In this document: positions 1 to 64,000 of the stretch, piece by piece
Layout of the letters: the number at the start of each line of letters is the position of its first letter
How positions within the stretch are numbered: the stretch's first letter is position 1
Origin: a virus
Direction: 5' to 3' (one strand)
Virus record (IMG/VR): IMGVR_UViG_3300021963_007714
Coordinates: 32,001 to 96,000 of that record
DNA length: 64,000 nucleotides
Made by a program: the position numbers and the translations under genes
The notes under the pieces: model-generated
Told to the model about the DNA's origin: nothing
The model's input: only the letters and a program-made list of their open reading frames with translations
Databases searched by the model: none

Positions 1-2406
1 TCAGGAGCAATAGGTCCTAGTGGTGTTCAGGGACCACAGGGTGCTCAAGGAGATACAGGCTCGCAAGGACCACAAGGGCCTACAGGTCTAACAGGTGCAA
101 CAGGAGTAACAGGTCCTCAGGGCATCCAGGGCGATCAAGGCATAACAGGCCCACAAGGTGTTCAGGGAGCAACCGGTCCCCAAGGAGCGCAAGGTAATGT
201 TGGTCCACAAGGTCCACAAGGTCTTACTGGTCCACAAGGTCTTACTGGTCCTCAAGGAGCACAAGGGCAGACAGGTCCGCAGGGTCCACAAGGTGTACCT
301 GGACAGAGTTCTAGTATTTTTCAATTCAAGGCAAATACAACAGCAACTATAGGTGATCCTGGTTCAGGACATTTGATATGGAACAGTATTACACAAACTT
401 CGGCGACAAGTATTACCTTAAGCCACCTTACTAGCAACAGTTTAGATATAGAATATCTTTTAGGATTCTTACAAAATAATGATACTATTAGAATCCAAGA
501 ATCTGGTGTAAGTGAGAATTTCCAAAGTTGGCGTGTTATAGGAAATAGCACTGTTACAGTTGGTAGTTATGTAAGTGTACCAGTTTCGTTATTATCTAGC
601 AGTTATTCATTTACTAGCGAACAAGATCTTATAGTTGTTGTAACATATCCAGGACCAACTGGCCCACAGGGTCCTACAGGATTAACAGGAGCCACGGGAG
701 CAACAGGACCACAAGGTCCCACTGGTGCTGATGGTACTAGTGTTACTATAGTAGGTACAACTTCTACTCAATCAGGATTGCCATTCCCATATGGAGGAGC
801 TACGGGTGATGGTTATATTACATCAGGCGATGGGCATCTTTGGATTTATGGTTCTGGAACTTGGACTGATGTAGGAACCATTGTAGGTCCAGAAGGACCT
901 AGTGGTGTACAAGGACCTCAAGGTCCGATTGGTGTACAAGGACCACAAGGAGCCAGTGGCGTTAGTGGACCACAGGGTGTTAGAGGTCTACAAGGACCTC
1001 AAGGACCAAGCGGTGCTTCTGGAGTTCAAGGTCCTCAAGGAATAGCCGGCCCACAAGGCATAACTGGACCACAAGGAGCTAGTGGAGCTACAGGGCAGGA
1101 TGGTCCACAGGGTGTAACTGGTCCACAAGGAGCTAGTGGTGTAAGCGGGCCACAGGGACCTATAGGCGCTACGGGTGTTGCTGGACCACAAGGGGTACAA
1201 GGGCCACAAGGAGTCAGTGGACCACAAGGCATAGCAGGACCGGAAGGTATACAAGGACCGGAGGGACCACAGGGCCTAACTGGACCACAAGGCTTACAAG
1301 GACCACAAGGAGTAAGTGGACCACAAGGGGCACAGGGGAATACAGGTACTACGGCTACTATAACAATAGGTGTAGTTACTAGTGGAACAACTGCTTCTGT
1401 AACAAATACAGGTAATCAATATGAAGCTGTTCTGAATTTTGTTGTACCTGTAGGTCCTCAAGGGCCTCAAGGTCCAGCTGGGGCTACTGGGACAGAAGGT
1501 CCACAAGGGCCGAGTGGAGCAAGTGGTGTCAGTGGGCCATCTGGTCCCCAAGGTGTAAAAGGTGACACTGCTACTCTCACAGTAAGTTTAATCAGTATTG
1601 CTGGAACTTATTCAAATACTGTTACAAATGTTTCTGCTTTAAGATTTGATAGCGATAGTGGTTTTGATGTAATTGACCTTGGTTCTGGTAATGCTAAGAT
1701 ACAACTTAATTCTACATTTAAGTATTGGAATGTAGATGGAAATCCTGGATTAGTTGCCGAAGGATTAGATACTGTAAATTTCATAGCCAGTACAGGCTCA
1801 CAGATTGTTGCTCTTATATCTGGAACTAACAAGTCCATAACTTTTTCAATAAGACCGGCTACTACATCTAGTCTTGGTGGTATTAAAGTAGGTTCCGGCC
1901 TAAGCATTACACCAGACGGAACTCTCAGCGCATTTGGTGGTGATTATAATACGTTAATCAATAAACCTTTTATACCAAGCACTTTAAACGACTTAAGTGA
2001 TGTAAACACAAGCGGAGCTCTTTCTGGGCAAGTGCTAAAATATGATGGATCTAACTGGACGCCTCAGGCTGATCTAGTAGGATCCGGTGCTCTTACAACA
2101 ATAAAAACATTCAATGTGCTAGGTAGATTTAATGCGCCTGTGCTTGGAAAAGCAATATTTGTACCCCCTACAGCAGATACCATTAGATCAATAACACTCA
2201 CTAACGGAGGGGGCGTTGTAGGCAATGATCTTATGGTAGGATTATATAGAAATAACGAATTATTGAATTTCTTTACAATTCCTGCAGGATATTTTAGGCA
2301 AAATTATTCAGGATTAAATTTTTATATTAGTACTACTGATTATATCACAGTCAGTGTGGTGGCAGGACAAGGGGAAAACTTCTCGATGACCCTACTGAAC
2401 GCATGA
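1..2406 (+). CDS. Collagen-like (Gly-X-Y) tail fibre/structural protein, 5'-truncated by window
   Basis: Frame open from base 1 and in frame with the 373..2406 ORF; long GPQ/GAT/GPS triplet runs separated by globular segments; C-terminal [16 protein letters not shown] and LNDLSDV fibre motifs. Confidence 0.85.
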
Positions 2407-2410
2407 TTTT

Positions 2411-2418
2411 TATAAATA
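2411..2418 (+). promoter_or_regulatory. T4-type late promoter TATAAATA
   Basis: Exact gp55-type consensus upstream of a GTTGG/CCAAC hairpin, AGGAG RBS and the 2468 gene. Confidence 0.7.
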
Positions 2419-2467
2419 AATAAAATAAAAAGTACGTTGGAAAGTCCAACAATTAGGAGAAATTTAA

Positions 2468-5428
2468 ATGGCAACATTGAACGAATTAGGTAGAAATAGT
2501 GCCGCAATCACATATGGACCAAGCAGTTTAGGTGCTGATTCTTGGCCAACTCTGACACTTTGGGATCAGTGGTTGAGAAACGACACACTACAGGGCACAG
2601 CTACCGCATCATCTACCACAGTAACTGGTGTAGGTTCAGTATATTTGACACAATTGAGAGCAGGAGATGTTGTTCTCATTGCAGGTCAACAAAGAACTGT
2701 AGCATCTGTGGCCAGTGACACAAGCTTTTCTGTTACAGTAGCATTTAGTCCTGCTATTACAGTGGCAAGTGCTGTGAAATTTATTAATACAACACTTACA
2801 GGAACAGCTGGTGCAACTGTTCGTCAAAGTACCAATGGTACTGTGTCTGTGGTCAGTGGACTAACGCAGGTTGTAGGTACAGGTACTTATTTCTTAAGTG
2901 ATATGACAAGTGCTGTGACTACTGGCAGCGCAATGGCAGGAACTATCAGCATTGACGTTAGTGGTAATGTAACAGGTTCTGGTACATCATTCTTAACTGG
3001 CGCCAGTGCTAATCAATTACAGCCAGGTGACTGTCTATGGATTAACACAGCTACAACTTCATATCTAGTAGTTGCTTCTGTGGTAAGTGATACTACTGCA
3101 ACAGTTGTAACTGCACCTAGCGGAGCGATTTCAGGTGGAACATATGCTAAAGCGACCAACGGTGTAATTGGAAGATATATCAGTATCAATGGTAGATTCC
3201 GCCAGGTTACTAGCATTGAGAATAATACCAGTATGTATGTTAATGCAGCTTGGGATTTCACTGACAGCGGCATGAAAGTAAAAACTTTCCCAAGGGGTAC
3301 AGTGGCAGTAAGTGCCGGAACATCTAATGTGACAGGATCAAATACAAACTTTTTCTGGGATTTTGTTTCAGGTGACCAAGTTTGGTTTGGTGATGAATTA
3401 CGTACAATGACTTTTAGTTCCCCCACAGTAGCTACAATTACTGATTATTCAGGATATTCAGGAACTGCTATTGGTGTTCTGCGTCAAGGCTTTTCAGGAT
3501 TACCACTACACAGGGAAGATACATACATCACGGGTTCAGGAACAGCATTTTTAACAGAATTGCGAGTTGGTGATGATCTAATTATTAATGGCACTGAATG
3601 TACGGTAACACAAATTTTAAGTAATACCTTAATGAGAGTCAATATAGATTGGACGCATACTATTAGTGGACAAACTATATATAAGAAACGTAAAGTGCAT
3701 GGTTGGATATTAGAGGGTACAAGAGAGGGTTCTGGTTCTGCAGGTAAGTTTACTACAAGTGATAGCATGTTGATCACAGCAAATACCTTTGCTATAGCAG
3801 GAACAAACACAATTACATTAAATAATGCTAGTTCATTTAACCAATATGCTTTTGTTAAGATTCAAGGTGCTGGTGGACCTCCTGTTGCCCTAAGTGGACA
3901 AATTAATACTGTTAGTGGTAGCACTACTATTACAGGTGTTAATACTCTGTTTACAAGCCAATTACACGTAGGTGCTGAAATCTGTATTGCTGGTCAATAT
4001 TTTACTGTTACAGCGATTGCCAGTGATACCAGCCTTACAGTGAATGCTTCAATGAGTGTTACTGGTCCTACTCCAATATATAGGACTACACCGTTGTATA
4101 CCTATATTGCCAGTAAGGTCTCAAATACATTAACATTGGGTACCACAATCAAAAATACATTGACATCCACAGGTGCTAATCCTCCATTGGTATATACTCC
4201 TAGTGCTGCTACAGACTTTTTAGAGTATGTCTATAGTGCTCCCAATAAGACAGCAGAAGCTAGCGTTACATTGTTTAACACGAGCTTAGATCGCAAGTAT
4301 ATGGGCGTTAGATTTTATCCATTAGCTACTGGTGGCGGTTCTGGTAATACATTGGCAACTGCCGGTGCAGCATACAATACCACAGTATATGAGCGTTGGA
4401 CAGCAACTCATGCTCAAACAAATGGTGTTGGTATCAATCAAGCTGATCGTAGTGGTAATACTGATGCACTAAGTGGTGTAACTGATATTACAAGTTGCTA
4501 CCAAACAACAGGTGGATTCTTATATCTATTTGCCAAGCCTCGATATTTTATCGTACAGGGCAAGTCATTTAGTAACCTATTCCAACCATGGGTAGGATGT
4601 GTAGAATTTGAGCGTGCTCAACCAGAAGATACAGGTACAGGCTTAGGTGTAAGTACAGGTATTAGTTTTGCTACTGCTCCGACCACTACAACAGCTTTAT
4701 CAGGTACCCCTGCTATAGCTCCATGGCCTTGCTTTGCATATTTCCATAGCAATAGATTCCCATTGGGCAGCGAACAGACACCTACAGCACCTGTAAACTT
4801 TACTACTGGTCATGCTGTACACGGTGGTATATTTGCTGTTCCTAGAATTAGATCAAGCACTGGTGATTTGGTTGGATTAAATGCTCATGTTTATAGTGCA
4901 GCTACAATTACAACTGGACGTTGGGGACACTTATACGACCTACGTGCTGGCGGTTCTTACAATGATCCTACTACTGCTATTGCTGGTGGTGCAATTACAG
5001 CAACAGCCAATACTGTACCTCAACCACACCTTGGACATTTGGTGCCAGTGAACACTAACATTTACAATGCTAAACGTTTTATGTTTAGCCCAGTGGTAGT
5101 ATTAGGTCCAAGTTATGATCCAGATATCCGTGGTAGAATTTATGGATTAAAGATTATACCTGCTGGTTTAGGAACATTGATGGATACCGTTAGTGTTACA
5201 ATAGACAGTAATGATTTTTATGATTCGACACAATCAGCGCAGGATCATTGGGTGGTTACTGTTGCCAATCAATCTTCTGGATTGCCTAGCATTTTAACTT
5301 ATAGATTCTATCTAAATAGTAACCTTGCTCCACAGGCATATAGAAGTATTGAGGATGTTGGTGCGGCTACATCAGCTAACACTAAGACCACATTCGCTAA
5401 TAACTTTAGATTTGCTATACCGGCTTAA
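2468..5428 (+). CDS. Virion structural protein with tandem beta-rich repeats
   Basis: 986 aa, Thr/Ser/Gly rich; repeated VTGxGTxFxTxLxxGDxIxIxG...TVxxIxSDT units; AGGAG RBS. Confidence 0.65.
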   Translation: MATLNELGRNSAAITYGPSSLGADSWPTLTLWDQWLRNDTLQGTATASSTTVTGVGSVYLTQLRAGDVVLIAGQQRTVASVASDTSFSVTVAFSPAITVASAVKFINTTLTGTAGATVRQSTNGTVSVVSGLTQVVGTGTYFLSDMTSAVTTGSAMAGTISIDVSGNVTGSGTSFLTGASANQLQPGDCLWINTATTSYLVVASVVSDTTATVVTAPSGAISGGTYAKATNGVIGRYISINGRFRQVTSIENNTSMYVNAAWDFTDSGMKVKTFPRGTVAVSAGTSNVTGSNTNFFWDFVSGDQVWFGDELRTMTFSSPTVATITDYSGYSGTAIGVLRQGFSGLPLHREDTYITGSGTAFLTELRVGDDLIINGTECTVTQILSNTLMRVNIDWTHTISGQTIYKKRKVHGWILEGTREGSGSAGKFTTSDSMLITANTFAIAGTNTITLNNASSFNQYAFVKIQGAGGPPVALSGQINTVSGSTTITGVNTLFTSQLHVGAEICIAGQYFTVTAIASDTSLTVNASMSVTGPTPIYRTTPLYTYIASKVSNTLTLGTTIKNTLTSTGANPPLVYTPSAATDFLEYVYSAPNKTAEASVTLFNTSLDRKYMGVRFYPLATGGGSGNTLATAGAAYNTTVYERWTATHAQTNGVGINQADRSGNTDALSGVTDITSCYQTTGGFLYLFAKPRYFIVQGKSFSNLFQPWVGCVEFERAQPEDTGTGLGVSTGISFATAPTTTTALSGTPAIAPWPCFAYFHSNRFPLGSEQTPTAPVNFTTGHAVHGGIFAVPRIRSSTGDLVGLNAHVYSAATITTGRWGHLYDLRAGGSYNDPTTAIAGGAITATANTVPQPHLGHLVPVNTNIYNAKRFMFSPVVVLGPSYDPDIRGRIYGLKIIPAGLGTLMDTVSVTIDSNDFYDSTQSAQDHWVVTVANQSSGLPSILTYRFYLNSNLAPQAYRSIEDVGAATSANTKTTFANNFRFAIPA

Positions 5429-5445
5429 CGGCGTCTAGAGCATAG

Positions 5446-5478
5446 AAAAAGCCAGCAGAACACGCTGGCTTTTTTTTT
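5446..5478 (+). terminator. Rho-independent terminator
   Basis: AAAAAGCCAGC-agaacac-GCTGGCTTTTTTTTT. Confidence 0.9.
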
Positions 5479-5493
5479 GGTAAATATGATATC

Positions 5494-8400
5494 ATGCCGA
5501 TCTTAGTGTTTCCTCCTCCCGGTTCACCCGGTTCACAAGCTTTAACTGCTACCTTCGTAGTAGTAGTACCAGAAGCTGGAACACCTAAACAAGTCCTTCA
5601 AAGTATATCAACCTCTACTGTAACTGTTTTTATACAGGAAGGTATTCCAGTCACCAGTCAACCTGCGTATTATTCAGCAGATGTAGTTAATTGGTATATA
5701 AATGATAATACATTGTTGCCATTAACACCAGTAAGTCAAAGCACTATTACTTTGACCTATAGGTCAACACCTATCTACAATCCATTAAACAAGATTAAGA
5801 TAAGATCGTCTAGTTATGAATTTCCTATAATTGTTACACCTACTACAGTAACTAGCACTTCTCTTAGTTTTACCAATCCTATTGAACTTAATTTGCCAGT
5901 AATAAGCGATGCTAGGATATATTTTGGAGAAAATACAACTGTAGAGACGCCTAGGTATTCTGGAGATAGTGTCCCTACGTACGAATTAAAATACACAGGA
6001 AGAAAATTTCCTAAGATACCTGTGTTGGAAATTCCAGAGCGTGGATACCAACTAACTACCGTTACCAACACCACAGCTACCCTTGGACCAACAGTTGGGG
6101 TTCCTATAGTAAATCAAACATATTTTGATTCATCGAATTATGTTAATTACTACCTATATGATTCAGATATCTTTACTGTAACTCATAGTGTCCCGCCAAC
6201 GATAACAGTAAATTTTGTCTACGATCAGCGTATAAAAATTACCAACCTGATTAGAGTTGCCAATCAAGAATATACGTACCCTAGAGTTTTGACCCTAACA
6301 AGTTCAACTAATTCCAGTATAACATTTAATAATCCTGGAGATTTTGGTGTTTGGTCTCAAGGGTACATTTACTTTCAAGAAATCAATTCTATTCAAATAG
6401 CTAGTTACACAGCTACCAATAACACAGTACTATTGGGCAACTTTGATCTTGTAGCAAGAAGAAAAGTTAGAATTGGAGTAGAGTTAGCAGAACTGCCAAA
6501 CTTACCAAACGCAGAAGTTGTCCAAAAAAATGATCAGCTTAGGGCAATAGGATATCAATTTGGAAAGCCAGGCCCGAGTTTTCAAAATATCACAACCTCT
6601 AGTATTGTTATATTCCCTAATCCTGGATATTCAGCATTAACACAATCGGCCTATTACAGTTCTGACATTGTACGTAATTATATCTATGATGAAGATTTAT
6701 TCCCGTTAACTGCGTCAACAGAGTCAACTGTAGTTCTAACATTTAATCCTGTAGAATATATTAATTTAGTTAACAAAGTAAGAATTAGTGGAAGTAGCTA
6801 CACCTATCCAACTATACTAAATCTTACCAGTGCAACAAACACATCAGTTTCATTTGTCAATCCTGGTGATTTCCCAATTATATCAGAACCAGTAATTTAT
6901 TTTGGTCAGGACAGCATAACAGAAAATGTAAGATATTCAAGTGATCTAGTATCTGAATTTAGTTCGGCTTTGGTTTCAAATCCAGTTTTTAGAATTGTAC
7001 AACCATTATTTGAATTACGTCCTAGAGCAGCAATTTTAGTTACAGTAACTAACTATACCAGCACAATGTTTTCTAGTATAGGTATACCTATATTAAATCA
7101 AACTGCCTATTATACTTCAAATGTTGTAGATTACTATATAAATGATAATGATCTGTTGCCTTTGACCGCAATAAGCACAGCATCAATTACAATATCTTTC
7201 TTTAATAGCATATATACCAATCAGCTTAACAGAGTAAGAATAGCTAACGAAACTTATGAATATCCTAGAGTAATTAACCTCACAACATCAAATTCTACCA
7301 GTATAACTTTTAATAACCCTGGAGATTTTGGTATCATATCTGAAGGAAAAATCTATTTTCAAGAATCTGTGACACAGGTAAATTCAGTTTATAGTGAGTC
7401 ACCTTACCAGTTTAATATCGCCTATCCTACTCTAGATGTGAAGCGACATGTAAGAATAGGAGAACAATTTGTAGATACAACTCTAAGGGTAGGTAGCCAA
7501 GAATTATCAACTGTAACATCATCAGCTACCATTGTATACCCTGGACCAGCAATACCTATACCTTATTTGGAAAGTAAGTATTTGGCAGATGTGGTGAATT
7601 ATTATATCAATGATAATGATCTATTACCATTAACCAATTTAACTACGGCTTCGATCAGACTGAACTTTGCCTATACAACATTTCAAAACCCTATCAATAA
7701 AATTAGGATCTTTGGACCGGAGTATAACTATCCTAGATTAATCACGATAACCAGTGCTACAAATACCTATGTAGAATTCGCTAACCCCGGTGATTTACCA
7801 GTTATCAGTGATCCTAAATTTCAATTTGCTGAAAACAGTCAAATAGATACAGCTATCTACATAAGCCGAGATTTTGCTAATTTTACCTATCTGCCATATA
7901 GAAAAGTTAAATTAGGTAATGAAATAAAAGCCAGTTCTACCAGTACTATAACATCGGGTGCTGTGGCTAGATATAAATTTTCCTTACCACTTACTACACA
8001 ATTTTCTAATCAACTGCCTCCAAACATAGGTGCTATTAATGTATGGACAGCATTAGATCACGATCTACCATTCTTTAATACACCTCTCGTATATAATATT
8101 GCTCAAACAATTTATACAACTGGTTTTCCTGCTCCCGGTTTTTATACCTATACATCAGTTCAACGTGGAGATGTGGCCAGAGGCCTAGCACCAATAACTA
8201 TTCCAGGTGACATTGCTAGCTATACCAATAATTATTTGGTTTTCTTAGGCAGGGCTCCTTTAAGAGAACCTGCAGCAGGTTTGGTAAAAATAGGGCAAGG
8301 AGCACTTACAAGAAGAATAGTTGAACCAATTAGATTTACTCGTCCTAATATCTACATCACTGTTACATCAGCTACATCATTTGCTAGATCAGTTAACCTT

Positions 8401-11400
8401 CAAGATATACCTGCCAAATATACTAGTGATTATGTTTCATATTATCTTTATGATAATGACATTTTTACTATAACAAATCTTAGCACTGTAACTAGTTATG
8501 TATTGCCATTTATAGACAGCAATGTCAATTTAGATTTGTATACACCAGATAGCACAATACAATTGGCAAATAGAGATTCTGGGTATATCTATCCTAGTCC
8601 TATAACATTTACAAGCTATGATACTACTAGTGTTTCTATAACATTAGCTAGTGAATTGCCTATCATAAGTGGTCCTAGACTATTGTTTATACAGCCATCT
8701 AGTGTAGATATTTTATTAACTCAATCTACAGCTAGCTTTATAACAGCTCAAGGTAGCGTAGGTTCGCTCTATACACAAAGTCTGGTTTCTTCTATTCTAC
8801 CACCTGTATCACCTAGAGAAAGATTATTTTACAGCAGACTGGCACCTGGATATGGATTAAGAGGTATACCTATCGCGGAAAGTACCAGAAGCCAAATTTA
8901 TCCTATAGCGACAGTTACCACACCAAGAGTAGGCGAACATGTAGTAATAGGTGATCCATTCGCCAGCGTAGAACCTACACTAGGGTTAGGCAATTTTACA
9001 TTAAAGCCTAGACGCTCTCTTGTAGTCGGTGATGGCATCGCCATTGCTGGAAATATATTCCAGCCTAATAGAATTGAATATAGCAGATTCCCTGGAGTAT
9101 CACCAGGTGTAGATTTTGGTGTATATATAAGAACTCTATCCACTGTCACATCTAGCGCAGCGATAGTTTACCCAGGTCCGATTATACGAGTTCCTTACTT
9201 AGATAGTAATTACACCAGTGATGTAGTTAATTGGTATATTAATGAAGAAACTCTTTTACCTTTAACAGCAGTTTCTACAAGTACAATAAGGTTAACTTTT
9301 CAAAATACCAGTTATGTCAACCCGCTGAATAAGATACGTGTCTTTAATTCAAATTACACCTATCCTAATTCTATAACGCCAGGATTAATTAATTTAACCA
9401 GTGCTACAAACAACTACATTGAGTTTGCCAATCCAGGTAATTTTCCTGTAATAAGTGAACCAAGATTCCAGTTTGCAGAAATTAGTTCTGTAGATGTTGC
9501 CTTATTCTCTACAAGTGCAACTATTGTTCGTCCAATAGCATCTATATTGACTTCCACGTTGGTTACTGCAACTGTGTTTATGTCTTCGCTAGGAGCGGTT
9601 GATCTTATTACACGCCGTGTAAAAACAAACAACTTTATCAGTACAGATATTACAATTAGTTCTGGTGCTACAACACTTGACTATAGAAGAAAAAATCTAT
9701 TAGGATCAAATATTGCAGATGTACTGAGTACAGCTACACAGCTAACAGCAGGGACACTTACAACTAGAAGAAGTCTGCGTATTGGGGCGATTCTACAAGA
9801 TACACAAATTTCTACACCTGTAATAGCTAAATTTGATTTTATTGTTGCCCGTGCTAGAAGAATTTATAGTCAATGGGAAGGTTTTTACTCTAGTGCTACA
9901 CAAACTATCACACAAATTACTACCACTGCTACAATAAGATATCCTAATGTTGGTATTCCTATTATTTCGCAGCAGGCCAAGTACTCATCAGATGCTGTCA
10001 GCTGGTATATATATGATAATAATACACTGCCTATAAATCAAATTACAACAAGTTCTATAACCTATTTCTTTGATCCTTTTGCTTACATCAACCCAGATAA
10101 TGTGTTTAAAGCAGTAAATGAGCGTACTGGAGTAACACATGCGCCCTTATATGTTACGACTAGCACAGCTGGCAGCGTGACATTTGCAAATACAAGTATA
10201 CCTGTAGTTAGTGATCTAAAGATATATTTTGGCAGTTCATCTACACAAGATATAGTAACCTACAGCAGTCCTATTTTCCTACCTCGTACAGAATCATATG
10301 CTGACCAATTTACAGCAGTCAATAGAGCTAGTGTCCCTAGTGCTTTAAGAAATTATTACATGCACAAGATAGCTCCTGGGTACAACAGCGTGCAGGCAGT
10401 TTCATTTACTCATTTAACTGTGGGAGGTAGACCTCCTAGTCAATTAGACAACTATATTGGTACTGATGTTATTACTAATGAATCTGTCAACCTAGGTGCA
10501 TTACCAAGTAATAGGTATGATGTAGTTAATCAATATATCTATGATACAAATGTTCCACAAAGAACAACAGGTTACGATAGCAATATTACATTGAATTTTG
10601 ATAATAATAATGTTCCAGGAGTAACACCACTGAGATTTAAGCTTGGTCAAACTGTTAGATTTACCCAAAGTGAAAGCACATATACCGGTACAGCTACAAT
10701 AACAATATCAAACCTACAAGGCGTAACGTTTTCAACACCATCTGGATTTCCTGTCCTTGGCGGCATTGTAGTAACCAATATTACCACAGCCAGTTACAGC
10801 GTGGATTGGGCCTTTAGAGATTTATCAGACAAAGTTACATTTAGGAATAATACAAGGGTTTTAGAAAATCTTGCGCAGGTTGGAAGAAAACCTAATCTAA
10901 GAGGAATCAGTATTTTCTTAGAAAGAGGTATAACACATCAGCATACTTTACATAAAACAACCAGTGACGGTCTAGATTTTTATCGTGATTCGAGATTAGA
11001 GGGAGATTACCCTGTACAAACTACAGGAAGGTCTGCGGCTGAACCAATATTAATACCTACACCTGATCTGCGTAATCCTTATAATATTATTAATTCCTAT
11101 ATTTTTGATGATAATATTATTACCAATAATGCCAGAGCTGATAGAATACAATACAATGCTGTACAAAATTATATCTATGACAATGAAATATTTACAAGGT
11201 CAGTGATATCAGCATTTACAGGTACTAACCTCGTTACCTATGATTTTGATAGGAGAGATTTCAATACATTCCCAGCTGGTAGTATGATAAGGTTAAAGTA
11301 TGGTCTTAACCAAATTACTACAGCAACGGTAGTGAGCAGTACCGTATATGGAGTTACAATTCAAGATATAAAACAGTTTCCCGGTGCTAACAATCTAACT

Positions 11401-14400
11401 ATTTCTAGATATCCAGCTACTCTAGCCAATCAATTTACTGATAATTTCACAATTGATAACAAGGGGTATGCCATTTACAATTATTTGCTGGCTAGAATGG
11501 CCCCTGGTATTAGAAAAGGTTATACCAGTAACATATTTTACGCCAGTGAAACAAGTAGATTAGGGCCTTTACCTAAGTTATCAAGTAGTATTGTAGTCAA
11601 ACCAGATTCATGGTATGCTAGTAGAACAGTTACATCTGTCCAAACAAGTTCTACTATTGTATATCCTAATGGCAGGATTGAAATAACAGGTCGTAGTCAA
11701 GAATATACCAATAACACAGTTAACCAATACATCTTTGATAGAGATATATTTGTTGGTTCTTATATACTGTTCAATTCAACATATCTATTAGATAGCAATC
11801 AATACGCTACACCCAATGCAGATCGAATTCAATACAACAGTGTGAATATATACACTTATGATTTAGAATTATATTCAAGAACCAATATATTCCTAGACAG
11901 ATCAGTTATAACCTTGTATTTTAATAAGAATACCATAGTAATTAATCCTAACAACATCGTTAGAGTTAGTAACCAGATTACAGGATACAGCAACACCTTT
12001 ACAATTTTTAATGTTACATCTAGATCAGTTGACCTGCTGAATCCTAATCCATATAGTACATTCCCATCTATAAGTAACCTATTTTTAGAATTTGGTGTAG
12101 TAACAACAAGCGATTCGGCAAGCTTCAGTAATTATAATCGCATACCGATTCTTACACAATCTAATCTACCTGTGAGATCTCCTAGTGTAAGAAGAATCGA
12201 AACCAGTGCTACAACAATGGTTATGAGCTTGCCTACATATAGAGATAGGCTAACCACTGCTGCGAAGGTAATTGCTCCTACACAAATTTCTACTCAGGTA
12301 GCTAAGTCTTCTATAAAGATCAGTATAGGGTCAACTGTAGTAAGTCAAAATTTCAATAGAACTCTAACAGGTATAACCACTTCTACCTCAATTGTCTATC
12401 ATAGTTCAAGAGTGGCGCAAGTTACCGCTATAGGCAATAAATTCACGAACAATATTGTAAGCCTGTACACATTTGAAAGAGATATAATTGTTACTCAAAC
12501 TATTATCAGTCCTACTATAGATGTTTACTATCAAAACATTGTTCCTACTCTTAACTATGATAAGGTAAAAATTGAGCGTGCCGATACAGGTTACTCATTT
12601 GAAAGTAACATAATCAGTTTCCATGCTGGTGTTAGCGGTCTTCCACCTTATATAAAATTACCAGTAAGTATAGGATTCCCTGAAGTCAGCGCAACTCCTA
12701 TATTTTTATCGTTTGGTATTGCTATTCAAAATAATACTCCAATTTATACTGATAGTAACCAAATTGGTTATGTACCTTTACAGAGATATATTAGACAGAA
12801 AAATCAAATATTAACCCCAGTAGTTCAGGCCATTGATGTACCAATGGATCTGCGCAAAACTTGGACTGGTTCTACTGCTAGTAGTGTTATATCATATAGC
12901 GGTAATTATGGATTATTACCTGCTCCGGCAAGTTACACAAGTGATTATGTTTCCACCTATATCAATGATAGTGATATTTTTGTAATCACTCCGTTGGCCT
13001 CTACATCAACCGTTGTTTTAAATTTCCAAACTCACTTAGATATAGTGACTAATTTGAATGAAAACAATGTGATTAGGTTAAGCAACGGAACTAACGAATG
13101 GCAAGCTATTCTTACTCCTACAAATGTGTCAACGACTGCAATCACTTTTACTTACGTTAATTTTCCAGTGATTAGTGAACCTCAGGTATCGTTCCAAAGA
13201 ACCAGTAGTATTGCTACAGCAACTTATACAATGTCAAGAAGTGGCATCTATGTGGAATCTTTGTCCAAACAGACTGTACAGGTTAAAGCAGTAGAGCGTC
13301 GTCCAGAATATGCTGTTACTCGTCAAGGCATAAAATTAATTGGAGAAATAAGTTATCCAGTTAGAACTCTAAGCACTGTAACATCTACCGCCACAATAAG
13401 TTATCCTGGACCTGGCATTGAAATCATAGCTAGAAACAATTTTGATGTCTATAACATTGTATCAGAATATACGTTTGATAGTAATATAATAAGGTCTACA
13501 TCTGTATTAGACACAGTTCAATATAATACTGTTAATCTTTATACCTTCGACAGAGATATATGGATTAGATCGGTCATACGAGAAAACATTACATTATTTT
13601 ATACATTAAACGGACCAAATCCTAGCAACATAATCAAACTATACAAGACTAATACAGGTTATGAAGCAACACCTACTGTACTAGCATTTACTAATTACGA
13701 AGATGGGAAAAAATCAGTTACCATAGCCTATGAACCTAACTTCCCATCAATAAGCAATATGTTTATTCAGTTTGGGTTCAACAGTATTTCTAGCACACCA
13801 ATTTACTTAGATAATAATAGAATACCGTTGGTTACTGGTCCTAGATTCTTAACCAAGAACTATAGGATTCTAAGTTTTGTTCCTGAAGTTAAAGAAGTAT
13901 ATAACCAAAAACAAACACTGACTACTGTAACAACTACTGCTACACAGGTTTTTCCAAATTATGGAATACATACAAGTCATATACCTGCTACCTACACCAG
14001 TGACTATGTAACTTACTATACATATGATAATGATCTGTTCCCACTGACTACAATTAGTCAACCTGGTAATATTACTCTATTCTTTACACCAACTGATTAT
14101 ATTAACAATACCAATCAAATAAGATTAGGTAATAAAGAATATACCTATCCTAGTGTAATAAATTTAACCAGTGCTACTAATACCAGTGTTAGCTTTAACA
14201 TTGTGGGATCATTCCCTATTATATCAGACCCCACAATATTTTTTGCCGAAAACTCGTATATCGACACGGCTATCTATACAGTCTCATCTAGACCTATCAC
14301 CTATGATATTATTAAGCCACAAGGTATAAAATTACAGGATCCATCCAGACCGATTATCACTAAATCAACACTAACAACATTTGTAACTCCTGTAACACAG

Positions 14401-17400
14401 AGATCCAGCATTCCAATAACAGGAATAATTCAGTCTCGAAATAATTTTATTCCTAGTATATATGTACGTGACAATGAAATCTTAAGTTTTACAACTAGCA
14501 CAGCTAATATCAGTGACTTTGTATCGGTGTATACTTTTGATAGAGATATAATAACGGTAAGCAGCTTCAATGCTATAACGCTACAATTTACCTATCCAGG
14601 ATTTAGACAAATTACCGATAAAATCGCAGTGACTAATGTTAACAGCGGATACAGAACAATTCATACTGTATTAACCAGTAGTGAACGCACAGTGACATTT
14701 GCTTCAACCAGTAATTTCCCAAGTGTTTCTGAACTGTATATTGACTTTAATTGGATTAGTTCAACAGCTACAATTTCATACAATGACAGCATCAGCAGTA
14801 TTGCTCTATATCAGCCTAGTCTAATGAGCGAAGGGCAAGTTAGACCAAATGTTATCAACGGAGCCAATGTAAGAGAAGCCTACTTTAAGAGCCTGTTACA
14901 ACCATCAAGAGCTGGTCGCAGATCATTTGTTTATACTACAGAGATCACACCTATAACATATAATCCAAGAATCGAATCTCTACGTACTGTGAATCAACTT
15001 AGAGCCGATAATAGTTATGCCACTAGACAATTAACAGGGCTGTCAACTTCTACAAATATTACCTATCCAAACGCCTCTGTTCCAGTAACTGCTAGAAGTG
15101 GTTTGTTTAATTATAATATTGTGAGAGATTACATCTTTGACAATAATATTTTACCTAGAGAGTCTAGAACAATCAGTGCCATAACATTGTTCTTTGATAA
15201 GAACACTCAATTAGTTACTAACTTGGTAAAAATACAAAGTCCAAGTTTAGGTTATAGTTTTGAAATTACAGCTCTAAGCACAAGTCAAAATAGCATTACA
15301 ATACCAGCTATTCCTTTGCCAGATATATTAGATCTAGTTGTTTATTTTGGAGTTAGTGTGAGCACTAATACACCGATTTACCTAGATTATAATAGGGTAC
15401 CTAATGTAGGTAATCCTAGAGCATTGACCAATAAAAATCAAATACTGAGCCCTGTAGTTTCTAATATAGCGGATATCTCAAACCAGTTTAAAAATTTAAA
15501 CACTGTCACTACAACAAGTACATTGGTATTTCCTAACATAGGTATTCCTATCACTAACCAGGCAGCACAGTATACCAGTGATGTAGTCTCTTACTATATC
15601 TATGATAATGATCTATTACCTATTACGCAGTTAGCATCTACTTCAACAGTTACTCTGTTCTTTAACACCACCACCTACATTAATACTGACAATAAGATTA
15701 AGATTGTTAATCCAAACTGGGAATCATCGGTATACAACCTAACATCTGCCACAAGTTCGTATATAACTTTTGAAGCTGCGAATTTTGGTATTGTAAGTGA
15801 GGGAAGAATATTATTTGCCCAGACTTCTACAATAGACACTGCTGTATACTCTGAGATTAAGATAGCTACTCCTGTGGCTAAACTTTGGACCGGCATTGTT
15901 GTTAAGGATCCTAGCACTCCTAGAATTACTGTAAGACAAACCAGTCAAACTGTGTTTACACCAATAAGGATAAGTGGTGCTATTCCTGTTACCGGAATAA
16001 GATCTAGATCAAATAATTTCGTCAATACCTATATCTATGATACTGAATTCTTAACGTTTACAACATCAAATAATATCACCATAACCTTCGATGCTGTCAG
16101 TGCTGCTCAAGTCGGAAACAGTGTAATTATACATAATGGTCTAGGTTATGTCTCATCGTTCAGTCTCACATCTGCTACCACAAGATTAGCCACTTTTGTT
16201 AATCCAGGTAATTTCCCAGAAATCACCGGAATGTATTTTTATTACTATACCACACAATCTTCTGCTGTGACAATAGGCAATTACGATATAGTTAATAACA
16301 TTACAACAACCACAAGTCAATTAAGTTACTCAAATCAAAGTCCATTCTTTTATCATAGACTTGGTGTAAAGGGAATACCATTCCAGCGTAATCAACTGGC
16401 TACCCAAAATACTCCTGTGGCAAATTATGTCAAGCAGGGGCTAAAGGTTGTTGCGGACAGTTCATATCCTGCTAGATCATTGATTTCAGTTACAACTTCT
16501 TCGGACATAGTTTACATTGGTAATCCAATTTATATCACAGCTAGAAGCACAGAATATACTAATAATGTAGTGAGCCAATATATATTCGAAACAGATAGAT
16601 TTATAGGTAATAGAATTGTTACTGCTACTATTACACTCAGCTTCTACCCGACTGTTTATATAAATCCATTGAACAAGATTAGGCTGGTAAATCCTAATAA
16701 CGGGTATAGCCAAGATATCAACATCAGTAGTTCTACAAATAGAACGATTACCTTTACTCCGCCTTTGGGTGATTTTCCTGCGATCAGTGATTTATACTTC
16801 TTATTTGGACAGACATCAATTTCTTCCACACCGATATATACTGACAACAACAAGGTTACATTAATAGCAGCAATGGCCGCTGTAAGACCAAAATCTGTTA
16901 GAGCATTAATGACTTTACCTGAAGTTGTTGATATTGATAGAGTTTTTCAAACACTGACAACAGTTACTTCGACTAGTTCTTTGGTATTCCCAGGCAGTGG
17001 CACGCCGATATTAAATCAATATCCCACAAATACAACCACAGCAGTGACATGGTACTATAATGATGAGGATATCTTATATGTAACTCAAAATACCAGCAGC
17101 ACTATACGTTTGGCTTTCGAGTCTTCGACTTACATTAATCCTGTCAATAAGATTAAGATCGCACATGATGGATATGAATATCAAAGCATTATTTCTTTGA
17201 CTAGCGCCACTGATACCTACATTGAATTCGCTGACCCAGGTAATTTCCCAGTAGTAATTAATTCTAGAATTTACTTTGCTCAAAGCACCACACAAGATAT
17301 TGCTGTGTATGGACAGGGACGAAGTCCTGTGCGTATTGAAAAATATAGAGATATTAGTATTCTAAAAGAAATTAGATCGACTATAACTTTTAGAACTACA

Positions 17401-20400
17401 AGTACAGTTTATCAAACGCCTACAGGTGCAGTATATCCATTAGCCCTAACTGGTCAGACTGATCTAGTTAATGATAATGTGGTCAATTGGTACATCTATG
17501 ATTACGATACTATAACATTTACTCCAATCACTACAAGCACCATTACCTATAGCTTTGCTACAGGTACTAATTTAATACCGTTAATAAAAAATTCTACTAT
17601 CTACATTTTTAACGAAAATACAAAAATTGGGCAAACTGCGGCAATCGTTGGATTTACTACCAGTACCTTAACTGTAACAAGACCTGGATTACTACCTGAA
17701 ATAAGCGGTACTACTATATATCTAAACTTTACAAGTACTACAGCAGTCAGCACATATTCAGATGATGTACAGAAGATTGCAGGTATTGAAACAAGTGACA
17801 GCTATAAGACTATTTTTGAACCGAGAAATCAAAAGGAAGCTCTATATTGGTCCCTGTTAGCACCTGGAAAGTATGGTCAAACTTTTCCAGCACAGGGTAA
17901 GTCATTAACCGAATTAATCGATAGAAATAAAACTGCGGCATTTTTTAACAAGCTGGTATATAGACCTATAGAAGTTAAAATAACAGACATTAATAATAGT
18001 CTGTCTAGTCCAATTACTGTAACGTCAACTGCCCTTACTTTCTTAAATCCGGGCTATGAAATTGTTGCGCAACTTCCAACGAGCCAATCGATGGACATAG
18101 TAAATTGGTACATAAACGAAAATACTTTATTGCCTATAACAGCCATTACTACCACAAGTTATCAATTAAACTTCTATGGCAACGTTTATCAAAATCCTCT
18201 AAACAAAGTTAGGATTGTAAAAGGAAATTATACAAGTGCTGTATTGACTGTGACCAATTCTATACCAAATCAAATTACAGTTAATGCACCTCTAGGACTT
18301 CCACCAGTTTCTGGAGGGTTCATCTACTTCGCAGACAACATCAGTATTGACACTGCTAGCTACACTGATGTAAAACGTGTGCCTGTCACCGGTAACTTAC
18401 TTACCCAATCAAGTATCGTAACTAATTTAGCACCTATAACACCTCAGCAACATTTATTTTGGAGCCTATTAAGTCCTAGTAGTTATGGTAGAAGTGAAAT
18501 CATAATTGGCAAGCAGACTGCTCCTATTGTTGGCGCTAGAGATATTAATCCTACTGTACAATCTGCTGTATATGGTACAAGCACGGTTATCTATATCACT
18601 AATCCAGTATCAGTTAATGGCAGATCAAATGAATTTACCAATAATGTTGTGAACGATTATATCTATGATAATGATATCAGTATCTTCGTTCCGATAACTA
18701 CCAGCACAGTGACATTATTCTACGATAATGATCAGGCCATAACTAGTAATTACATTAGGTTGGTGAAAAATTTCACAGGATATACACAAGATTTTAATGC
18801 TATAACAGTCACTAATTCACAAACTACCTTCGTAACAACAAGTAGTTTGCCTGCTATAAGTGAAATGCAAATTTACTTTGGCTATCCAACAATTACCGAT
18901 GTTATTACTTACAATGATACCGGAAGAGTGGAGAATATAGCCGCTATTTCTAGTATACCAAAACTTCAGCTCATTACATTGGGTATAAAAGGTTATAACG
19001 GTATTACACTAAATCCGTTAGATAAGGTGTTAAGAGAAAGTGATCCTTTCTATAAAATTAAAACTTTAACCTCTGTTTCATCTACTTCCACTATTGTATA
19101 TCCTAATCAAGGTTATGAACCTATCGCTGTAACAGATTCTATCAGTGATAATTTTGTAACTGTATATACCTACGATCAAGAAGTATTGTTACAGACCTAT
19201 ACCACAAGTTCGTTTATTACCTATGACTTTTATGCCACAGGATACTATATAAATCCAAATAACACTGTAAGAATAGTCAATAGCAATAATGGATTTGACA
19301 GAATTTACAGTATTGTATCTGCTACTAATTATTCTATCACAGTTTCTAATACCGGTGATCTTCCAGATGTTTCAGGAACAAGATTGTTCTTTGGCATTAA
19401 TACAACTATTGATACAGATAATTATTCATATAGTGTACAGAACTTCGATAATCTAATTGGTAATTTAACTCAAGCGTCACAAAGACTTGGAGAGGCTGTT
19501 TCTGGAATAAAATTATCTAGCTTTAGTTTACAAAATTATGATAACCCGGGATTCATATTAGATCCTTATTATGGAATTGTATCAGACTCAACCTATCAAA
19601 ATAATTCTTTAGAATATATTACCTATGATAAAGATGTTTTTGTTACAGGGATATTAAGTCGTGGAGTAACAACTACACTCTATATCAATAATCCATATAA
19701 TAAGATCTATGATCCAAAATTATTGTTTTATCCAACAAACTATGCCAAGTTAACCTTAGGTACCTTTACTAGTGTGGTTTACCTGTTGGCAACTGATTAT
19801 TATACAGTGACATTTAATACTGTAGCAGGTATGCCAGTAGAAGTTAATGGTATGACAATTGTAAATGTCAGCTATGCTTACTATCCACAAAGTGAAGCTA
19901 ATAAGATTGTATTGACCAATGGTATTTTATTCCAGCCTACTACTCCTAAGCAGGCACTAGCCAGCAGTTTGTACAATCCATTAAGGGGTATTGATTATAA
20001 CATTGATCGGGTTCTTCATCAACCTACTACAATACTGAAATACGATCCTAAACTCAGTACTTTCTATAGTAGTAGAATACCTGGAGATTTCAGTCATGTA
20101 TTGCTAGATCAAACATCAAATACTAGGGAAATATATGACATTCCTACCTGGTATGAATATGATCGTGACCTACTAACATATTCTACAGGTTCTGTATCTA
20201 CTAAGAAGCTAAGTTTCAATACTATTGTAGGTGTACCATTTCCTGCTGGTAGATCTATAAGAATTCGTAATGACAGCATTAATCTAAATTACATTACTAC
20301 AGTTACAGAAGCTGCAGTTGGATATGTTATTATAAATCAACCTACTGTGACCTTCCCAACAGCTGGTACTTTTGTAGAATTGGTTGAATCTGTGCTTTAT

Positions 20401-21672
20401 CCACAGAGTATGGTTGTAACCACTGTGTCTCCCCAATCCGCCAAAGAAAATCTGTATTACTTTGACAGAAGTCCAGGTTTAAGGGCTACTAAAGGACCAC
20501 CAGTTGCTAGTCTACAGACTTTATTAGATAGCGGCTCTGGAATAAGAAAAGACAGTACCATCATAAAGGGTGACGTTTTACGTTTTGATGTAGGAAAAAT
20601 CCTACAACCTATCAAAATCATCGCAGTAGATAATAGAGTTTCGGTGGCAAGTACTAAGATTAAATTGACTGCACGTAGTGTTCAAGATGATCGTAGAATA
20701 GTTGGCAAGCTAAGAAGTGCTATCACAGTAAGAGCTGATAGTTCAACCATTGTCTATGGTAAGTTGGCCGAAAGACGTATAGTACCTAACCTAGTGTCTG
20801 TGAGAGATAACCTGTCAGTGTCTAAACTTACCAACTATGAAAACATAGGTGAAGTTACTGGACCATATATCACTATAACTTCACATACAGATCTAGGAAG
20901 AACAGTTACAGGATATAGTCAAGAGTGGGCAGATAACTTTACCACAGTATATGCCTTTGACCAAGACATAATTACTCAAACCTATGTTAGAACTGACACT
21001 GTTCAAATATTTTATAATGCTGGTAATGATATAACACCCCTATTCCCTACAGGGTCAGAGTTTTACCTACAAGACCTTAACACCGGATATCAACGACAAT
21101 TTATAGCTTTAGAAGGCAATATTGGAAACGTAGTGATTAATAATCCAGGGTTCTTACCTGGTATCAGCAACATGCAGATAGTTTCAACTGCCTCTAGTTA
21201 TCCAATAACATTGACATTTGGTCAACAGGTACTACAGCCTTATTATGTGGGTAGTTATATCAGTGTAATTAATAGCATTGGCCAAAGTGTGAAAGTGGTT
21301 TTAACCGCAGCGACTAGAAGTAGTGTAACCTATGTTAAAAATTATTCTTACAGAGACTTTAGGTTTGCGCCAGGCAGTGTTAGTCTAGCCAGCTTGAGCG
21401 TACCAGTATACCCAAGTGCTACAGTTAGACCGACAAGCAAACCTACAAATATCAGAGAAAACTTATTCTTTGTAAGCCTGGCACCAAATTACGAGCACAG
21501 AGCAGAATTAGAATTTACCTACAGCAATTTGGTTGATGATGTCAGCGTGCTGTCCTATGATAGTGCTACCGGAATCATTAATAAATATATGGTTGGTGAT
21601 ACTGCTAAGGGCCAAACTGGAGTTACAGATCCTAGCGCCAGAAGAGTAGAACCCATACAGTTCTGGAGCTAA
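5494..21672 (+). CDS. Giant (5392 aa) repeat protein, probable virion structural/fibre protein
   Basis: Single 16.2-kb ORF; about 28 degenerate modules marked by (D/N)xVxxY(I/T)(Y/N/F)DxDxxxxT...NxIRI...LTSATNT...NPGxFPxIS; TAAATA at 5481. Confidence 0.8.
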   Translation: MPILVFPPPGSPGSQALTATFVVVVPEAGTPKQVLQSISTSTVTVFIQEGIPVTSQPAYYSADVVNWYINDNTLLPLTPVSQSTITLTYRSTPIYNPLNKIKIRSSSYEFPIIVTPTTVTSTSLSFTNPIELNLPVISDARIYFGENTTVETPRYSGDSVPTYELKYTGRKFPKIPVLEIPERGYQLTTVTNTTATLGPTVGVPIVNQTYFDSSNYVNYYLYDSDIFTVTHSVPPTITVNFVYDQRIKITNLIRVANQEYTYPRVLTLTSSTNSSITFNNPGDFGVWSQGYIYFQEINSIQIASYTATNNTVLLGNFDLVARRKVRIGVELAELPNLPNAEVVQKNDQLRAIGYQFGKPGPSFQNITTSSIVIFPNPGYSALTQSAYYSSDIVRNYIYDEDLFPLTASTESTVVLTFNPVEYINLVNKVRISGSSYTYPTILNLTSATNTSVSFVNPGDFPIISEPVIYFGQDSITENVRYSSDLVSEFSSALVSNPVFRIVQPLFELRPRAAILVTVTNYTSTMFSSIGIPILNQTAYYTSNVVDYYINDNDLLPLTAISTASITISFFNSIYTNQLNRVRIANETYEYPRVINLTTSNSTSITFNNPGDFGIISEGKIYFQESVTQVNSVYSESPYQFNIAYPTLDVKRHVRIGEQFVDTTLRVGSQELSTVTSSATIVYPGPAIPIPYLESKYLADVVNYYINDNDLLPLTNLTTASIRLNFAYTTFQNPINKIRIFGPEYNYPRLITITSATNTYVEFANPGDLPVISDPKFQFAENSQIDTAIYISRDFANFTYLPYRKVKLGNEIKASSTSTITSGAVARYKFSLPLTTQFSNQLPPNIGAINVWTALDHDLPFFNTPLVYNIAQTIYTTGFPAPGFYTYTSVQRGDVARGLAPITIPGDIASYTNNYLVFLGRAPLREPAAGLVKIGQGALTRRIVEPIRFTRPNIYITVTSATSFARSVNLQDIPAKYTSDYVSYYLYDNDIFTITNLSTVTSYVLPFIDSNVNLDLYTPDSTIQLANRDSGYIYPSPITFTSYDTTSVSITLASELPIISGPRLLFIQPSSVDILLTQSTASFITAQGSVGSLYTQSLVSSILPPVSPRERLFYSRLAPGYGLRGIPIAESTRSQIYPIATVTTPRVGEHVVIGDPFASVEPTLGLGNFTLKPRRSLVVGDGIAIAGNIFQPNRIEYSRFPGVSPGVDFGVYIRTLSTVTSSAAIVYPGPIIRVPYLDSNYTSDVVNWYINEETLLPLTAVSTSTIRLTFQNTSYVNPLNKIRVFNSNYTYPNSITPGLINLTSATNNYIEFANPGNFPVISEPRFQFAEISSVDVALFSTSATIVRPIASILTSTLVTATVFMSSLGAVDLITRRVKTNNFISTDITISSGATTLDYRRKNLLGSNIADVLSTATQLTAGTLTTRRSLRIGAILQDTQISTPVIAKFDFIVARARRIYSQWEGFYSSATQTITQITTTATIRYPNVGIPIISQQAKYSSDAVSWYIYDNNTLPINQITTSSITYFFDPFAYINPDNVFKAVNERTGVTHAPLYVTTSTAGSVTFANTSIPVVSDLKIYFGSSSTQDIVTYSSPIFLPRTESYADQFTAVNRASVPSALRNYYMHKIAPGYNSVQAVSFTHLTVGGRPPSQLDNYIGTDVITNESVNLGALPSNRYDVVNQYIYDTNVPQRTTGYDSNITLNFDNNNVPGVTPLRFKLGQTVRFTQSESTYTGTATITISNLQGVTFSTPSGFPVLGGIVVTNITTASYSVDWAFRDLSDKVTFRNNTRVLENLAQVGRKPNLRGISIFLERGITHQHTLHKTTSDGLDFYRDSRLEGDYPVQTTGRSAAEPILIPTPDLRNPYNIINSYIFDDNIITNNARADRIQYNAVQNYIYDNEIFTRSVISAFTGTNLVTYDFDRRDFNTFPAGSMIRLKYGLNQITTATVVSSTVYGVTIQDIKQFPGANNLTISRYPATLANQFTDNFTIDNKGYAIYNYLLARMAPGIRKGYTSNIFYASETSRLGPLPKLSSSIVVKPDSWYASRTVTSVQTSSTIVYPNGRIEITGRSQEYTNNTVNQYIFDRDIFVGSYILFNSTYLLDSNQYATPNADRIQYNSVNIYTYDLELYSRTNIFLDRSVITLYFNKNTIVINPNNIVRVSNQITGYSNTFTIFNVTSRSVDLLNPNPYSTFPSISNLFLEFGVVTTSDSASFSNYNRIPILTQSNLPVRSPSVRRIETSATTMVMSLPTYRDRLTTAAKVIAPTQISTQVAKSSIKISIGSTVVSQNFNRTLTGITTSTSIVYHSSRVAQVTAIGNKFTNNIVSLYTFERDIIVTQTIISPTIDVYYQNIVPTLNYDKVKIERADTGYSFESNIISFHAGVSGLPPYIKLPVSIGFPEVSATPIFLSFGIAIQNNTPIYTDSNQIGYVPLQRYIRQKNQILTPVVQAIDVPMDLRKTWTGSTASSVISYSGNYGLLPAPASYTSDYVSTYINDSDIFVITPLASTSTVVLNFQTHLDIVTNLNENNVIRLSNGTNEWQAILTPTNVSTTAITFTYVNFPVISEPQVSFQRTSSIATATYTMSRSGIYVESLSKQTVQVKAVERRPEYAVTRQGIKLIGEISYPVRTLSTVTSTATISYPGPGIEIIARNNFDVYNIVSEYTFDSNIIRSTSVLDTVQYNTVNLYTFDRDIWIRSVIRENITLFYTLNGPNPSNIIKLYKTNTGYEATPTVLAFTNYEDGKKSVTIAYEPNFPSISNMFIQFGFNSISSTPIYLDNNRIPLVTGPRFLTKNYRILSFVPEVKEVYNQKQTLTTVTTTATQVFPNYGIHTSHIPATYTSDYVTYYTYDNDLFPLTTISQPGNITLFFTPTDYINNTNQIRLGNKEYTYPSVINLTSATNTSVSFNIVGSFPIISDPTIFFAENSYIDTAIYTVSSRPITYDIIKPQGIKLQDPSRPIITKSTLTTFVTPVTQRSSIPITGIIQSRNNFIPSIYVRDNEILSFTTSTANISDFVSVYTFDRDIITVSSFNAITLQFTYPGFRQITDKIAVTNVNSGYRTIHTVLTSSERTVTFASTSNFPSVSELYIDFNWISSTATISYNDSISSIALYQPSLMSEGQVRPNVINGANVREAYFKSLLQPSRAGRRSFVYTTEITPITYNPRIESLRTVNQLRADNSYATRQLTGLSTSTNITYPNASVPVTARSGLFNYNIVRDYIFDNNILPRESRTISAITLFFDKNTQLVTNLVKIQSPSLGYSFEITALSTSQNSITIPAIPLPDILDLVVYFGVSVSTNTPIYLDYNRVPNVGNPRALTNKNQILSPVVSNIADISNQFKNLNTVTTTSTLVFPNIGIPITNQAAQYTSDVVSYYIYDNDLLPITQLASTSTVTLFFNTTTYINTDNKIKIVNPNWESSVYNLTSATSSYITFEAANFGIVSEGRILFAQTSTIDTAVYSEIKIATPVAKLWTGIVVKDPSTPRITVRQTSQTVFTPIRISGAIPVTGIRSRSNNFVNTYIYDTEFLTFTTSNNITITFDAVSAAQVGNSVIIHNGLGYVSSFSLTSATTRLATFVNPGNFPEITGMYFYYYTTQSSAVTIGNYDIVNNITTTTSQLSYSNQSPFFYHRLGVKGIPFQRNQLATQNTPVANYVKQGLKVVADSSYPARSLISVTTSSDIVYIGNPIYITARSTEYTNNVVSQYIFETDRFIGNRIVTATITLSFYPTVYINPLNKIRLVNPNNGYSQDINISSSTNRTITFTPPLGDFPAISDLYFLFGQTSISSTPIYTDNNKVTLIAAMAAVRPKSVRALMTLPEVVDIDRVFQTLTTVTSTSSLVFPGSGTPILNQYPTNTTTAVTWYYNDEDILYVTQNTSSTIRLAFESSTYINPVNKIKIAHDGYEYQSIISLTSATDTYIEFADPGNFPVVINSRIYFAQSTTQDIAVYGQGRSPVRIEKYRDISILKEIRSTITFRTTSTVYQTPTGAVYPLALTGQTDLVNDNVVNWYIYDYDTITFTPITTSTITYSFATGTNLIPLIKNSTIYIFNENTKIGQTAAIVGFTTSTLTVTRPGLLPEISGTTIYLNFTSTTAVSTYSDDVQKIAGIETSDSYKTIFEPRNQKEALYWSLLAPGKYGQTFPAQGKSLTELIDRNKTAAFFNKLVYRPIEVKITDINNSLSSPITVTSTALTFLNPGYEIVAQLPTSQSMDIVNWYINENTLLPITAITTTSYQLNFYGNVYQNPLNKVRIVKGNYTSAVLTVTNSIPNQITVNAPLGLPPVSGGFIYFADNISIDTASYTDVKRVPVTGNLLTQSSIVTNLAPITPQQHLFWSLLSPSSYGRSEIIIGKQTAPIVGARDINPTVQSAVYGTSTVIYITNPVSVNGRSNEFTNNVVNDYIYDNDISIFVPITTSTVTLFYDNDQAITSNYIRLVKNFTGYTQDFNAITVTNSQTTFVTTSSLPAISEMQIYFGYPTITDVITYNDTGRVENIAAISSIPKLQLITLGIKGYNGITLNPLDKVLRESDPFYKIKTLTSVSSTSTIVYPNQGYEPIAVTDSISDNFVTVYTYDQEVLLQTYTTSSFITYDFYATGYYINPNNTVRIVNSNNGFDRIYSIVSATNYSITVSNTGDLPDVSGTRLFFGINTTIDTDNYSYSVQNFDNLIGNLTQASQRLGEAVSGIKLSSFSLQNYDNPGFILDPYYGIVSDSTYQNNSLEYITYDKDVFVTGILSRGVTTTLYINNPYNKIYDPKLLFYPTNYAKLTLGTFTSVVYLLATDYYTVTFNTVAGMPVEVNGMTIVNVSYAYYPQSEANKIVLTNGILFQPTTPKQALASSLYNPLRGIDYNIDRVLHQPTTILKYDPKLSTFYSSRIPGDFSHVLLDQTSNTREIYDIPTWYEYDRDLLTYSTGSVSTKKLSFNTIVGVPFPAGRSIRIRNDSINLNYITTVTEAAVGYVIINQPTVTFPTAGTFVELVESVLYPQSMVVTTVSPQSAKENLYYFDRSPGLRATKGPPVASLQTLLDSGSGIRKDSTIIKGDVLRFDVGKILQPIKIIAVDNRVSVASTKIKLTARSVQDDRRIVGKLRSAITVRADSSTIVYGKLAERRIVPNLVSVRDNLSVSKLTNYENIGEVTGPYITITSHTDLGRTVTGYSQEWADNFTTVYAFDQDIITQTYVRTDTVQIFYNAGNDITPLFPTGSEFYLQDLNTGYQRQFIALEGNIGNVVINNPGFLPGISNMQIVSTASSYPITLTFGQQVLQPYYVGSYISVINSIGQSVKVVLTAATRSSVTYVKNYSYRDFRFAPGSVSLASLSVPVYPSATVRPTSKPTNIRENLFFVSLAPNYEHRAELEFTYSNLVDDVSVLSYDSATGIINKYMVGDTAKGQTGVTDPSARRVEPIQFWS

Positions 21673-21709
21673 ATAGACAGAAATGCTAAATAAATGAAAG
21701 GATCTAAGC

Positions 21710-21958
21710 ATGTTTGAAGAATTAGACAAAATGTTTCCTGGACATGGACATTTTTATGAAGTAGCAGGATTTACCGTAAATGAGGCACTAGAAAGATGTG
21801 CTAGACTTACTGTAGACGGCGACGATTATGTTACTCAGGTGAACGGAAAAATTATTTTTGTGAGTAAAACAAAATTAGATGTTAATGGAATTCCATGGCT
21901 TAATCCTGTAGCAGGGACTCCTGTAGATGTTGACGCAAGCCCAGTCAACCCAGAATAA
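21710..21958 (+). CDS. Hypothetical protein
   Basis: 82-aa ORF with AAGGA RBS and TAAATA at 21687. Confidence 0.7.
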   Translation: MFEELDKMFPGHGHFYEVAGFTVNEALERCARLTVDGDDYVTQVNGKIIFVSKTKLDVNGIPWLNPVAGTPVDVDASPVNPE

Positions 21959-21975
21959 TGAGGAATAATTAAAAA

Positions 21976-24900
21976 ATGGCCAAGCATATAATTCAAGAAA
22001 GTTATACATTTACACCAGGATCAAATACAATTGTATTACAAAATAGATTCCTGCGTCGTGAACAACTGGTTTTGATTACTAATGTTACAACTAACACGGT
22101 AATCTATAACTTCGCAGATTCGGCACTAAGAGCAACAACATTTACAACTAGTATTGTTGCCAACGTCGAAACAACTACAATCGTTCTCAACTATAACACA
22201 AGCTCAATGAGCAGCACAGACAAGCTGGCCATTTTGGTAGAAGAAACCAATGAAACATTTATGCCAGCTGAAGTGTACATTGATCCTGTTCAGAAATTAC
22301 GTGTTTCAACACCACAGAGTTTGATTGATACTGACTTCGAATATGGAGTGCAGCCAACCAAGTGGGAAACATTGAATCTAATGAATAATAGACCAAGTGG
22401 TTTTTATGACCCTACAGCACCTGTTACTATCACTTCTGTTTCAGGTAACGGTACAAGAGTAGTTACAGTGCTACTAGCAAACACTACTGGTATTATCGCG
22501 GGTAACCCAATTTATATTCAAGATACAATTGATCCTAATGCTAATGGTTACTTTATCATTGCGTCAGTTAGTACTAACGTTAACTTTACATATAACGCAG
22601 GAGCAAACGTAACCAACGGTATTATTTTCGATCAAACTAAAACATATGTATTCAATGCGATTCCATATACTGGCGCAGGGGTGGCTGTAACAACCACAGG
22701 TGGTGGTTCCTTTGTCAGATCAGCATTGAACGAAGTTACTGTAACAACTAAAGATAATCATGGATTGTCTGTAGGTGATGCGATCTTTGTCTGTAACACA
22801 ACAGCTTCTAGTAATCCACCAAATGGTGCTTGGTTTGTTCGTCGTACACCTACAACTAACACATTTATCTATGACACTATTGCAGATCCAACAGGTACTA
22901 TTACAGCCCAAGCCTCTGGTAGTGGTTTGACTGTTAATACCACAGTAGATGCTTCAGGTCGTATTATTGCTGTGGCAGTGAACGCTGCTGGTACACTATA
23001 TGCAGTGGGTGACATTGCTACAATTTCCGGTGGTGGCGGTAATGCTCGTGTTAAAGTTACAGCTATTATTCCATCAGCTACTGGTTCTTTAGTTGGTGCG
23101 GTGAACGGTGTACAGGTTAACCAACCTGGTACAGGTTATTCAGGTGCTTCAGGTGTAGCTACTACACTAAACTTCAGTGGTGGTACACTCTATGTTCGTC
23201 CATGGGGTAGTGCTATTCATAGACCATTTGACGGTGGTGTGTATTTTACTGCTGGTGTTCCTTATCACGGCAATCAGTTAATTCGTCAAACACGTCGTTA
23301 TTTCCGTTATCAATCTGGTAAAGGCATTCAGTTCTCAACTGGATCTAATATGACTTCACCGTTTATTGTTGATAACGTAACATCGTCAGGTTCTACTGTT
23401 ACTGTAACAACCAAGTTTCCACATAATTTATTTACAGGTGCTAACATTCGTGTTAGTGGCTGTAATGAATCAGCATATAACGGAACATTCAATGTTACAT
23501 TTTTAACTGCTACAACATTTAGCTACACTGCCTTATCAACACCAAGTGCTAGTCCTGCCACAGGTAGTCCGACTGTACAGCCTAATACATGGTTTGGATC
23601 ATTCATTCGTCTAGGTATGTTTGATAACCAGAATGGATTTTTCTTTGAATACGATGGTCAAGCACTATTTGCCTGCCGCCGTTCAAGTACAAATCAACTT
23701 TCTGGTTATGTAAGTGCTTTAGGTACAGGTGAACAGTCAGTAACTGGTGTTAACAGTAAATGGTCAAGTCAGTTGAGTCCTGGTGATTTTATTGTAGTAC
23801 GTGGTATGAGCTATACTGTAGTCAGTATTGAAAGTGATACAGCGATGACAATTTACCCAGATTACCGTGGTACTGCTATTGTTCCTCCGACGCAGTTAAT
23901 TATCAGTAGAACTGATACTCTACGTATGCAACAAAACACATGGAATATTGATAAGATGGATGGAACTGGAGAATCTGGTTTCAATATTGATATCAATAAG
24001 ATGCAGATGTGGTATATTGACTATACATGGTACGGTGCTGGTGCTATTCGTTGGGGATTTAGAACACAACGCGGTACAGTAGCATACGCACATAGGCTAG
24101 CACACGGTAATAACATGACAGAGGCTTACATGCGTACTGGTAACTTACCAGCTCGTTATGAAGTTTCAACAATTGCGCCCGTAACAAAATTAGCAGCCAC
24201 GTTAAGTAACTCAGAAACAGGCACAATCACAGTAGCAAGCACAACAGGTTTCCCAAATAGTGGAACATTGATCATCAACGCCAGTGGTAATACAGGCGCT
24301 GCTATCGAATATATTAGTTATACTGGAAAAACAGCTACAACATTTACTACATTGACCAGAGCATTAACAAACCTTACAGGTCCTCAAGGCCTAGCAAGTG
24401 GAGGTGGTGCTACTACAGCACAGACATTTACATTTAGTGCTACAGCACCTCACTCAGTGAGTTATTTTAGTCCACAATGTAGTAATACAATCAGTCACTG
24501 GGGTAGTTCTGTGATGATGGATGGTAGGTTTGATGATGATAAATCTATCGTGTTTATCGCAGGTATGACCACAGCCTACTCAAACATTGGCGCAAGTGTA
24601 CTCGTTCCATTATTGAGCATACGTATTAGCCCAAGTGTAGACAGTGGTTTAACTGGTGTTATTGGTGCTAGAGAACTTGTCAATAGGATGCAATTGGTTT
24701 TACGTTCAGCTGGTATCCAAACTTCTGGTACAAACTTTCTAATTACAGGACGTTTAAATGCTAGGATTACTGGTGGTACTGCTACTAGTTTTACTAGCGC
24801 TGGTGGTTCAAGCCTAGCTCAAGTGAATTACCACGCAAGTAACAATTCCGTGTCAGGTGGTGAGATTTGCTTTGGTGCTTTCACAGCACCTGGTGTTAAC

Positions 24901-25095
24901 GTACTAGACCTGTCTGTTGTACGTGACCTAGGTAATAGTATATTAGGTGGTGGTGCTGCTCTAAGTCATCCAGCTAGTGATTTAAACAAGTACCCAGATG
25001 GTCCGGACATTCTAACACTATGTGCTCAAAATACTGGTGGTGTTACAACTAACAGTATTATTGCTCGTATTGGTTGGACAGAAGCTCAAGCTTAA
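21976..25095 (+). CDS. Virion structural protein with FCCH-like beta repeats
   Basis: 1039 aa; repeated VTVTTxxxHxLxxGxxIxV...NGxFxV units typical of large-phage tail/baseplate proteins; GAGG RBS. Confidence 0.65.
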   Translation: MAKHIIQESYTFTPGSNTIVLQNRFLRREQLVLITNVTTNTVIYNFADSALRATTFTTSIVANVETTTIVLNYNTSSMSSTDKLAILVEETNETFMPAEVYIDPVQKLRVSTPQSLIDTDFEYGVQPTKWETLNLMNNRPSGFYDPTAPVTITSVSGNGTRVVTVLLANTTGIIAGNPIYIQDTIDPNANGYFIIASVSTNVNFTYNAGANVTNGIIFDQTKTYVFNAIPYTGAGVAVTTTGGGSFVRSALNEVTVTTKDNHGLSVGDAIFVCNTTASSNPPNGAWFVRRTPTTNTFIYDTIADPTGTITAQASGSGLTVNTTVDASGRIIAVAVNAAGTLYAVGDIATISGGGGNARVKVTAIIPSATGSLVGAVNGVQVNQPGTGYSGASGVATTLNFSGGTLYVRPWGSAIHRPFDGGVYFTAGVPYHGNQLIRQTRRYFRYQSGKGIQFSTGSNMTSPFIVDNVTSSGSTVTVTTKFPHNLFTGANIRVSGCNESAYNGTFNVTFLTATTFSYTALSTPSASPATGSPTVQPNTWFGSFIRLGMFDNQNGFFFEYDGQALFACRRSSTNQLSGYVSALGTGEQSVTGVNSKWSSQLSPGDFIVVRGMSYTVVSIESDTAMTIYPDYRGTAIVPPTQLIISRTDTLRMQQNTWNIDKMDGTGESGFNIDINKMQMWYIDYTWYGAGAIRWGFRTQRGTVAYAHRLAHGNNMTEAYMRTGNLPARYEVSTIAPVTKLAATLSNSETGTITVASTTGFPNSGTLIINASGNTGAAIEYISYTGKTATTFTTLTRALTNLTGPQGLASGGGATTAQTFTFSATAPHSVSYFSPQCSNTISHWGSSVMMDGRFDDDKSIVFIAGMTTAYSNIGASVLVPLLSIRISPSVDSGLTGVIGARELVNRMQLVLRSAGIQTSGTNFLITGRLNARITGGTATSFTSAGGSSLAQVNYHASNNSVSGGEICFGAFTAPGVNVLDLSVVRDLGNSILGGGAALSHPASDLNKYPDGPDILTLCAQNTGGVTTNSIIARIGWTEAQA

Positions 25096-25110
25096 AAGCA
25101 TAAGCATAGA

Positions 25111-25142
25111 AAAGAAGGCTGCTATACGCAGCCTTTCTTTTT
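25111..25142 (+). terminator. Rho-independent terminator
   Basis: AAGGCTGC-tatac-GCAGCCTT followed by T-rich tract. Confidence 0.85.
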
Positions 25143-25157
25143 AATAAATATAAGATC

Positions 25158-28100
25158 ATGCGATTAGAAGACATCAAAGAAGGCAGCAGAGTTGATCATC
25201 AACATCAATTCAAAGAGATGTTTGCTAGATTCCTACCTATTGCTATAGAAATTCTCAATCTAAAATCTCTGCCTGAATTTCACTTTGAAGCATTTTTAGA
25301 TCATCCTCAACAACCTACCTTCGGTATGTATGTCAACGGTGAAAATAAATTGTATGTAGGCCTAAGTGGTCGTCATCCTAATGACATCTTTAGAACCATA
25401 GCACATGAATTAACTCACTACAAACAAGACACTGAACACATGCTGGATGATCGCAGCGGCGAGACTGGTAGTCCTATTGAAAACCAAGCCAATGCCATGG
25501 CTGGTATCATCATGCGTCATTTTAACAAAACCTATCCTGACTATCTTCGCAGTAAACCTGTTATGGAAGATATTGATGTCACTGATGAAAGTCTCAAAGG
25601 TTTGGCTGCTGCTGGACTAATAGGTCTAGGCATGTTAGGTGGTCCCAAAGATGTAGCCAGTGGTAACCTACCACAAGACCTACAAAAGGCACAGCAGCAA
25701 CACCGTGTTCAAATGGCTAAGAAACCTATGGCCAAACCCGCAGCGACAAAACCAGCAGCAGCTAAACCTTTACCAGCTAAAGCGACCCCTTTGTTAAAAG
25801 TAGCCAAGGCTAATGGTATTAAAGGCGTAGAACTAGCACAGTTTTTGGCACAAATGGAACATGAAAGTCTTGACTTTAAGAAGATGAAGGAGTTAGGTAA
25901 ATCGACCTACTTCAACAAATATGATCCAAAACATAACCCTAAATTAGCTAATAAATTAGGAAACAAATTCAAGGGTGACGGACTACAATTTAGAGGTCGT
26001 GGCTTTATACAATTAACAGGCAGAGAAAACTATACACAGGCCAGTCGTGACATATTTGGTGATGATAGGTTAGTTAAGAAACCAGACCTAGCAGCACAGC
26101 CAGATATAGCAGCACGTATAGCAGTATGGTATTGGACTGATCGTGTGAAACCTTTGGTCAAAGACTTTTCAGATACTACTCGTGTTACAAAGATTATCAA
26201 TGGTGGACTAAACGGACTTGAAGATAGAGAAAATAATTTCAGAGACTATATGGCCAGTCTTGGCCTAATGGAAAAATGGTCAATGAAGTATAAAAAGAGT
26301 ATCAATTGCGCCAATCCCAAAGGGTTCAGTCAGCGTGCTCACTGTCAAGGTCGTAAGAAAACAGAAGATGTAGAACAAGATCCAGGAGATCCTATACCTT
26401 TTCCAGCAGGCACTACTTCGGTAGATGTTAGTGATCCCTATGATTGGTATAAACTAGGCATGGTAATAAGTGATCTAGATGATGCCAATCCTCAAGCATT
26501 TGGACGAGGTGGTCCCAGCACTGTGATTGCCTTTGGCAGTGAAGATGAAGAACATAGACTGCTGCCATACCTTAAAAGACTTGGACTTAAACTAAAAGAC
26601 ATTGACAAACCCAGTGACACTAGAAAAATTGTGCCCGCCAAGGCTGTGTTAGACAAATTGGAAGAAGGTTTTAAACTAGACGAACTTAATATTAATCAAA
26701 CGCTGGCCTTTATCAAACAGGCACATGGTGATCAACTCTATGGCAAACTGCCCTATTGGACCCATCCTCGTGCTGTAGCCATGACAGGCAAAAAGATCTT
26801 TGGCAACAAGTTTAATAGTGATGCTGTAAAGGTTGCCTTCTTACATGATGTGGTAGAAGATACTAATATAAGTATAGATGAATTAGGCAAGTTAGACTTT
26901 TCACCACAGGTCATTGAAGCAGTGAGCCTGCTGACAAAGAACAAGACATTGACCTATCGTCAAAATATAGAAAACATTATCAACAGCGGCAACCCTTTGG
27001 CCATGATGGTCAAATATGCTGACAACTATGAAAACTATTCAGGTGATAAGAGCGACTGGGATTCTGCTCGAGCAGCCAGCAGTCAAAAGAAATACTTGAT
27101 GAGCCTTAATATGTTAGGGAGTAAGTTAGGTGTAAAACATCACGAGCAAAATTTAAAAGAACTAGGAACTACACAATATAAAGTAACAGAACCTAGAGAC
27201 ATGGTCAACGTTGATTTTAGATCCAAGCAAATTACCTACAAAGTTTTTAAATTCAAAGTAGATAAGCAGGTATTTCTAATTGTGCTCACTGTAAAAGACC
27301 AGGCAATGCCGGGCTCTAAGAAAAAGGTTCCAACCCTAAATGTAGCGTTTGGTAGGCAAGATAAAAACGGTTGGGACGTTGACGATATTGACACTAACCT
27401 AACTGGTGATAATCAAAATCAATTTCAAATCTATTCCACTGTGATCAAGGCCATACAAAAGTTTATTACTCAATTGAATCCTAATGTAGCACAAATTATA
27501 ATAAAAGGAGACAATGAGAGACAACAGGTAATGTATGATAGATTTTTTAATTCACGCTACTTGGAGAAATTTTTTCCAGGTTGGCAATTAAACCCAACAA
27601 CTAAAACTCTAATAAAAAATCAAAGTCAAAATTTAAAGGAACTTTTGGACCCTAAATTAGCCATAGATCTTGATTGGGCAGAGGGTAGTGATTATATTGC
27701 TGCCAGAGGTTATGTCACAGTGACTGATCAATATGGCAACAAAGAAGATGTAGAATTAGAAGTAGAATTCGGGGAATTTCCACAAAGAAATCGTAAAGAA
27801 TACGAAGTTCAATTTAAAGTAGGCGATAGTTATGATATAACAGGTGGTGGCAACGCTAATGTGATTTTTGCCACGGTTATACAGGCCTGTAAAGATTTCG
27901 TGGAAATGTATAAACCAGATCGATTATTCTTCACAGCAAAAGAGCAGTCTAGAGCAAGAATGTATGATACACTGACTAAACGTGTGGCCAAGCAGGTAGG
28001 ATGGCACGTTATACCATTTGATGAAATACAAAAGGATCCATTGTATAGAAATAACAGTGATAATGGGTTCGTGTTTGTCATAGGGAAAGGTGCTGCACCT

Positions 28101-28547
28101 GAAAAATGGTCCAGTGCTCAACAGCCACAACACGGTAGTTTTATGCCTATTTTCTATGTATATAATGTAGATAAAGATACACCTACTGTGGCAGTTAAGG
28201 TTAGGGCCCCAAATAGGGAGACTGCTGTTCAGCACGCTATGAAAATAGAACCCAGTTTTAAAGATTTGGATTTAATGCAGATACACGCCTTGAACAGCCT
28301 ACCCAAGCGTGAAGTCACTGATGTAATAGATGGTGGCACAGCAGAAGATCCTAGAAAGGTAGGAGAAAACTTTGCTGATGGTAAGAATCCACAGGATAAA
28401 GGTGATAGTGGTAGACACGGCATAAAAAAAGGTATTACAATAGCACAACTAAAAAAGATTAGATCCAGTGACTCAGCCAGTCCAAGAAAAAAGCAGTTGG
28501 CACACTGGCAGATCAATATGAGACAGGGGCGTAGTAAAAAAGGATAA
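25158..28547 (+). CDS. Multidomain protein: zincin (HExxH) + GH19 muramidase + RelA/SpoT-type HD hydrolase + unknown modules; probable virion polyprotein
   Basis: IAHELTH; AQMEHES...RGRGFIQLTGRENY...TKIINGGLNGLEDR (GH19); AHGDQ..PYWTHP..LHDVVEDT..VKYADN (HD hydrolase). Confidence 0.8.
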   Translation: MRLEDIKEGSRVDHQHQFKEMFARFLPIAIEILNLKSLPEFHFEAFLDHPQQPTFGMYVNGENKLYVGLSGRHPNDIFRTIAHELTHYKQDTEHMLDDRSGETGSPIENQANAMAGIIMRHFNKTYPDYLRSKPVMEDIDVTDESLKGLAAAGLIGLGMLGGPKDVASGNLPQDLQKAQQQHRVQMAKKPMAKPAATKPAAAKPLPAKATPLLKVAKANGIKGVELAQFLAQMEHESLDFKKMKELGKSTYFNKYDPKHNPKLANKLGNKFKGDGLQFRGRGFIQLTGRENYTQASRDIFGDDRLVKKPDLAAQPDIAARIAVWYWTDRVKPLVKDFSDTTRVTKIINGGLNGLEDRENNFRDYMASLGLMEKWSMKYKKSINCANPKGFSQRAHCQGRKKTEDVEQDPGDPIPFPAGTTSVDVSDPYDWYKLGMVISDLDDANPQAFGRGGPSTVIAFGSEDEEHRLLPYLKRLGLKLKDIDKPSDTRKIVPAKAVLDKLEEGFKLDELNINQTLAFIKQAHGDQLYGKLPYWTHPRAVAMTGKKIFGNKFNSDAVKVAFLHDVVEDTNISIDELGKLDFSPQVIEAVSLLTKNKTLTYRQNIENIINSGNPLAMMVKYADNYENYSGDKSDWDSARAASSQKKYLMSLNMLGSKLGVKHHEQNLKELGTTQYKVTEPRDMVNVDFRSKQITYKVFKFKVDKQVFLIVLTVKDQAMPGSKKKVPTLNVAFGRQDKNGWDVDDIDTNLTGDNQNQFQIYSTVIKAIQKFITQLNPNVAQIIIKGDNERQQVMYDRFFNSRYLEKFFPGWQLNPTTKTLIKNQSQNLKELLDPKLAIDLDWAEGSDYIAARGYVTVTDQYGNKEDVELEVEFGEFPQRNRKEYEVQFKVGDSYDITGGGNANVIFATVIQACKDFVEMYKPDRLFFTAKEQSRARMYDTLTKRVAKQVGWHVIPFDEIQKDPLYRNNSDNGFVFVIGKGAAPEKWSSAQQPQHGSFMPIFYVYNVDKDTPTVAVKVRAPNRETAVQHAMKIEPSFKDLDLMQIHALNSLPKREVTDVIDGGTAEDPRKVGENFADGKNPQDKGDSGRHGIKKGITIAQLKKIRSSDSASPRKKQLAHWQINMRQGRSKKG

Positions 28548-28549
28548 CG

Positions 28550-28762
28550 ATGTTTCTAAATACCATAGCAGTAATTTTTATTACGTATGCCATTTTAATT
28601 TTATTTTCAACCAAAGACGGAATTAGCAAGCAGGTAAGACAAGCCCTGGGCCCAGAAGATTTGGAAAGACTTCAAACTGAGCTCGACTATCGCGAATATT
28701 GGGCTGTTTTATTATTCCTATTTGGTTTATTAATCTTACTACCTAAATTAATAATGTGGTAA
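28550..28762 (+). CDS. Small membrane protein
   Basis: 70 aa with two hydrophobic stretches. Confidence 0.6.
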   Translation: MFLNTIAVIFITYAILILFSTKDGISKQVRQALGPEDLERLQTELDYREYWAVLLFLFGLLILLPKLIMW

Positions 28763-28784
28763 AAAAAGGGCCTTATGGCCCTTT
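28761..28784. terminator. Terminator between convergent genes (best on minus strand)
   Basis: AAAAAAAGGGCC-ttat-GGCCCTTT. Confidence 0.8.
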
Positions 28785-28803
28785 AAATCTCTATGAGATA
28801 GGT

Positions 28804-29091
28804 TTATCTTCTGCCGCCTGCAGCATTAACAAATTGATACATTTTTTCAGCAGTCTCTAGAACTTTGTCTAGTCCCGGGAACTCAGGCATACCAACTGAT
28901 GTTACAATCTGACCTGTCTTTTCGTCACGTTTGACAGAGCTTTCCCAACCTTGCCATTTGTAGGTATATTCAGCTTGGACAAGATCTTTTGCCATGGCTA
29001 GGATGTCGGTGCGGATTTCATATCCGTTCTTATTGAACTTTACTTCGGGCATTTTTAATTCTGGTAAAATACGATCTGAATTAGACATCAT
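28804..29091 (-). CDS. Hypothetical phage protein next to the phasin-like gene
   Basis: Start reassigned to ATG 29091 with AAGGAG RBS; NKNGYEIRTDILAMAKD motif. Confidence 0.7.
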   Translation of the reverse strand: MMSNSDRILPELKMPEVKFNKNGYEIRTDILAMAKDLVQAEYTYKWQGWESSVKRDEKTGQIVTSVGMPEFPGLDKVLETAEKMYQFVNAAGGRR

Positions 29092-29120
29092 TTTCTCCTT
29101 ATGTGTGTATGTCTTTATTG

Positions 29121-29411
29121 TTAGGATTTTTGTGCTGCACGACTTTGCGCAGACCAGGCATCCCAACCTGCCTTGAACCAGTCAATGCTAAAAGGATTGA
29201 CCAATTTTTCTACTTTGGTATGTAAAATTTCTCTGCCACATGTTGATATAATATTGCTTGTGGCTTCTATAGCAGAGTGCAAAAATTTAGTTTGTGCATC
29301 TATATAGATAATCATGTCTGCTTTGATATCTTGATGACGCACATATTTTTCTACAAATTGTCGCTTGGCATTCTGCATGCTGTCGATAAACAGTAAAGGT
29401 TGATTAAACAT
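29121..29411 (-). CDS. Phasin-like protein
   Basis: Start ATG 29411 with GGGAG RBS; helical FIDSMQNAKRQFV...IDAQTKF pattern resembling phage phasin-family proteins. Confidence 0.5.
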   Translation of the reverse strand: MFNQPLLFIDSMQNAKRQFVEKYVRHQDIKADMIIYIDAQTKFLHSAIEATSNIISTCGREILHTKVEKLVNPFSIDWFKAGWDAWSAQSRAAQKS

Positions 29412-29434
29412 TGTTGTCTCCCTGTGTGTATAAT

Positions 29435-29462
29435 AGTATACGGTGTTATTTATATATGTCAA
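29435..29462 (-). promoter_or_regulatory. Sigma70-type promoter with nested late TAAATA
   Basis: Minus strand TTGACA-16 nt-TATACT; the spacer contains TAAATA. Confidence 0.65.
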
Positions 29463-29592
29463 TAGATCTTGGCTTAAAATTTATTCTAGTAAAATCCCAT
29501 TCCTCACCTAAAACCGGTTTACGTTCTAACATTTCGTCAATAGCCACTACCATTAATAAAAAAGCAAATATCATTATTGAAGTTATAATCAT
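29446..29592 (-). CDS. Small membrane protein (48 aa), not in ORF track
   Basis: MIITSIMIFAFLLMVVAIDEMLERK...; ATGA overlap with upstream ORF. Confidence 0.5.
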   Translation of the reverse strand: MIITSIMIFAFLLMVVAIDEMLERKPVLGEEWDFTRINFKPRSIDIYK

Positions 29593-29696
29593 TTGTTCAT
29601 TAACCTCACAGCACTTTGCCACTTACCACGGCGAGTTAGGTGACTGGCCAATAGTCCAGAGCACCATACATCATAAATCAACTTTAATATTTTCAT
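29589..29696 (-). CDS. Small protein (35 aa), not in ORF track
   Basis: MKILKLIYDVWCSGLLASHLTRRGKWQSAVRLMNK; AAGGAG RBS; ATGA overlaps at both ends. Confidence 0.6.
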   Translation of the reverse strand: MKILKLIYDVWCSGLLASHLTRRGKWQSAVRLMNK

Positions 29697-29806
29697 TGCC
29701 ATGCTCCTTTATTATGGGTGGTCATATATCTACGGGCACGAGCTCGGCCGCTGGCTTCTAGGACTAGAAATATTTTGTGAAATACTGCTAAGATATAGGT
29801 AATCAT
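29693..29806 (-). CDS. Small protein (37 aa), not in ORF track
   Basis: MITYILAVFHKIFLVLEASGRARARRYMTTHNKGAWQ; AAGGA RBS. Confidence 0.6.
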   Translation of the reverse strand: MITYILAVFHKIFLVLEASGRARARRYMTTHNKGAWQ

Positions 29807-29810
29807 TTTA

Positions 29811-29981
29811 TTATTCCTTATGGGATTTGTATTCATACTCTTTCATATAATTTTCAAGAGTGGCTGCATCTGTAATGCTTTTTGTGCTTAAATATTGATC
29901 CAGTCTGCTCTGGTAAGAATCAGATGGAAACATCTCAGCAAGGCGCTCAAGGATATTGAGCATTATAGTTGATATAGACAT
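29811..29981 (-). CDS. Small protein (56 aa), DUF3563-like, not in ORF track
   Basis: MSISTIMLNILERLAEMFPSDSYQSRLDQYLSTKSITDAATLENYMKEYEYKSHKE; AGGAG RBS; minus-strand TAAATA at 30021-30026. Confidence 0.6.
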   Translation of the reverse strand: MSISTIMLNILERLAEMFPSDSYQSRLDQYLSTKSITDAATLENYMKEYEYKSHKE

Positions 29982-30036
29982 TTGTTATATTTCTCCTATA
30001 TGTATATGTGTATATGATTATATTTAGCGCAGTTTT

Positions 30037-30051
30037 TGTTGCGATGCCACA
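30037..30051. promoter_or_regulatory. Imperfect palindrome, PhaR-like operator
   Basis: TGTTGC-gat-GCCACA between divergent late promoters. Confidence 0.45.
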
Positions 30052-30106
30052 TTATAAATGTTTTTTTAATCAGTGTCTAGCGATAAATAGTTTTGGAGAA
30101 CTAAAA

Positions 30107-30364
30107 TTGAAAAAAGTTACTAAAAGCTTATTAGAAGAACTTAATAGTATATCTTCAAAGCGTGATAAAGAAGCTATAATAGAAAGTCGTGCTACCCATG
30201 TCATCAATAGTGCCATCAATCTGTTGCAGTTGATAAAAGAAAATTATAATGAAACTGACGCAGGTGAATTAGAAAGAAGATTATTAAACAGCATAAAAGG
30301 GTCGGATCCTAATAAGTTTTCTAGAGGTATTAGAAAGTTGAAAGAAACAAAAGCTAGGCAATGA
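30107..30364 (+). CDS. Hypothetical phage protein
   Basis: Likely TTG start at 30107 after GGAG RBS and TAAATA (30084); KSLLEELN...ERRLLNSIK. Confidence 0.7.
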   Translation: MKKVTKSLLEELNSISSKRDKEAIIESRATHVINSAINLLQLIKENYNETDAGELERRLLNSIKGSDPNKFSRGIRKLKETKARQ

Positions 30365-30438
30365 GTTATTTTTATTACAACTGGAATAAATAAACATATT
30401 AGCATCACGGAATGCTTGCCAATTAAGGAGAAATTAAA

Positions 30439-30846
30439 ATGGCTGAGTTAGTTAAAAAGAATGAATCTGTAGCACTTCCTTTGTTCAAGAATGGTGTTAG
30501 CCTACAGTTTTTCAAAGTTACATTTGCATCAGACGTTAGCGCAAAGCTTGCTGCTACTACTGCTGGTGTTAAGAGCCCAGTAGTACAGGCTTTAGAAGCA
30601 ATTCAAGCTCGTGTAAGCGTTGAAGTTATGGCCCCATTACAAACAGGTGGTACAGTATTACCTATCGCCGTAGCTGCGATTGGTGGTGATTACCCAAGTG
30701 ATAACTATGATGGTACAAGTGGTAACGAAACACTAGCTGCTTATCTACAGACATTAGTTCAGGCTGCTGGTACAACTACAGGTTCTTTACAAAGCGTAGC
30801 AAATACAGCAACAACTGTTCTAGCAGGTTGGCCAGCACTGGCTTAA
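30439..30846 (+). CDS. Small Ala/Thr-rich protein, probably abundant structural/decoration protein
   Basis: Own late promoter (30387), AAGGAG RBS, biased codons, own terminator. Confidence 0.55.
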   Translation: MAELVKKNESVALPLFKNGVSLQFFKVTFASDVSAKLAATTAGVKSPVVQALEAIQARVSVEVMAPLQTGGTVLPIAVAAIGGDYPSDNYDGTSGNETLAAYLQTLVQAAGTTTGSLQSVANTATTVLAGWPALA

Positions 30847-30865
30847 TTTTGCTCATGAGCAATTC

Positions 30866-30889
30866 AAAAGCGGCTTCGGCCGCTTTTTT
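30866..30889 (+). terminator. Rho-independent terminator with UUCG tetraloop
   Basis: AAAAGCGGC-TTCG-GCCGCTTTTTT. Confidence 0.9.
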
Positions 30890-30922
30890 GTGCTATAAAT
30901 ATCGTAAAATAGGTATTTAATT

Positions 30923-31348
30923 ATGCACACAGTAGAAATACAAACTCTAATTGACATAACAGAAACTGGCGTAAATCGTCCTCATAGAGATCGTATGAAG
31001 GAATATGACCAGCAGAGAAATTTTATAACTTTGAAACAATGCCTAGAACTACGTTCTAATATAAGTTATACAATAGATCCTGTTATGGAAATAAAAGATG
31101 TAAAAGGCCTAGAATTTGGATCGAAATACAAGGGAAAACAGGCTATATGGACGTTTAGATTTTCAACTGATAGAAGTAATGTGTACACGGACGATTATGA
31201 TGAATTAGGATTATTAATTAATGATTTACATGGAGTTCCTATTATTCAAAATCTTACCGAATCGATAAATATTGAAAAGCCCATATTCGATTTAAAGAAT
31301 TTGGAATACAAAAATACACTCATTAAGGCACTTAAAGGCATTTTTTAG
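30923..31348 (+). CDS. Hypothetical protein
   Basis: 141 aa; TATAAATA at 30894. Confidence 0.7.
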   Translation: MHTVEIQTLIDITETGVNRPHRDRMKEYDQQRNFITLKQCLELRSNISYTIDPVMEIKDVKGLEFGSKYKGKQAIWTFRFSTDRSNVYTDDYDELGLLINDLHGVPIIQNLTESINIEKPIFDLKNLEYKNTLIKALKGIF

Positions 31349-31378
31349 GCATCGCAGTATTATATCTAGGAGAGTTAA

Positions 31379-31615
31379 GTGTCTGGACCAACAGATATTG
31401 AAAAAGAAAATCTTGAGGCACATGTAGAACTTTGTGCTGTCAGATATAAAGAAATAGAAAATAGATTAAGTGCGATTGAGGGCAGTGTTTCTAGCCTCAA
31501 AAAAACTGTAGAAGAAAGCCACATGAATACTATTAAAGTTTTAATAGGAACAGCTGGCACAGTAGTTGCCAGTGTGTTAGGTGTTTTAGTTGTCGTTCTA
31601 CAGAAAATGTCATGA
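31379..31615 (+). CDS. Coiled-coil protein with C-terminal transmembrane helix
   Basis: GTG start with AGGAG RBS; heptad segment then IGTAGTVVASVLGVLVVVL. Confidence 0.65.
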   Translation: MSGPTDIEKENLEAHVELCAVRYKEIENRLSAIEGSVSSLKKTVEESHMNTIKVLIGTAGTVVASVLGVLVVVLQKMS

Positions 31616-31998
31616 AAATACAAGAGCTATTAGGCGAACAAACCATAGGAACTTCAGGCTCTACTACAGGACCGGTAGGAACTGTATCACAGGTTAGTCA
31701 AAAACCCAGTGATAAACCTATGACCGCTACTAGCACACAACAAGACTCAACTACAAAAAATCTAGACAATCTATTAAAACAAAATCAAATCAATGTGAAA
31801 AATACAGATGATTTTTTAAGAGCTTTTGACGCCATACAACAAAAGCAACCTATCAATAATCTTCCACCTGAGCAACAAAAGGCCATAGGTGACTATACCA
31901 AAGCTACTATTAATCGTCCTGGTTTACCTACACAAATGGCTTCTATAATGAAGTCTATAAAAACTGCTAATACAAACAACACAGCTAAACCTGCTTGA
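31612..31998 (+). CDS. Hypothetical protein, possible head-internal protein
   Basis: N-terminus MKIQELLGE; ATGA overlap. Confidence 0.6.
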   Translation: MKIQELLGEQTIGTSGSTTGPVGTVSQVSQKPSDKPMTATSTQQDSTTKNLDNLLKQNQINVKNTDDFLRAFDAIQQKQPINNLPPEQQKAIGDYTKATINRPGLPTQMASIMKSIKTANTNNTAKPA

Positions 31999-31999
31999 T

Positions 32000-32470
32000 A
32001 TGAAATCTATTCCAACTAATCTAGTTCATGAGCTTTCTATTATCAAACAGAATGTCAAGCGTGAACTAAAAAAGAAAGGTATGGTCCCCGCCAGAACTAC
32101 CAAGGATGGTAATGTTCAGGTAGGAAATTATGTAATCGAAAAAGATTCAAATGATCTTTTTCTAATCAAAGATATTGACGGCATATCTTTATATGAAAAA
32201 ATTAATCTGGCACAATCTGCTATAATATTGGCTAATAATCTAGCTCTTGGTATTAAAACAACACATGATATTTTATTCTACGACAATTATTATGGGCATT
32301 ATCTCTTTAGTGAACAACATTGTAAACATCTTTATGATAAATCCAGAGCTAGAAAAGATTATGACCAGGCAGAAATAGTGTTTGAAAAATTAACTACTTC
32401 TAGGTTAAAGAAGAAATATTACTACAATATTATTACGTCAGGATTTGATAAACTGATGAAAATAGTATAA
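32000..32470 (+). CDS. Hypothetical protein
   Basis: 156-aa ORF in operon context. Confidence 0.65.
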   Translation: MKSIPTNLVHELSIIKQNVKRELKKKGMVPARTTKDGNVQVGNYVIEKDSNDLFLIKDIDGISLYEKINLAQSAIILANNLALGIKTTHDILFYDNYYGHYLFSEQHCKHLYDKSRARKDYDQAEIVFEKLTTSRLKKKYYYNIITSGFDKLMKIV

Positions 32471-32495
32471 ATAAATGAAATAATTTGGAATAATC

Positions 32496-34070
32496 ATGAA
32501 AACCGAAGATTTCAACAAAAAAATTGATAGTAAAAAGCTGAGAGAATCAATTTCCAAAAAATTTGGCGTTGAGCTTCAGTTTGATCATTATAATAGAGAA
32601 CAATTAGAAGATTATAGAAATAAACTTCGTACAAGAATTTTTCAAGCAGAAGGATCTTCAGGTATAAATGATTTACTCAATAACGAATCATATCAGAAAG
32701 ATAAAGCAATTTTACAATTGCTCAACACAAGGATTAAAGAGATGCTAGGCGAAGACCTTAAAAAATTAAGAGATAAAATTGATGCTTTGGAAGAAGCAAA
32801 AAAAGGTGTTCGCGCACCTAAATATACAAAGAAAGCCAAAGGTGCTAACGACGGCAATCTTGCTAATAATTATCCTCCATTTGATAAAGTTACCAGAGGC
32901 GATGTAATCGCTGGTGCTACTGGTAAAGATCAAAAGGGCGGCAATAAGAAAGATGTAAAAGCTGACGAAGGACGCCGTATTTCAGGCAAAGGCTATGACA
33001 ATCCTGAGCATGATAGTAAACCGCCAGAGGGCAAAGTTCCCTTTACCAGTTTCCATCAAGGCAAGCAAGGTGATCAAGCAGCAAGACTACATGCCACACA
33101 GGTCAAAGGTAAGTTGGTCAAGGGCAAGGCACAGAGCGCCAAGCAGGATGAGCCAGGTGTAAAAGAAGAAAAGTTTGATCCGTTAAAGCACGTTAAAAAT
33201 CCTACACCGGGTGAAAAGAAAGCCGCTAAAGATGTTAAACGTAGTAGCTATGCTGATCGTGCCGCAATGTTAAGATCAGCAGAAAAAGATGGACGCTTAA
33301 AAGAAGCCGATGACAAGTGTAATCACACACCAAAAGGTAAGAAATGTCCAGTCCATGGCCTAAAAGAGTGCGGCACAATGGAAGGCAAGGACGAAGGTAA
33401 GCCAGGCAAGAACTTTGCTAAGATCGCCAAGAAAGCAGGCGAGAAGTATGGCAGCAAGGCAGCAGGCGAGCGTGTAGCAGGCGCTGTCCGTCAAAAATTA
33501 AAGAAGGCTGGTAAGTTAGAAGAATCTAATCTAATCTTCAAGCGTAATGTTCGCACAGTGAACGAAAGCTTAGCCTATCTACTCAGTGAAAATGAAGAAG
33601 AAAAAGCAAAGAGCATCACAGCAGCTGGTGATATTGTAAATGATTTTACTAGTTGGATGCAGCGTGTAGGCCAATATCAAACCAAATCAATGATTGAACT
33701 TGCTGATAAGATTCGCAGTGATTTTGGTCCAGCAGAAGCTGAAGCATTTAAGCAGGCTGTAGGCCCAGCTCTAAGTGCAACATTAGAACTACTAACTCAA
33801 CAGCGTGAAATAATCAGTAACGCAGTAGCAGCACTGGCCGGAGAACAAATGCCTACAGAACCAATGGGCATGGAACCAGGAGCTGATATGTCTGAACCAG
33901 GAATGGACGCTGCTGAACCAGACATGATGAATGAACCACCTAGCGATGAGTTTGCCGCAGCAGACGCAGCAGCAGGCGGCGCTGAAGCAGCTGGTCGTGA
34001 AATGCGTGAAAGCAAGTTTGCTCGCAAACTGGCAGAAAGTCATAGCATTATCAGCAAACTAGCAAGATGA
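32496..34070 (+). CDS. Charged coiled-coil protein, putative prohead core/scaffold
   Basis: 524 aa, Lys/Glu rich, many LEE/LKE/VKE/xES motifs, acidic Pro/Met tail; TATAAATA at 32466. Confidence 0.5.
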   Translation: MKTEDFNKKIDSKKLRESISKKFGVELQFDHYNREQLEDYRNKLRTRIFQAEGSSGINDLLNNESYQKDKAILQLLNTRIKEMLGEDLKKLRDKIDALEEAKKGVRAPKYTKKAKGANDGNLANNYPPFDKVTRGDVIAGATGKDQKGGNKKDVKADEGRRISGKGYDNPEHDSKPPEGKVPFTSFHQGKQGDQAARLHATQVKGKLVKGKAQSAKQDEPGVKEEKFDPLKHVKNPTPGEKKAAKDVKRSSYADRAAMLRSAEKDGRLKEADDKCNHTPKGKKCPVHGLKECGTMEGKDEGKPGKNFAKIAKKAGEKYGSKAAGERVAGAVRQKLKKAGKLEESNLIFKRNVRTVNESLAYLLSENEEEKAKSITAAGDIVNDFTSWMQRVGQYQTKSMIELADKIRSDFGPAEAEAFKQAVGPALSATLELLTQQREIISNAVAALAGEQMPTEPMGMEPGADMSEPGMDAAEPDMMNEPPSDEFAAADAAAGGAEAAGREMRESKFARKLAESHSIISKLAR

Positions 34071-34426
34071 AAATTGTAGAGCTCTTTGAAGATCCAACTT
34101 ATGACGTTGGATCTCTTAGAAGTGCTTTGGCTGTAAGACAGGGCCAGGCTCGTAAATCAGGCCTGGCCAAAGAATTACCACTCAGTGTAATAAAAGATAT
34201 AGCTCGTGATCTAGGTATTAGTATCACTGACTTAGATACACTAAAACAATTCAAAGATAAAATTGATCCAGCTGGTGATGTTTTTGATATCACCGACCAA
34301 GGATCTATATTACTCAAAAATCCAGATAAATTAGCCCACTTAACCAAAGGTGGGGGTCCTAGTGTAGATGCAATGGCCAGCAGTAATGCTAAAACTATTG
34401 GATCTGCTCACGGCTCAAAAATTTGA
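34067..34426 (+). CDS. Hypothetical protein
   Basis: MKIVELFE N-terminus; ATGA overlap. Confidence 0.65.
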   Translation: MKIVELFEDPTYDVGSLRSALAVRQGQARKSGLAKELPLSVIKDIARDLGISITDLDTLKQFKDKIDPAGDVFDITDQGSILLKNPDKLAHLTKGGGPSVDAMASSNAKTIGSAHGSKI

Positions 34427-34450
34427 CATCTTAAAATTAATCTGTATAAT
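34423..34450 (+). promoter_or_regulatory. Sigma70-type promoter
   Basis: TTGACA-16 nt-TATAAT. Confidence 0.75.
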
Positions 34451-34460
34451 TATTAGGAAT

Positions 34461-35168
34461 ATGAATAATTATATCCCACCTCCCTTCGTCGAACGATTTC
34501 AATATAAAAATTGTAAACAAATAAATGATCCTGTAACTCGTAAACGTGTTTATCTAACACCAGACGGTGAAAGATTGCCCAGTGTAACAACCATACTGAG
34601 CGCAACCAAAGACATGACTGCACTAAATGAATGGCGTGATAGAATAGGACATGAAAAGGCTCAGCAGATTACCACAGAGGCTGCTGGCGTGGGCACAGCC
34701 ATGCACGGAAACTTGGAAAGATTTATAGCTGGTCTACAACGCCAACCCGGTAATAATCCAGTTCATGTTCAAGCCAACAAGATGGCTGATATAATTATTG
34801 AGAATGGTCTAAAGCATGTAAATGAAGTCTGGGCTATGGAACAGAGCTTATACTTTCCTGGACTTTATAGTGGAACCACTGACCTTGTTGGTGTGTTTAA
34901 AGGTAATCCTGCGGTAATGGATCATAAACAGACCAATAAACCTAAAAAAGAAGCCTGGATTGACGACTACAAAATACAACTTGTAGCTTATATCATGGCT
35001 CATAATACGGTTTATGGCACAGATATCAGAGAAGGACATGTATTCATGTGCTCTAGAGATCTTCAATATCAGCAATTCGATCTATGGCCTGACGAATATC
35101 TACATTGGCAAAACAAATGGTTAGACAAGGTTGAAGAGTTCTATAACTTAGAAAAGGCAAGAGCTTAA
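34461..35168 (+). CDS. PD-(D/E)XK exonuclease
   Basis: Start reassigned to ATG 34461; LPSVTTIL, GTAMH, E..L....YSGTTD...DHKQ, QLVAY. Confidence 0.8.
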   Translation: MNNYIPPPFVERFQYKNCKQINDPVTRKRVYLTPDGERLPSVTTILSATKDMTALNEWRDRIGHEKAQQITTEAAGVGTAMHGNLERFIAGLQRQPGNNPVHVQANKMADIIIENGLKHVNEVWAMEQSLYFPGLYSGTTDLVGVFKGNPAVMDHKQTNKPKKEAWIDDYKIQLVAYIMAHNTVYGTDIREGHVFMCSRDLQYQQFDLWPDEYLHWQNKWLDKVEEFYNLEKARA

Positions 35169-35212
35169 ACAACTTCTCTACTGATAAATATCCTATAAGG
35201 GGATATAATTCT

Positions 35213-37288
35213 ATGGCTGTGGTAGAGATCAGTAAACTTCAAGTCCGTCGCGGACAGGAAAACCAAACTGGTGTTCCAGTTTTAGACAGTGGTGAATTTG
35301 GCTGGGCCAGTGACACTGAAAACCTTTATATTGGCCTTAGACGAATTGACGGTGGCGCACGAGATGCCAATGTAAGGATTCTTACAGAAAATGACTTAAG
35401 AAATTTCTTTTCTTCTTCTAGTAATCTAACAGGCCTTAATACCAGCAGTATATATACCTTTAGAGACGGAACTGGTATTGCTACTACTACCACTGTTTTC
35501 AATCCTGTCCCTGCTGCAATATTAGAAGAATGGTCTAGAACAGTACAAAACAAATTAGACGACATCGTTAATGTAAAAGATTTCGGTGCTGCCGGAGATG
35601 GTCTAAATGATGATTCTGGTCCTATTCAAGCTGCTATAACCAGCTTGTTTTTATCAGATCGCTGGAGTGCTGATCTATCACTTTCTACAGGCACAGAAAA
35701 AGTTTTATATTTTCCTAAGGGCGATTATAGAATAAGTCAAAGGATTTATATACCCGGCAAAACGAAAATTGTTGGGGAGGGTAAGGATAGCACTTTTGTT
35801 ATTCAAACCAATAACAATGTCAGTTTTTTTGCTAGTGTAGGTAATGATGCGCAAACAAATCCTGGCACAGCAGATTTTTTCCCTGTGAATACTTTGGCTA
35901 GTCCTGATTATATCGGTATAGAGAAAATGACCCTTATTCACAAAGGTTCAAGCATCAGTTCCGGACAGCCTTTCATTCAATTAAATTGTTCTAGTCATAG
36001 CTATGTTCGTGATGTAAAAATGGTAGGACTTTATACAAGCACTACTACAGTGAGTGTTACATCATATGCGGGTATAGAACTGAGAGGATTAAGAGGGGCA
36101 GATAAATCACAACATATATCTATTGAGAATTGCGAATTTGAAAAACTATATACTGGAATTATAAGCAATTATGATATAGATCATATAGCAATTGATAATA
36201 ATTATTTTTATGATTTAGATAGGGCAGTGGTTTTTTGTGATACTCCTGCATATACAGATCCTATAAGTGGAGATACTCGACGATTTACTGATTACGGACC
36301 TCGTTTTGCTAAGATAACAAATAATTATTTTGATAACATTTTTAGACATGGAATTTATGTAGGCGCAGGTGGGGGTATTACTTCTACAATGACCGGTACA
36401 TATCATGTCAGTATGAATAATACCTTTGTAAAAGTTGGTAATATCGTTGATCATCTTATGACTAACGACACAGGAACGTCAGTAATAAAATTTATACCAA
36501 ATAATAATATCAGCAGGAATGATTATTTTTACAGATACGATTATGAATTAACCACTGTTGATGCCACGACTTCTACCTTTGTTCAACTAGTAGAAGGTAA
36601 TACTGCAATAGAAAGTGATGTGGTTAGAACTACAAGAGTTGCAGCGAATACTTCTGCTACAGCGATGTTATTGCCAATTACAGGAAATCCACAATATGTT
36701 ACAGTCAAGTATCATATGTATAATTTTGCTAGCGGTGGTGATCTAGTAGATCGTAGAGGCAACCTAGATATATATGTTAGTTCTGGAGCTGTACCTACTA
36801 TAAGTTTTACAGATAATTATAACTATTTTACCAATGATGCCAGTTCTTATTCAGATTGGATAACAAGCATCAACAGTTCGAAAAGATTTTATCAAATTAA
36901 GTTATGGAATAAATCACCTACTGGCACAGGCGCTACTTTTAATGTGACAAATAATAATGTTTTGAGCACTGGTACTTATAGCACAGTTACATTGGTATCA
37001 GGTGGAACTAACTACCAAGTAGGCGATGTTATAACCTTAGATGGCACATGGTTCGGTACAAGCACAGTATTCACGTACTCTACTACTACCAGCCTAAATT
37101 CTGTGTACGTAACGGTAACAGCACTTACAGGTTCTGCTGTGGCTTCAGGCGGATTTACATTTACCGGTATTGCTGCTACAATAACTAATACCACTACATT
37201 CTTTATCAGCACTTCTACAAACAGTCGTGCTGGTGGCGCTGGTAGTGCTTTATTTTTAGATCACCAATTGAGTATAATGACTGTTTAA
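35213..37288 (+). CDS. Tail fibre/spike with pectate-lyase-like beta-helix
   Basis: N-terminal QVRRG...GEFGWASDT..LYIG anchor; VNVKDFGAAGDG..DD..IQAAI..LYFPKG.Y. Confidence 0.75.
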   Translation: MAVVEISKLQVRRGQENQTGVPVLDSGEFGWASDTENLYIGLRRIDGGARDANVRILTENDLRNFFSSSSNLTGLNTSSIYTFRDGTGIATTTTVFNPVPAAILEEWSRTVQNKLDDIVNVKDFGAAGDGLNDDSGPIQAAITSLFLSDRWSADLSLSTGTEKVLYFPKGDYRISQRIYIPGKTKIVGEGKDSTFVIQTNNNVSFFASVGNDAQTNPGTADFFPVNTLASPDYIGIEKMTLIHKGSSISSGQPFIQLNCSSHSYVRDVKMVGLYTSTTTVSVTSYAGIELRGLRGADKSQHISIENCEFEKLYTGIISNYDIDHIAIDNNYFYDLDRAVVFCDTPAYTDPISGDTRRFTDYGPRFAKITNNYFDNIFRHGIYVGAGGGITSTMTGTYHVSMNNTFVKVGNIVDHLMTNDTGTSVIKFIPNNNISRNDYFYRYDYELTTVDATTSTFVQLVEGNTAIESDVVRTTRVAANTSATAMLLPITGNPQYVTVKYHMYNFASGGDLVDRRGNLDIYVSSGAVPTISFTDNYNYFTNDASSYSDWITSINSSKRFYQIKLWNKSPTGTGATFNVTNNNVLSTGTYSTVTLVSGGTNYQVGDVITLDGTWFGTSTVFTYSTTTSLNSVYVTVTALTGSAVASGGFTFTGIAATITNTTTFFISTSTNSRAGGAGSALFLDHQLSIMTV

Positions 37289-37722
37289 TGTTTAAGTTGG
37301 ACCTAGACCAAAGACTAGATTTTTGGTTGAATTTTAGAAGAACATTTGATAATACTAAAGATCCTCTACAAGAGGTTAGTAATCTTTGGGTTTCCGCCCC
37401 TTTTATACCAAAAAATCATAAAATTGATCCATTTAATAGCCAAAGCTGGCCTACACCATGGGAAATCGTTTCAGAAAATAGATATGATGATTTCACTAGA
37501 GCCTTAATGATAGGCTGGACATTAAAATTGAGCAAAAAATATTGTGATTCCAATATAATAATTAAAACTTATATAGACAAAGAGAGACAAAGAGAATATA
37601 ATATGGTCTGTATAGATGATATCTGGGTGCTTAATTATAGTGATCATGGTCCTGTAGGCATTGAATCTATTCCTGAATCGTTTAGGCTGGAAAACCTTAT
37701 AGAACTTCAGGCACCGAGGTAA
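37288..37722 (+). CDS. Hypothetical phage protein
   Basis: 144 aa, TAATG overlap, WPTPWE motif. Confidence 0.7.
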   Translation: MFKLDLDQRLDFWLNFRRTFDNTKDPLQEVSNLWVSAPFIPKNHKIDPFNSQSWPTPWEIVSENRYDDFTRALMIGWTLKLSKKYCDSNIIIKTYIDKERQREYNMVCIDDIWVLNYSDHGPVGIESIPESFRLENLIELQAPR

Positions 37723-37754
37723 ATATCTCATCCAAACAAAAAGAGGTAGGTTCT

Positions 37755-40070
37755 ATGATCACAGTGGTCAAGAGGAACGGGGATCGTGTTCCCCTAGATA
37801 TTAGTAAGATACAGAGACAGGTAGCAAATGCGTGTAAGGGCATAGACGGTGTGAGCCCAAGCATGATAGAAATTAAGGCACAGATTGAATTACATGATGG
37901 AATGACCACAAAAACCATAGATGAATTGCTACTAAAGGCTATGGTCAATCTCATAGATGAATCAGAAAATCCAGAAATAAACAATGTTAACTATCAATAT
38001 GTAGCAGGTCGCCAGCGTGTCAGTATGCTGCGAAAAGAAGTTTATGGAAAGTATGAACCAGATAGTCTTTATGAAATCGTCAAAAGAAACGTAGAGTTTG
38101 GTATGTATACTGCTGATCTTCTTTCATGGTACAGCGAAGAGGATTGGAAAACCATTGAGTACTTTATTGATCATGATAAAGACCAAAATTATACCTATGC
38201 GGCAATAGCACAACTTTGTGAAAAATATCTTGTACAAAATCGTGCCACAGGGCAAATTTTCGAAACCCCTCAGATACGATATGCCATTGCCGCTGCTACT
38301 GCTTTTCACAACGAACCAAAAGATCGTAGATTAAAGTATGTAAAGGACTATTATGAGTGCGCTTCAGATGGTCATTTCACTCTTGCCACCCCTGTGCTTG
38401 CTGGGCTTGGCACTACTACTAAACAGTTCAGCTCTTGCGTTCTTATCAGTAGTGATGATACCCTTGATAGCATATTCGCTGCTGGCGAAATGATGGCCAA
38501 GTATGCTAGTAAACGTGCTGGCATTGGTTTGGAAATTGGTCGTATCCGCCCACTTGGTGCCCCCATTCGTAATGGCGAAATCAAGCACACAGGAATGATC
38601 CCATTTCTAAAGAAATGGTTTAGCGATCTACGCAGTTGTAGCCAAGGTGGAATACGTAATGCAAGTTGTACGGTAACTTTTCCCATCTGGCACTATCAAT
38701 TTGAAGATCTTATTGTGCTAAAGAATAATCAGGGCACAGAAGAAACTCGTGTGCGCCAAATGGATTACTCAGTTGTGGTAAATTCTCTATTTTGGAATCG
38801 GTTTAAGAATAAAGAAAATATTACATTATTGGATCCACACGAAGTCCCAGATTTATATGAAGCATACTACAGAGACAGCAAAGAATTTGAAAAACTATAT
38901 CTACGCTATGAGCAAGATAAGACAAAAAAGAAAAAAGTATTATCAGCGGATGAGATATTCAAAAATGGAATTCTTAAGGAAAGAACTGACACTGGTAGAA
39001 TATACCTTGTCAATATTGACAACGTCATCCAACAAGGGCCCTTTGATACAAGCACTGACCCGATATATCAATCAAATCTATGCCAGGAGATACTACTACC
39101 CACGAAACCTTTCCAAAGAATTGAAGACGCTAATGGACGAATTGCTCTTTGCACACTTGGGTCGATTAACTGGGGTTCATTCCGTGGTCCGCAGGATATG
39201 CGCAAGGCCTGTAGGATCCTGGTAAGAAGTCTCAGTAATCTACTCAGCTATCAAGACTTTCTATCTGTACAAAGTCAATTGGCTAACGAAGACTTTGAAC
39301 CATTGGGTGTAGGTATTACTAATTTAGCCTATTGGCACGCACGTAAAGGACTAAGGTACGGAGAAAAGGACAGTCTTGCAGAGGTTAGGCGTTGGATGGA
39401 ACATCAGGCATTCTATCTTACAGAGATCAGTGTAGAGCTAGCAGAAGAAAGAGGTGCCTGTAAACGCAGTCAATATAGCTTTTATGGCAAAGGCGTATTT
39501 CCTTGGGAAAGAAGAAATAAAAATGTAGATGAACTTACAGATTTTAAGCCTTCTCTAGATTGGGAACCTCTTAGGGTGAAAATGAAGAAACATGGTATTA
39601 GGAATGGTACCTTAATGGCTGTAGCCCCAGTTGAATCTAGTTCTGTTGTACTAAACAGCACTAATGGCATTGAAATGCCTATGGAACTAATTAGTGTAAA
39701 AGAAAGTAAGGCAGGCAGTTTCGTACAGGTAGTACCAGAATATAGAAGATTAAAAAATAGATATGAATTGATGTGGGAACAAAAAGACTGCCTAGGTTAT
39801 CTAAAAACCGCCGCGGTTTTGGCAGCATATATAGATCAAAGTCTTAGCACAAATACTTTTTATAATCCAGCACACTTTGTTAGCGGCAAGGTGCCAGCTA
39901 CCCTTGTTGCTAAAAATCTAATGCTGGCCTATAAGTGGGGAATCAAAACCATATACTATAGTTTAATTAACAAGGTTGGGGCCAAGAGTGATGTAATCAC
40001 AGCTACAACTATTAAGAGCGTTATTGAACTAGACGAATCGGAAGAAAATTGTGAGGCATGTGTACTATGA
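37755..40070 (+). CDS. nrdA: Ribonucleotide reductase class Ia alpha subunit
   Basis: N-terminal ATP cone (VVKRNG), SSC, SNLCQEI, C-terminal CEAC. Confidence 0.95.
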   Translation: MITVVKRNGDRVPLDISKIQRQVANACKGIDGVSPSMIEIKAQIELHDGMTTKTIDELLLKAMVNLIDESENPEINNVNYQYVAGRQRVSMLRKEVYGKYEPDSLYEIVKRNVEFGMYTADLLSWYSEEDWKTIEYFIDHDKDQNYTYAAIAQLCEKYLVQNRATGQIFETPQIRYAIAAATAFHNEPKDRRLKYVKDYYECASDGHFTLATPVLAGLGTTTKQFSSCVLISSDDTLDSIFAAGEMMAKYASKRAGIGLEIGRIRPLGAPIRNGEIKHTGMIPFLKKWFSDLRSCSQGGIRNASCTVTFPIWHYQFEDLIVLKNNQGTEETRVRQMDYSVVVNSLFWNRFKNKENITLLDPHEVPDLYEAYYRDSKEFEKLYLRYEQDKTKKKKVLSADEIFKNGILKERTDTGRIYLVNIDNVIQQGPFDTSTDPIYQSNLCQEILLPTKPFQRIEDANGRIALCTLGSINWGSFRGPQDMRKACRILVRSLSNLLSYQDFLSVQSQLANEDFEPLGVGITNLAYWHARKGLRYGEKDSLAEVRRWMEHQAFYLTEISVELAEERGACKRSQYSFYGKGVFPWERRNKNVDELTDFKPSLDWEPLRVKMKKHGIRNGTLMAVAPVESSSVVLNSTNGIEMPMELISVKESKAGSFVQVVPEYRRLKNRYELMWEQKDCLGYLKTAAVLAAYIDQSLSTNTFYNPAHFVSGKVPATLVAKNLMLAYKWGIKTIYYSLINKVGAKSDVITATTIKSVIELDESEENCEACVL

Positions 40071-40303
40071 TAGAAGAACAAATTGAAGACGGTACCCCTA
40101 AACGGGACGTAATAACTAAATGGCTTGCCTATTATGGCATCCATGAATATGTAGAAATAGAAGATGAGGCTCTAGACTTTTTATGTATGGCTCTAATGAA
40201 GCCTGATGTCAAGGCCGTTAGGTTAAACGGAGAAGGTGGTATCGTAATAGAATATGATGAAGATAACCCATGGGATACAGAATATGTCACACGACCAGTA
40301 TAA
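40067..40303 (+). CDS. Small acidic protein between nrdA and nrdB
   Basis: ATGA overlap with nrdA stop, GAGG RBS; overlaps the nrdB start. Confidence 0.55.
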   Translation: MIEEQIEDGTPKRDVITKWLAYYGIHEYVEIEDEALDFLCMALMKPDVKAVRLNGEGGIVIEYDEDNPWDTEYVTRPV

Positions 40304-41384
40304 TATAAAAAAACAAACGAACTATCTTAAACGAAAAATGTTTCTGGACCCAGAAGGCCCAGTCACAGTTCAACGATTTGAAGAAGTCAAATACCCAAAG
40401 ATACAAAAGTTTGAAGAATTAGCCAGAGGTTTTTTTTGGGTACCTGAAGAGGTCAGTTTAACCAAGGACAAAATTGATTTCAAAGAATCCAGTGATGCTG
40501 TACGTCATATCTTTACCAGCAACCTACTTCGACAAACCGCTCTAGATAGCATTCAGGGCAGAGCGCCTAGTCAGATTTTTTCACCGGTGATTAGCTTGCC
40601 TGAACTAGAAGCACTAGTTAGTAATTGGAGTTTTTTCGAAACCAATATTCACAGCAAGAGCTATAGTCACATTATCAGAAATGTCTACGGTGTACCTAAA
40701 GAAGTTTTCAATACTATTCATGACACCACTGAAATCGTTGACATGGCGGCTAGTGTAGGAAGGTATTATGACAAGTTACATTTATTAAACTGTAATAAGG
40801 AAGCCGGACTCTATGTGAACGAGGTTGAACATATTAAAGCAATCTGGTTAGCCCTAAATGCCAGCTATGCCCTAGAGGCACTACGCTTTATGGTGTCATT
40901 TGCAACCAGTCTTGCTATGGTAGAAAACCGTATTTTTATTGGTAATGGAAACATTATCAGCTTAATCTTACAGGACGAACTATTACACACAGAATGGACA
41001 GCTCATTTGATCAATCAAGTGGTTAAAGATGATCAAAGATTTTCCAATATTGTTGACGAATGCCGTAGCGAAGTTTATAACATGTATATGGATGTGATTA
41101 AGGAAGAAAAAGCATGGGCAGATTATTTGTTTAGCAAGGGTGTGGTAATCGGATTGAATCCTCAAATTCTCAAGGATTTTGTAGATTATACTGCTTTTGT
41201 GAGACTGAAAGATATTGGCATTAAGTACAATGAAGAACATCCCAAAACCAGTCCTATTCCATGGTTCAACAAACATGTCAATATTAATAAGAAACAGACA
41301 GCACTTCAAGAAAATGAATCAACTAATTATGTTATCGGAGTAATGAGCGACGTAATTGAATATGATGCCCTACCCGCACTATAA
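40284..41384 (+). CDS. nrdB: Ribonucleotide reductase class Ia beta subunit
   Basis: FFWVPEEV, QTALDSIQGR, ETNIHSKSY (radical Tyr), DELLH, QENE..NY; start reassigned to MSHDQY. Confidence 0.95.
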   Translation: MSHDQYNIKKQTNYLKRKMFLDPEGPVTVQRFEEVKYPKIQKFEELARGFFWVPEEVSLTKDKIDFKESSDAVRHIFTSNLLRQTALDSIQGRAPSQIFSPVISLPELEALVSNWSFFETNIHSKSYSHIIRNVYGVPKEVFNTIHDTTEIVDMAASVGRYYDKLHLLNCNKEAGLYVNEVEHIKAIWLALNASYALEALRFMVSFATSLAMVENRIFIGNGNIISLILQDELLHTEWTAHLINQVVKDDQRFSNIVDECRSEVYNMYMDVIKEEKAWADYLFSKGVVIGLNPQILKDFVDYTAFVRLKDIGIKYNEEHPKTSPIPWFNKHVNINKKQTALQENESTNYVIGVMSDVIEYDALPAL

Positions 41385-41395
41385 GGAGAATAATA

Positions 41396-41632
41396 ATGAA
41401 GGCAATTGTATGGAGTAAATATCACTGTAGCTTTTGTGATCAGGCAATGATGTTATTAAAGCAGCGTGGCATGGAAATCGAAGAACGTAAAATAGGTGAT
41501 GGTTGGTCAAAAGAAGAATTATTAGAGGCTGTGCCCACAGCAAGAACAGTACCACAGATCTTTATAGACGATCGACTTATTGGTGGCTATACAGAATTAA
41601 AACAATATCTATTAGAGGCAGCTAATGGATAA
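41396..41632 (+). CDS. Glutaredoxin
   Basis: CSFC, TVPQIF, GGY. Confidence 0.9.
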   Translation: MKAIVWSKYHCSFCDQAMMLLKQRGMEIEERKIGDGWSKEELLEAVPTARTVPQIFIDDRLIGGYTELKQYLLEAANG

Positions 41633-42110
41633 TAATGAGGAAAAATTAACGATCTCAGCAAGTGATGATATGTCATCGCCTGTTATATCTGCTCTAGATA
41701 CAGAACAAATAAAACCATTGGATTTTTCCGATCTCAACCTTGATACTATCAGCATAGATACATCTCTCAACGCCTATTCAACTGCTATTTCAGGAGCAGG
41801 ACAGTATGGGGCTGCTGGTAATTATGTCCTTAGCACGAACGGAACTAATCCTGGTTGGAATCCTCTCAGTTGGCCATCAATCACTAATAGTGGATCCACA
41901 ATAGACAACTCATTGTCAGTTAAAGGTGATGCAGAGTTTGACGGTGATGTAAAAATTAAAGGTCATAGTATATTACATCTACTTAAAAAGATTGAAGATA
42001 GGTTAGCAGTTTTACAAGAACCTAATCCGGAAAAACTTGAAAAATTCGCAGCCTTGAAAAAAGCCTACGATCACTACAAAACTCTAGAAAGGCTTATAGG
42101 TGAGGAATAA
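41625..42110 (+). CDS. Hypothetical phage protein
   Basis: 161 aa; VKGDAEFDGDVKIKG then helical C-terminus. Confidence 0.7.
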   Translation: MDNNEEKLTISASDDMSSPVISALDTEQIKPLDFSDLNLDTISIDTSLNAYSTAISGAGQYGAAGNYVLSTNGTNPGWNPLSWPSITNSGSTIDNSLSVKGDAEFDGDVKIKGHSILHLLKKIEDRLAVLQEPNPEKLEKFAALKKAYDHYKTLERLIGEE

Positions 42111-42400
42111 TGTTAATTAACAAAGGATTTAAAACCGGCGATATCATTACTATAAAATTAATAAATGGTGATGAAATAATAGCCAGATATGAAAATGAAA
42201 CTATTGATGAAGTTTCTATAAACAGACCTTTGGCTTTAACATTAGGAGGCGGTGGTGGATTAGGTATGATTCCTTGGGTGTTTTTAAGCGACAAACAAGA
42301 CTACAATCTAAAAAAAAGCCACATGTTTGTTATGGTTCCCAGTAAGGCTGATGCTGCTAAACAATATATGCAGGGAACTACAGGAATAGCATTAGGATAA
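42110..42400 (+). CDS. Sm-like domain protein
   Basis: IITIKLINGDEIIAR...RPL...MIPW...QY. Confidence 0.6.
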   Translation: MLINKGFKTGDIITIKLINGDEIIARYENETIDEVSINRPLALTLGGGGGLGMIPWVFLSDKQDYNLKKSHMFVMVPSKADAAKQYMQGTTGIALG

Positions 42401-42404
42401 AATT

Positions 42405-43259
42405 ATGCCGTATATACCCGGTGATGGCAAAATTAAAGATGTATTCAATAGCAGCGATGTATATGTTAATAACGTCCCTGTAGCATTATGGTTGCAAGCT
42501 GGAACCAGCTCTGCCTATGCCAATGTAAATGCAGATGGAGCTAGTGCATTAGTAAATTCTAGTGTAGTTACCGTTACTAAGGGAAATACAGATAGTCTAT
42601 TAGCACAACAACAATCTAATCCCAACGGACCTAATAGTTTTTACAATGGTAATGCTGCAGCAGATGGTGTAAAAGGCAACTATAGTCCAGTTGAAGATGG
42701 TGTAGATGTGACACCTATAACAGGAACCACCGGCACTACGACTAGCACTACAGCAACAACAGGTCTTTTACTACTTCTAAGAAATGTATTAGGAGAAGCT
42801 AGTAGAGGATTATGGAGAGAAACTGGACAGGGAGGTGCAGCCAGTAACCCAAACATAACAGGTATATGGCCAAAGCTAGGATTCGGATCTGCCAGTCCTT
42901 GGAATACAGACCAAACAGCATGGTGTATGGGCTTTGTAAATTATTGCCTAATGGCAAGTGGCAACAAATTTGTAAAAACTGCTTCTGCTGCTGCGATTAC
43001 TCAAAATCCTGCTGCATGGGGTGCTGTAAGTGTTCCTAAAGATCAAGCTCAACCGGGTGATATTGCTTTTTGGAGTTATAGGCATGTGAATTTTGTCTAC
43101 ACAGCCGCAGGAGGTAGATACACATTTATAGGTGGTAACCAAAGTCCTAGGGCTAGTAATAACCCTAACGATGGGGATGTTACGCAAAGTTATCCAAATG
43201 GCGCTCCTGCGAGCACACCTACCTGGATAGGTTGCTATCGTATAAATGGACTAAAGTAG
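42405..43259 (+). CDS. CHAP/NlpC-P60-like cell-wall hydrolase (TIGR02594-like)
   Basis: DQTAWCMGFVNYCL, PGDIAFW..HVNFV, GGNQ. Confidence 0.75.
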   Translation: MPYIPGDGKIKDVFNSSDVYVNNVPVALWLQAGTSSAYANVNADGASALVNSSVVTVTKGNTDSLLAQQQSNPNGPNSFYNGNAAADGVKGNYSPVEDGVDVTPITGTTGTTTSTTATTGLLLLLRNVLGEASRGLWRETGQGGAASNPNITGIWPKLGFGSASPWNTDQTAWCMGFVNYCLMASGNKFVKTASAAAITQNPAAWGAVSVPKDQAQPGDIAFWSYRHVNFVYTAAGGRYTFIGGNQSPRASNNPNDGDVTQSYPNGAPASTPTWIGCYRINGLK

Positions 43260-43278
43260 TGGCATAAAAGCCACGCTA

Positions 43279-43307
43279 TTGACAGAAGTCAATCTCTGTC
43301 ATATACT
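43279..43307 (+). promoter_or_regulatory. Sigma70-type promoter
   Basis: TTGACA-17 nt-TATACT. Confidence 0.75.
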
Positions 43308-43339
43308 AACAACTTGTAAACAATTTATAGGAGATTCAG

Positions 43340-43489
43340 ATGTATAAGTATGCTATTTGGGTTCGTATTAATCAGTTTCAAACCGCTAATACTTTTGTTT
43401 TTGCCAATAACGACTATGAGGCCAAAATGCTTGCTGAGGCTCAATATGGTCAGGGCAATGTTCTTAACTACTCACGAGTGTCAGAATAA
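43340..43489 (+). CDS. Small protein (49 aa), not in ORF track
   Basis: AGGAG RBS; MYKYAIWVRINQFQTANTFVFANNDYEAKMLAEAQYGQGNVLNYSRVSE. Confidence 0.75.
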   Translation: MYKYAIWVRINQFQTANTFVFANNDYEAKMLAEAQYGQGNVLNYSRVSE

Positions 43490-43492
43490 TCT

Positions 43493-43885
43493 ATGAGCAT
43501 GCACCTAGAAGGTCCTTGGCTTAGTACTACCGGTAAAAGAAAGGGCAAATTCAAATGGGCTTCTGCCGATGCTAAACGTAGGCAGCAATCTTTAGAAAAA
43601 GAGTGGCAAGATCTAAAAAGCAAGTATAATATAGAGCAAGAAGAAAAGAAAAAGAAACAGGCTTTATCTGCTAAAAAATTAGTTTATAGTCTTAAGCCAC
43701 CACCTGGTAGAACTACTACAGACAATATTAAGAGTCATGACAGCGGTTTAGGTAATGCTGCTAAAAAAGCTACCCCAGTATACACTGGCGATAATGTCAT
43801 GGGTGTTACAATCCTACATAAGAGCTGTCTACAGCCGGTATTCAATCAACAACAAGCTATTGACGCTGCTTCGATGCGTAGATAA
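43493..43885 (+). CDS. Basic hypothetical phage protein
   Basis: MHLEGPWL...VYTG...LHKS..QPVF...MRR. Confidence 0.7.
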   Translation: MSMHLEGPWLSTTGKRKGKFKWASADAKRRQQSLEKEWQDLKSKYNIEQEEKKKKQALSAKKLVYSLKPPPGRTTTDNIKSHDSGLGNAAKKATPVYTGDNVMGVTILHKSCLQPVFNQQQAIDAASMRR

Positions 43886-43914
43886 TTAGTAAGAGATGGG
43901 CTATAAATATCTCT

Positions 43915-44964
43915 ATGAGTAAATTCAATGAGATATTATTAGCCTATCTGGCTTTATTAAGTGGATTAGCCATATCAGGTGTGGCTGTATACTATTCTGT
44001 AGTAGGGCTTACTGCTATATTTGCTGCGGCAGCGATTCCCATCATTATAATGGGGATAGCACTAGAAATTGGTAAAATTGTTGCCACTGTTTGGCTAAAA
44101 CAGAATTGGTCTATATGTCCAAGACCTGTTAAAATATACTTAATAACCGCTATTGTTCTCCTAATGGTTATTACCAGTATGGGTATATTTGGATTTCTAT
44201 CTAAGGCTCATAGCGACCAAAGTCTGGTAGGTGGAGAAATATTAGGACAGTTAGCAATTTATGATGAAAAGATTAAAACTAGCAAAGAAAGTATTGAAAC
44301 CAAGCGCCGTGAACTTAAACAAATGGACGAGGCAGTGGACCAAGTTATGGCACGATCGCAGGACGAAAAAGGTGCAGATAAGTCCATTGCTCTACGTAAA
44401 AGTCAACAAAGGGATCGCTCTCGTATTTCCTCAGAAATTGAGACCGAACAGAAAAGACTTAGTGAACTTAGTAATGAGGCCGCACCTTTACGTGCGCAAG
44501 TTAGGCAGGTTGAAGCTGAGGTAGGCCCACTCAAATACATTGCGGCATTTTTCTATGGTGAAACTGATCAAACTGTATTAGAAAAATCAGTTGTCTGGGT
44601 CATATTGATTTTAATTGTAGTATTCGATCCATTGGCCATAATCCTATTACTGGCTAGTCAAATCAGTTTCCAAAATTTTAGAAATGAAGCCACGACACCA
44701 GAGCCTGTAGAATCAATCCAAACCAATTTACAGCCCACAATCGAGCCATTAGAAGAAATACAATCGGTAAGTAACATAGAGTCAGTTGATCCTTGGTCAC
44801 AGCCACAACAGTCTAGAACCAAGGTAAATTTGCGTAATTTTAAAACGGGCGGATCAGTACTTACTGAATACTATGTTAATATGATTAAAAATGGTAATAT
44901 GAAGACTGCTGATGTTCCATCCGATCTTAGGGAAGAGGTTGATGCCAGATTAAATGAAAAATAA
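43915..44964 (+). CDS. Membrane protein with coiled coil
   Basis: Three N-terminal TM helices, long coiled coil, TM ending VFDPLA. Confidence 0.75.
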   Translation: MSKFNEILLAYLALLSGLAISGVAVYYSVVGLTAIFAAAAIPIIIMGIALEIGKIVATVWLKQNWSICPRPVKIYLITAIVLLMVITSMGIFGFLSKAHSDQSLVGGEILGQLAIYDEKIKTSKESIETKRRELKQMDEAVDQVMARSQDEKGADKSIALRKSQQRDRSRISSEIETEQKRLSELSNEAAPLRAQVRQVEAEVGPLKYIAAFFYGETDQTVLEKSVVWVILILIVVFDPLAIILLLASQISFQNFRNEATTPEPVESIQTNLQPTIEPLEEIQSVSNIESVDPWSQPQQSRTKVNLRNFKTGGSVLTEYYVNMIKNGNMKTADVPSDLREEVDARLNEK

Positions 44965-45361
44965 GGTTACTTTAATTACACCTCCGGATATCTATGAAAA
45001 CAGCAGCAATAGCGTCTTGTTTATCAATGTTCAGGATAGGGACCAAGAGAAGATTACTAATTGGTTGAGCAATTCCGAATCAGAAGATAATATTAATATA
45101 TATTTTTATAGCGGCGAGCAGGAAACTGAATGGTTGCTATATGCTTTATCTAGAGCAGACTTAACATTTTTTGATGTTGATAATCATTGTGGCTTGACTC
45201 AACTTCTTGCTGGTTATATCATTTCAATGAATAAGGTTTATTACCAAACACAGCAAGCAGATATAGGTCAGGTCTATCAACATATCAATAGTCGTCGTGT
45301 ACCGGACATGGATTTTTTCTTAAGCGACGTTCTACAACCTTTCCATATTCCAAATAAATAA
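44954..45361 (+). CDS. Hypothetical protein
   Basis: 135 aa, LITPPD N-terminus. Confidence 0.65.
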   Translation: MKNKVTLITPPDIYENSSNSVLFINVQDRDQEKITNWLSNSESEDNINIYFYSGEQETEWLLYALSRADLTFFDVDNHCGLTQLLAGYIISMNKVYYQTQQADIGQVYQHINSRRVPDMDFFLSDVLQPFHIPNK

Positions 45362-45382
45362 TTTTTTGACTTAAAGGATGAT

Positions 45383-45619
45383 ATGGCGAAATATAAGACA
45401 ACAGTGTTAGGCAACAAAGTTATTAGTGGAGATATGCCCTTTAACACGGTTTTGAAAAAATTCAAACAAAAAGTAGATGACTCGGGTGTTTTAGAAGAAG
45501 TTCGTAGTAGGATGTTCTATGAAAAGCCTACTACAGAAAGAAAAAGAAAAAAAGGTGCTGCCCGTGCTCGTTGGTTGAAAAAGTTGCGTAATCAAGAGCT
45601 GCCAAAAAAACTCTATTGA
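45383..45619 (+). CDS. rpsU: Ribosomal protein bS21
   Basis: LKKFKQKV..SGVLEEVR.R.FYEKPT..RKRKK.AA..R; TAAATA at 45355. Confidence 0.9.
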   Translation: MAKYKTTVLGNKVISGDMPFNTVLKKFKQKVDDSGVLEEVRSRMFYEKPTTERKRKKGAARARWLKKLRNQELPKKLY

Positions 45620-45644
45620 CTTATCTCTTAGTTCATGTTACACT
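45616..45644 (+). promoter_or_regulatory. Sigma70-type promoter
   Basis: TTGACT-17 nt-TACACT, 5 nt before ATG 45650. Confidence 0.65.
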
Positions 45645-45649
45645 ACAGC

Positions 45650-45901
45650 ATGAACAAGAAACTTAAAATTACCTATATGCCTGGTGCCTTTGACAGTTTT
45701 GATGGGACTCAGGAAGAATTAGACGAACTAATCAAACAAATTGAAGGCAGTGTAGAATCTGGAGAAATTTTAGAAAATAGCCAGCCTGTAGATTTAGAAC
45801 GCATGGCTGAAGAAGATCCAGAATTAGCCCAATTACTAACTGAACTTTTTGAAAAACTAGAGCAAGAAGATATTGAAACTAGAAAGAGGAAATTAAATTA
45901 A
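45650..45901 (+). CDS. Acidic hypothetical protein
   Basis: PGAFDSFDGTQEELDELI; start reassigned to MNKK. Confidence 0.7.
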   Translation: MNKKLKITYMPGAFDSFDGTQEELDELIKQIEGSVESGEILENSQPVDLERMAEEDPELAQLLTELFEKLEQEDIETRKRKLN

Positions 45902-46428
45902 TGGCTAAGCATTTAATGGTTGATATGGAAACACTAGGTGTCAGCCCTAGATCTGTTGTACTTTCCCTAGGCGCAGTTCATTTTGATCCAATGGGCGAAG
46001 GATATACAGATTCAATCTATTTTAAGATTAATCTTGATGATCAAGATACTCTAGGACGTGAAATTGACCCAAATACTATTGAATGGTGGGGCAAGCAAGA
46101 TCCGCTGATAATGGAGGAAGCTTTTGATGAAAACGGAAGAATTGGCTTAAATGATGCTCTAAATCGTTTTCATAAGTTTGCCTGGGGTTGTGATGCTTTT
46201 TGGAGTCACGGGGCAACCTTTGACCTTGTCATACTAGAAGACATCTATAGACAGCTAAACAGACCTTTACCATGGAATTATTGGCAACTTCGCGATACAA
46301 GAACACTGTTTGATTTAGGATGGGATCCAGAAATGCCAAAAGATAATAAACATGATGCTCTACAAGATGCTATTAGGCAAAGTGTGGGTGTTCAAAACAT
46401 TTATAGAAAACTAAATGAAAATAGGTAA
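45901..46428 (+). CDS. DEDDh 3'-5' exonuclease (Rv2179c-like)
   Basis: MVDMET, GATFD..IL, RDTRT, HDALQDA. Confidence 0.85.
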   Translation: MAKHLMVDMETLGVSPRSVVLSLGAVHFDPMGEGYTDSIYFKINLDDQDTLGREIDPNTIEWWGKQDPLIMEEAFDENGRIGLNDALNRFHKFAWGCDAFWSHGATFDLVILEDIYRQLNRPLPWNYWQLRDTRTLFDLGWDPEMPKDNKHDALQDAIRQSVGVQNIYRKLNENR

Positions 46429-46681
46429 ATTAGATCGCCGTCATAACGGGCATAATCAATTCAAATATTATGCTCGCTTTCTAACCTTCCAAATGGATCA
46501 GTTTTGTGAAGTAAGAAATTGGTGTTGGCAAACCTGGGGGCCTAGCTCAGAATTAGATACGATACGATATTTGGAATATGGCAGGGATTTAAAGTGGGCT
46601 TGGATCTGCGATCAATACAATGTTAAAATATTTTTAGCCTCTGATAAAGAGTATCAATGGTTTACATTGAAGTGGAAATAG
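46415..46681 (+). CDS. Hypothetical phage protein
   Basis: 88 aa; ends WFTLKWK. Confidence 0.7.
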   Translation: MKIGKLDRRHNGHNQFKYYARFLTFQMDQFCEVRNWCWQTWGPSSELDTIRYLEYGRDLKWAWICDQYNVKIFLASDKEYQWFTLKWK

Positions 46682-46682
46682 A

Positions 46683-47537
46683 ATGAAAATTACCTTAGTA
46701 TCAGATCTACATCTTGAGTTTAGCGACGTCAACCTTACTAACGAACAAGGTGCTGATGTCCTAATCCTTGGTGGCGATATTATGGTGGCACAGGATCTAC
46801 ACGATCATCCTGAACCTGCTAATGCTATAGAGCGATCAATGATTGCTCATGGTCAAGGGTTGGGGCGTAGGCAAGAAAAGGCACAACAGTTTAGAGATTT
46901 TCTAAAAAGGGTCAGTTTTCAGTTTCCGCATGTAATCTACATTGCGGGTAATCACGAATACTATCATGGTAAATGGCCAGACACTATTCAATATCTACGT
47001 GATGAAGTCAGTAGATTTCCTAACATTTATTTTTTAGAAAATGACGTAAAGGAAATCGATGATGTAATATTTGTGGGTGGTACTTTATGGACTAATATGA
47101 ACAAGGGTGATAATACTACTATAAACATGGTAAAGGCTATGTTAAATGACTATCGTGTGGTAAGAGACAGCAACAAGAATTATAGCAAACTACATCCACT
47201 TACCACACTAGGTAGACATCGTGAAACCTTGTCCTATATCAGTAAAGTTGTAGACAGTGACCCTACTCGTAAGTATGTGGTAGTTGGACATCACGCACCT
47301 AGTAAGCGCAGCACCAAACCAAAGTATGAAAAGGACTTTCATTTGAATGGTGGTTATAGCAGTGACCTAAATGAATTTATTGAGGCACGCCCTCAAATAA
47401 AATTATGGACTCATGGGCATACACATGATTGCTTTGATTATATGATTGGATCTACCAGAGTGGTTTGTAATCCAAGAGGCTATGAGGGCTACGAACCAGA
47501 TAGTGGTTGGAATCCAAATTTCACAGTTGAGGTATGA
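46683..47537 (+). CDS. Calcineurin-like metallophosphoesterase
   Basis: SDLHLE, GGDI, GNHE, HHAP, HGHTH, NPRGY. Confidence 0.9.
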   Translation: MKITLVSDLHLEFSDVNLTNEQGADVLILGGDIMVAQDLHDHPEPANAIERSMIAHGQGLGRRQEKAQQFRDFLKRVSFQFPHVIYIAGNHEYYHGKWPDTIQYLRDEVSRFPNIYFLENDVKEIDDVIFVGGTLWTNMNKGDNTTINMVKAMLNDYRVVRDSNKNYSKLHPLTTLGRHRETLSYISKVVDSDPTRKYVVVGHHAPSKRSTKPKYEKDFHLNGGYSSDLNEFIEARPQIKLWTHGHTHDCFDYMIGSTRVVCNPRGYEGYEPDSGWNPNFTVEV

Positions 47538-47743
47538 TAGCAATTAGACTTATGGACATAAAACCCAATGAGGTTTTAGAAATAGTATATCAACTTAAGC
47601 AACAGGGATATAAACAGGCTATAGATTTTGATTTTGCTCATTTTCAGGGAAAAATTTCTCTGGAAGGACAAACAAGAAGTTATACTAACTTTATATTTTA
47701 CAATGAAAAATTAGCCACATATTTTGCTTTGAGATATAAATGA
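47534..47743 (+). CDS. Hypothetical phage protein
   Basis: 69 aa; ends YFALRYK. Confidence 0.65.
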   Translation: MIAIRLMDIKPNEVLEIVYQLKQQGYKQAIDFDFAHFQGKISLEGQTRSYTNFIFYNEKLATYFALRYK

Positions 47744-48021
47744 GATCAAATAAAGAAGAATACTATGAAGAATGGTGCGAGCGTGCTCGAATTTATGAAT
47801 ATGAAATAGCAAAAAATAAGACCACCAAAAACTATGATATAGAGATTATTTTGGAAGAAATGACGTCTCGTCTATTGTCCAAAATGCTACATCCACTCTT
47901 TGACATGATTAAAGATGATAACCTTAAAAATTATGATGGTGATAAGTCTAGAGCAGAATATAAAAAACTATATTTGGATAAAGTGGGTCCTGTGGCAGAT
48001 CACATACAGCTAGATAGTTAA
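47740..48021 (+). CDS. Hypothetical protein
   Basis: 93 aa, start/stop overlap with upstream gene. Confidence 0.6.
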   Translation: MRSNKEEYYEEWCERARIYEYEIAKNKTTKNYDIEIILEEMTSRLLSKMLHPLFDMIKDDNLKNYDGDKSRAEYKKLYLDKVGPVADHIQLDS

Positions 48022-48032
48022 TTTGAAAGTTC

Positions 48033-48061
48033 TTGACCTAATAGCCAATGGCTGTTATACT
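48033..48061 (+). promoter_or_regulatory. Sigma70-type promoter
   Basis: TTGACC-17 nt-TATACT. Confidence 0.65.
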
Positions 48062-48091
48062 AGCTTTTCCTACAACTTTTAGAGATTACCA

Positions 48092-49216
48092 ATGAAACTA
48101 TTAACTTCAACATCTAATCTTTCTTACGCAGACAAGATTAACAAACAGTTTTATAAAAGTATTTCACAATATGTTACAATACCTGATAGATTATCCCAAA
48201 CTATAGGTAGTGATACTTATTATCAGTCATTGTTGGCAGATGCCATTGAGGAATTTAAACTTCGTAATCCACAATTGCAAACATGGTCTGATCTTAAATT
48301 ATGTAGATCTGAATTAGTTACATTGGATAAGATAGTTATTGACATTACACTACAGAGAATGTTGATGATTATTCATGCTCTTAACATATTAGATAGATTT
48401 AAGGCCATTAAGGTAATGCCCATATCTGTATATGTAGATCCACTAGCTCCTGGAAAGTATGTGTGTTGGGATGGTCAGCACACTGCTGTGGTTTTATACA
48501 TCATTTGTAAGATCCTTGGGGCAGATATTTCAAAATGTCTTGTACCTGTAAACATTTATCAAAGTTCTCTCAAAAGTGAAATGCGCGAAAACTTTATGGT
48601 ATTGAATGGTGACGCTAAATTTCCTTTGGATCAAATTGATAAATTTCACCAAATGGTTTTTGGTGTGAGAACAGACAATTCAACAATCCCTTCATGGGTC
48701 ATAGCCGAAGAAAAACAACAAGCACTGGAATCAGTGGGAATGTTTGCTACAAACAATAAGTTTGGGGATACTGATGAGCCAGGTGCCTTATCAAGACTTG
48801 ACGAACTTATGGATCCTAAGTATAATATAGACGTAACAATAAACTTCTGTAAATACTTTTCAGCAATTTGTAAGAGCAGTAGGCCGGTTCAACCAAAAGA
48901 GTGCTGGTTATTTTATGATTTCTTTAGACAGTGCCAAATTGAAAAAATTACAGTTGATGATCACTATATAAATGATATTGCTAGCTCTTTGAAATTAGCA
49001 TTTAACGGAGATTTTGATTCAATTGCCATGTTAGCTAGAGCTAAAACTGCCTACAGAGATTACTATGAAAGTCTACATGGAAGCCTTTTAGGGATTCGAT
49101 ATCCAGAAAAATCTATGGGGTTAACGTTCCTTATTAAGCAGATTTCTAAGTATTCCAATAAGCCCTTGCCAAAAGGTCCTCAACACTGGCCTGTCCAATC
49201 TGATTTCTTGTTTTAA
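48092..49216 (+). CDS. ParB/Srx-like (DGQH) domain protein
   Basis: IDITLQR...PI.V...WDGQHT...F..LN. Confidence 0.6.
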   Translation: MKLLTSTSNLSYADKINKQFYKSISQYVTIPDRLSQTIGSDTYYQSLLADAIEEFKLRNPQLQTWSDLKLCRSELVTLDKIVIDITLQRMLMIIHALNILDRFKAIKVMPISVYVDPLAPGKYVCWDGQHTAVVLYIICKILGADISKCLVPVNIYQSSLKSEMRENFMVLNGDAKFPLDQIDKFHQMVFGVRTDNSTIPSWVIAEEKQQALESVGMFATNNKFGDTDEPGALSRLDELMDPKYNIDVTINFCKYFSAICKSSRPVQPKECWLFYDFFRQCQIEKITVDDHYINDIASSLKLAFNGDFDSIAMLARAKTAYRDYYESLHGSLLGIRYPEKSMGLTFLIKQISKYSNKPLPKGPQHWPVQSDFLF

Positions 49217-49218
49217 TC

Positions 49219-49668
49219 ATGTTTAGACTACCAGAAGATGACAAAAGGAAGTCACTTACTAAAATTAGAAATCAACAAAGATTAAAACTTCTTTGTTGTA
49301 TAGATAAGTGTGGTTCCCCGGTTAGTTTTTGGACAGGGCCGGGGTCTGATAAACTATGCCGTCGTCACCAAATCATGCAAAGGGAATATGGCGGCATGGG
49401 CAGATATGATAGGCCTCATACATTTCATAGAAGCTGGATTTGTTCGAATTGTAAAACTAATATCTTAGAAGATTCTAGAATTTTAGAAAGTGGATTAGAT
49501 GAAAAGGATCAACATGCAGTCGCCAGAATATTAATGCACGGAGATCATAAGATTCGTCCAGTCGATGGGGGAGATAATTCTGCGGAAAATGTGAATAGTT
49601 TGTGTCAGGTATGTCACGCAATTAAAACTATAAAATCCAAAGATCATATAAGGAGTCCGTCAATTTGA
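49219..49668 (+). CDS. HNH endonuclease with Cys-rich N-terminus
   Basis: CSNC, DH.I...DGGDN...N...LCQVCH..KT. Confidence 0.8.
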   Translation: MFRLPEDDKRKSLTKIRNQQRLKLLCCIDKCGSPVSFWTGPGSDKLCRRHQIMQREYGGMGRYDRPHTFHRSWICSNCKTNILEDSRILESGLDEKDQHAVARILMHGDHKIRPVDGGDNSAENVNSLCQVCHAIKTIKSKDHIRSPSI

Positions 49669-49745
49669 TAAATAAATTTATAATAGACCTAATGGCTATT
49701 ATATGGGCATAAGCCAAATTACTCACTTAATAAGGAGAAAAGATT

Positions 49746-51641
49746 ATGAGTAAAGTCATCGGTATCGATCTTGGTACCACCAATAGCTGCGTGGCAGTCA
49801 TCGAAAATGGAAATCCCCGTGTAATTGAAAATTCAGAAGGTGCTAGGACTACACCTAGTATAATTGCCTACGGCGATGAAATCCTTGTAGGAGCTCCTGC
49901 TAAACGACAGGCAGTTACTAACCCAAAAAACACAATCTATGCCAGTAAACGTTTGATTGGTCGAAAATTCAAAGAAGAGGCTGTTCAAAAAGATATTGAT
50001 CTTATGCCATATAAAATCATTGAGGCAGACAATGGCGATGCTTGGGTAGAGGCACATGATCAAAAATTAGCGCCTCCACAGATTTCTGCAGAAGTCCTGC
50101 GTAAAATGAAAAAAACAGCAGAAGATCATTTAGGCCATGAAGTTACACAAGCAGTGATTACGGTACCTGCTTATTTCAACGACAGTCAACGTCAAGCAAC
50201 CAAAGATGCTGGTCGTATTGCTGGACTAGAAGTTCTGCGTATTATCAATGAGCCTACTGCGGCTGCTCTTGCCTATGGTGTGGACAAGACGGACAAAAAA
50301 GATCGTAAGGTCGCTGTATACGATCTAGGTGGTGGTACATTTGATATTTCTATTATTGAAATAGCCAATATAGATAACGACAAACAGATTGAAGTTTTAA
50401 GTACCAATGGTGATACATTTTTAGGTGGTGAGGATTTTGATCAACGTATTATGGACTATCTGGTATCTGAGTTCAAAAAAGAACAAGGTGTAGACCTTAC
50501 AAAGGATGTTTTGGCACTCCAGCGTTTAAAGGAAGCAGCTGAAAAAGCTAAGATTGAATTAAGTAATAGCAGTCAAACCACCGTAAATTTACCATATGTT
50601 ACGGCAGACGCAAGCGGACCTAAACATTTGAACATTAGTATAACCAGAGCTAAATTAGAAAGTCTGGTAGATGAATTAATCCAACGTAGTATTCAACCTT
50701 GTCGTACAGCAATGACTGATGCTGGTGTTCAACCCAGTGATATTGATGAAGTAATCTTAGTCGGTGGTATGACTCGTATGCCTAAAGTTCAACAAGCAGT
50801 TGAAGAGCTGTTTGGAAAGGCACCACGTAAAGATGTCAATCCAGACGAAGCAGTAGCAGTAGGTGCTGCTATTCAAGGCGCTGTTCTTGTAGGGGATCGT
50901 AAGGATGTCCTATTATTAGATGTTACACCATTGAGTTTAGGTATTGAAACTCAGGGCGGTGTAATGAGCAAGGTAATTAAGAAAAATACAACTATTCCAA
51001 CTAAGACAAGTGAAATTTTCAGTACTGCTCAGGATAATCAACCAGCGGTAACTATTAAGGTATACCAAGGAGAAAGAGAACTAGTTGTTTATAACAAATT
51101 GCTAGGTGAATTCAATCTAGGTGATATTGATCCTCAACCCCGTGGGTTACCTCAAATCGAAGTTACTTTTGATATTGATGCTAATGGTATCTTAAAAGTC
51201 AGTGCTAAAGATAAAAAGACCAATAAAGAAGCAGAAATTACTATTAAATCTAGCAGTGGATTGAGCGAGTCTGAAATTCAACGTATGGTAAAAGATGCTG
51301 AAGACAATGCAGAATCTGATAAAAAACAGCGTGAACTAATTGATGCTAAAAATCAAGCAGAAGGACAACTCTATGCCACTAGAAAAACTCTCAGTGAAGT
51401 AGAGGAAAAATTAAGTCAGGAAGATAAAGATAAAATCACTGCTGCTATTAAAGATCTAGAAACTGCTATGTCTGAGTCAGATATGGAAGCAATTAAGACA
51501 AAAACAATGGATCTCACTAATGCCATGTTGCCGGCAATTAATGCCAAACAGGCTGCTGATAAAGAGAAACAGGAAAAACCAGCTACAGACAACAAAGACA
51601 AGGATGTAGTTGACGCAGAATTTACTGAAGTCAAAAACTGA
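49746..51641 (+). CDS. dnaK: Chaperone DnaK (Hsp70)
   Basis: [45 protein letters not shown] tail. Confidence 0.97.
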
Positions 51642-51706
51642 TTTTAGTAATACACTAGGGGTACCTTATAGGGCCCCACTTATCTTACTTTTTAAGGAGA
51701 AATTTT

Positions 51707-52138
51707 ATGACACAAGTAGTACGTTTTGATACAAATGCTTTAAACAGAGCCCTTTTAGGCTTTGACACATTGTTTAATGACTTTGAAAGACGTTTTCAAA
51801 ATCAAATCAATAATAATTATCCACCATATAATGTAATTAAAACACAAGAAAATCATTATGAATTACAGGTCGCTGTAACAGGGTTTGATAAATCTGAAAT
51901 TACAGTAGAAGTAGATAATGATCAACTGATCGTAAAGGGTCAAAGTATGACCACAGAGTATCCACCCGAAGCTTATCTTCACAGGGGACTGGCATCCAGG
52001 GACTTTACTAGAGTTTGGCCTTTGGCTGAACATATTGAAGTTGGTGATGCTAAAATTAAAAACGGTGTTTTGACTATCAATCTGGAAAGAATCGTTCCAG
52101 ATTCAATGAAACCTCGTGTAGTCACAATCAAAGAGTAA
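51707..52138 (+). CDS. hsp20: Small heat shock protein (Hsp20/IbpA-like)
   Basis: NYPPYN, AVTGF, YLHRGLA.R.F, A...NGVL.I. Confidence 0.93.
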   Translation: MTQVVRFDTNALNRALLGFDTLFNDFERRFQNQINNNYPPYNVIKTQENHYELQVAVTGFDKSEITVEVDNDQLIVKGQSMTTEYPPEAYLHRGLASRDFTRVWPLAEHIEVGDAKIKNGVLTINLERIVPDSMKPRVVTIKE

Positions 52139-52143
52139 TCAAT

Positions 52144-52161
52144 AGGGGGCTTGTCCCCCTT
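52144..52161 (+). terminator. Hairpin, probable terminator after hsp20
   Basis: AGGGGG-cttgt-CCCCT; weak U tract. Confidence 0.5.
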
Positions 52162-52181
52162 CATTAACTATAAATATTATT

Positions 52182-52484
52182 ATGTCAATAACTGATGTTA
52201 TACTAGAAACCACTACCTCTGATAAAATCAAAGTCCCAAAAAAATATAAAGTTATATTTTGTAATGACAATGTAACACCTGTTGAATTTGTGGTAGCAGT
52301 GTTAATGAGTGTGTTCAAACATGAACAAAATGCTGCCATGGAAATCACACTAAAGGTCCATAATGAAGGCAGTGCTGTAGCGGGTATCTATAGCTACGAA
52401 ATAGCAGAACAAAAAAGTATTGATGTAATGGCATTAGCTCGATCAAATGGATATCCCCTACAGGTCAAAGTAGAGGCAGAATGA
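52182..52484 (+). CDS. clpS: ClpS N-degron adaptor
   Basis: YKVIFCND.VTP.EFV..VL..VF, VH.EG.A, AEQK, YPL. Confidence 0.9.
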   Translation: MSITDVILETTTSDKIKVPKKYKVIFCNDNVTPVEFVVAVLMSVFKHEQNAAMEITLKVHNEGSAVAGIYSYEIAEQKSIDVMALARSNGYPLQVKVEAE

Positions 52485-53026
52485 ATCTCAAAGAACAAAC
52501 AGCAGACAAACATAGGCAGGCAGAATCTACCAAATTTATGAAGGCAGTGTTCGCACAAACATTGCCAATATCTTTATGGGTAGATTGGACCAAACAAAAA
52601 AGTTTTTTCTACAACAAAATTGAATACTATGCTGGACATTTAGGACTGCTAGAAGATATAGAAGATATAAGACGAAGTTATTATATTTTACAAGATTACA
52701 ATGTAATGAACAGTGGAAATCCATCTTTACATGCCATTAGAAATACTGTATTAGAATACGGAGATTATATAGATCAAATAGGCAGCGATGGCAGTAAAAT
52801 TCTTGCGCATTTATACACTTGGCACATGGGTGACATGTTTGGAGGACAAATGATTAAAAAAATTATACCCGGTTCTCATCTTGCTCTTGAATTTGAAAAT
52901 CCTCAAGCCTTAATGAAAAATTTAAGATCTAAATTATCAGATGATCTCGGTAGAGAGGCTAATACTGCTTTTGATTGGGCAATTAAAATGATGAGGGACT
53001 ATGATGGAGATTTGGAACAAAATTGA
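52481..53026 (+). CDS. hemO: Heme oxygenase
   Basis: LKEQT...H..AE, AHLYTWHMGDMFGGQMI, EAN.AF. Confidence 0.85.
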   Translation: MNLKEQTADKHRQAESTKFMKAVFAQTLPISLWVDWTKQKSFFYNKIEYYAGHLGLLEDIEDIRRSYYILQDYNVMNSGNPSLHAIRNTVLEYGDYIDQIGSDGSKILAHLYTWHMGDMFGGQMIKKIIPGSHLALEFENPQALMKNLRSKLSDDLGREANTAFDWAIKMMRDYDGDLEQN

Positions 53027-53672
53027 AGAACTAGCAGAATACCTAGAACAGCAATTTAATAACACAGGTGATGCTATAGAAGGAAAACTTAATGAAGACT
53101 ACGATTGGGAAAATAATCTTTGGTCCAGTCCAAGATATCGTAGAGCTCACATTGAAATAGTAGACAAGCGTGATTCGCATGGAATCTACATTTTACATTC
53201 TACTATATTCCCACATTATAATGATCCTAGCCCTATTTGGGGCTTTGATGCTATATGCGGACGTAATAAAATTACAGGTGCTTTTCATGATTTTAGCGCA
53301 GCCGGGGATAGAAATCATGACATGATGTTATGGTTTGAACAGCATTCGTCACCTTTACAATGGACTAAACCTAGAACTTTACCCGACTGGGCAAAACAAA
53401 TCTTCAGTCCTTCTATGATAGCCGCGGGTAATATAAGCGATGAGCAAGAAATTGAATTACTTTGTAAGATAGCTAGGGAATCCTTAGACTATTATTTGGC
53501 TAATGTGGGATTCACCCAGACCTCTGGCGCAGATTTTCATATGGCACAAAATCGCTATTGTTACTATCAAAAACAAAATCCGCAAGTGATAAAAAGCATG
53601 GTAGCAATGGGTGTTCCTGAACCTACTATCTTAAAATTTGTAGACGAGATACTATTCCCAGAAGCCGCATAA
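53001..53672 (+). CDS. pcyX: Ferredoxin-dependent bilin reductase (PcyA/PcyX-like)
   Basis: RRAHIE, LH..IFP.....PIWGFD, AFHDFS, LPDWA..IFS, Q..YC..QKQN; follows heme oxygenase. Confidence 0.75.
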   Translation: MMEIWNKIEELAEYLEQQFNNTGDAIEGKLNEDYDWENNLWSSPRYRRAHIEIVDKRDSHGIYILHSTIFPHYNDPSPIWGFDAICGRNKITGAFHDFSAAGDRNHDMMLWFEQHSSPLQWTKPRTLPDWAKQIFSPSMIAAGNISDEQEIELLCKIARESLDYYLANVGFTQTSGADFHMAQNRYCYYQKQNPQVIKSMVAMGVPEPTILKFVDEILFPEAA

Positions 53673-53682
53673 ATATTTTATT

Positions 53683-54804
53683 ATGCGATTTAGTGAATTT
53701 TCAAAACCTTTAGAGGAAGGTGGCAAATCTAGTGGAGTTCGATATAATAGCGAAATTGCTATGTTATGTGCTCTTGCTGGAGCGGACCCTGAATCCTTCA
53801 ACCCTTCTAAACCTGAGCTTACTTTACCTGCTCAAATACTTTCCGATCCCAATGGCACATATAATTCAATTAAAAAGTTATTGGCTCCAAATTTTGATCA
53901 GGGATTGTTTCTTAGGTGGCATCAAATTGGCACAGCATATGCTGAACTTATTAATAAAAAATTGGCAGAAAACGGCCAATCAGTTGAACAATTTACATGG
54001 GCGGGTGGAAAAAATAAGGCAGATAACGCTGCCGATGTAGGATTTGAAGGCACAGATGTCGCCGGTATCAGTCTAAAAGCAGAAGGCGGTATTACTCTAG
54101 CTAATCTTACTCCTAAAGTATTAGGACTAACTCCCGAACGAGGCAATGATATTTTTTATCAATACGCCCAAGAAGAATTTAAAAAAATGAAACAAGACAT
54201 TTTTAATGATGTTCTTGCTCTAGCACAAAGTAAACCAGGAGAAGTCATTGCTCCTATTTCAGACAAATACACTATAGTTTTTGATCCAAATACACAGAAG
54301 TTTACTTGTAAAGGAAAAACAAGTTTAACAGCAGATGCTAGCACAATAATAGCATCTTCGGGTAAAAATGCCAAATGGCAACGTGTATTTGGTGATTGGT
54401 TTCAGGCTAATTGGCAATCAAAGAAAGCCTATGCTACACCTCTGTTTTCAAAGATCGCTACAGTGTTTGAATCCATAATTGAAAACACACTGAAACAAAA
54501 TGCTAGTCTTACTTCTATGCTGAGATTTTCACAACAACCATATTTTTACGCAAGTGTTAATGGATTGTATTATGTACCAAGCATAACTGAAGTAGAAGAT
54601 CTACAACTTATGGGATTGAAATACGGAGCACCAGACGGTACCAGTCAACTTTTTATAGCACAAATCGGACGTCCTGATAGTAATGAATTTGCAGAATTAG
54701 ATTTATATATAAGATATGCCAACGGTATGTTTGAAAGCAATCCCACTGTTAGGGTCCAAACCCTACGTAACCCACAATTCATCAGTTGGGAAAAACTAAA
54801 TTAA
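53683..54804 (+). CDS. Hypothetical protein, possible PD-(D/E)XK nuclease
   Basis: SE, then AADV.F......ISLK; N-terminus MRFSEFSKPLEE. Confidence 0.45.
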   Translation: MRFSEFSKPLEEGGKSSGVRYNSEIAMLCALAGADPESFNPSKPELTLPAQILSDPNGTYNSIKKLLAPNFDQGLFLRWHQIGTAYAELINKKLAENGQSVEQFTWAGGKNKADNAADVGFEGTDVAGISLKAEGGITLANLTPKVLGLTPERGNDIFYQYAQEEFKKMKQDIFNDVLALAQSKPGEVIAPISDKYTIVFDPNTQKFTCKGKTSLTADASTIIASSGKNAKWQRVFGDWFQANWQSKKAYATPLFSKIATVFESIIENTLKQNASLTSMLRFSQQPYFYASVNGLYYVPSITEVEDLQLMGLKYGAPDGTSQLFIAQIGRPDSNEFAELDLYIRYANGMFESNPTVRVQTLRNPQFISWEKLN

Positions 54805-54831
54805 ACTTTAAGTAAGTATATAAATAGTGAT

Positions 54832-55200
54832 ATGGAAATATTACTATTAATGTTTCTGCTACAGGCCAAACATTGGTACGCAGACTTTTTTATTCAAACT
54901 TACGATCAAACAGTTAAAAAGGGTCTATACGGTGATCCTGTTGGTATAAGCCATAGCCTAGATCATATGTTATGGACACTGATAGCCCTACTGTTATTCA
55001 GTTTAATTCACCCTGTTGAACTTGTAATGATTTTAACAATTAGTATATTAGAAGGGTTCGCTCACTATCATATTGATTGGTTTAAGGTAAAATATGGTAT
55101 AAAAGATATGTACAAGCCTAGATTTTGGAGAGAATTTGGCGCTGATCAAATGGCTCACCATATCTGTTACTTGTTTATTATTTGGTACTTATTACTATGA
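54832..55200 (+). CDS. DUF3307-like membrane protein
   Basis: KH..ADF..Q, H...H, HYHID..K, DQ..H. Confidence 0.75.
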   Translation: MEILLLMFLLQAKHWYADFFIQTYDQTVKKGLYGDPVGISHSLDHMLWTLIALLLFSLIHPVELVMILTISILEGFAHYHIDWFKVKYGIKDMYKPRFWREFGADQMAHHICYLFIIWYLLL

Positions 55201-56600
55201 TAATTTCAGGTGGTATGACCCTAGTAGGTGGTGTTACATACTTTGACAGTGCAGGTTATACAAGTTTTTTATATCCCCCTAGTCCGGATACCTATGTAGC
55301 ATTTAGACAAGAAATCGCCTATGCGTATGGATATTCCGGTAGTACTGCTGGCCATCTGTCTACAGCTACCCAAAATGTAGTTTATGATATAGGGACAGGT
55401 AATTTTACAATAGAAGCAAATGTTTATCTAACAACAACACCTGGCGCCGGTTCAATTCGTGGTATTTTAAACAAAGGTGCTATTGGACCTAGTGGTTGGA
55501 CATTTGGAGTTAATGATACCTTACGACTTTACATGTATGGTTCTAGTCCTACATTTGGAGGACCAACTAGCACACAGATTATAGCATTGAATAGTTGGAC
55601 ATATGTTGCCGTGGTGAGAGAAGGAACTGGTGCTAATCAAACTAAATTTTATATAAATGGATACTTAGCTGGAACTGGAACATGGGCCCACCCTATGACA
55701 AATACTGACCCTCTACGAGTGGGTACGTTCGCTGCTTCAGGTACTTATGTAAATTGGATAGGAGCAATTACAGATCTTAGATGGTCAAATTTTGCTAGAA
55801 CAATAGAAGTACAGGGATGTACTCCTAAGCCGTTTGATTCAGGAACTATACTAGTAACAGGTAATACTTCAACCCACGCATACGCACTTAGTGGTAATAC
55901 ATGGACAAATTGGCTCCTACAGAGTTCTCCTAGTCCCACTGTTAGTAGCAATCCTGTAAGCGTAGATGTTGTCACTAATCAATTAAACATTGGATTTGGT
56001 GACTATACTATTGAATGCTGGATATATAGAACAAGTGGAGGTACTATGGGAATTTACAGCCATGGACTAAATGATTTAAGCCAAGGGTATCATATCTATA
56101 TTAATGCATCTAATAGGTTAGTAGTTACCCATGATGCAATTATTGTGTCATCCGGTAGCATTGACTTAAACAATAATACTTGGTATCACATAGTTGTACA
56201 ACGTTCGGGACAAACTTCACTGAAGACATTTGTGAATGGACAGCAAGATAATTTCCAATCAGTTGGTGCTTTCTCAATAAACTTCGCCTACACATATCAG
56301 AATAGAATTGGTTATTATAAATCAGGTGGTTGGATTTCTAGTCCATTCCGAGGATATATAAGTAATTTTAGAATATCTAAAGGAACTAGATATCCAACTG
56401 GTAGCGGACAAGGATTTACTAGGCCCACTGAACCATTTAGATGGGACAGCAGTACTTTAATTCTTACTGCCAACAAACAATCATTATCTTATACATTTGA
56501 TGGGAGCCTCGATCAATATTGGACTTCTGCTGCAGCAGGTTCGACTACACCGACAACAACTATACGATCTCCGGAAGTATCAAATTTTAATCCATTTTAG
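55197..56600 (+). CDS. Tandem ConA/LamG-domain protein
   Basis: Two (F/Y)TIExxxY...WxxxxxxR...(F/Y)xNG...GxIxxxR units; start reassigned to ATG 55197 (ATGA overlap). Confidence 0.75.
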   Translation: MIISGGMTLVGGVTYFDSAGYTSFLYPPSPDTYVAFRQEIAYAYGYSGSTAGHLSTATQNVVYDIGTGNFTIEANVYLTTTPGAGSIRGILNKGAIGPSGWTFGVNDTLRLYMYGSSPTFGGPTSTQIIALNSWTYVAVVREGTGANQTKFYINGYLAGTGTWAHPMTNTDPLRVGTFAASGTYVNWIGAITDLRWSNFARTIEVQGCTPKPFDSGTILVTGNTSTHAYALSGNTWTNWLLQSSPSPTVSSNPVSVDVVTNQLNIGFGDYTIECWIYRTSGGTMGIYSHGLNDLSQGYHIYINASNRLVVTHDAIIVSSGSIDLNNNTWYHIVVQRSGQTSLKTFVNGQQDNFQSVGAFSINFAYTYQNRIGYYKSGGWISSPFRGYISNFRISKGTRYPTGSGQGFTRPTEPFRWDSSTLILTANKQSLSYTFDGSLDQYWTSAAAGSTTPTTTIRSPEVSNFNPF

Positions 56601-56629
56601 TAGATACACTTATTAAAACGTTCTGTTCC

Positions 56630-56637
56630 TATAAATA
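56630..56637 (+). promoter_or_regulatory. T4-type late promoter of curli-like operon
   Basis: TATAAATA upstream of the csgF RBS. Confidence 0.65.
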
Positions 56638-56657
56638 TATGTAACTTAGGAGCGAAT

Positions 56658-57131
56658 ATGAAGAAGATTGCGTTAGCATTGTTTTTACTACCATTGCTGG
56701 CTCATGCGGAACTGGTTCAACAATTCAAAAGTCCAAGTTTTAATGGACAAAATTGGAGCAGCCATGTTCTTACTATAGACAGTATAGAAAAAGCACGTAA
56801 AGATAATATAGAAAGTCAAAAGAAATCAGAAGAGGCTAAATTGTTAGCCGAAGCACAGAATACACCATTGGCTCGCTTTATGAGCCTATTTACCAGCCAA
56901 GTATATGCGCAATTAGCCAGCCAACTTAGCACAAATCTATTCCAAAATAAATGTCAAGGTGCAGACGGATTAGCGATTCCAGGATGTGTAAACCCTTCAA
57001 GCGGAGTGTTTAGTTTAGACGGCAATACTATTACCTGGGTAAAAACAGACAAAGATGTTACTTTAACAGTGGTTGATAAGGCAGGCACCGTGACTGTTGT
57101 TAAAGTTCCTATAGCAAGTTTTGGATTCTAA
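56658..57131 (+). CDS. csgF: Curli assembly protein CsgF-like
   Basis: Signal peptide ending AHA, then ELVQQFKSPSFNG; RF......Y.QL. Confidence 0.8.
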   Translation: MKKIALALFLLPLLAHAELVQQFKSPSFNGQNWSSHVLTIDSIEKARKDNIESQKKSEEAKLLAEAQNTPLARFMSLFTSQVYAQLASQLSTNLFQNKCQGADGLAIPGCVNPSSGVFSLDGNTITWVKTDKDVTLTVVDKAGTVTVVKVPIASFGF

Positions 57132-57132
57132 T

Positions 57133-58044
57133 ATGAAGAACACGTTAAAATTATCAATATTAGCAGCAAGTATAGCCTTAGGTGGTTGTAATGCCATGCG
57201 TCCTGTTTTAGAGGCTAAATTAGATACTCCTCCCAGAGTTAGCCAAAACATGCTGAAAGACCTAAATACCATTCCAGCACCAATGGGTCCTCCAATCACT
57301 GTAGCGGTATACAACTTTAGAGACCTAACAGGACAACGTAAGCCAAGTAATACATTGAGCCTTTTCAGTTCAGCGGTAACACAAGGTGCAGAAAGTTATC
57401 TAATTAAGACATTGGCAGAAGCAGGCAATCGTCAATGGTTTACTGTGGTAGAACGTGTGGGCTTAGATAACCTGCTTAAAGAGCGTCAAATGATCAAGCA
57501 GACTCGTGAGATCTATGATGGCGAAAAAGCCAAAATGCTACCCCCAATGACGCTGGCAGGAGTTATCATTGAGGGCGGTATTATAGATTATAATTCAAAC
57601 ACACTGACAGGTGGTACCGGAGCACGTTGGTTGGGCATAGGGCCATATACTCAATACACACAAGATTTGGTCGTAATTAGTCTAAGACTGGTCAGTGTTC
57701 AAACAGGTGAAGTATTAACCAGCGTCACTATTGAAAAGAACTTACTATCTACAGCAGAAGGTGTAACTACATTTAAATTCTTTAACACTGCCACAAGAGC
57801 CTTTGAATTAGACTCAAGTCAGACTTTTAATGAACCAGGCAACTATGCTCTGCGTTCGGCCATAGAAGCGGGTGTAATAGAACTTATTCGTCAAGGAGAA
57901 AGCCAAGGACTGTGGAAATACAAGGAGCAAGTGAAACATGACGTGGTTCCGACACCGCAGCCCAAAACTGCCCCCCAGTCTACTGAATCAGCCCCCAATC
58001 AAGGATTGGTCGATTCCAGCGGCCAGCCAATTAAAACAAACTAA
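57133..58044 (+). CDS. csgG: Curli secretion lipoprotein CsgG
   Basis: Lipobox LGGC; VAVY.F.D.TGQRKP, SAVTQGA, WF.VVER.GL.NLLKERQ, EGGII.Y; start reassigned to 57133. Confidence 0.92.
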   Translation: MKNTLKLSILAASIALGGCNAMRPVLEAKLDTPPRVSQNMLKDLNTIPAPMGPPITVAVYNFRDLTGQRKPSNTLSLFSSAVTQGAESYLIKTLAEAGNRQWFTVVERVGLDNLLKERQMIKQTREIYDGEKAKMLPPMTLAGVIIEGGIIDYNSNTLTGGTGARWLGIGPYTQYTQDLVVISLRLVSVQTGEVLTSVTIEKNLLSTAEGVTTFKFFNTATRAFELDSSQTFNEPGNYALRSAIEAGVIELIRQGESQGLWKYKEQVKHDVVPTPQPKTAPQSTESAPNQGLVDSSGQPIKTN

Positions 58045-58061
58045 ACAAGGACGGAGCGAAT

Positions 58062-58928
58062 ATGAAGAAAACATTACTAACACTGCTGATGATGGCAGCA
58101 TTTCCGGTAGCAGCACAAACCACAGTGGCAGCACCAACTCCAACAACTCCCGTTGATCCTACAGTAGGGGTCATGGCAGGCACCGCCACAGCACTGACAC
58201 AGAGTGCTACCAATCGTGTGTTCATTGATCAAGACGGTGAGCGTCCCAATGTCAGCATTACACAGACAGGCAGTGGTAATACTGCTGGCAGTGATTCAAC
58301 CTATAGCAAAATTATAACAGGTATTGTAGATAGACTAAACGCAGGCGGTGTGCGTCAATATACAGTAAACAGTGCTATATACCTACGTGGTGATGATCAT
58401 AACATTATCTTAAACCAAGTGGGCAATAATAACACCATTGCTATGAAGGCAATAAGCCCAGATGTAGCAGCACAGGGAGTAGATATTACTATTCAACAAT
58501 TAGGCAACAGTAACTTTGCTGATGTTCTATGTGGATCTGGATCAAGTTCAGCAGGAACAGCATTAACAGGCTGTAAAGATGCTACATTAAATTGGAAGTT
58601 TACAGGTAACAGCAATGCCATACAGTTTCGTGGCACAGGTGACGATCTAAACAGTCAGATCACAGTGACCAGTGGTAATAGCAATGAATTTAATATTGAC
58701 TCAGTGGGTAATAAGCACAATCAAACTATAACCGTGGCAGGTAATTTCAATGTGTTTAATATCAGTCAAACTGGCAATAGTGCTTATGGTAGCAGCATAT
58801 GGATGGATGTAAACGGAGCCAGCAATAGATTCGCTATCAGCCAAGCAGGCACACAAGATAATGTAGTTAAAATTACCACAGTGGGCAGCAGTGGAGTTTG
58901 GAATATAATTCAAAGAACAACACCATAA
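58062..58928 (+). CDS. Curlin-repeat protein (CsgA/CsgB-like)
   Basis: Signal peptide; repeated N...I.Q.G..N units. Confidence 0.75.
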   Translation: MKKTLLTLLMMAAFPVAAQTTVAAPTPTTPVDPTVGVMAGTATALTQSATNRVFIDQDGERPNVSITQTGSGNTAGSDSTYSKIITGIVDRLNAGGVRQYTVNSAIYLRGDDHNIILNQVGNNNTIAMKAISPDVAAQGVDITIQQLGNSNFADVLCGSGSSSAGTALTGCKDATLNWKFTGNSNAIQFRGTGDDLNSQITVTSGNSNEFNIDSVGNKHNQTITVAGNFNVFNISQTGNSAYGSSIWMDVNGASNRFAISQAGTQDNVVKITTVGSSGVWNIIQRTTP

Positions 58929-58937
58929 GGAGTTGTC

Positions 58938-60092
58938 GTGAGATATTTCTGTTTAAGTTTATTGTTTTGCGCCACCACGGCCTGGGCTGACATAGGGTCA
59001 GTTACAGAGGTCACAGGCAGTGGCACAATAAAACGTGGTAAAGATTCTGTGACAATAGCCAAGGGAACGGTGATTCAAACCAATGATAAGATTGAAACAA
59101 AGAATGGCAAGGTTAAAATTACTTTTAAAGACAATACTACAGTATCAGTCACGGAACACAGTAGTTTGGTTATTGATGATTTTGTTTATGATCCTAAAAA
59201 TGCTCAGGGAGGAAAACTTGGTCTAAAGGCCACTGGTGGTGCTGTGCGCTATGTTAGTGGTGCCATAGCCGGTGCCAACCCTAATGCTGTGAAAATCAAT
59301 ACACCTACTGCGGCAATTGCTGTGCGTGGCACTGACTTTGTCATGGCAGTAAACGAAGTTGGAGCATCCACTGTGATCCTCATGCCCAGTTGTGAAGATA
59401 ATGTAGGACCTAATGTTAGAGGTGCCATATGTGGTAGTGGAGCCATTGATGTAGAAAGTGGCCCTAACCTTGTAACAATGAATCGTCCCTTTCAAGCCAC
59501 TATGGTAGAAACAGCGGGCGCACCTCCTACACCCCCCATGACTATTAATATATTTGGCACACCAGTAGGAACTAATTTGTTAGTGAGCCCACCGCCTACT
59601 ATGAGTGGTGCGCCGTTGGTAGCAGCAGCAAGAGCCGCAGCGGCAGCAGCAGGTGTTCCAGGAGCGAAAAAAGATGACTCAAAGAAAGAGAGCAAAGAAG
59701 AGAGCAAAGATGGTGGTGATAACTCAGAACAAGTCGCAAGTAACCAGGCGGCAGACGCTAAAAAGGCTCAAGAAGCCCCTGCTTCAGACACTAAAACCAC
59801 AGTAGCACAAGCAGAAGTTAAAGAAGAAATTCCTGTCACTGCTGCCAAAGAAGAAACAAAGTCAGAAGATCCAGAATGGCTACGTAAGATTTATAAAGAT
59901 AAATCAGAGACCAAACAGGTAGGTTGGGCTGTAGAATCAGTTAGCCAAAATGGTCGTAATGTAGCACAGGTTTCATTACAGATGAATACTCAGGTGCAGG
60001 TCAGTGTCACACAGGACATGCTGAACGTGAGCAATAACTTCTCAAGTGGTCGTCCTCAGGGACAGATTATAATTAATCAAACATACAGATGA
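58938..60092 (+). CDS. Secreted FecR-domain protein
   Basis: Signal peptide ending AWA; D.IET..G...I.F.D.T, I.TPTA.I.VRGT.F. Confidence 0.85.
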   Translation: MRYFCLSLLFCATTAWADIGSVTEVTGSGTIKRGKDSVTIAKGTVIQTNDKIETKNGKVKITFKDNTTVSVTEHSSLVIDDFVYDPKNAQGGKLGLKATGGAVRYVSGAIAGANPNAVKINTPTAAIAVRGTDFVMAVNEVGASTVILMPSCEDNVGPNVRGAICGSGAIDVESGPNLVTMNRPFQATMVETAGAPPTPPMTINIFGTPVGTNLLVSPPPTMSGAPLVAAARAAAAAAGVPGAKKDDSKKESKEESKDGGDNSEQVASNQAADAKKAQEAPASDTKTTVAQAEVKEEIPVTAAKEETKSEDPEWLRKIYKDKSETKQVGWAVESVSQNGRNVAQVSLQMNTQVQVSVTQDMLNVSNNFSSGRPQGQIIINQTYR

Positions 60093-61930
60093 AATACGGA
60101 TATCGTTGGACTTCGGGTTTTGGCATTGTTATACTGGTGCTGTTCCTCTCCTTGGTTTATTTTTGGGCTGAACCTGCTCGTGCTGATGTCACTGATCTAC
60201 AACTACCGGTAGGTAAAGTATTCGACAGTCAATGGAATGTAGGAGCCTGCACCCAATCAAGCGGAACCTGCTCAGTAAGCGGCCTTGTATCAAGTCAACT
60301 TTACAGTCCATCAGCAGGATGGAAAAGTTTTACCTCAGGTATGACTGTGCGTTTTAGTTATAATAACGGCAGTGTAGCAGGCAATCCCATACAGTTAGAA
60401 TTATGGAACAGTAACAATACTCTTAACACTGTGATGATTCCTTATGGTAGATTCATTGCTTTTGAAAATGGTGCCAATGAAGGTCGTCAATATATGTTTG
60501 TGGATAACACCACTTGGTATGGATATTATATTAACCTACAAGCATCTACATCTACCACTAGTTCAACTTGGAATCATGGTGGCACTGCCACTACAGCACA
60601 ATATCAAGCACTAACACAGGCCATGGTCACTGCGCCACCGCCACCTGCTATGCCCACAAACAATGTAGCACAGACCAGTGGGTCAAGCCTATATCCCTAT
60701 ACCAGAGGAACCAGTAATCGTGGATTTACAATACAATGGTGGGACTGCTGTGGCAGCGGTGGTTGGAATATGTCAAATGCTACTTGGAGTCAAGGCGGCA
60801 CAGGCAGCGGCTTTTATGCTTGGGTCACAGGATATCTCCGCTGGCCAGGTGCTCAAGACGGTGTAAGTAGAACCATATGGTTTAGAACAGGTTGGGATGA
60901 CAAGCACAAATTGTTTATCAATGGCACACAGATAACCAATGGTGATTGCTGTGCCTATGCCTATGGATCATATACTGCTAAACCTGGTGAATTTGTATAT
61001 ATTCATTTTTATACAGATAACAGTGGCGGTGGACCTACCAGTTGGGAAATAGCCTGGGATCCACAGGGTGACGGCACCTATGAAGTTATAGGTGGCGAAA
61101 GCGTAGGATTAGAATCAGGTGGTGGTTCAAGTTGGTATTCAAGCACAGAGACTGCCGCACAGATCAATCAAAAAAATTCAGATCGTGCTCGATTAGCAGC
61201 ATTGGCACAGGGTAACAAATTGTATATCGCACAAAGCGGTAGTTACGCAGATGTTGATATTATACAAGAAGGTTCAACAAACTATATACAAGGACGTGGT
61301 GGAGTAGGCGATGCTCAACTCATAGGCAATTATAATACACTGAGAATAAGACAAGGTGATGGATTAGGATCAGGTAAGAACCTAATCGAGTTTGATGTCA
61401 ATGGAACAAGCAATACTGTGACACTGCTACAAGGATGGAACGGAACTTGGCCCTCTGTCAGCAAGGATGGCATTGAAAGTGGCGGACACTACAGTGACCT
61501 TAAACTGACAGGCAACAATAACACAGTGACATTTCAACAGGCCAACACAGGAGCGGCCAATTCCGGACACTATAACAGATCAGAGATCACAGGTGACACT
61601 AATACAGTGTTAGTAAGACAATTATGGGGCAACGCAGCCTATCACACTTTCTTCAGTAACATAACAGGTAATAGCAACAATGTAGATGTATTACAGGCAG
61701 GCGCAGCAGGCAAGTATATGGATCTTACCTTGACAGGAAATGGACATACTGTAGTCGCGACCCAGGATGGTGCAGGTAGTCATAGAGCCACTATTAACCT
61801 AAGTAGAGTGCTGGGGTCATCCACATTAAATCTTACGCAGCAAGGGACAGTGGCACAACAATATAACATTACACAGGCCTGCGCTAATCTAAGTGGTTGC
61901 TCAGTGACAGTAACACAGGGCACACCATAA
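60089..61930 (+). CDS. Secreted PA14-like domain + curlin-repeat protein
   Basis: Signal peptide ending ARA; central TGYL..P...WDD...LFING (PA14-like); C-terminal N...I/V.Q.G..N repeats. Confidence 0.7.
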   Translation: MKYGYRWTSGFGIVILVLFLSLVYFWAEPARADVTDLQLPVGKVFDSQWNVGACTQSSGTCSVSGLVSSQLYSPSAGWKSFTSGMTVRFSYNNGSVAGNPIQLELWNSNNTLNTVMIPYGRFIAFENGANEGRQYMFVDNTTWYGYYINLQASTSTTSSTWNHGGTATTAQYQALTQAMVTAPPPPAMPTNNVAQTSGSSLYPYTRGTSNRGFTIQWWDCCGSGGWNMSNATWSQGGTGSGFYAWVTGYLRWPGAQDGVSRTIWFRTGWDDKHKLFINGTQITNGDCCAYAYGSYTAKPGEFVYIHFYTDNSGGGPTSWEIAWDPQGDGTYEVIGGESVGLESGGGSSWYSSTETAAQINQKNSDRARLAALAQGNKLYIAQSGSYADVDIIQEGSTNYIQGRGGVGDAQLIGNYNTLRIRQGDGLGSGKNLIEFDVNGTSNTVTLLQGWNGTWPSVSKDGIESGGHYSDLKLTGNNNTVTFQQANTGAANSGHYNRSEITGDTNTVLVRQLWGNAAYHTFFSNITGNSNNVDVLQAGAAGKYMDLTLTGNGHTVVATQDGAGSHRATINLSRVLGSSTLNLTQQGTVAQQYNITQACANLSGCSVTVTQGTP

Positions 61931-61948
61931 ACTATATATAAATAGAAG

Positions 61949-63067
61949 ATGGCTTTATTAATTTCTGGAGGTGTAAGAATTATAGGCAGTACAATAAGTG
62001 CGTTACCCGTAACACCACCACCTCTGAATATTGGAGAAAGTTTCGGTGGAGGTTATTACGCCGGGTTGTATTCAGCAAGTGGAGACGGAAATCCTACTCA
62101 CTTTTTAGTTGTATCTCCAGGGTCATCTGAAACTACTTTATCTTGGAAGTCGTCTCTTACAAATACACCGGGTACAAGTAGTTTATTCGATGGTAGTGCT
62201 AACACTGCCGCTATGACAGATGCTTCTCATCCTGCGGCAGAATACTGTGGTAATTTAACAACTGGAGGTTATAGTGATTGGTATCTACCTTCTAGATATG
62301 AGTTGGCTATAATATATTCAAACACAAGGGCATGGCCTGGCGATAATGTTACAACGTCCGGTATTAACCCTTACTCGGTATTACCCCGTACTTCTAATTA
62401 CTCTCTTTATGTACCTGGAGAAGCCACATATGCAACTGTATTTAGAAACGTAACAGCACAATTTAATGGAGGTCTTTATTGGACGAGCTCTTCATCTGCC
62501 TCACCTACTGCTTGGTTTATCAATACTACTGATGGAACTGAAAGCGTTGATTTTAAAGATCAAAATTATACTGTTAGAGCTATAAGAAAAGTACCTTACT
62601 ATACACAACAAACTGGAGTATCTTACGGACCGTATAGATACTGGAGAATGTATATAACCAAGGTAAGGGAAAGTTCAAATCTATCTGATTGTCAAATGGC
62701 TGAATTCAAGTTTCAAGTAGATGGTATAGATAGAGATCTTTACGGAGCTACCTTAACAAATCCTGGAGGTGTGGTAACCGGTCAGGAAGAGGTTTATAGA
62801 TTAATTGATAATTCAATGTTTTATAAATTTTATAATGCAGGCCATTATACTAATGGGACCACTGATATAAGGTTTGATTTTGGGACTCCTGTAAGTTTTA
62901 CCGGTTATCGATGGGCAACAGCTAATGATGTAATATCAAGAGATCCAGAATCCTGGACTATACAGGCAGGTGCTACAACAGCAAGTTATACCACTATTCA
63001 CACTGTAACAGGATATACAGCAACCACCGAACGAAACACTTGGCAAAATCCATGGACGTTCACCTAA
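61949..63067 (+). CDS. DUF1566 (Lcl-like) + discoidin-like domain protein
   Basis: AAEYC...GGYSDWYLPS..EL, YWTSS, VRAIR; then YRYWR...ATAND...RDP.SW. Confidence 0.7.
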   Translation: MALLISGGVRIIGSTISALPVTPPPLNIGESFGGGYYAGLYSASGDGNPTHFLVVSPGSSETTLSWKSSLTNTPGTSSLFDGSANTAAMTDASHPAAEYCGNLTTGGYSDWYLPSRYELAIIYSNTRAWPGDNVTTSGINPYSVLPRTSNYSLYVPGEATYATVFRNVTAQFNGGLYWTSSSSASPTAWFINTTDGTESVDFKDQNYTVRAIRKVPYYTQQTGVSYGPYRYWRMYITKVRESSNLSDCQMAEFKFQVDGIDRDLYGATLTNPGGVVTGQEEVYRLIDNSMFYKFYNAGHYTNGTTDIRFDFGTPVSFTGYRWATANDVISRDPESWTIQAGATTASYTTIHTVTGYTATTERNTWQNPWTFT

Positions 63068-63083
63068 TAGATTAAATACAAAC

Positions 63084-63160
63084 ATAGGATCCTTACAGCA
63101 AACTATTTGGCCTTCTTAATCGCTACGTGTAGCGTGTAGATCTCCCAAAACGGATCCTGT
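63084..63160 (+). ncRNA. Candidate small structured RNA
   Basis: TAAATA at 63073; closing stem ATAGGATCC/GGATCCTGT; inner hairpin CGCTA-cgtg-TAGCG; no ORF. Confidence 0.4.
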
Positions 63161-63186
63161 TATAAATTTTTAGCAATAATAACTCT

Positions 63187-64000
63187 ATGCAAATTACAGG
63201 CGGAATATTACTCGGTCAAGGCTTTAACATAAGTCCACCATTTTTTTACACAGTAGATGTGCTTATTTTAGGTGGAGGAGGAGGTGGAGGCGCCGGAAGT
63301 AATTGGCAAAACAATGCCAATGGCGGAGGTGGAGGCGCCGGCGGATACAGGTATATATCCAGTGTAACAGTACAATCTGGAACTGTGTATCCCATGATAG
63401 TAGGTCAGGGTGGTATAGGTTCGATTACCACAGGAGGGGTAGGTGACATCAATGCCACTTATACTGAAGGAACTAGCGGAACAACAAGTACAGCCTTTGG
63501 ATATGCTGCTGCAGGTGGTGGCCTTGGTGGTTCATATACTCCACTAAATGGTATTACCTCAGGTAGGAACGGAGGCTCTGGTGGAGGAGGTGGCGGAGCA
63601 GGTGGAGGTCAGCCTACAAGTGGCGGAACAGGAAATATACCCGTTACTGTACCAAGCCAAGGAAATAATGGCGGTAGTAATTTTACCAATGATGCTAGCG
63701 GAGCCAGCGGTGGAGGAGGTGGTGCTAGCGCAGCAGGTGCTTCGGGTGCGGCAAATGTAGGAGGTAATGGAGGAGCAGGCAGATATCCGGATATTTGGTA
63801 TGCTTCAACCTCTGGTGTTTTTGTCTGCGGTGGAGGAGGTGGTTCTGGATCAACCAATGGCACAGGTGGAGTAGGTGGCGGTGGCAATGCATCTAGAACA
63901 CCAGGAGCTAACTGTGCCGGCACAGATGGTCTAGGTGGAGGCGGAGGTGGAACCGGTCTAGGATCAGGCAGAGGAGGTAGTGGAGGCAGAGGTAGAATTT
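63187..64000 (+). CDS. Glycine-rich domain protein, 3'-truncated
   Basis: MQITGGILLGQG...VDVLILGGGGGGG...GGGGGAGG; open to window end. Confidence 0.8.
   Translation, partial: MQITGGILLGQGFNISPPFFYTVDVLILGGGGGGGAGSNWQNNANGGGGGAGGYRYISSVTVQSGTVYPMIVGQGGIGSITTGGVGDINATYTEGTSGTTSTAFGYAAAGGGLGGSYTPLNGITSGRNGGSGGGGGGAGGGQPTSGGTGNIPVTVPSQGNNGGSNFTNDASGASGGGGGASAAGASGAANVGGNGGAGRYPDIWYASTSGVFVCGGGGGSGSTNGTGGVGGGGNASRTPGANCAGTDGLGGGGGGTGLGSGRGGSGGRGRI

Follow-up and report, generated by a model that had tools for sequence, protein, structure and literature searches.

A chain of exchangeable enzyme modules with candidate prohead-protease sites at its joints in an uncultured T4-like jumbo phage

The window analysed here (64,000 nucleotides, positions 32,001 to 96,000 of IMG/VR record IMGVR_UViG_3300021963_007714) derives from an uncultured giant T4-like phage. 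Its positions 25158..28547 (+) form one open reading frame of 1129 aa without internal stop, whose product is probably a protease-cut head-cargo polyprotein. The sequence evidence supports the preliminary description, which had proposed that one late-gene product is packaged, cut in the head, and delivered at infection. Each element listed there was found in the ORF, in the order leader, zincin, hydrophobic helix plus GH19, Cys peptide, module D, HD hydrolase, two DUF6934-like modules, and module H. In the following list and below, a slash marks a predicted cut.

25113..25157 (+): terminator-like hairpin upstream of the ORF, GAAGGCTGC...GCAGCCTTC plus a T-run, then AATAAATA
25158..25181 (+), directly preceding 25182: leader, aa 1-8, MRLEDIKE, ending I-K-E; a CTS-like propeptide by resemblance
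25182..25568 (+): module A, small zincin, aa 9-137, ending ...SKPVME; assigned by weak profiles and fold
25569..25589 (+): acidic spacer DIDVTDE, aa 138-144, between homology breakpoints and of low pLDDT
25590..26273 (+): module B, helix, Pro/Ala/Lys linker and GH19 muramidase, aa 145-372, ending ...GLME; assigned by profiles
26274..26366 (+): module C, basic two-Cys peptide xWSxKYKxSINCxNPKGFSQRAHCQGRKK, aa 373-403; delimited by a conserved upstream junction
26367..26684 (+): module D, aa 404-503, then the double site LEE/GFKLDE/ (aa 501-509); delimited by alignment and relatives
26685..27161 (+): module E, HD hydrolase, probably of the RelA/SpoT/Mesh1/small-alarmone-hydrolase type, aa 510-668, ending ...GVKHHEQNLKE
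27162..27641 (+): module F, first DUF6934-like module, aa 669-828; PF22028
27642..28367 (+): module G, second DUF6934-like module plus extension, aa 829-1070, ending ...PRKVGE; PF22028
28368..28547 (+): module H, basic 59-aa tail plus stop codon, aa 1071-1129, NFADGKNPQDKGDS..RKKQLAHWQINM; conserved C-terminus of the family

Profile searches with single segments, a check suggested in the preliminary description, confirmed the modules. Module A has an intact HExxH (HELTH, aa 83-87). Its sequence matches are weak (phrog_87, E 1e-3; Peptidase_M78, E 0.008, below cut-off), and the MPTase-PolyVal model is absent from the Pfam matches, among which Peptidase_M78 is the best zincin match. The fold is predicted with confidence (AF2 pLDDT 70-96 over aa 11-138), and Foldseek returned local matches to PprI, abylysin, and Wss1 with probabilities of 0.98-0.99 and E values of only 0.03-0.08. 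Module B opens with a Gly/Ala-rich hydrophobic helix (aa 145-162) that is internal in the chain. Its GH19 part matches PF00182 over part of the model (33.1 bits against a cut-off of 25.5), phrog_181 (E 1.5e-41), and the solved structure of a phage endolysin (Foldseek, 9ms7, 37% identity); Glu236 and Glu245 (...MEHES...MKELG) are candidate catalytic residues by what we take to be the GH19 spacing. PHROG names this part endolysin. The module was considered as the lysis endolysin of the phage and rejected, a separate GH19 gene of 205-211 aa beside the polyprotein gene in several relatives being the better candidate. Module C bears the motif KWSMKYKKSINC...HC at aa 373-396.

Module D has the conserved core IPFPxGT..VDVSDxYDWYKLG..FGSEEEEH..DID with 20 invariant columns (alignment A4) and was found in 96 of 122 H-bearing relatives; searches of Pfam at E <= 1 gave no match for C plus D or for H. 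The hydrolase domain of module E spans aa 510-660 (phrog_990, E 4e-29), contains the motif LHDVVEDT, and in a phmmer search of the PDB matched Lmo0812, Rel/SpoT hydrolase domains, MESH1, a (p)ppApp hydrolase, and SAH (E 4e-6 to 4e-3); the Pfam models HD (20.6 bits) and HD_4 (17.8 bits) both stay below their cut-offs. PF22028 scores 45 bits against a cut-off of 27 over two stretches of the whole protein, and 25.8 and 27.0 bits when modules F and G are cut out separately. At 50% identity, at least 1190 clusters carry module H (pI 11.2), which is nearly always C-terminal and present in one copy per genome in the relatives tested; a protein atlas search with it returned unnamed viral clusters only. 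Its helical part (aa 1079-1129) is predicted at pLDDT 85-95, while the conserved ...VGENFADGKNPQD falls in a low-confidence stretch. For the full-length chain the mean pLDDT is 52 and the model is usable for the zincin and H only; C plus D modelled on alignment A4 reached pLDDT 61, which is low confidence. MAFFT alignments of the mosaic relatives were poor for both fragments (A1) and whole proteins (A2), and no match reached E <= 0.001 in a Foldseek search of the full model, which gave just the local zincin and GH19 matches.

About 200 relatives swap these modules at sharp junctions, with modules 75-90% identical and unrelated sequence on both sides. Breakpoints recur at aa 136-140, 368-372, 404-415, 505-509, 662-666, 828, and 1066-1070; they fall at aa 136-140 for the end of module A, at aa 368 and 370-372 for module B, and sharply at aa 507 and 662 for module E. 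The zincin module closes in relatives with KP[VI][VI]xE followed by unrelated sequence, and module D with FEE/, MEE/, or NVxE/ followed by differing modules. Module E stands behind a zincin in the relative G001, joined via LAE/SIEPLNE/ and terminating in GVKHHL-stop, and is deleted between two joints in a close relative. Module F reads L-x-E/LGTTQY in all four distinct contexts, and module G lies directly behind a bare leader in three relatives (for example MRVREIIIE/LFDPKLAIDLEW). All 26 distinct upstream contexts of module C, made up of GH19 ends, zincin ends, and the bare N-terminal leader, place hydrophobic-x-E immediately before it. The shuffling among related phages that the preliminary description suggested checking is seen exactly at the Glu junctions.

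The Glu motifs named in the preliminary description are all at the places it gave: IKE 6-8, VME 135-137, TDE 142-144, LME 370-372, KTE 401-403, LEE 501-503, LDE 507-509, LKE 666-668, LKE 826-828, and VGE 1068-1070 (aa). Its claim of such a motif at nearly every junction holds for hydrophobic-x-Glu in six of seven junction zones, whereas TDE and KTE depart from the rule, the spacer and the C/D joint (KKTE, the end of module C) lacking a hydrophobic P3. The seven zones were set by homology breakpoints independently of the motif. The whole protein contains 19 copies of [ILVMFY]xE, 13 of them inside modules, and only one in 20,000 random placements equalled the six of seven. Across the family the motif lies within 5 aa of 39.8% of 450 non-redundant breakpoints, as compared with 17.6 +/- 1.8% of random positions. 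Chance placement is ruled out by these two comparisons. The sites next to confidently predicted folds, IKE8, VME137, and VGE1070, are located outside these folds in low-pLDDT flanks.

Before NFADG of module H, P1 is Glu in 83 of 83 cases and P3 is V, I, L, M, F, or Y in 78 of 83, behind upstream modules that are unrelated to each other, and 146 of 147 diverse representatives (<= 50% identity) have Glu at P1. The junction motif is conserved family-wide with Glu strictly at P1. Asp almost never takes this place across the family, in agreement with T4, in which an Asp at P1 prevents processing (PMC9026906). The conserved triplet could instead be read as the opening residues of each module. The joints also have a second role: module F is bracketed by a 17-nt direct repeat coding for QNLKEL (CAAAATTTAAA[A/G]GAACT at both junctions), which shows that the joints double as recombination points.

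The composition of the chain recalls the polyvalent proteins (Iyer, Burroughs, Anand, de Souza, Aravind 2017; PMC5512222), in which unrelated enzymatic domains are likewise joined in a late or virion context and rapidly shuffled, and which share with this family a small zincin, peptidoglycan hydrolase, GNAT, nucleotidyltransferase, ADP-ribosyltransferase, and deaminase. The defining combination of at least two unrelated effector-type domains in a late or virion setting is found here in the zincin, GH19, HD, and two DUF6934 modules. It is nevertheless unlikely that the product is such a protein in uncut or merely end-trimmed form, delivered as one chain, with the triplets belonging to the linkers or marking joints at which recombination is favoured. 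The architecture, in which a zincin and a peptidoglycan hydrolase are combined with various other enzymes in a late-gene setting, does match the published class, for which N4 vRNAP sets a precedent of packaging without processing (PMC5512222), and the 17-nt repeat round module F together with the deletion of module E in a close relative shows recombination at joints. However, three residues of which the middle one may vary are too few, and in DNA too degenerate, to steer recombination between proteins of 35-60% identity, and Glu instead of Asp at P1 (146/147) with a hydrophobic P3 points to a constraint on the protein. Moreover, the leader is closed by the same hydrophobic-x-Glu triplet, and the relatives' genomes carry a protease of exactly the matching specificity class. 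The polyvalent paper proposes processing by a built-in peptidase or none, and has no capsid-targeting leader, no prohead-protease motif at every joint, and no H module (PMC5512222).

Processing by a built-in peptidase would here mean cleavage of the chain by its own zincin, whether inside the head or following ejection, which we regard as highly improbable. The zincin fold with its intact HExxH is present, and P1 DdrB is among the proteins for which autoproteolysis by MPTase domains has been suggested (PMC5512222), but the zincin is merely one exchangeable module in relatives. It is missing in 87 of the 122 H-bearing relatives, 86 of which keep hydrophobic-x-Glu before H, so that self-cleavage is unlikely, and the motif fits the serine protease gp21 and no known zincin specificity.

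A head protease, by contrast, is encoded by relatives. The three complete ones (360-400 kb) all have Peptidase_S77 (gp21), as do a 71%-complete relative and a 37%-complete fragment, and Gp23 was found in all four tested, namely the complete relatives and the 71%-complete one. T4 gp21 cleaves after L/I-x-E (PMC9026906), and the relatives' capsid protein has YL[AS]E/[ST]A 40 residues from its N-terminus, which may correspond to the site of the gp23 cut in T4. Since searches of the polyprotein's own 109-kb contig, which covers ~30% of the genome, found neither Peptidase_S77 nor Gp23, the gp21 link for the 1129-aa protein rests on these relatives.

The N-terminus also points to the head. Family members begin with a 9-aa leader, M[KR]xx[DE][IF][IL]xE, or in a looser description M[KR]xx[DE][IFLV][ILV]xE, ahead of differing first modules; a start M[KR]xx[DE][IFLV] is present in 96 of the 122 H-bearing relatives and the full leader pattern in 62. 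Mini-proteins consisting of leader and H alone (for example MKTFKDFISE/NFLDG...) are close to the T4 capsid-targeting sequence MKTYQEFIAE (PMC8442874), a resemblance between short motifs. MRLEDIKE of the 1129-aa protein fits the consensus less well, and Glu is missing from position 9 in close relatives that begin with a zincin. The segment aa 1-10 is of low pLDDT (AF2), and I-K-E at aa 6-8 closes the putative CTS-type propeptide. Such a leader, M[KR]xx[DE][IF][IL]xE as against MKTYQEFIAE, is also a feature of T4 IPI, IPII, IPIII, and Alt, which resemble the family further in the motif for a cut after Glu (L/I-x-E in T4; PMC9026906) and in the high variability of the cargo behind a conserved tag (PMC3012670, PMC9026906). 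The IPs are small and basic like H, and Alt, an ADP-ribosyltransferase, is a precedent for enzyme cargo (PMC3012670, PMC9026906). In contrast to the single-module T4 cargo with one cut, up to ~8 modules are chained here with a predicted site at every joint, and most family members bear the conserved C-terminal H. No sequence homology of the polyprotein cargo to T4 IPs was found.

The genomic setting cuts both ways. The polyprotein gene has genes for the baseplate wedge, tail fibres, and virion structure as neighbours, and this virion-gene context, with an ATAAATA motif 7 nt upstream, supports a head-cargo function; the adjoining genes are of tail and baseplate and not of head, which counts against it. 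The internal hydrophobic helix counts against it as well, as it could tether the chain to the membrane of the producing cell. A lysin of the tail or baseplate, or a lysis protein tethered to the membrane by a SAR-type endolysin module, with the GH19 and its helix working from the tail tip or at lysis and the other modules accessory, would fit these neighbours, the endolysin label given to the GH19 part by PHROG, and the helix SLKGLAAAGLIGLGMLGG, which in our estimation resembles signal-arrest-release segments. This explanation is nonetheless quite improbable. The helix is internal (aa 145-162) rather than N-terminal, many relatives are without GH19 (the QLTG motif, a GH19 marker, is missing in 59 of 122 H-bearing relatives), and the T4-CTS-like leader and the IP-like leader-plus-H mini-proteins point to the head. 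The motif AATAAATA, read 7 nt before the ATG, is late-promoter-like; ATAAATA occurs 4-22 nt ahead of 11 ORF starts in the window and, by analogy with the T4-type TATAAATA, may serve as a late promoter before this ORF.

If the product is head cargo, the T4-CTS-type leader would dock the chain on the scaffolding core of the prohead, where a gp21-type protease cutting after hydrophobic-x-Glu would strip off the leader and sever the module junctions. This would release a zincin (15 kDa), a GH19 muramidase that starts with the hydrophobic helix (25 kDa), the small basic Cys peptide, perhaps still attached to the next module, then module D, an HD hydrolase of alarmone type (18 kDa), both DUF6934 proteins, and the very basic peptide H (6.6 kDa); the number of products (~8) is uncertain owing to the non-canonical TDE and KTE. 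The products would remain in the filled head until they exit together with the DNA at infection; passage through wall and membrane may be aided by the muramidase and its helix, and the enzymes could act on the host ahead of any phage gene expression. That the chain is packaged and cleaved, that its products are kept in the head and ejected, and what each of them does are inferred from sequence patterns and from T4 precedent, and the view of every module as an effector is equally presumptive.

Parts of this scheme have parallels in other phages. The virion-borne muralytic domain of T7 gp16 and similar proteins is ejected to open the cell wall, and ejection proteins include membrane-active segments. 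The T7 gp16 fold is a lytic transglycosylase and not a GH19, and the T7 type has no protease-jointed modular chain. In phiKZ, 201phi2-1, and SPN3US, a diverged gp21-type protease cuts many head proteins after S/A-x-E, sometimes several times per protein, and the products are ejection proteins (PMC9026906). These giant phages differ in having small P3 residues, as compared with the hydrophobic P3 found here and in T4, and their head proteins are not chains of exchangeable enzymes. Nucleotide and protein searches of isolated phages with the whole protein gave GH19 matches only, a leader-plus-H mini-protein used as query gave none, and no published description of such a protease-jointed polyprotein was found.

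It is quite possible, although still tentative, that uncultured T4-like jumbo phages have a general system of the form 'tag - cargo - cut site - cargo - ... - basic tail', in which the motif would be both processing signal and exchange boundary, a single-copy gene would provide a combinatorial kit of ready-made injected enzymes acting at time zero against host defences, and H would be a new kind of DNA-associated internal protein. In T4, loading into the capsid and delivery into the cell require no more than a 10-residue tag and a single protease cut. A head-cut polyprotein would extend this tag-and-cut principle to many enzymes per gene, each freed by the head protease, with modules traded between phages at the cut sites throughout a large family (at least 1190 H clusters). 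The alarmone-type hydrolase could then blunt (p)ppGpp/(p)ppApp responses before phage transcription. A leader together with hydrophobic-x-Glu joints would offer an annotation rule for head cargo in metagenomic T4-like phages, and the natural chains would provide design rules for engineering the loading of several proteins into T4-type capsids of laboratory strains. The family would also be a rich, unexplored set of candidate injected enzymes for anti-defence and host takeover. Other modules observed in relatives are GNAT, nucleotidyltransferase, deaminase, HAD phosphatase, and amidoligase, and the relative P0106 carries an ART-PolyVal module (PF18760, ADP-ribosyltransferase).

P0001, the polyprotein under study, is encoded by 1129 codons in one open frame (window 25158-28547, + strand) on a 109-kb IMG/VR viral contig with an estimated completeness of about 30%. 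Judged from its sequence, P0001 is best read as a head-cargo polyprotein: a leader resembling the T4 capsid-targeting sequence (CTS) would dock the chain, a gp21-type protease would cut it at hydrophobic-x-Glu joints between modules, and the products would stay inside the head until delivery along with the DNA.

Parts of P0001 (window 25158-28547, + strand), the evidence for each, and predicted products
N-terminus: leader; 8 aa
aa 9-137: zincin, HELTH at 83-87 (weak at sequence level: phrog_87, E 1e-3; Peptidase_M78, E 0.008); 15 kDa
aa 145-162: hydrophobic Gly/Ala-rich helix (sequence reading); 25 kDa together with GH19
about aa 207-372: GH19 muramidase (PF00182 over cut-off; phrog_181, E 1.5e-41)
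aa 373-403: module C, two-Cys basic peptide (sequence reading); 3.6 kDa
aa 404-503: module D, conserved in the family (family alignment); 11 kDa
aa 510-668: module E, HD hydrolase (closest solved structures: Rel/SpoT hydrolase domains, MESH1, (p)ppApp hydrolase, small alarmone hydrolases); 18 kDa
aa 669-828 and 829-1070: modules F and G, DUF6934 (PF22028); 19 and 27 kDa
aa 1071-1129: module H, basic tail, pI 11.2; 6.6 kDa

Profile searches bore out the composition proposed in the preliminary description, and every Glu triplet named there was found in its place on reading the sequence. The zincin has a confident AF2 fold (pLDDT 70-96) similar to PprI/IrrE, abylysin, and Wss1 (Foldseek probability 0.98-0.99, E 0.03-0.08), and the HD hydrolase matched solved structures with E 4e-6 to 4e-3. 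Modules C and D may stay joined, because the joint between them (KKTE) and TDE are non-canonical. GH19 could serve in wall opening, the helix in membrane action, the HD module in alarmone removal at time zero, and H in DNA association.

The junction rule is exact wherever module starts are recognisable. Before H, which starts with NFADG, P1 is Glu in 83 of 83 distinct contexts and P3 one of V, I, L, M, F, or Y in 78 of them; P2 may vary freely, and the modules ahead of the triplet show no relationship. Glu also occupies P1 before H in 146 of 147 representatives (at most 50% identical to one another) taken from 1190 H-carrying clusters. The triplet precedes module C (xWSxKYKxS) in all 26 contexts, where the sequence ahead is the GH19 end, the zincin end, or the N-terminal leader alone. 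Module G stands behind NLKE/ in P0001 (a slash marks the proposed cut) and behind a bare leader in three relatives, e.g., MRVREIIIE/LFDPKLA... A 297-aa protein of the complete related genome G001 consists of leader, zincin, LAE/SIEPLNE/, and a P0001-type HD module that stops precisely at GVKHHL-stop. Asp almost never takes the place of the junction Glu. T4 gp21 cleaves after Glu in L/I-x-E, and Asp at P1 prevents processing in T4 (PMC9026906).

Relatives of P0001, retrieved in a search of 5.8 billion proteins, align with it in blocks alone (75-90% identity) with unrelated sequence on either side, and elsewhere these blocks are paired with HAD phosphatases, GNATs, a nucleotidyltransferase, deaminases, Amidoligase_2, ART-PolyVal, and LysM. 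Exchange of modules at the same junctions, suggested earlier as a check, was indeed seen: homology breakpoints in P0001 cluster at aa 136-140, 368-372, 404-415, 505-509, 662-666, 828, and 1066-1070, and six of these seven zones hold [ILVMFY]xE, which was equalled by 1 of 20,000 random zone placements. Across 197 family proteins, the motif lies within 5 residues of 39.8% of 450 non-redundant breakpoints, compared with 17.6 ± 1.8% for random positions. Such joints might be mere recombination points in an uncut polyvalent protein. Recombination does happen there, as indicated by a relative without module E and by a 17-nt direct repeat, CAAAATTTAAA[A/G]GAACT, that brackets module F (window 27147-27163 and 27627-27643). 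Its copies, 16/17 identical, 480 nt apart, and in frame, encode QNLKEL and look like a recombination footprint at joints coding for putative cut sites. However, protein-level selection accounts better than recombination points for a three-residue motif that is degenerate but strict in its Glu.

The family N-termini have M[KR]xx[DE][IFLV][ILV]xE in common; of 122 proteins with H, 62 match it in full and 96 match its first six positions, and the first module after the leader varies. The simplest members are mini-proteins of leader plus H, e.g., MKTFKDFISE/NFLDG... (69 aa); the T4 CTS is MKTYQEFIAE (PMC8442874). The P0001 leader, MRLEDIKE, is a weaker but recognisable form. Among the proteins P0189, P0151, P0153, P0186, P0219, and P0247, some are stand-alone mini-proteins of a T4-CTS-like leader plus H and others carry H at the N-terminus, with extra modules after ...NMRxGxxK(x)NE; thus, H is not always C-terminal. 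Including P0001, seven leader-pattern starts occur among about 150 genes (about 0.7 expected), and the other ORFs, located near the polyprotein gene, may encode further capsid-targeted proteins. Such starts (MKIQELLGE, MKTEDF..., MKIVELFED..., MRFSEF...PLEE, and MRAREFV) are found on ORFs at window 31612-31998, 32496-34070, 34067-34426, and 53683-54804 and at G000:C1:31172-31426 of the same contig. A leader-bearing ORF of 119 aa continues with DPTYDVGS, comparable to DPTYNVGE at the end of module D in relatives.

Of the related genomes, all three 100%-complete ones (364-400 kb) and a 71%-complete one have genes for Peptidase_S77 as well as for a capsid protein of the Gp23 type; a 37%-complete related fragment encodes Peptidase_S77 (the Gp23 count covers the other four genomes). 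Neither was found in searches of the P0001 contig, the 109-kb fragment. The relatives' capsid proteins contain ...RKYL[AS]E/[ST]A... 40 residues into the chain, before the conserved body. We take YL[AS]E/[ST]A to correspond to the site where the propeptide of T4 gp23 is cut. Alternatively, the zincin might cleave its own chain, but it is absent from 87 of the 122 H-bearing relatives and 86 of these 87 retain the triplet before H, so that a built-in zincin is dispensable for the joints. In the complete relatives (L081-L084), the head genes begin with one for an acidic scaffold-like protein; next come the gp21-type protease and a protein of 362-366 aa with the N-terminus MLDxLKxLFENNVISEEIK, and then the gp23-type capsid protein, which has 389-392 aa only and is shorter than T4 gp23.

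Full-length P0001 was modelled poorly by AF2 (mean pLDDT 52), because its mosaic relatives align badly; two stretches are confident, aa 11-138 of the zincin and aa 1079-1129, which form the helical portion of H. IKE8, VME137, and VGE1070 fall outside these folds, in their low-confidence flanks. A second model, of C+D from a good alignment, reached pLDDT 61 with nothing usable. The sequence ...xENFADGKNPQDKG is strongly conserved and is itself predicted to be unstructured, as would be expected for a linear recognition motif.

The contig encodes T4-type baseplate wedge proteins, tail fibres, DNA ligase, DNA polymerase, ribonucleotide reductase, and a PstS-like protein (G000:C1:101487-102500), and several of its virion structural proteins are about 42% identical to T4-like cyanophage counterparts. 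Upstream of the polyprotein gene, a single 5392-aa ORF (window 5494-21672, + strand) is flanked by tail-fibre-like genes on one side and by the gene of a phrog_5838 virion protein on the other; no Pfam family matched its N-terminal 4999 residues at E <= 0.01. A second fragment, L002, is syntenic and carries in the equivalent place a 1567-aa ORF with just 26% identity over 239 aa. The genes around the polyprotein gene favour a tail-borne or lytic GH19 protein. This reading is opposed by the leader, by the leader-H mini-proteins, and by the fact that relatives have a small GH19 gene of its own standing. In complete relatives, this small gene (205-211 aa; L029 10987-11622, L045 12844-13461) adjoins or shortly follows the polyprotein gene and probably encodes the real endolysin; the 109-kb contig showed no second GH19.

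As a head-cargo polyprotein, P0001 would work like T4 IPI-III and Alt, by tag and gp21 cut, and it is similar in appearance to polyvalent proteins (Iyer et al., 2017). The sources on these systems mention neither the H module nor a chain whose exchangeable joints all bear a prohead-protease motif. Literature searches found no description of such a chain, and a phage collection searched with P0001 and a leader-H mini-protein contained no isolate of the clade.

A hairpin with a T-run precedes the polyprotein gene, and AATAAATA lies 7 nt before its ATG. ATAAATA occurs 4-22 nt 5' of 11 ORF starts in the window, with 11 of 18 + strand copies so placed (e.g., 25144, 30895, 32467, 35184, 43903, 52170, 53669, 54820, 56631, and 61938) and several merely 4-7 nt from ATG. 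This suggests late-promoter-like elements with nearly leaderless mRNAs, or a role in translation initiation. Outside the window, upstream of the structural block, three neighbouring radical-SAM-like genes (G000:C1:7253-11821; L096) match phrog_14086 twice and then phrog_13987/QueE-like.
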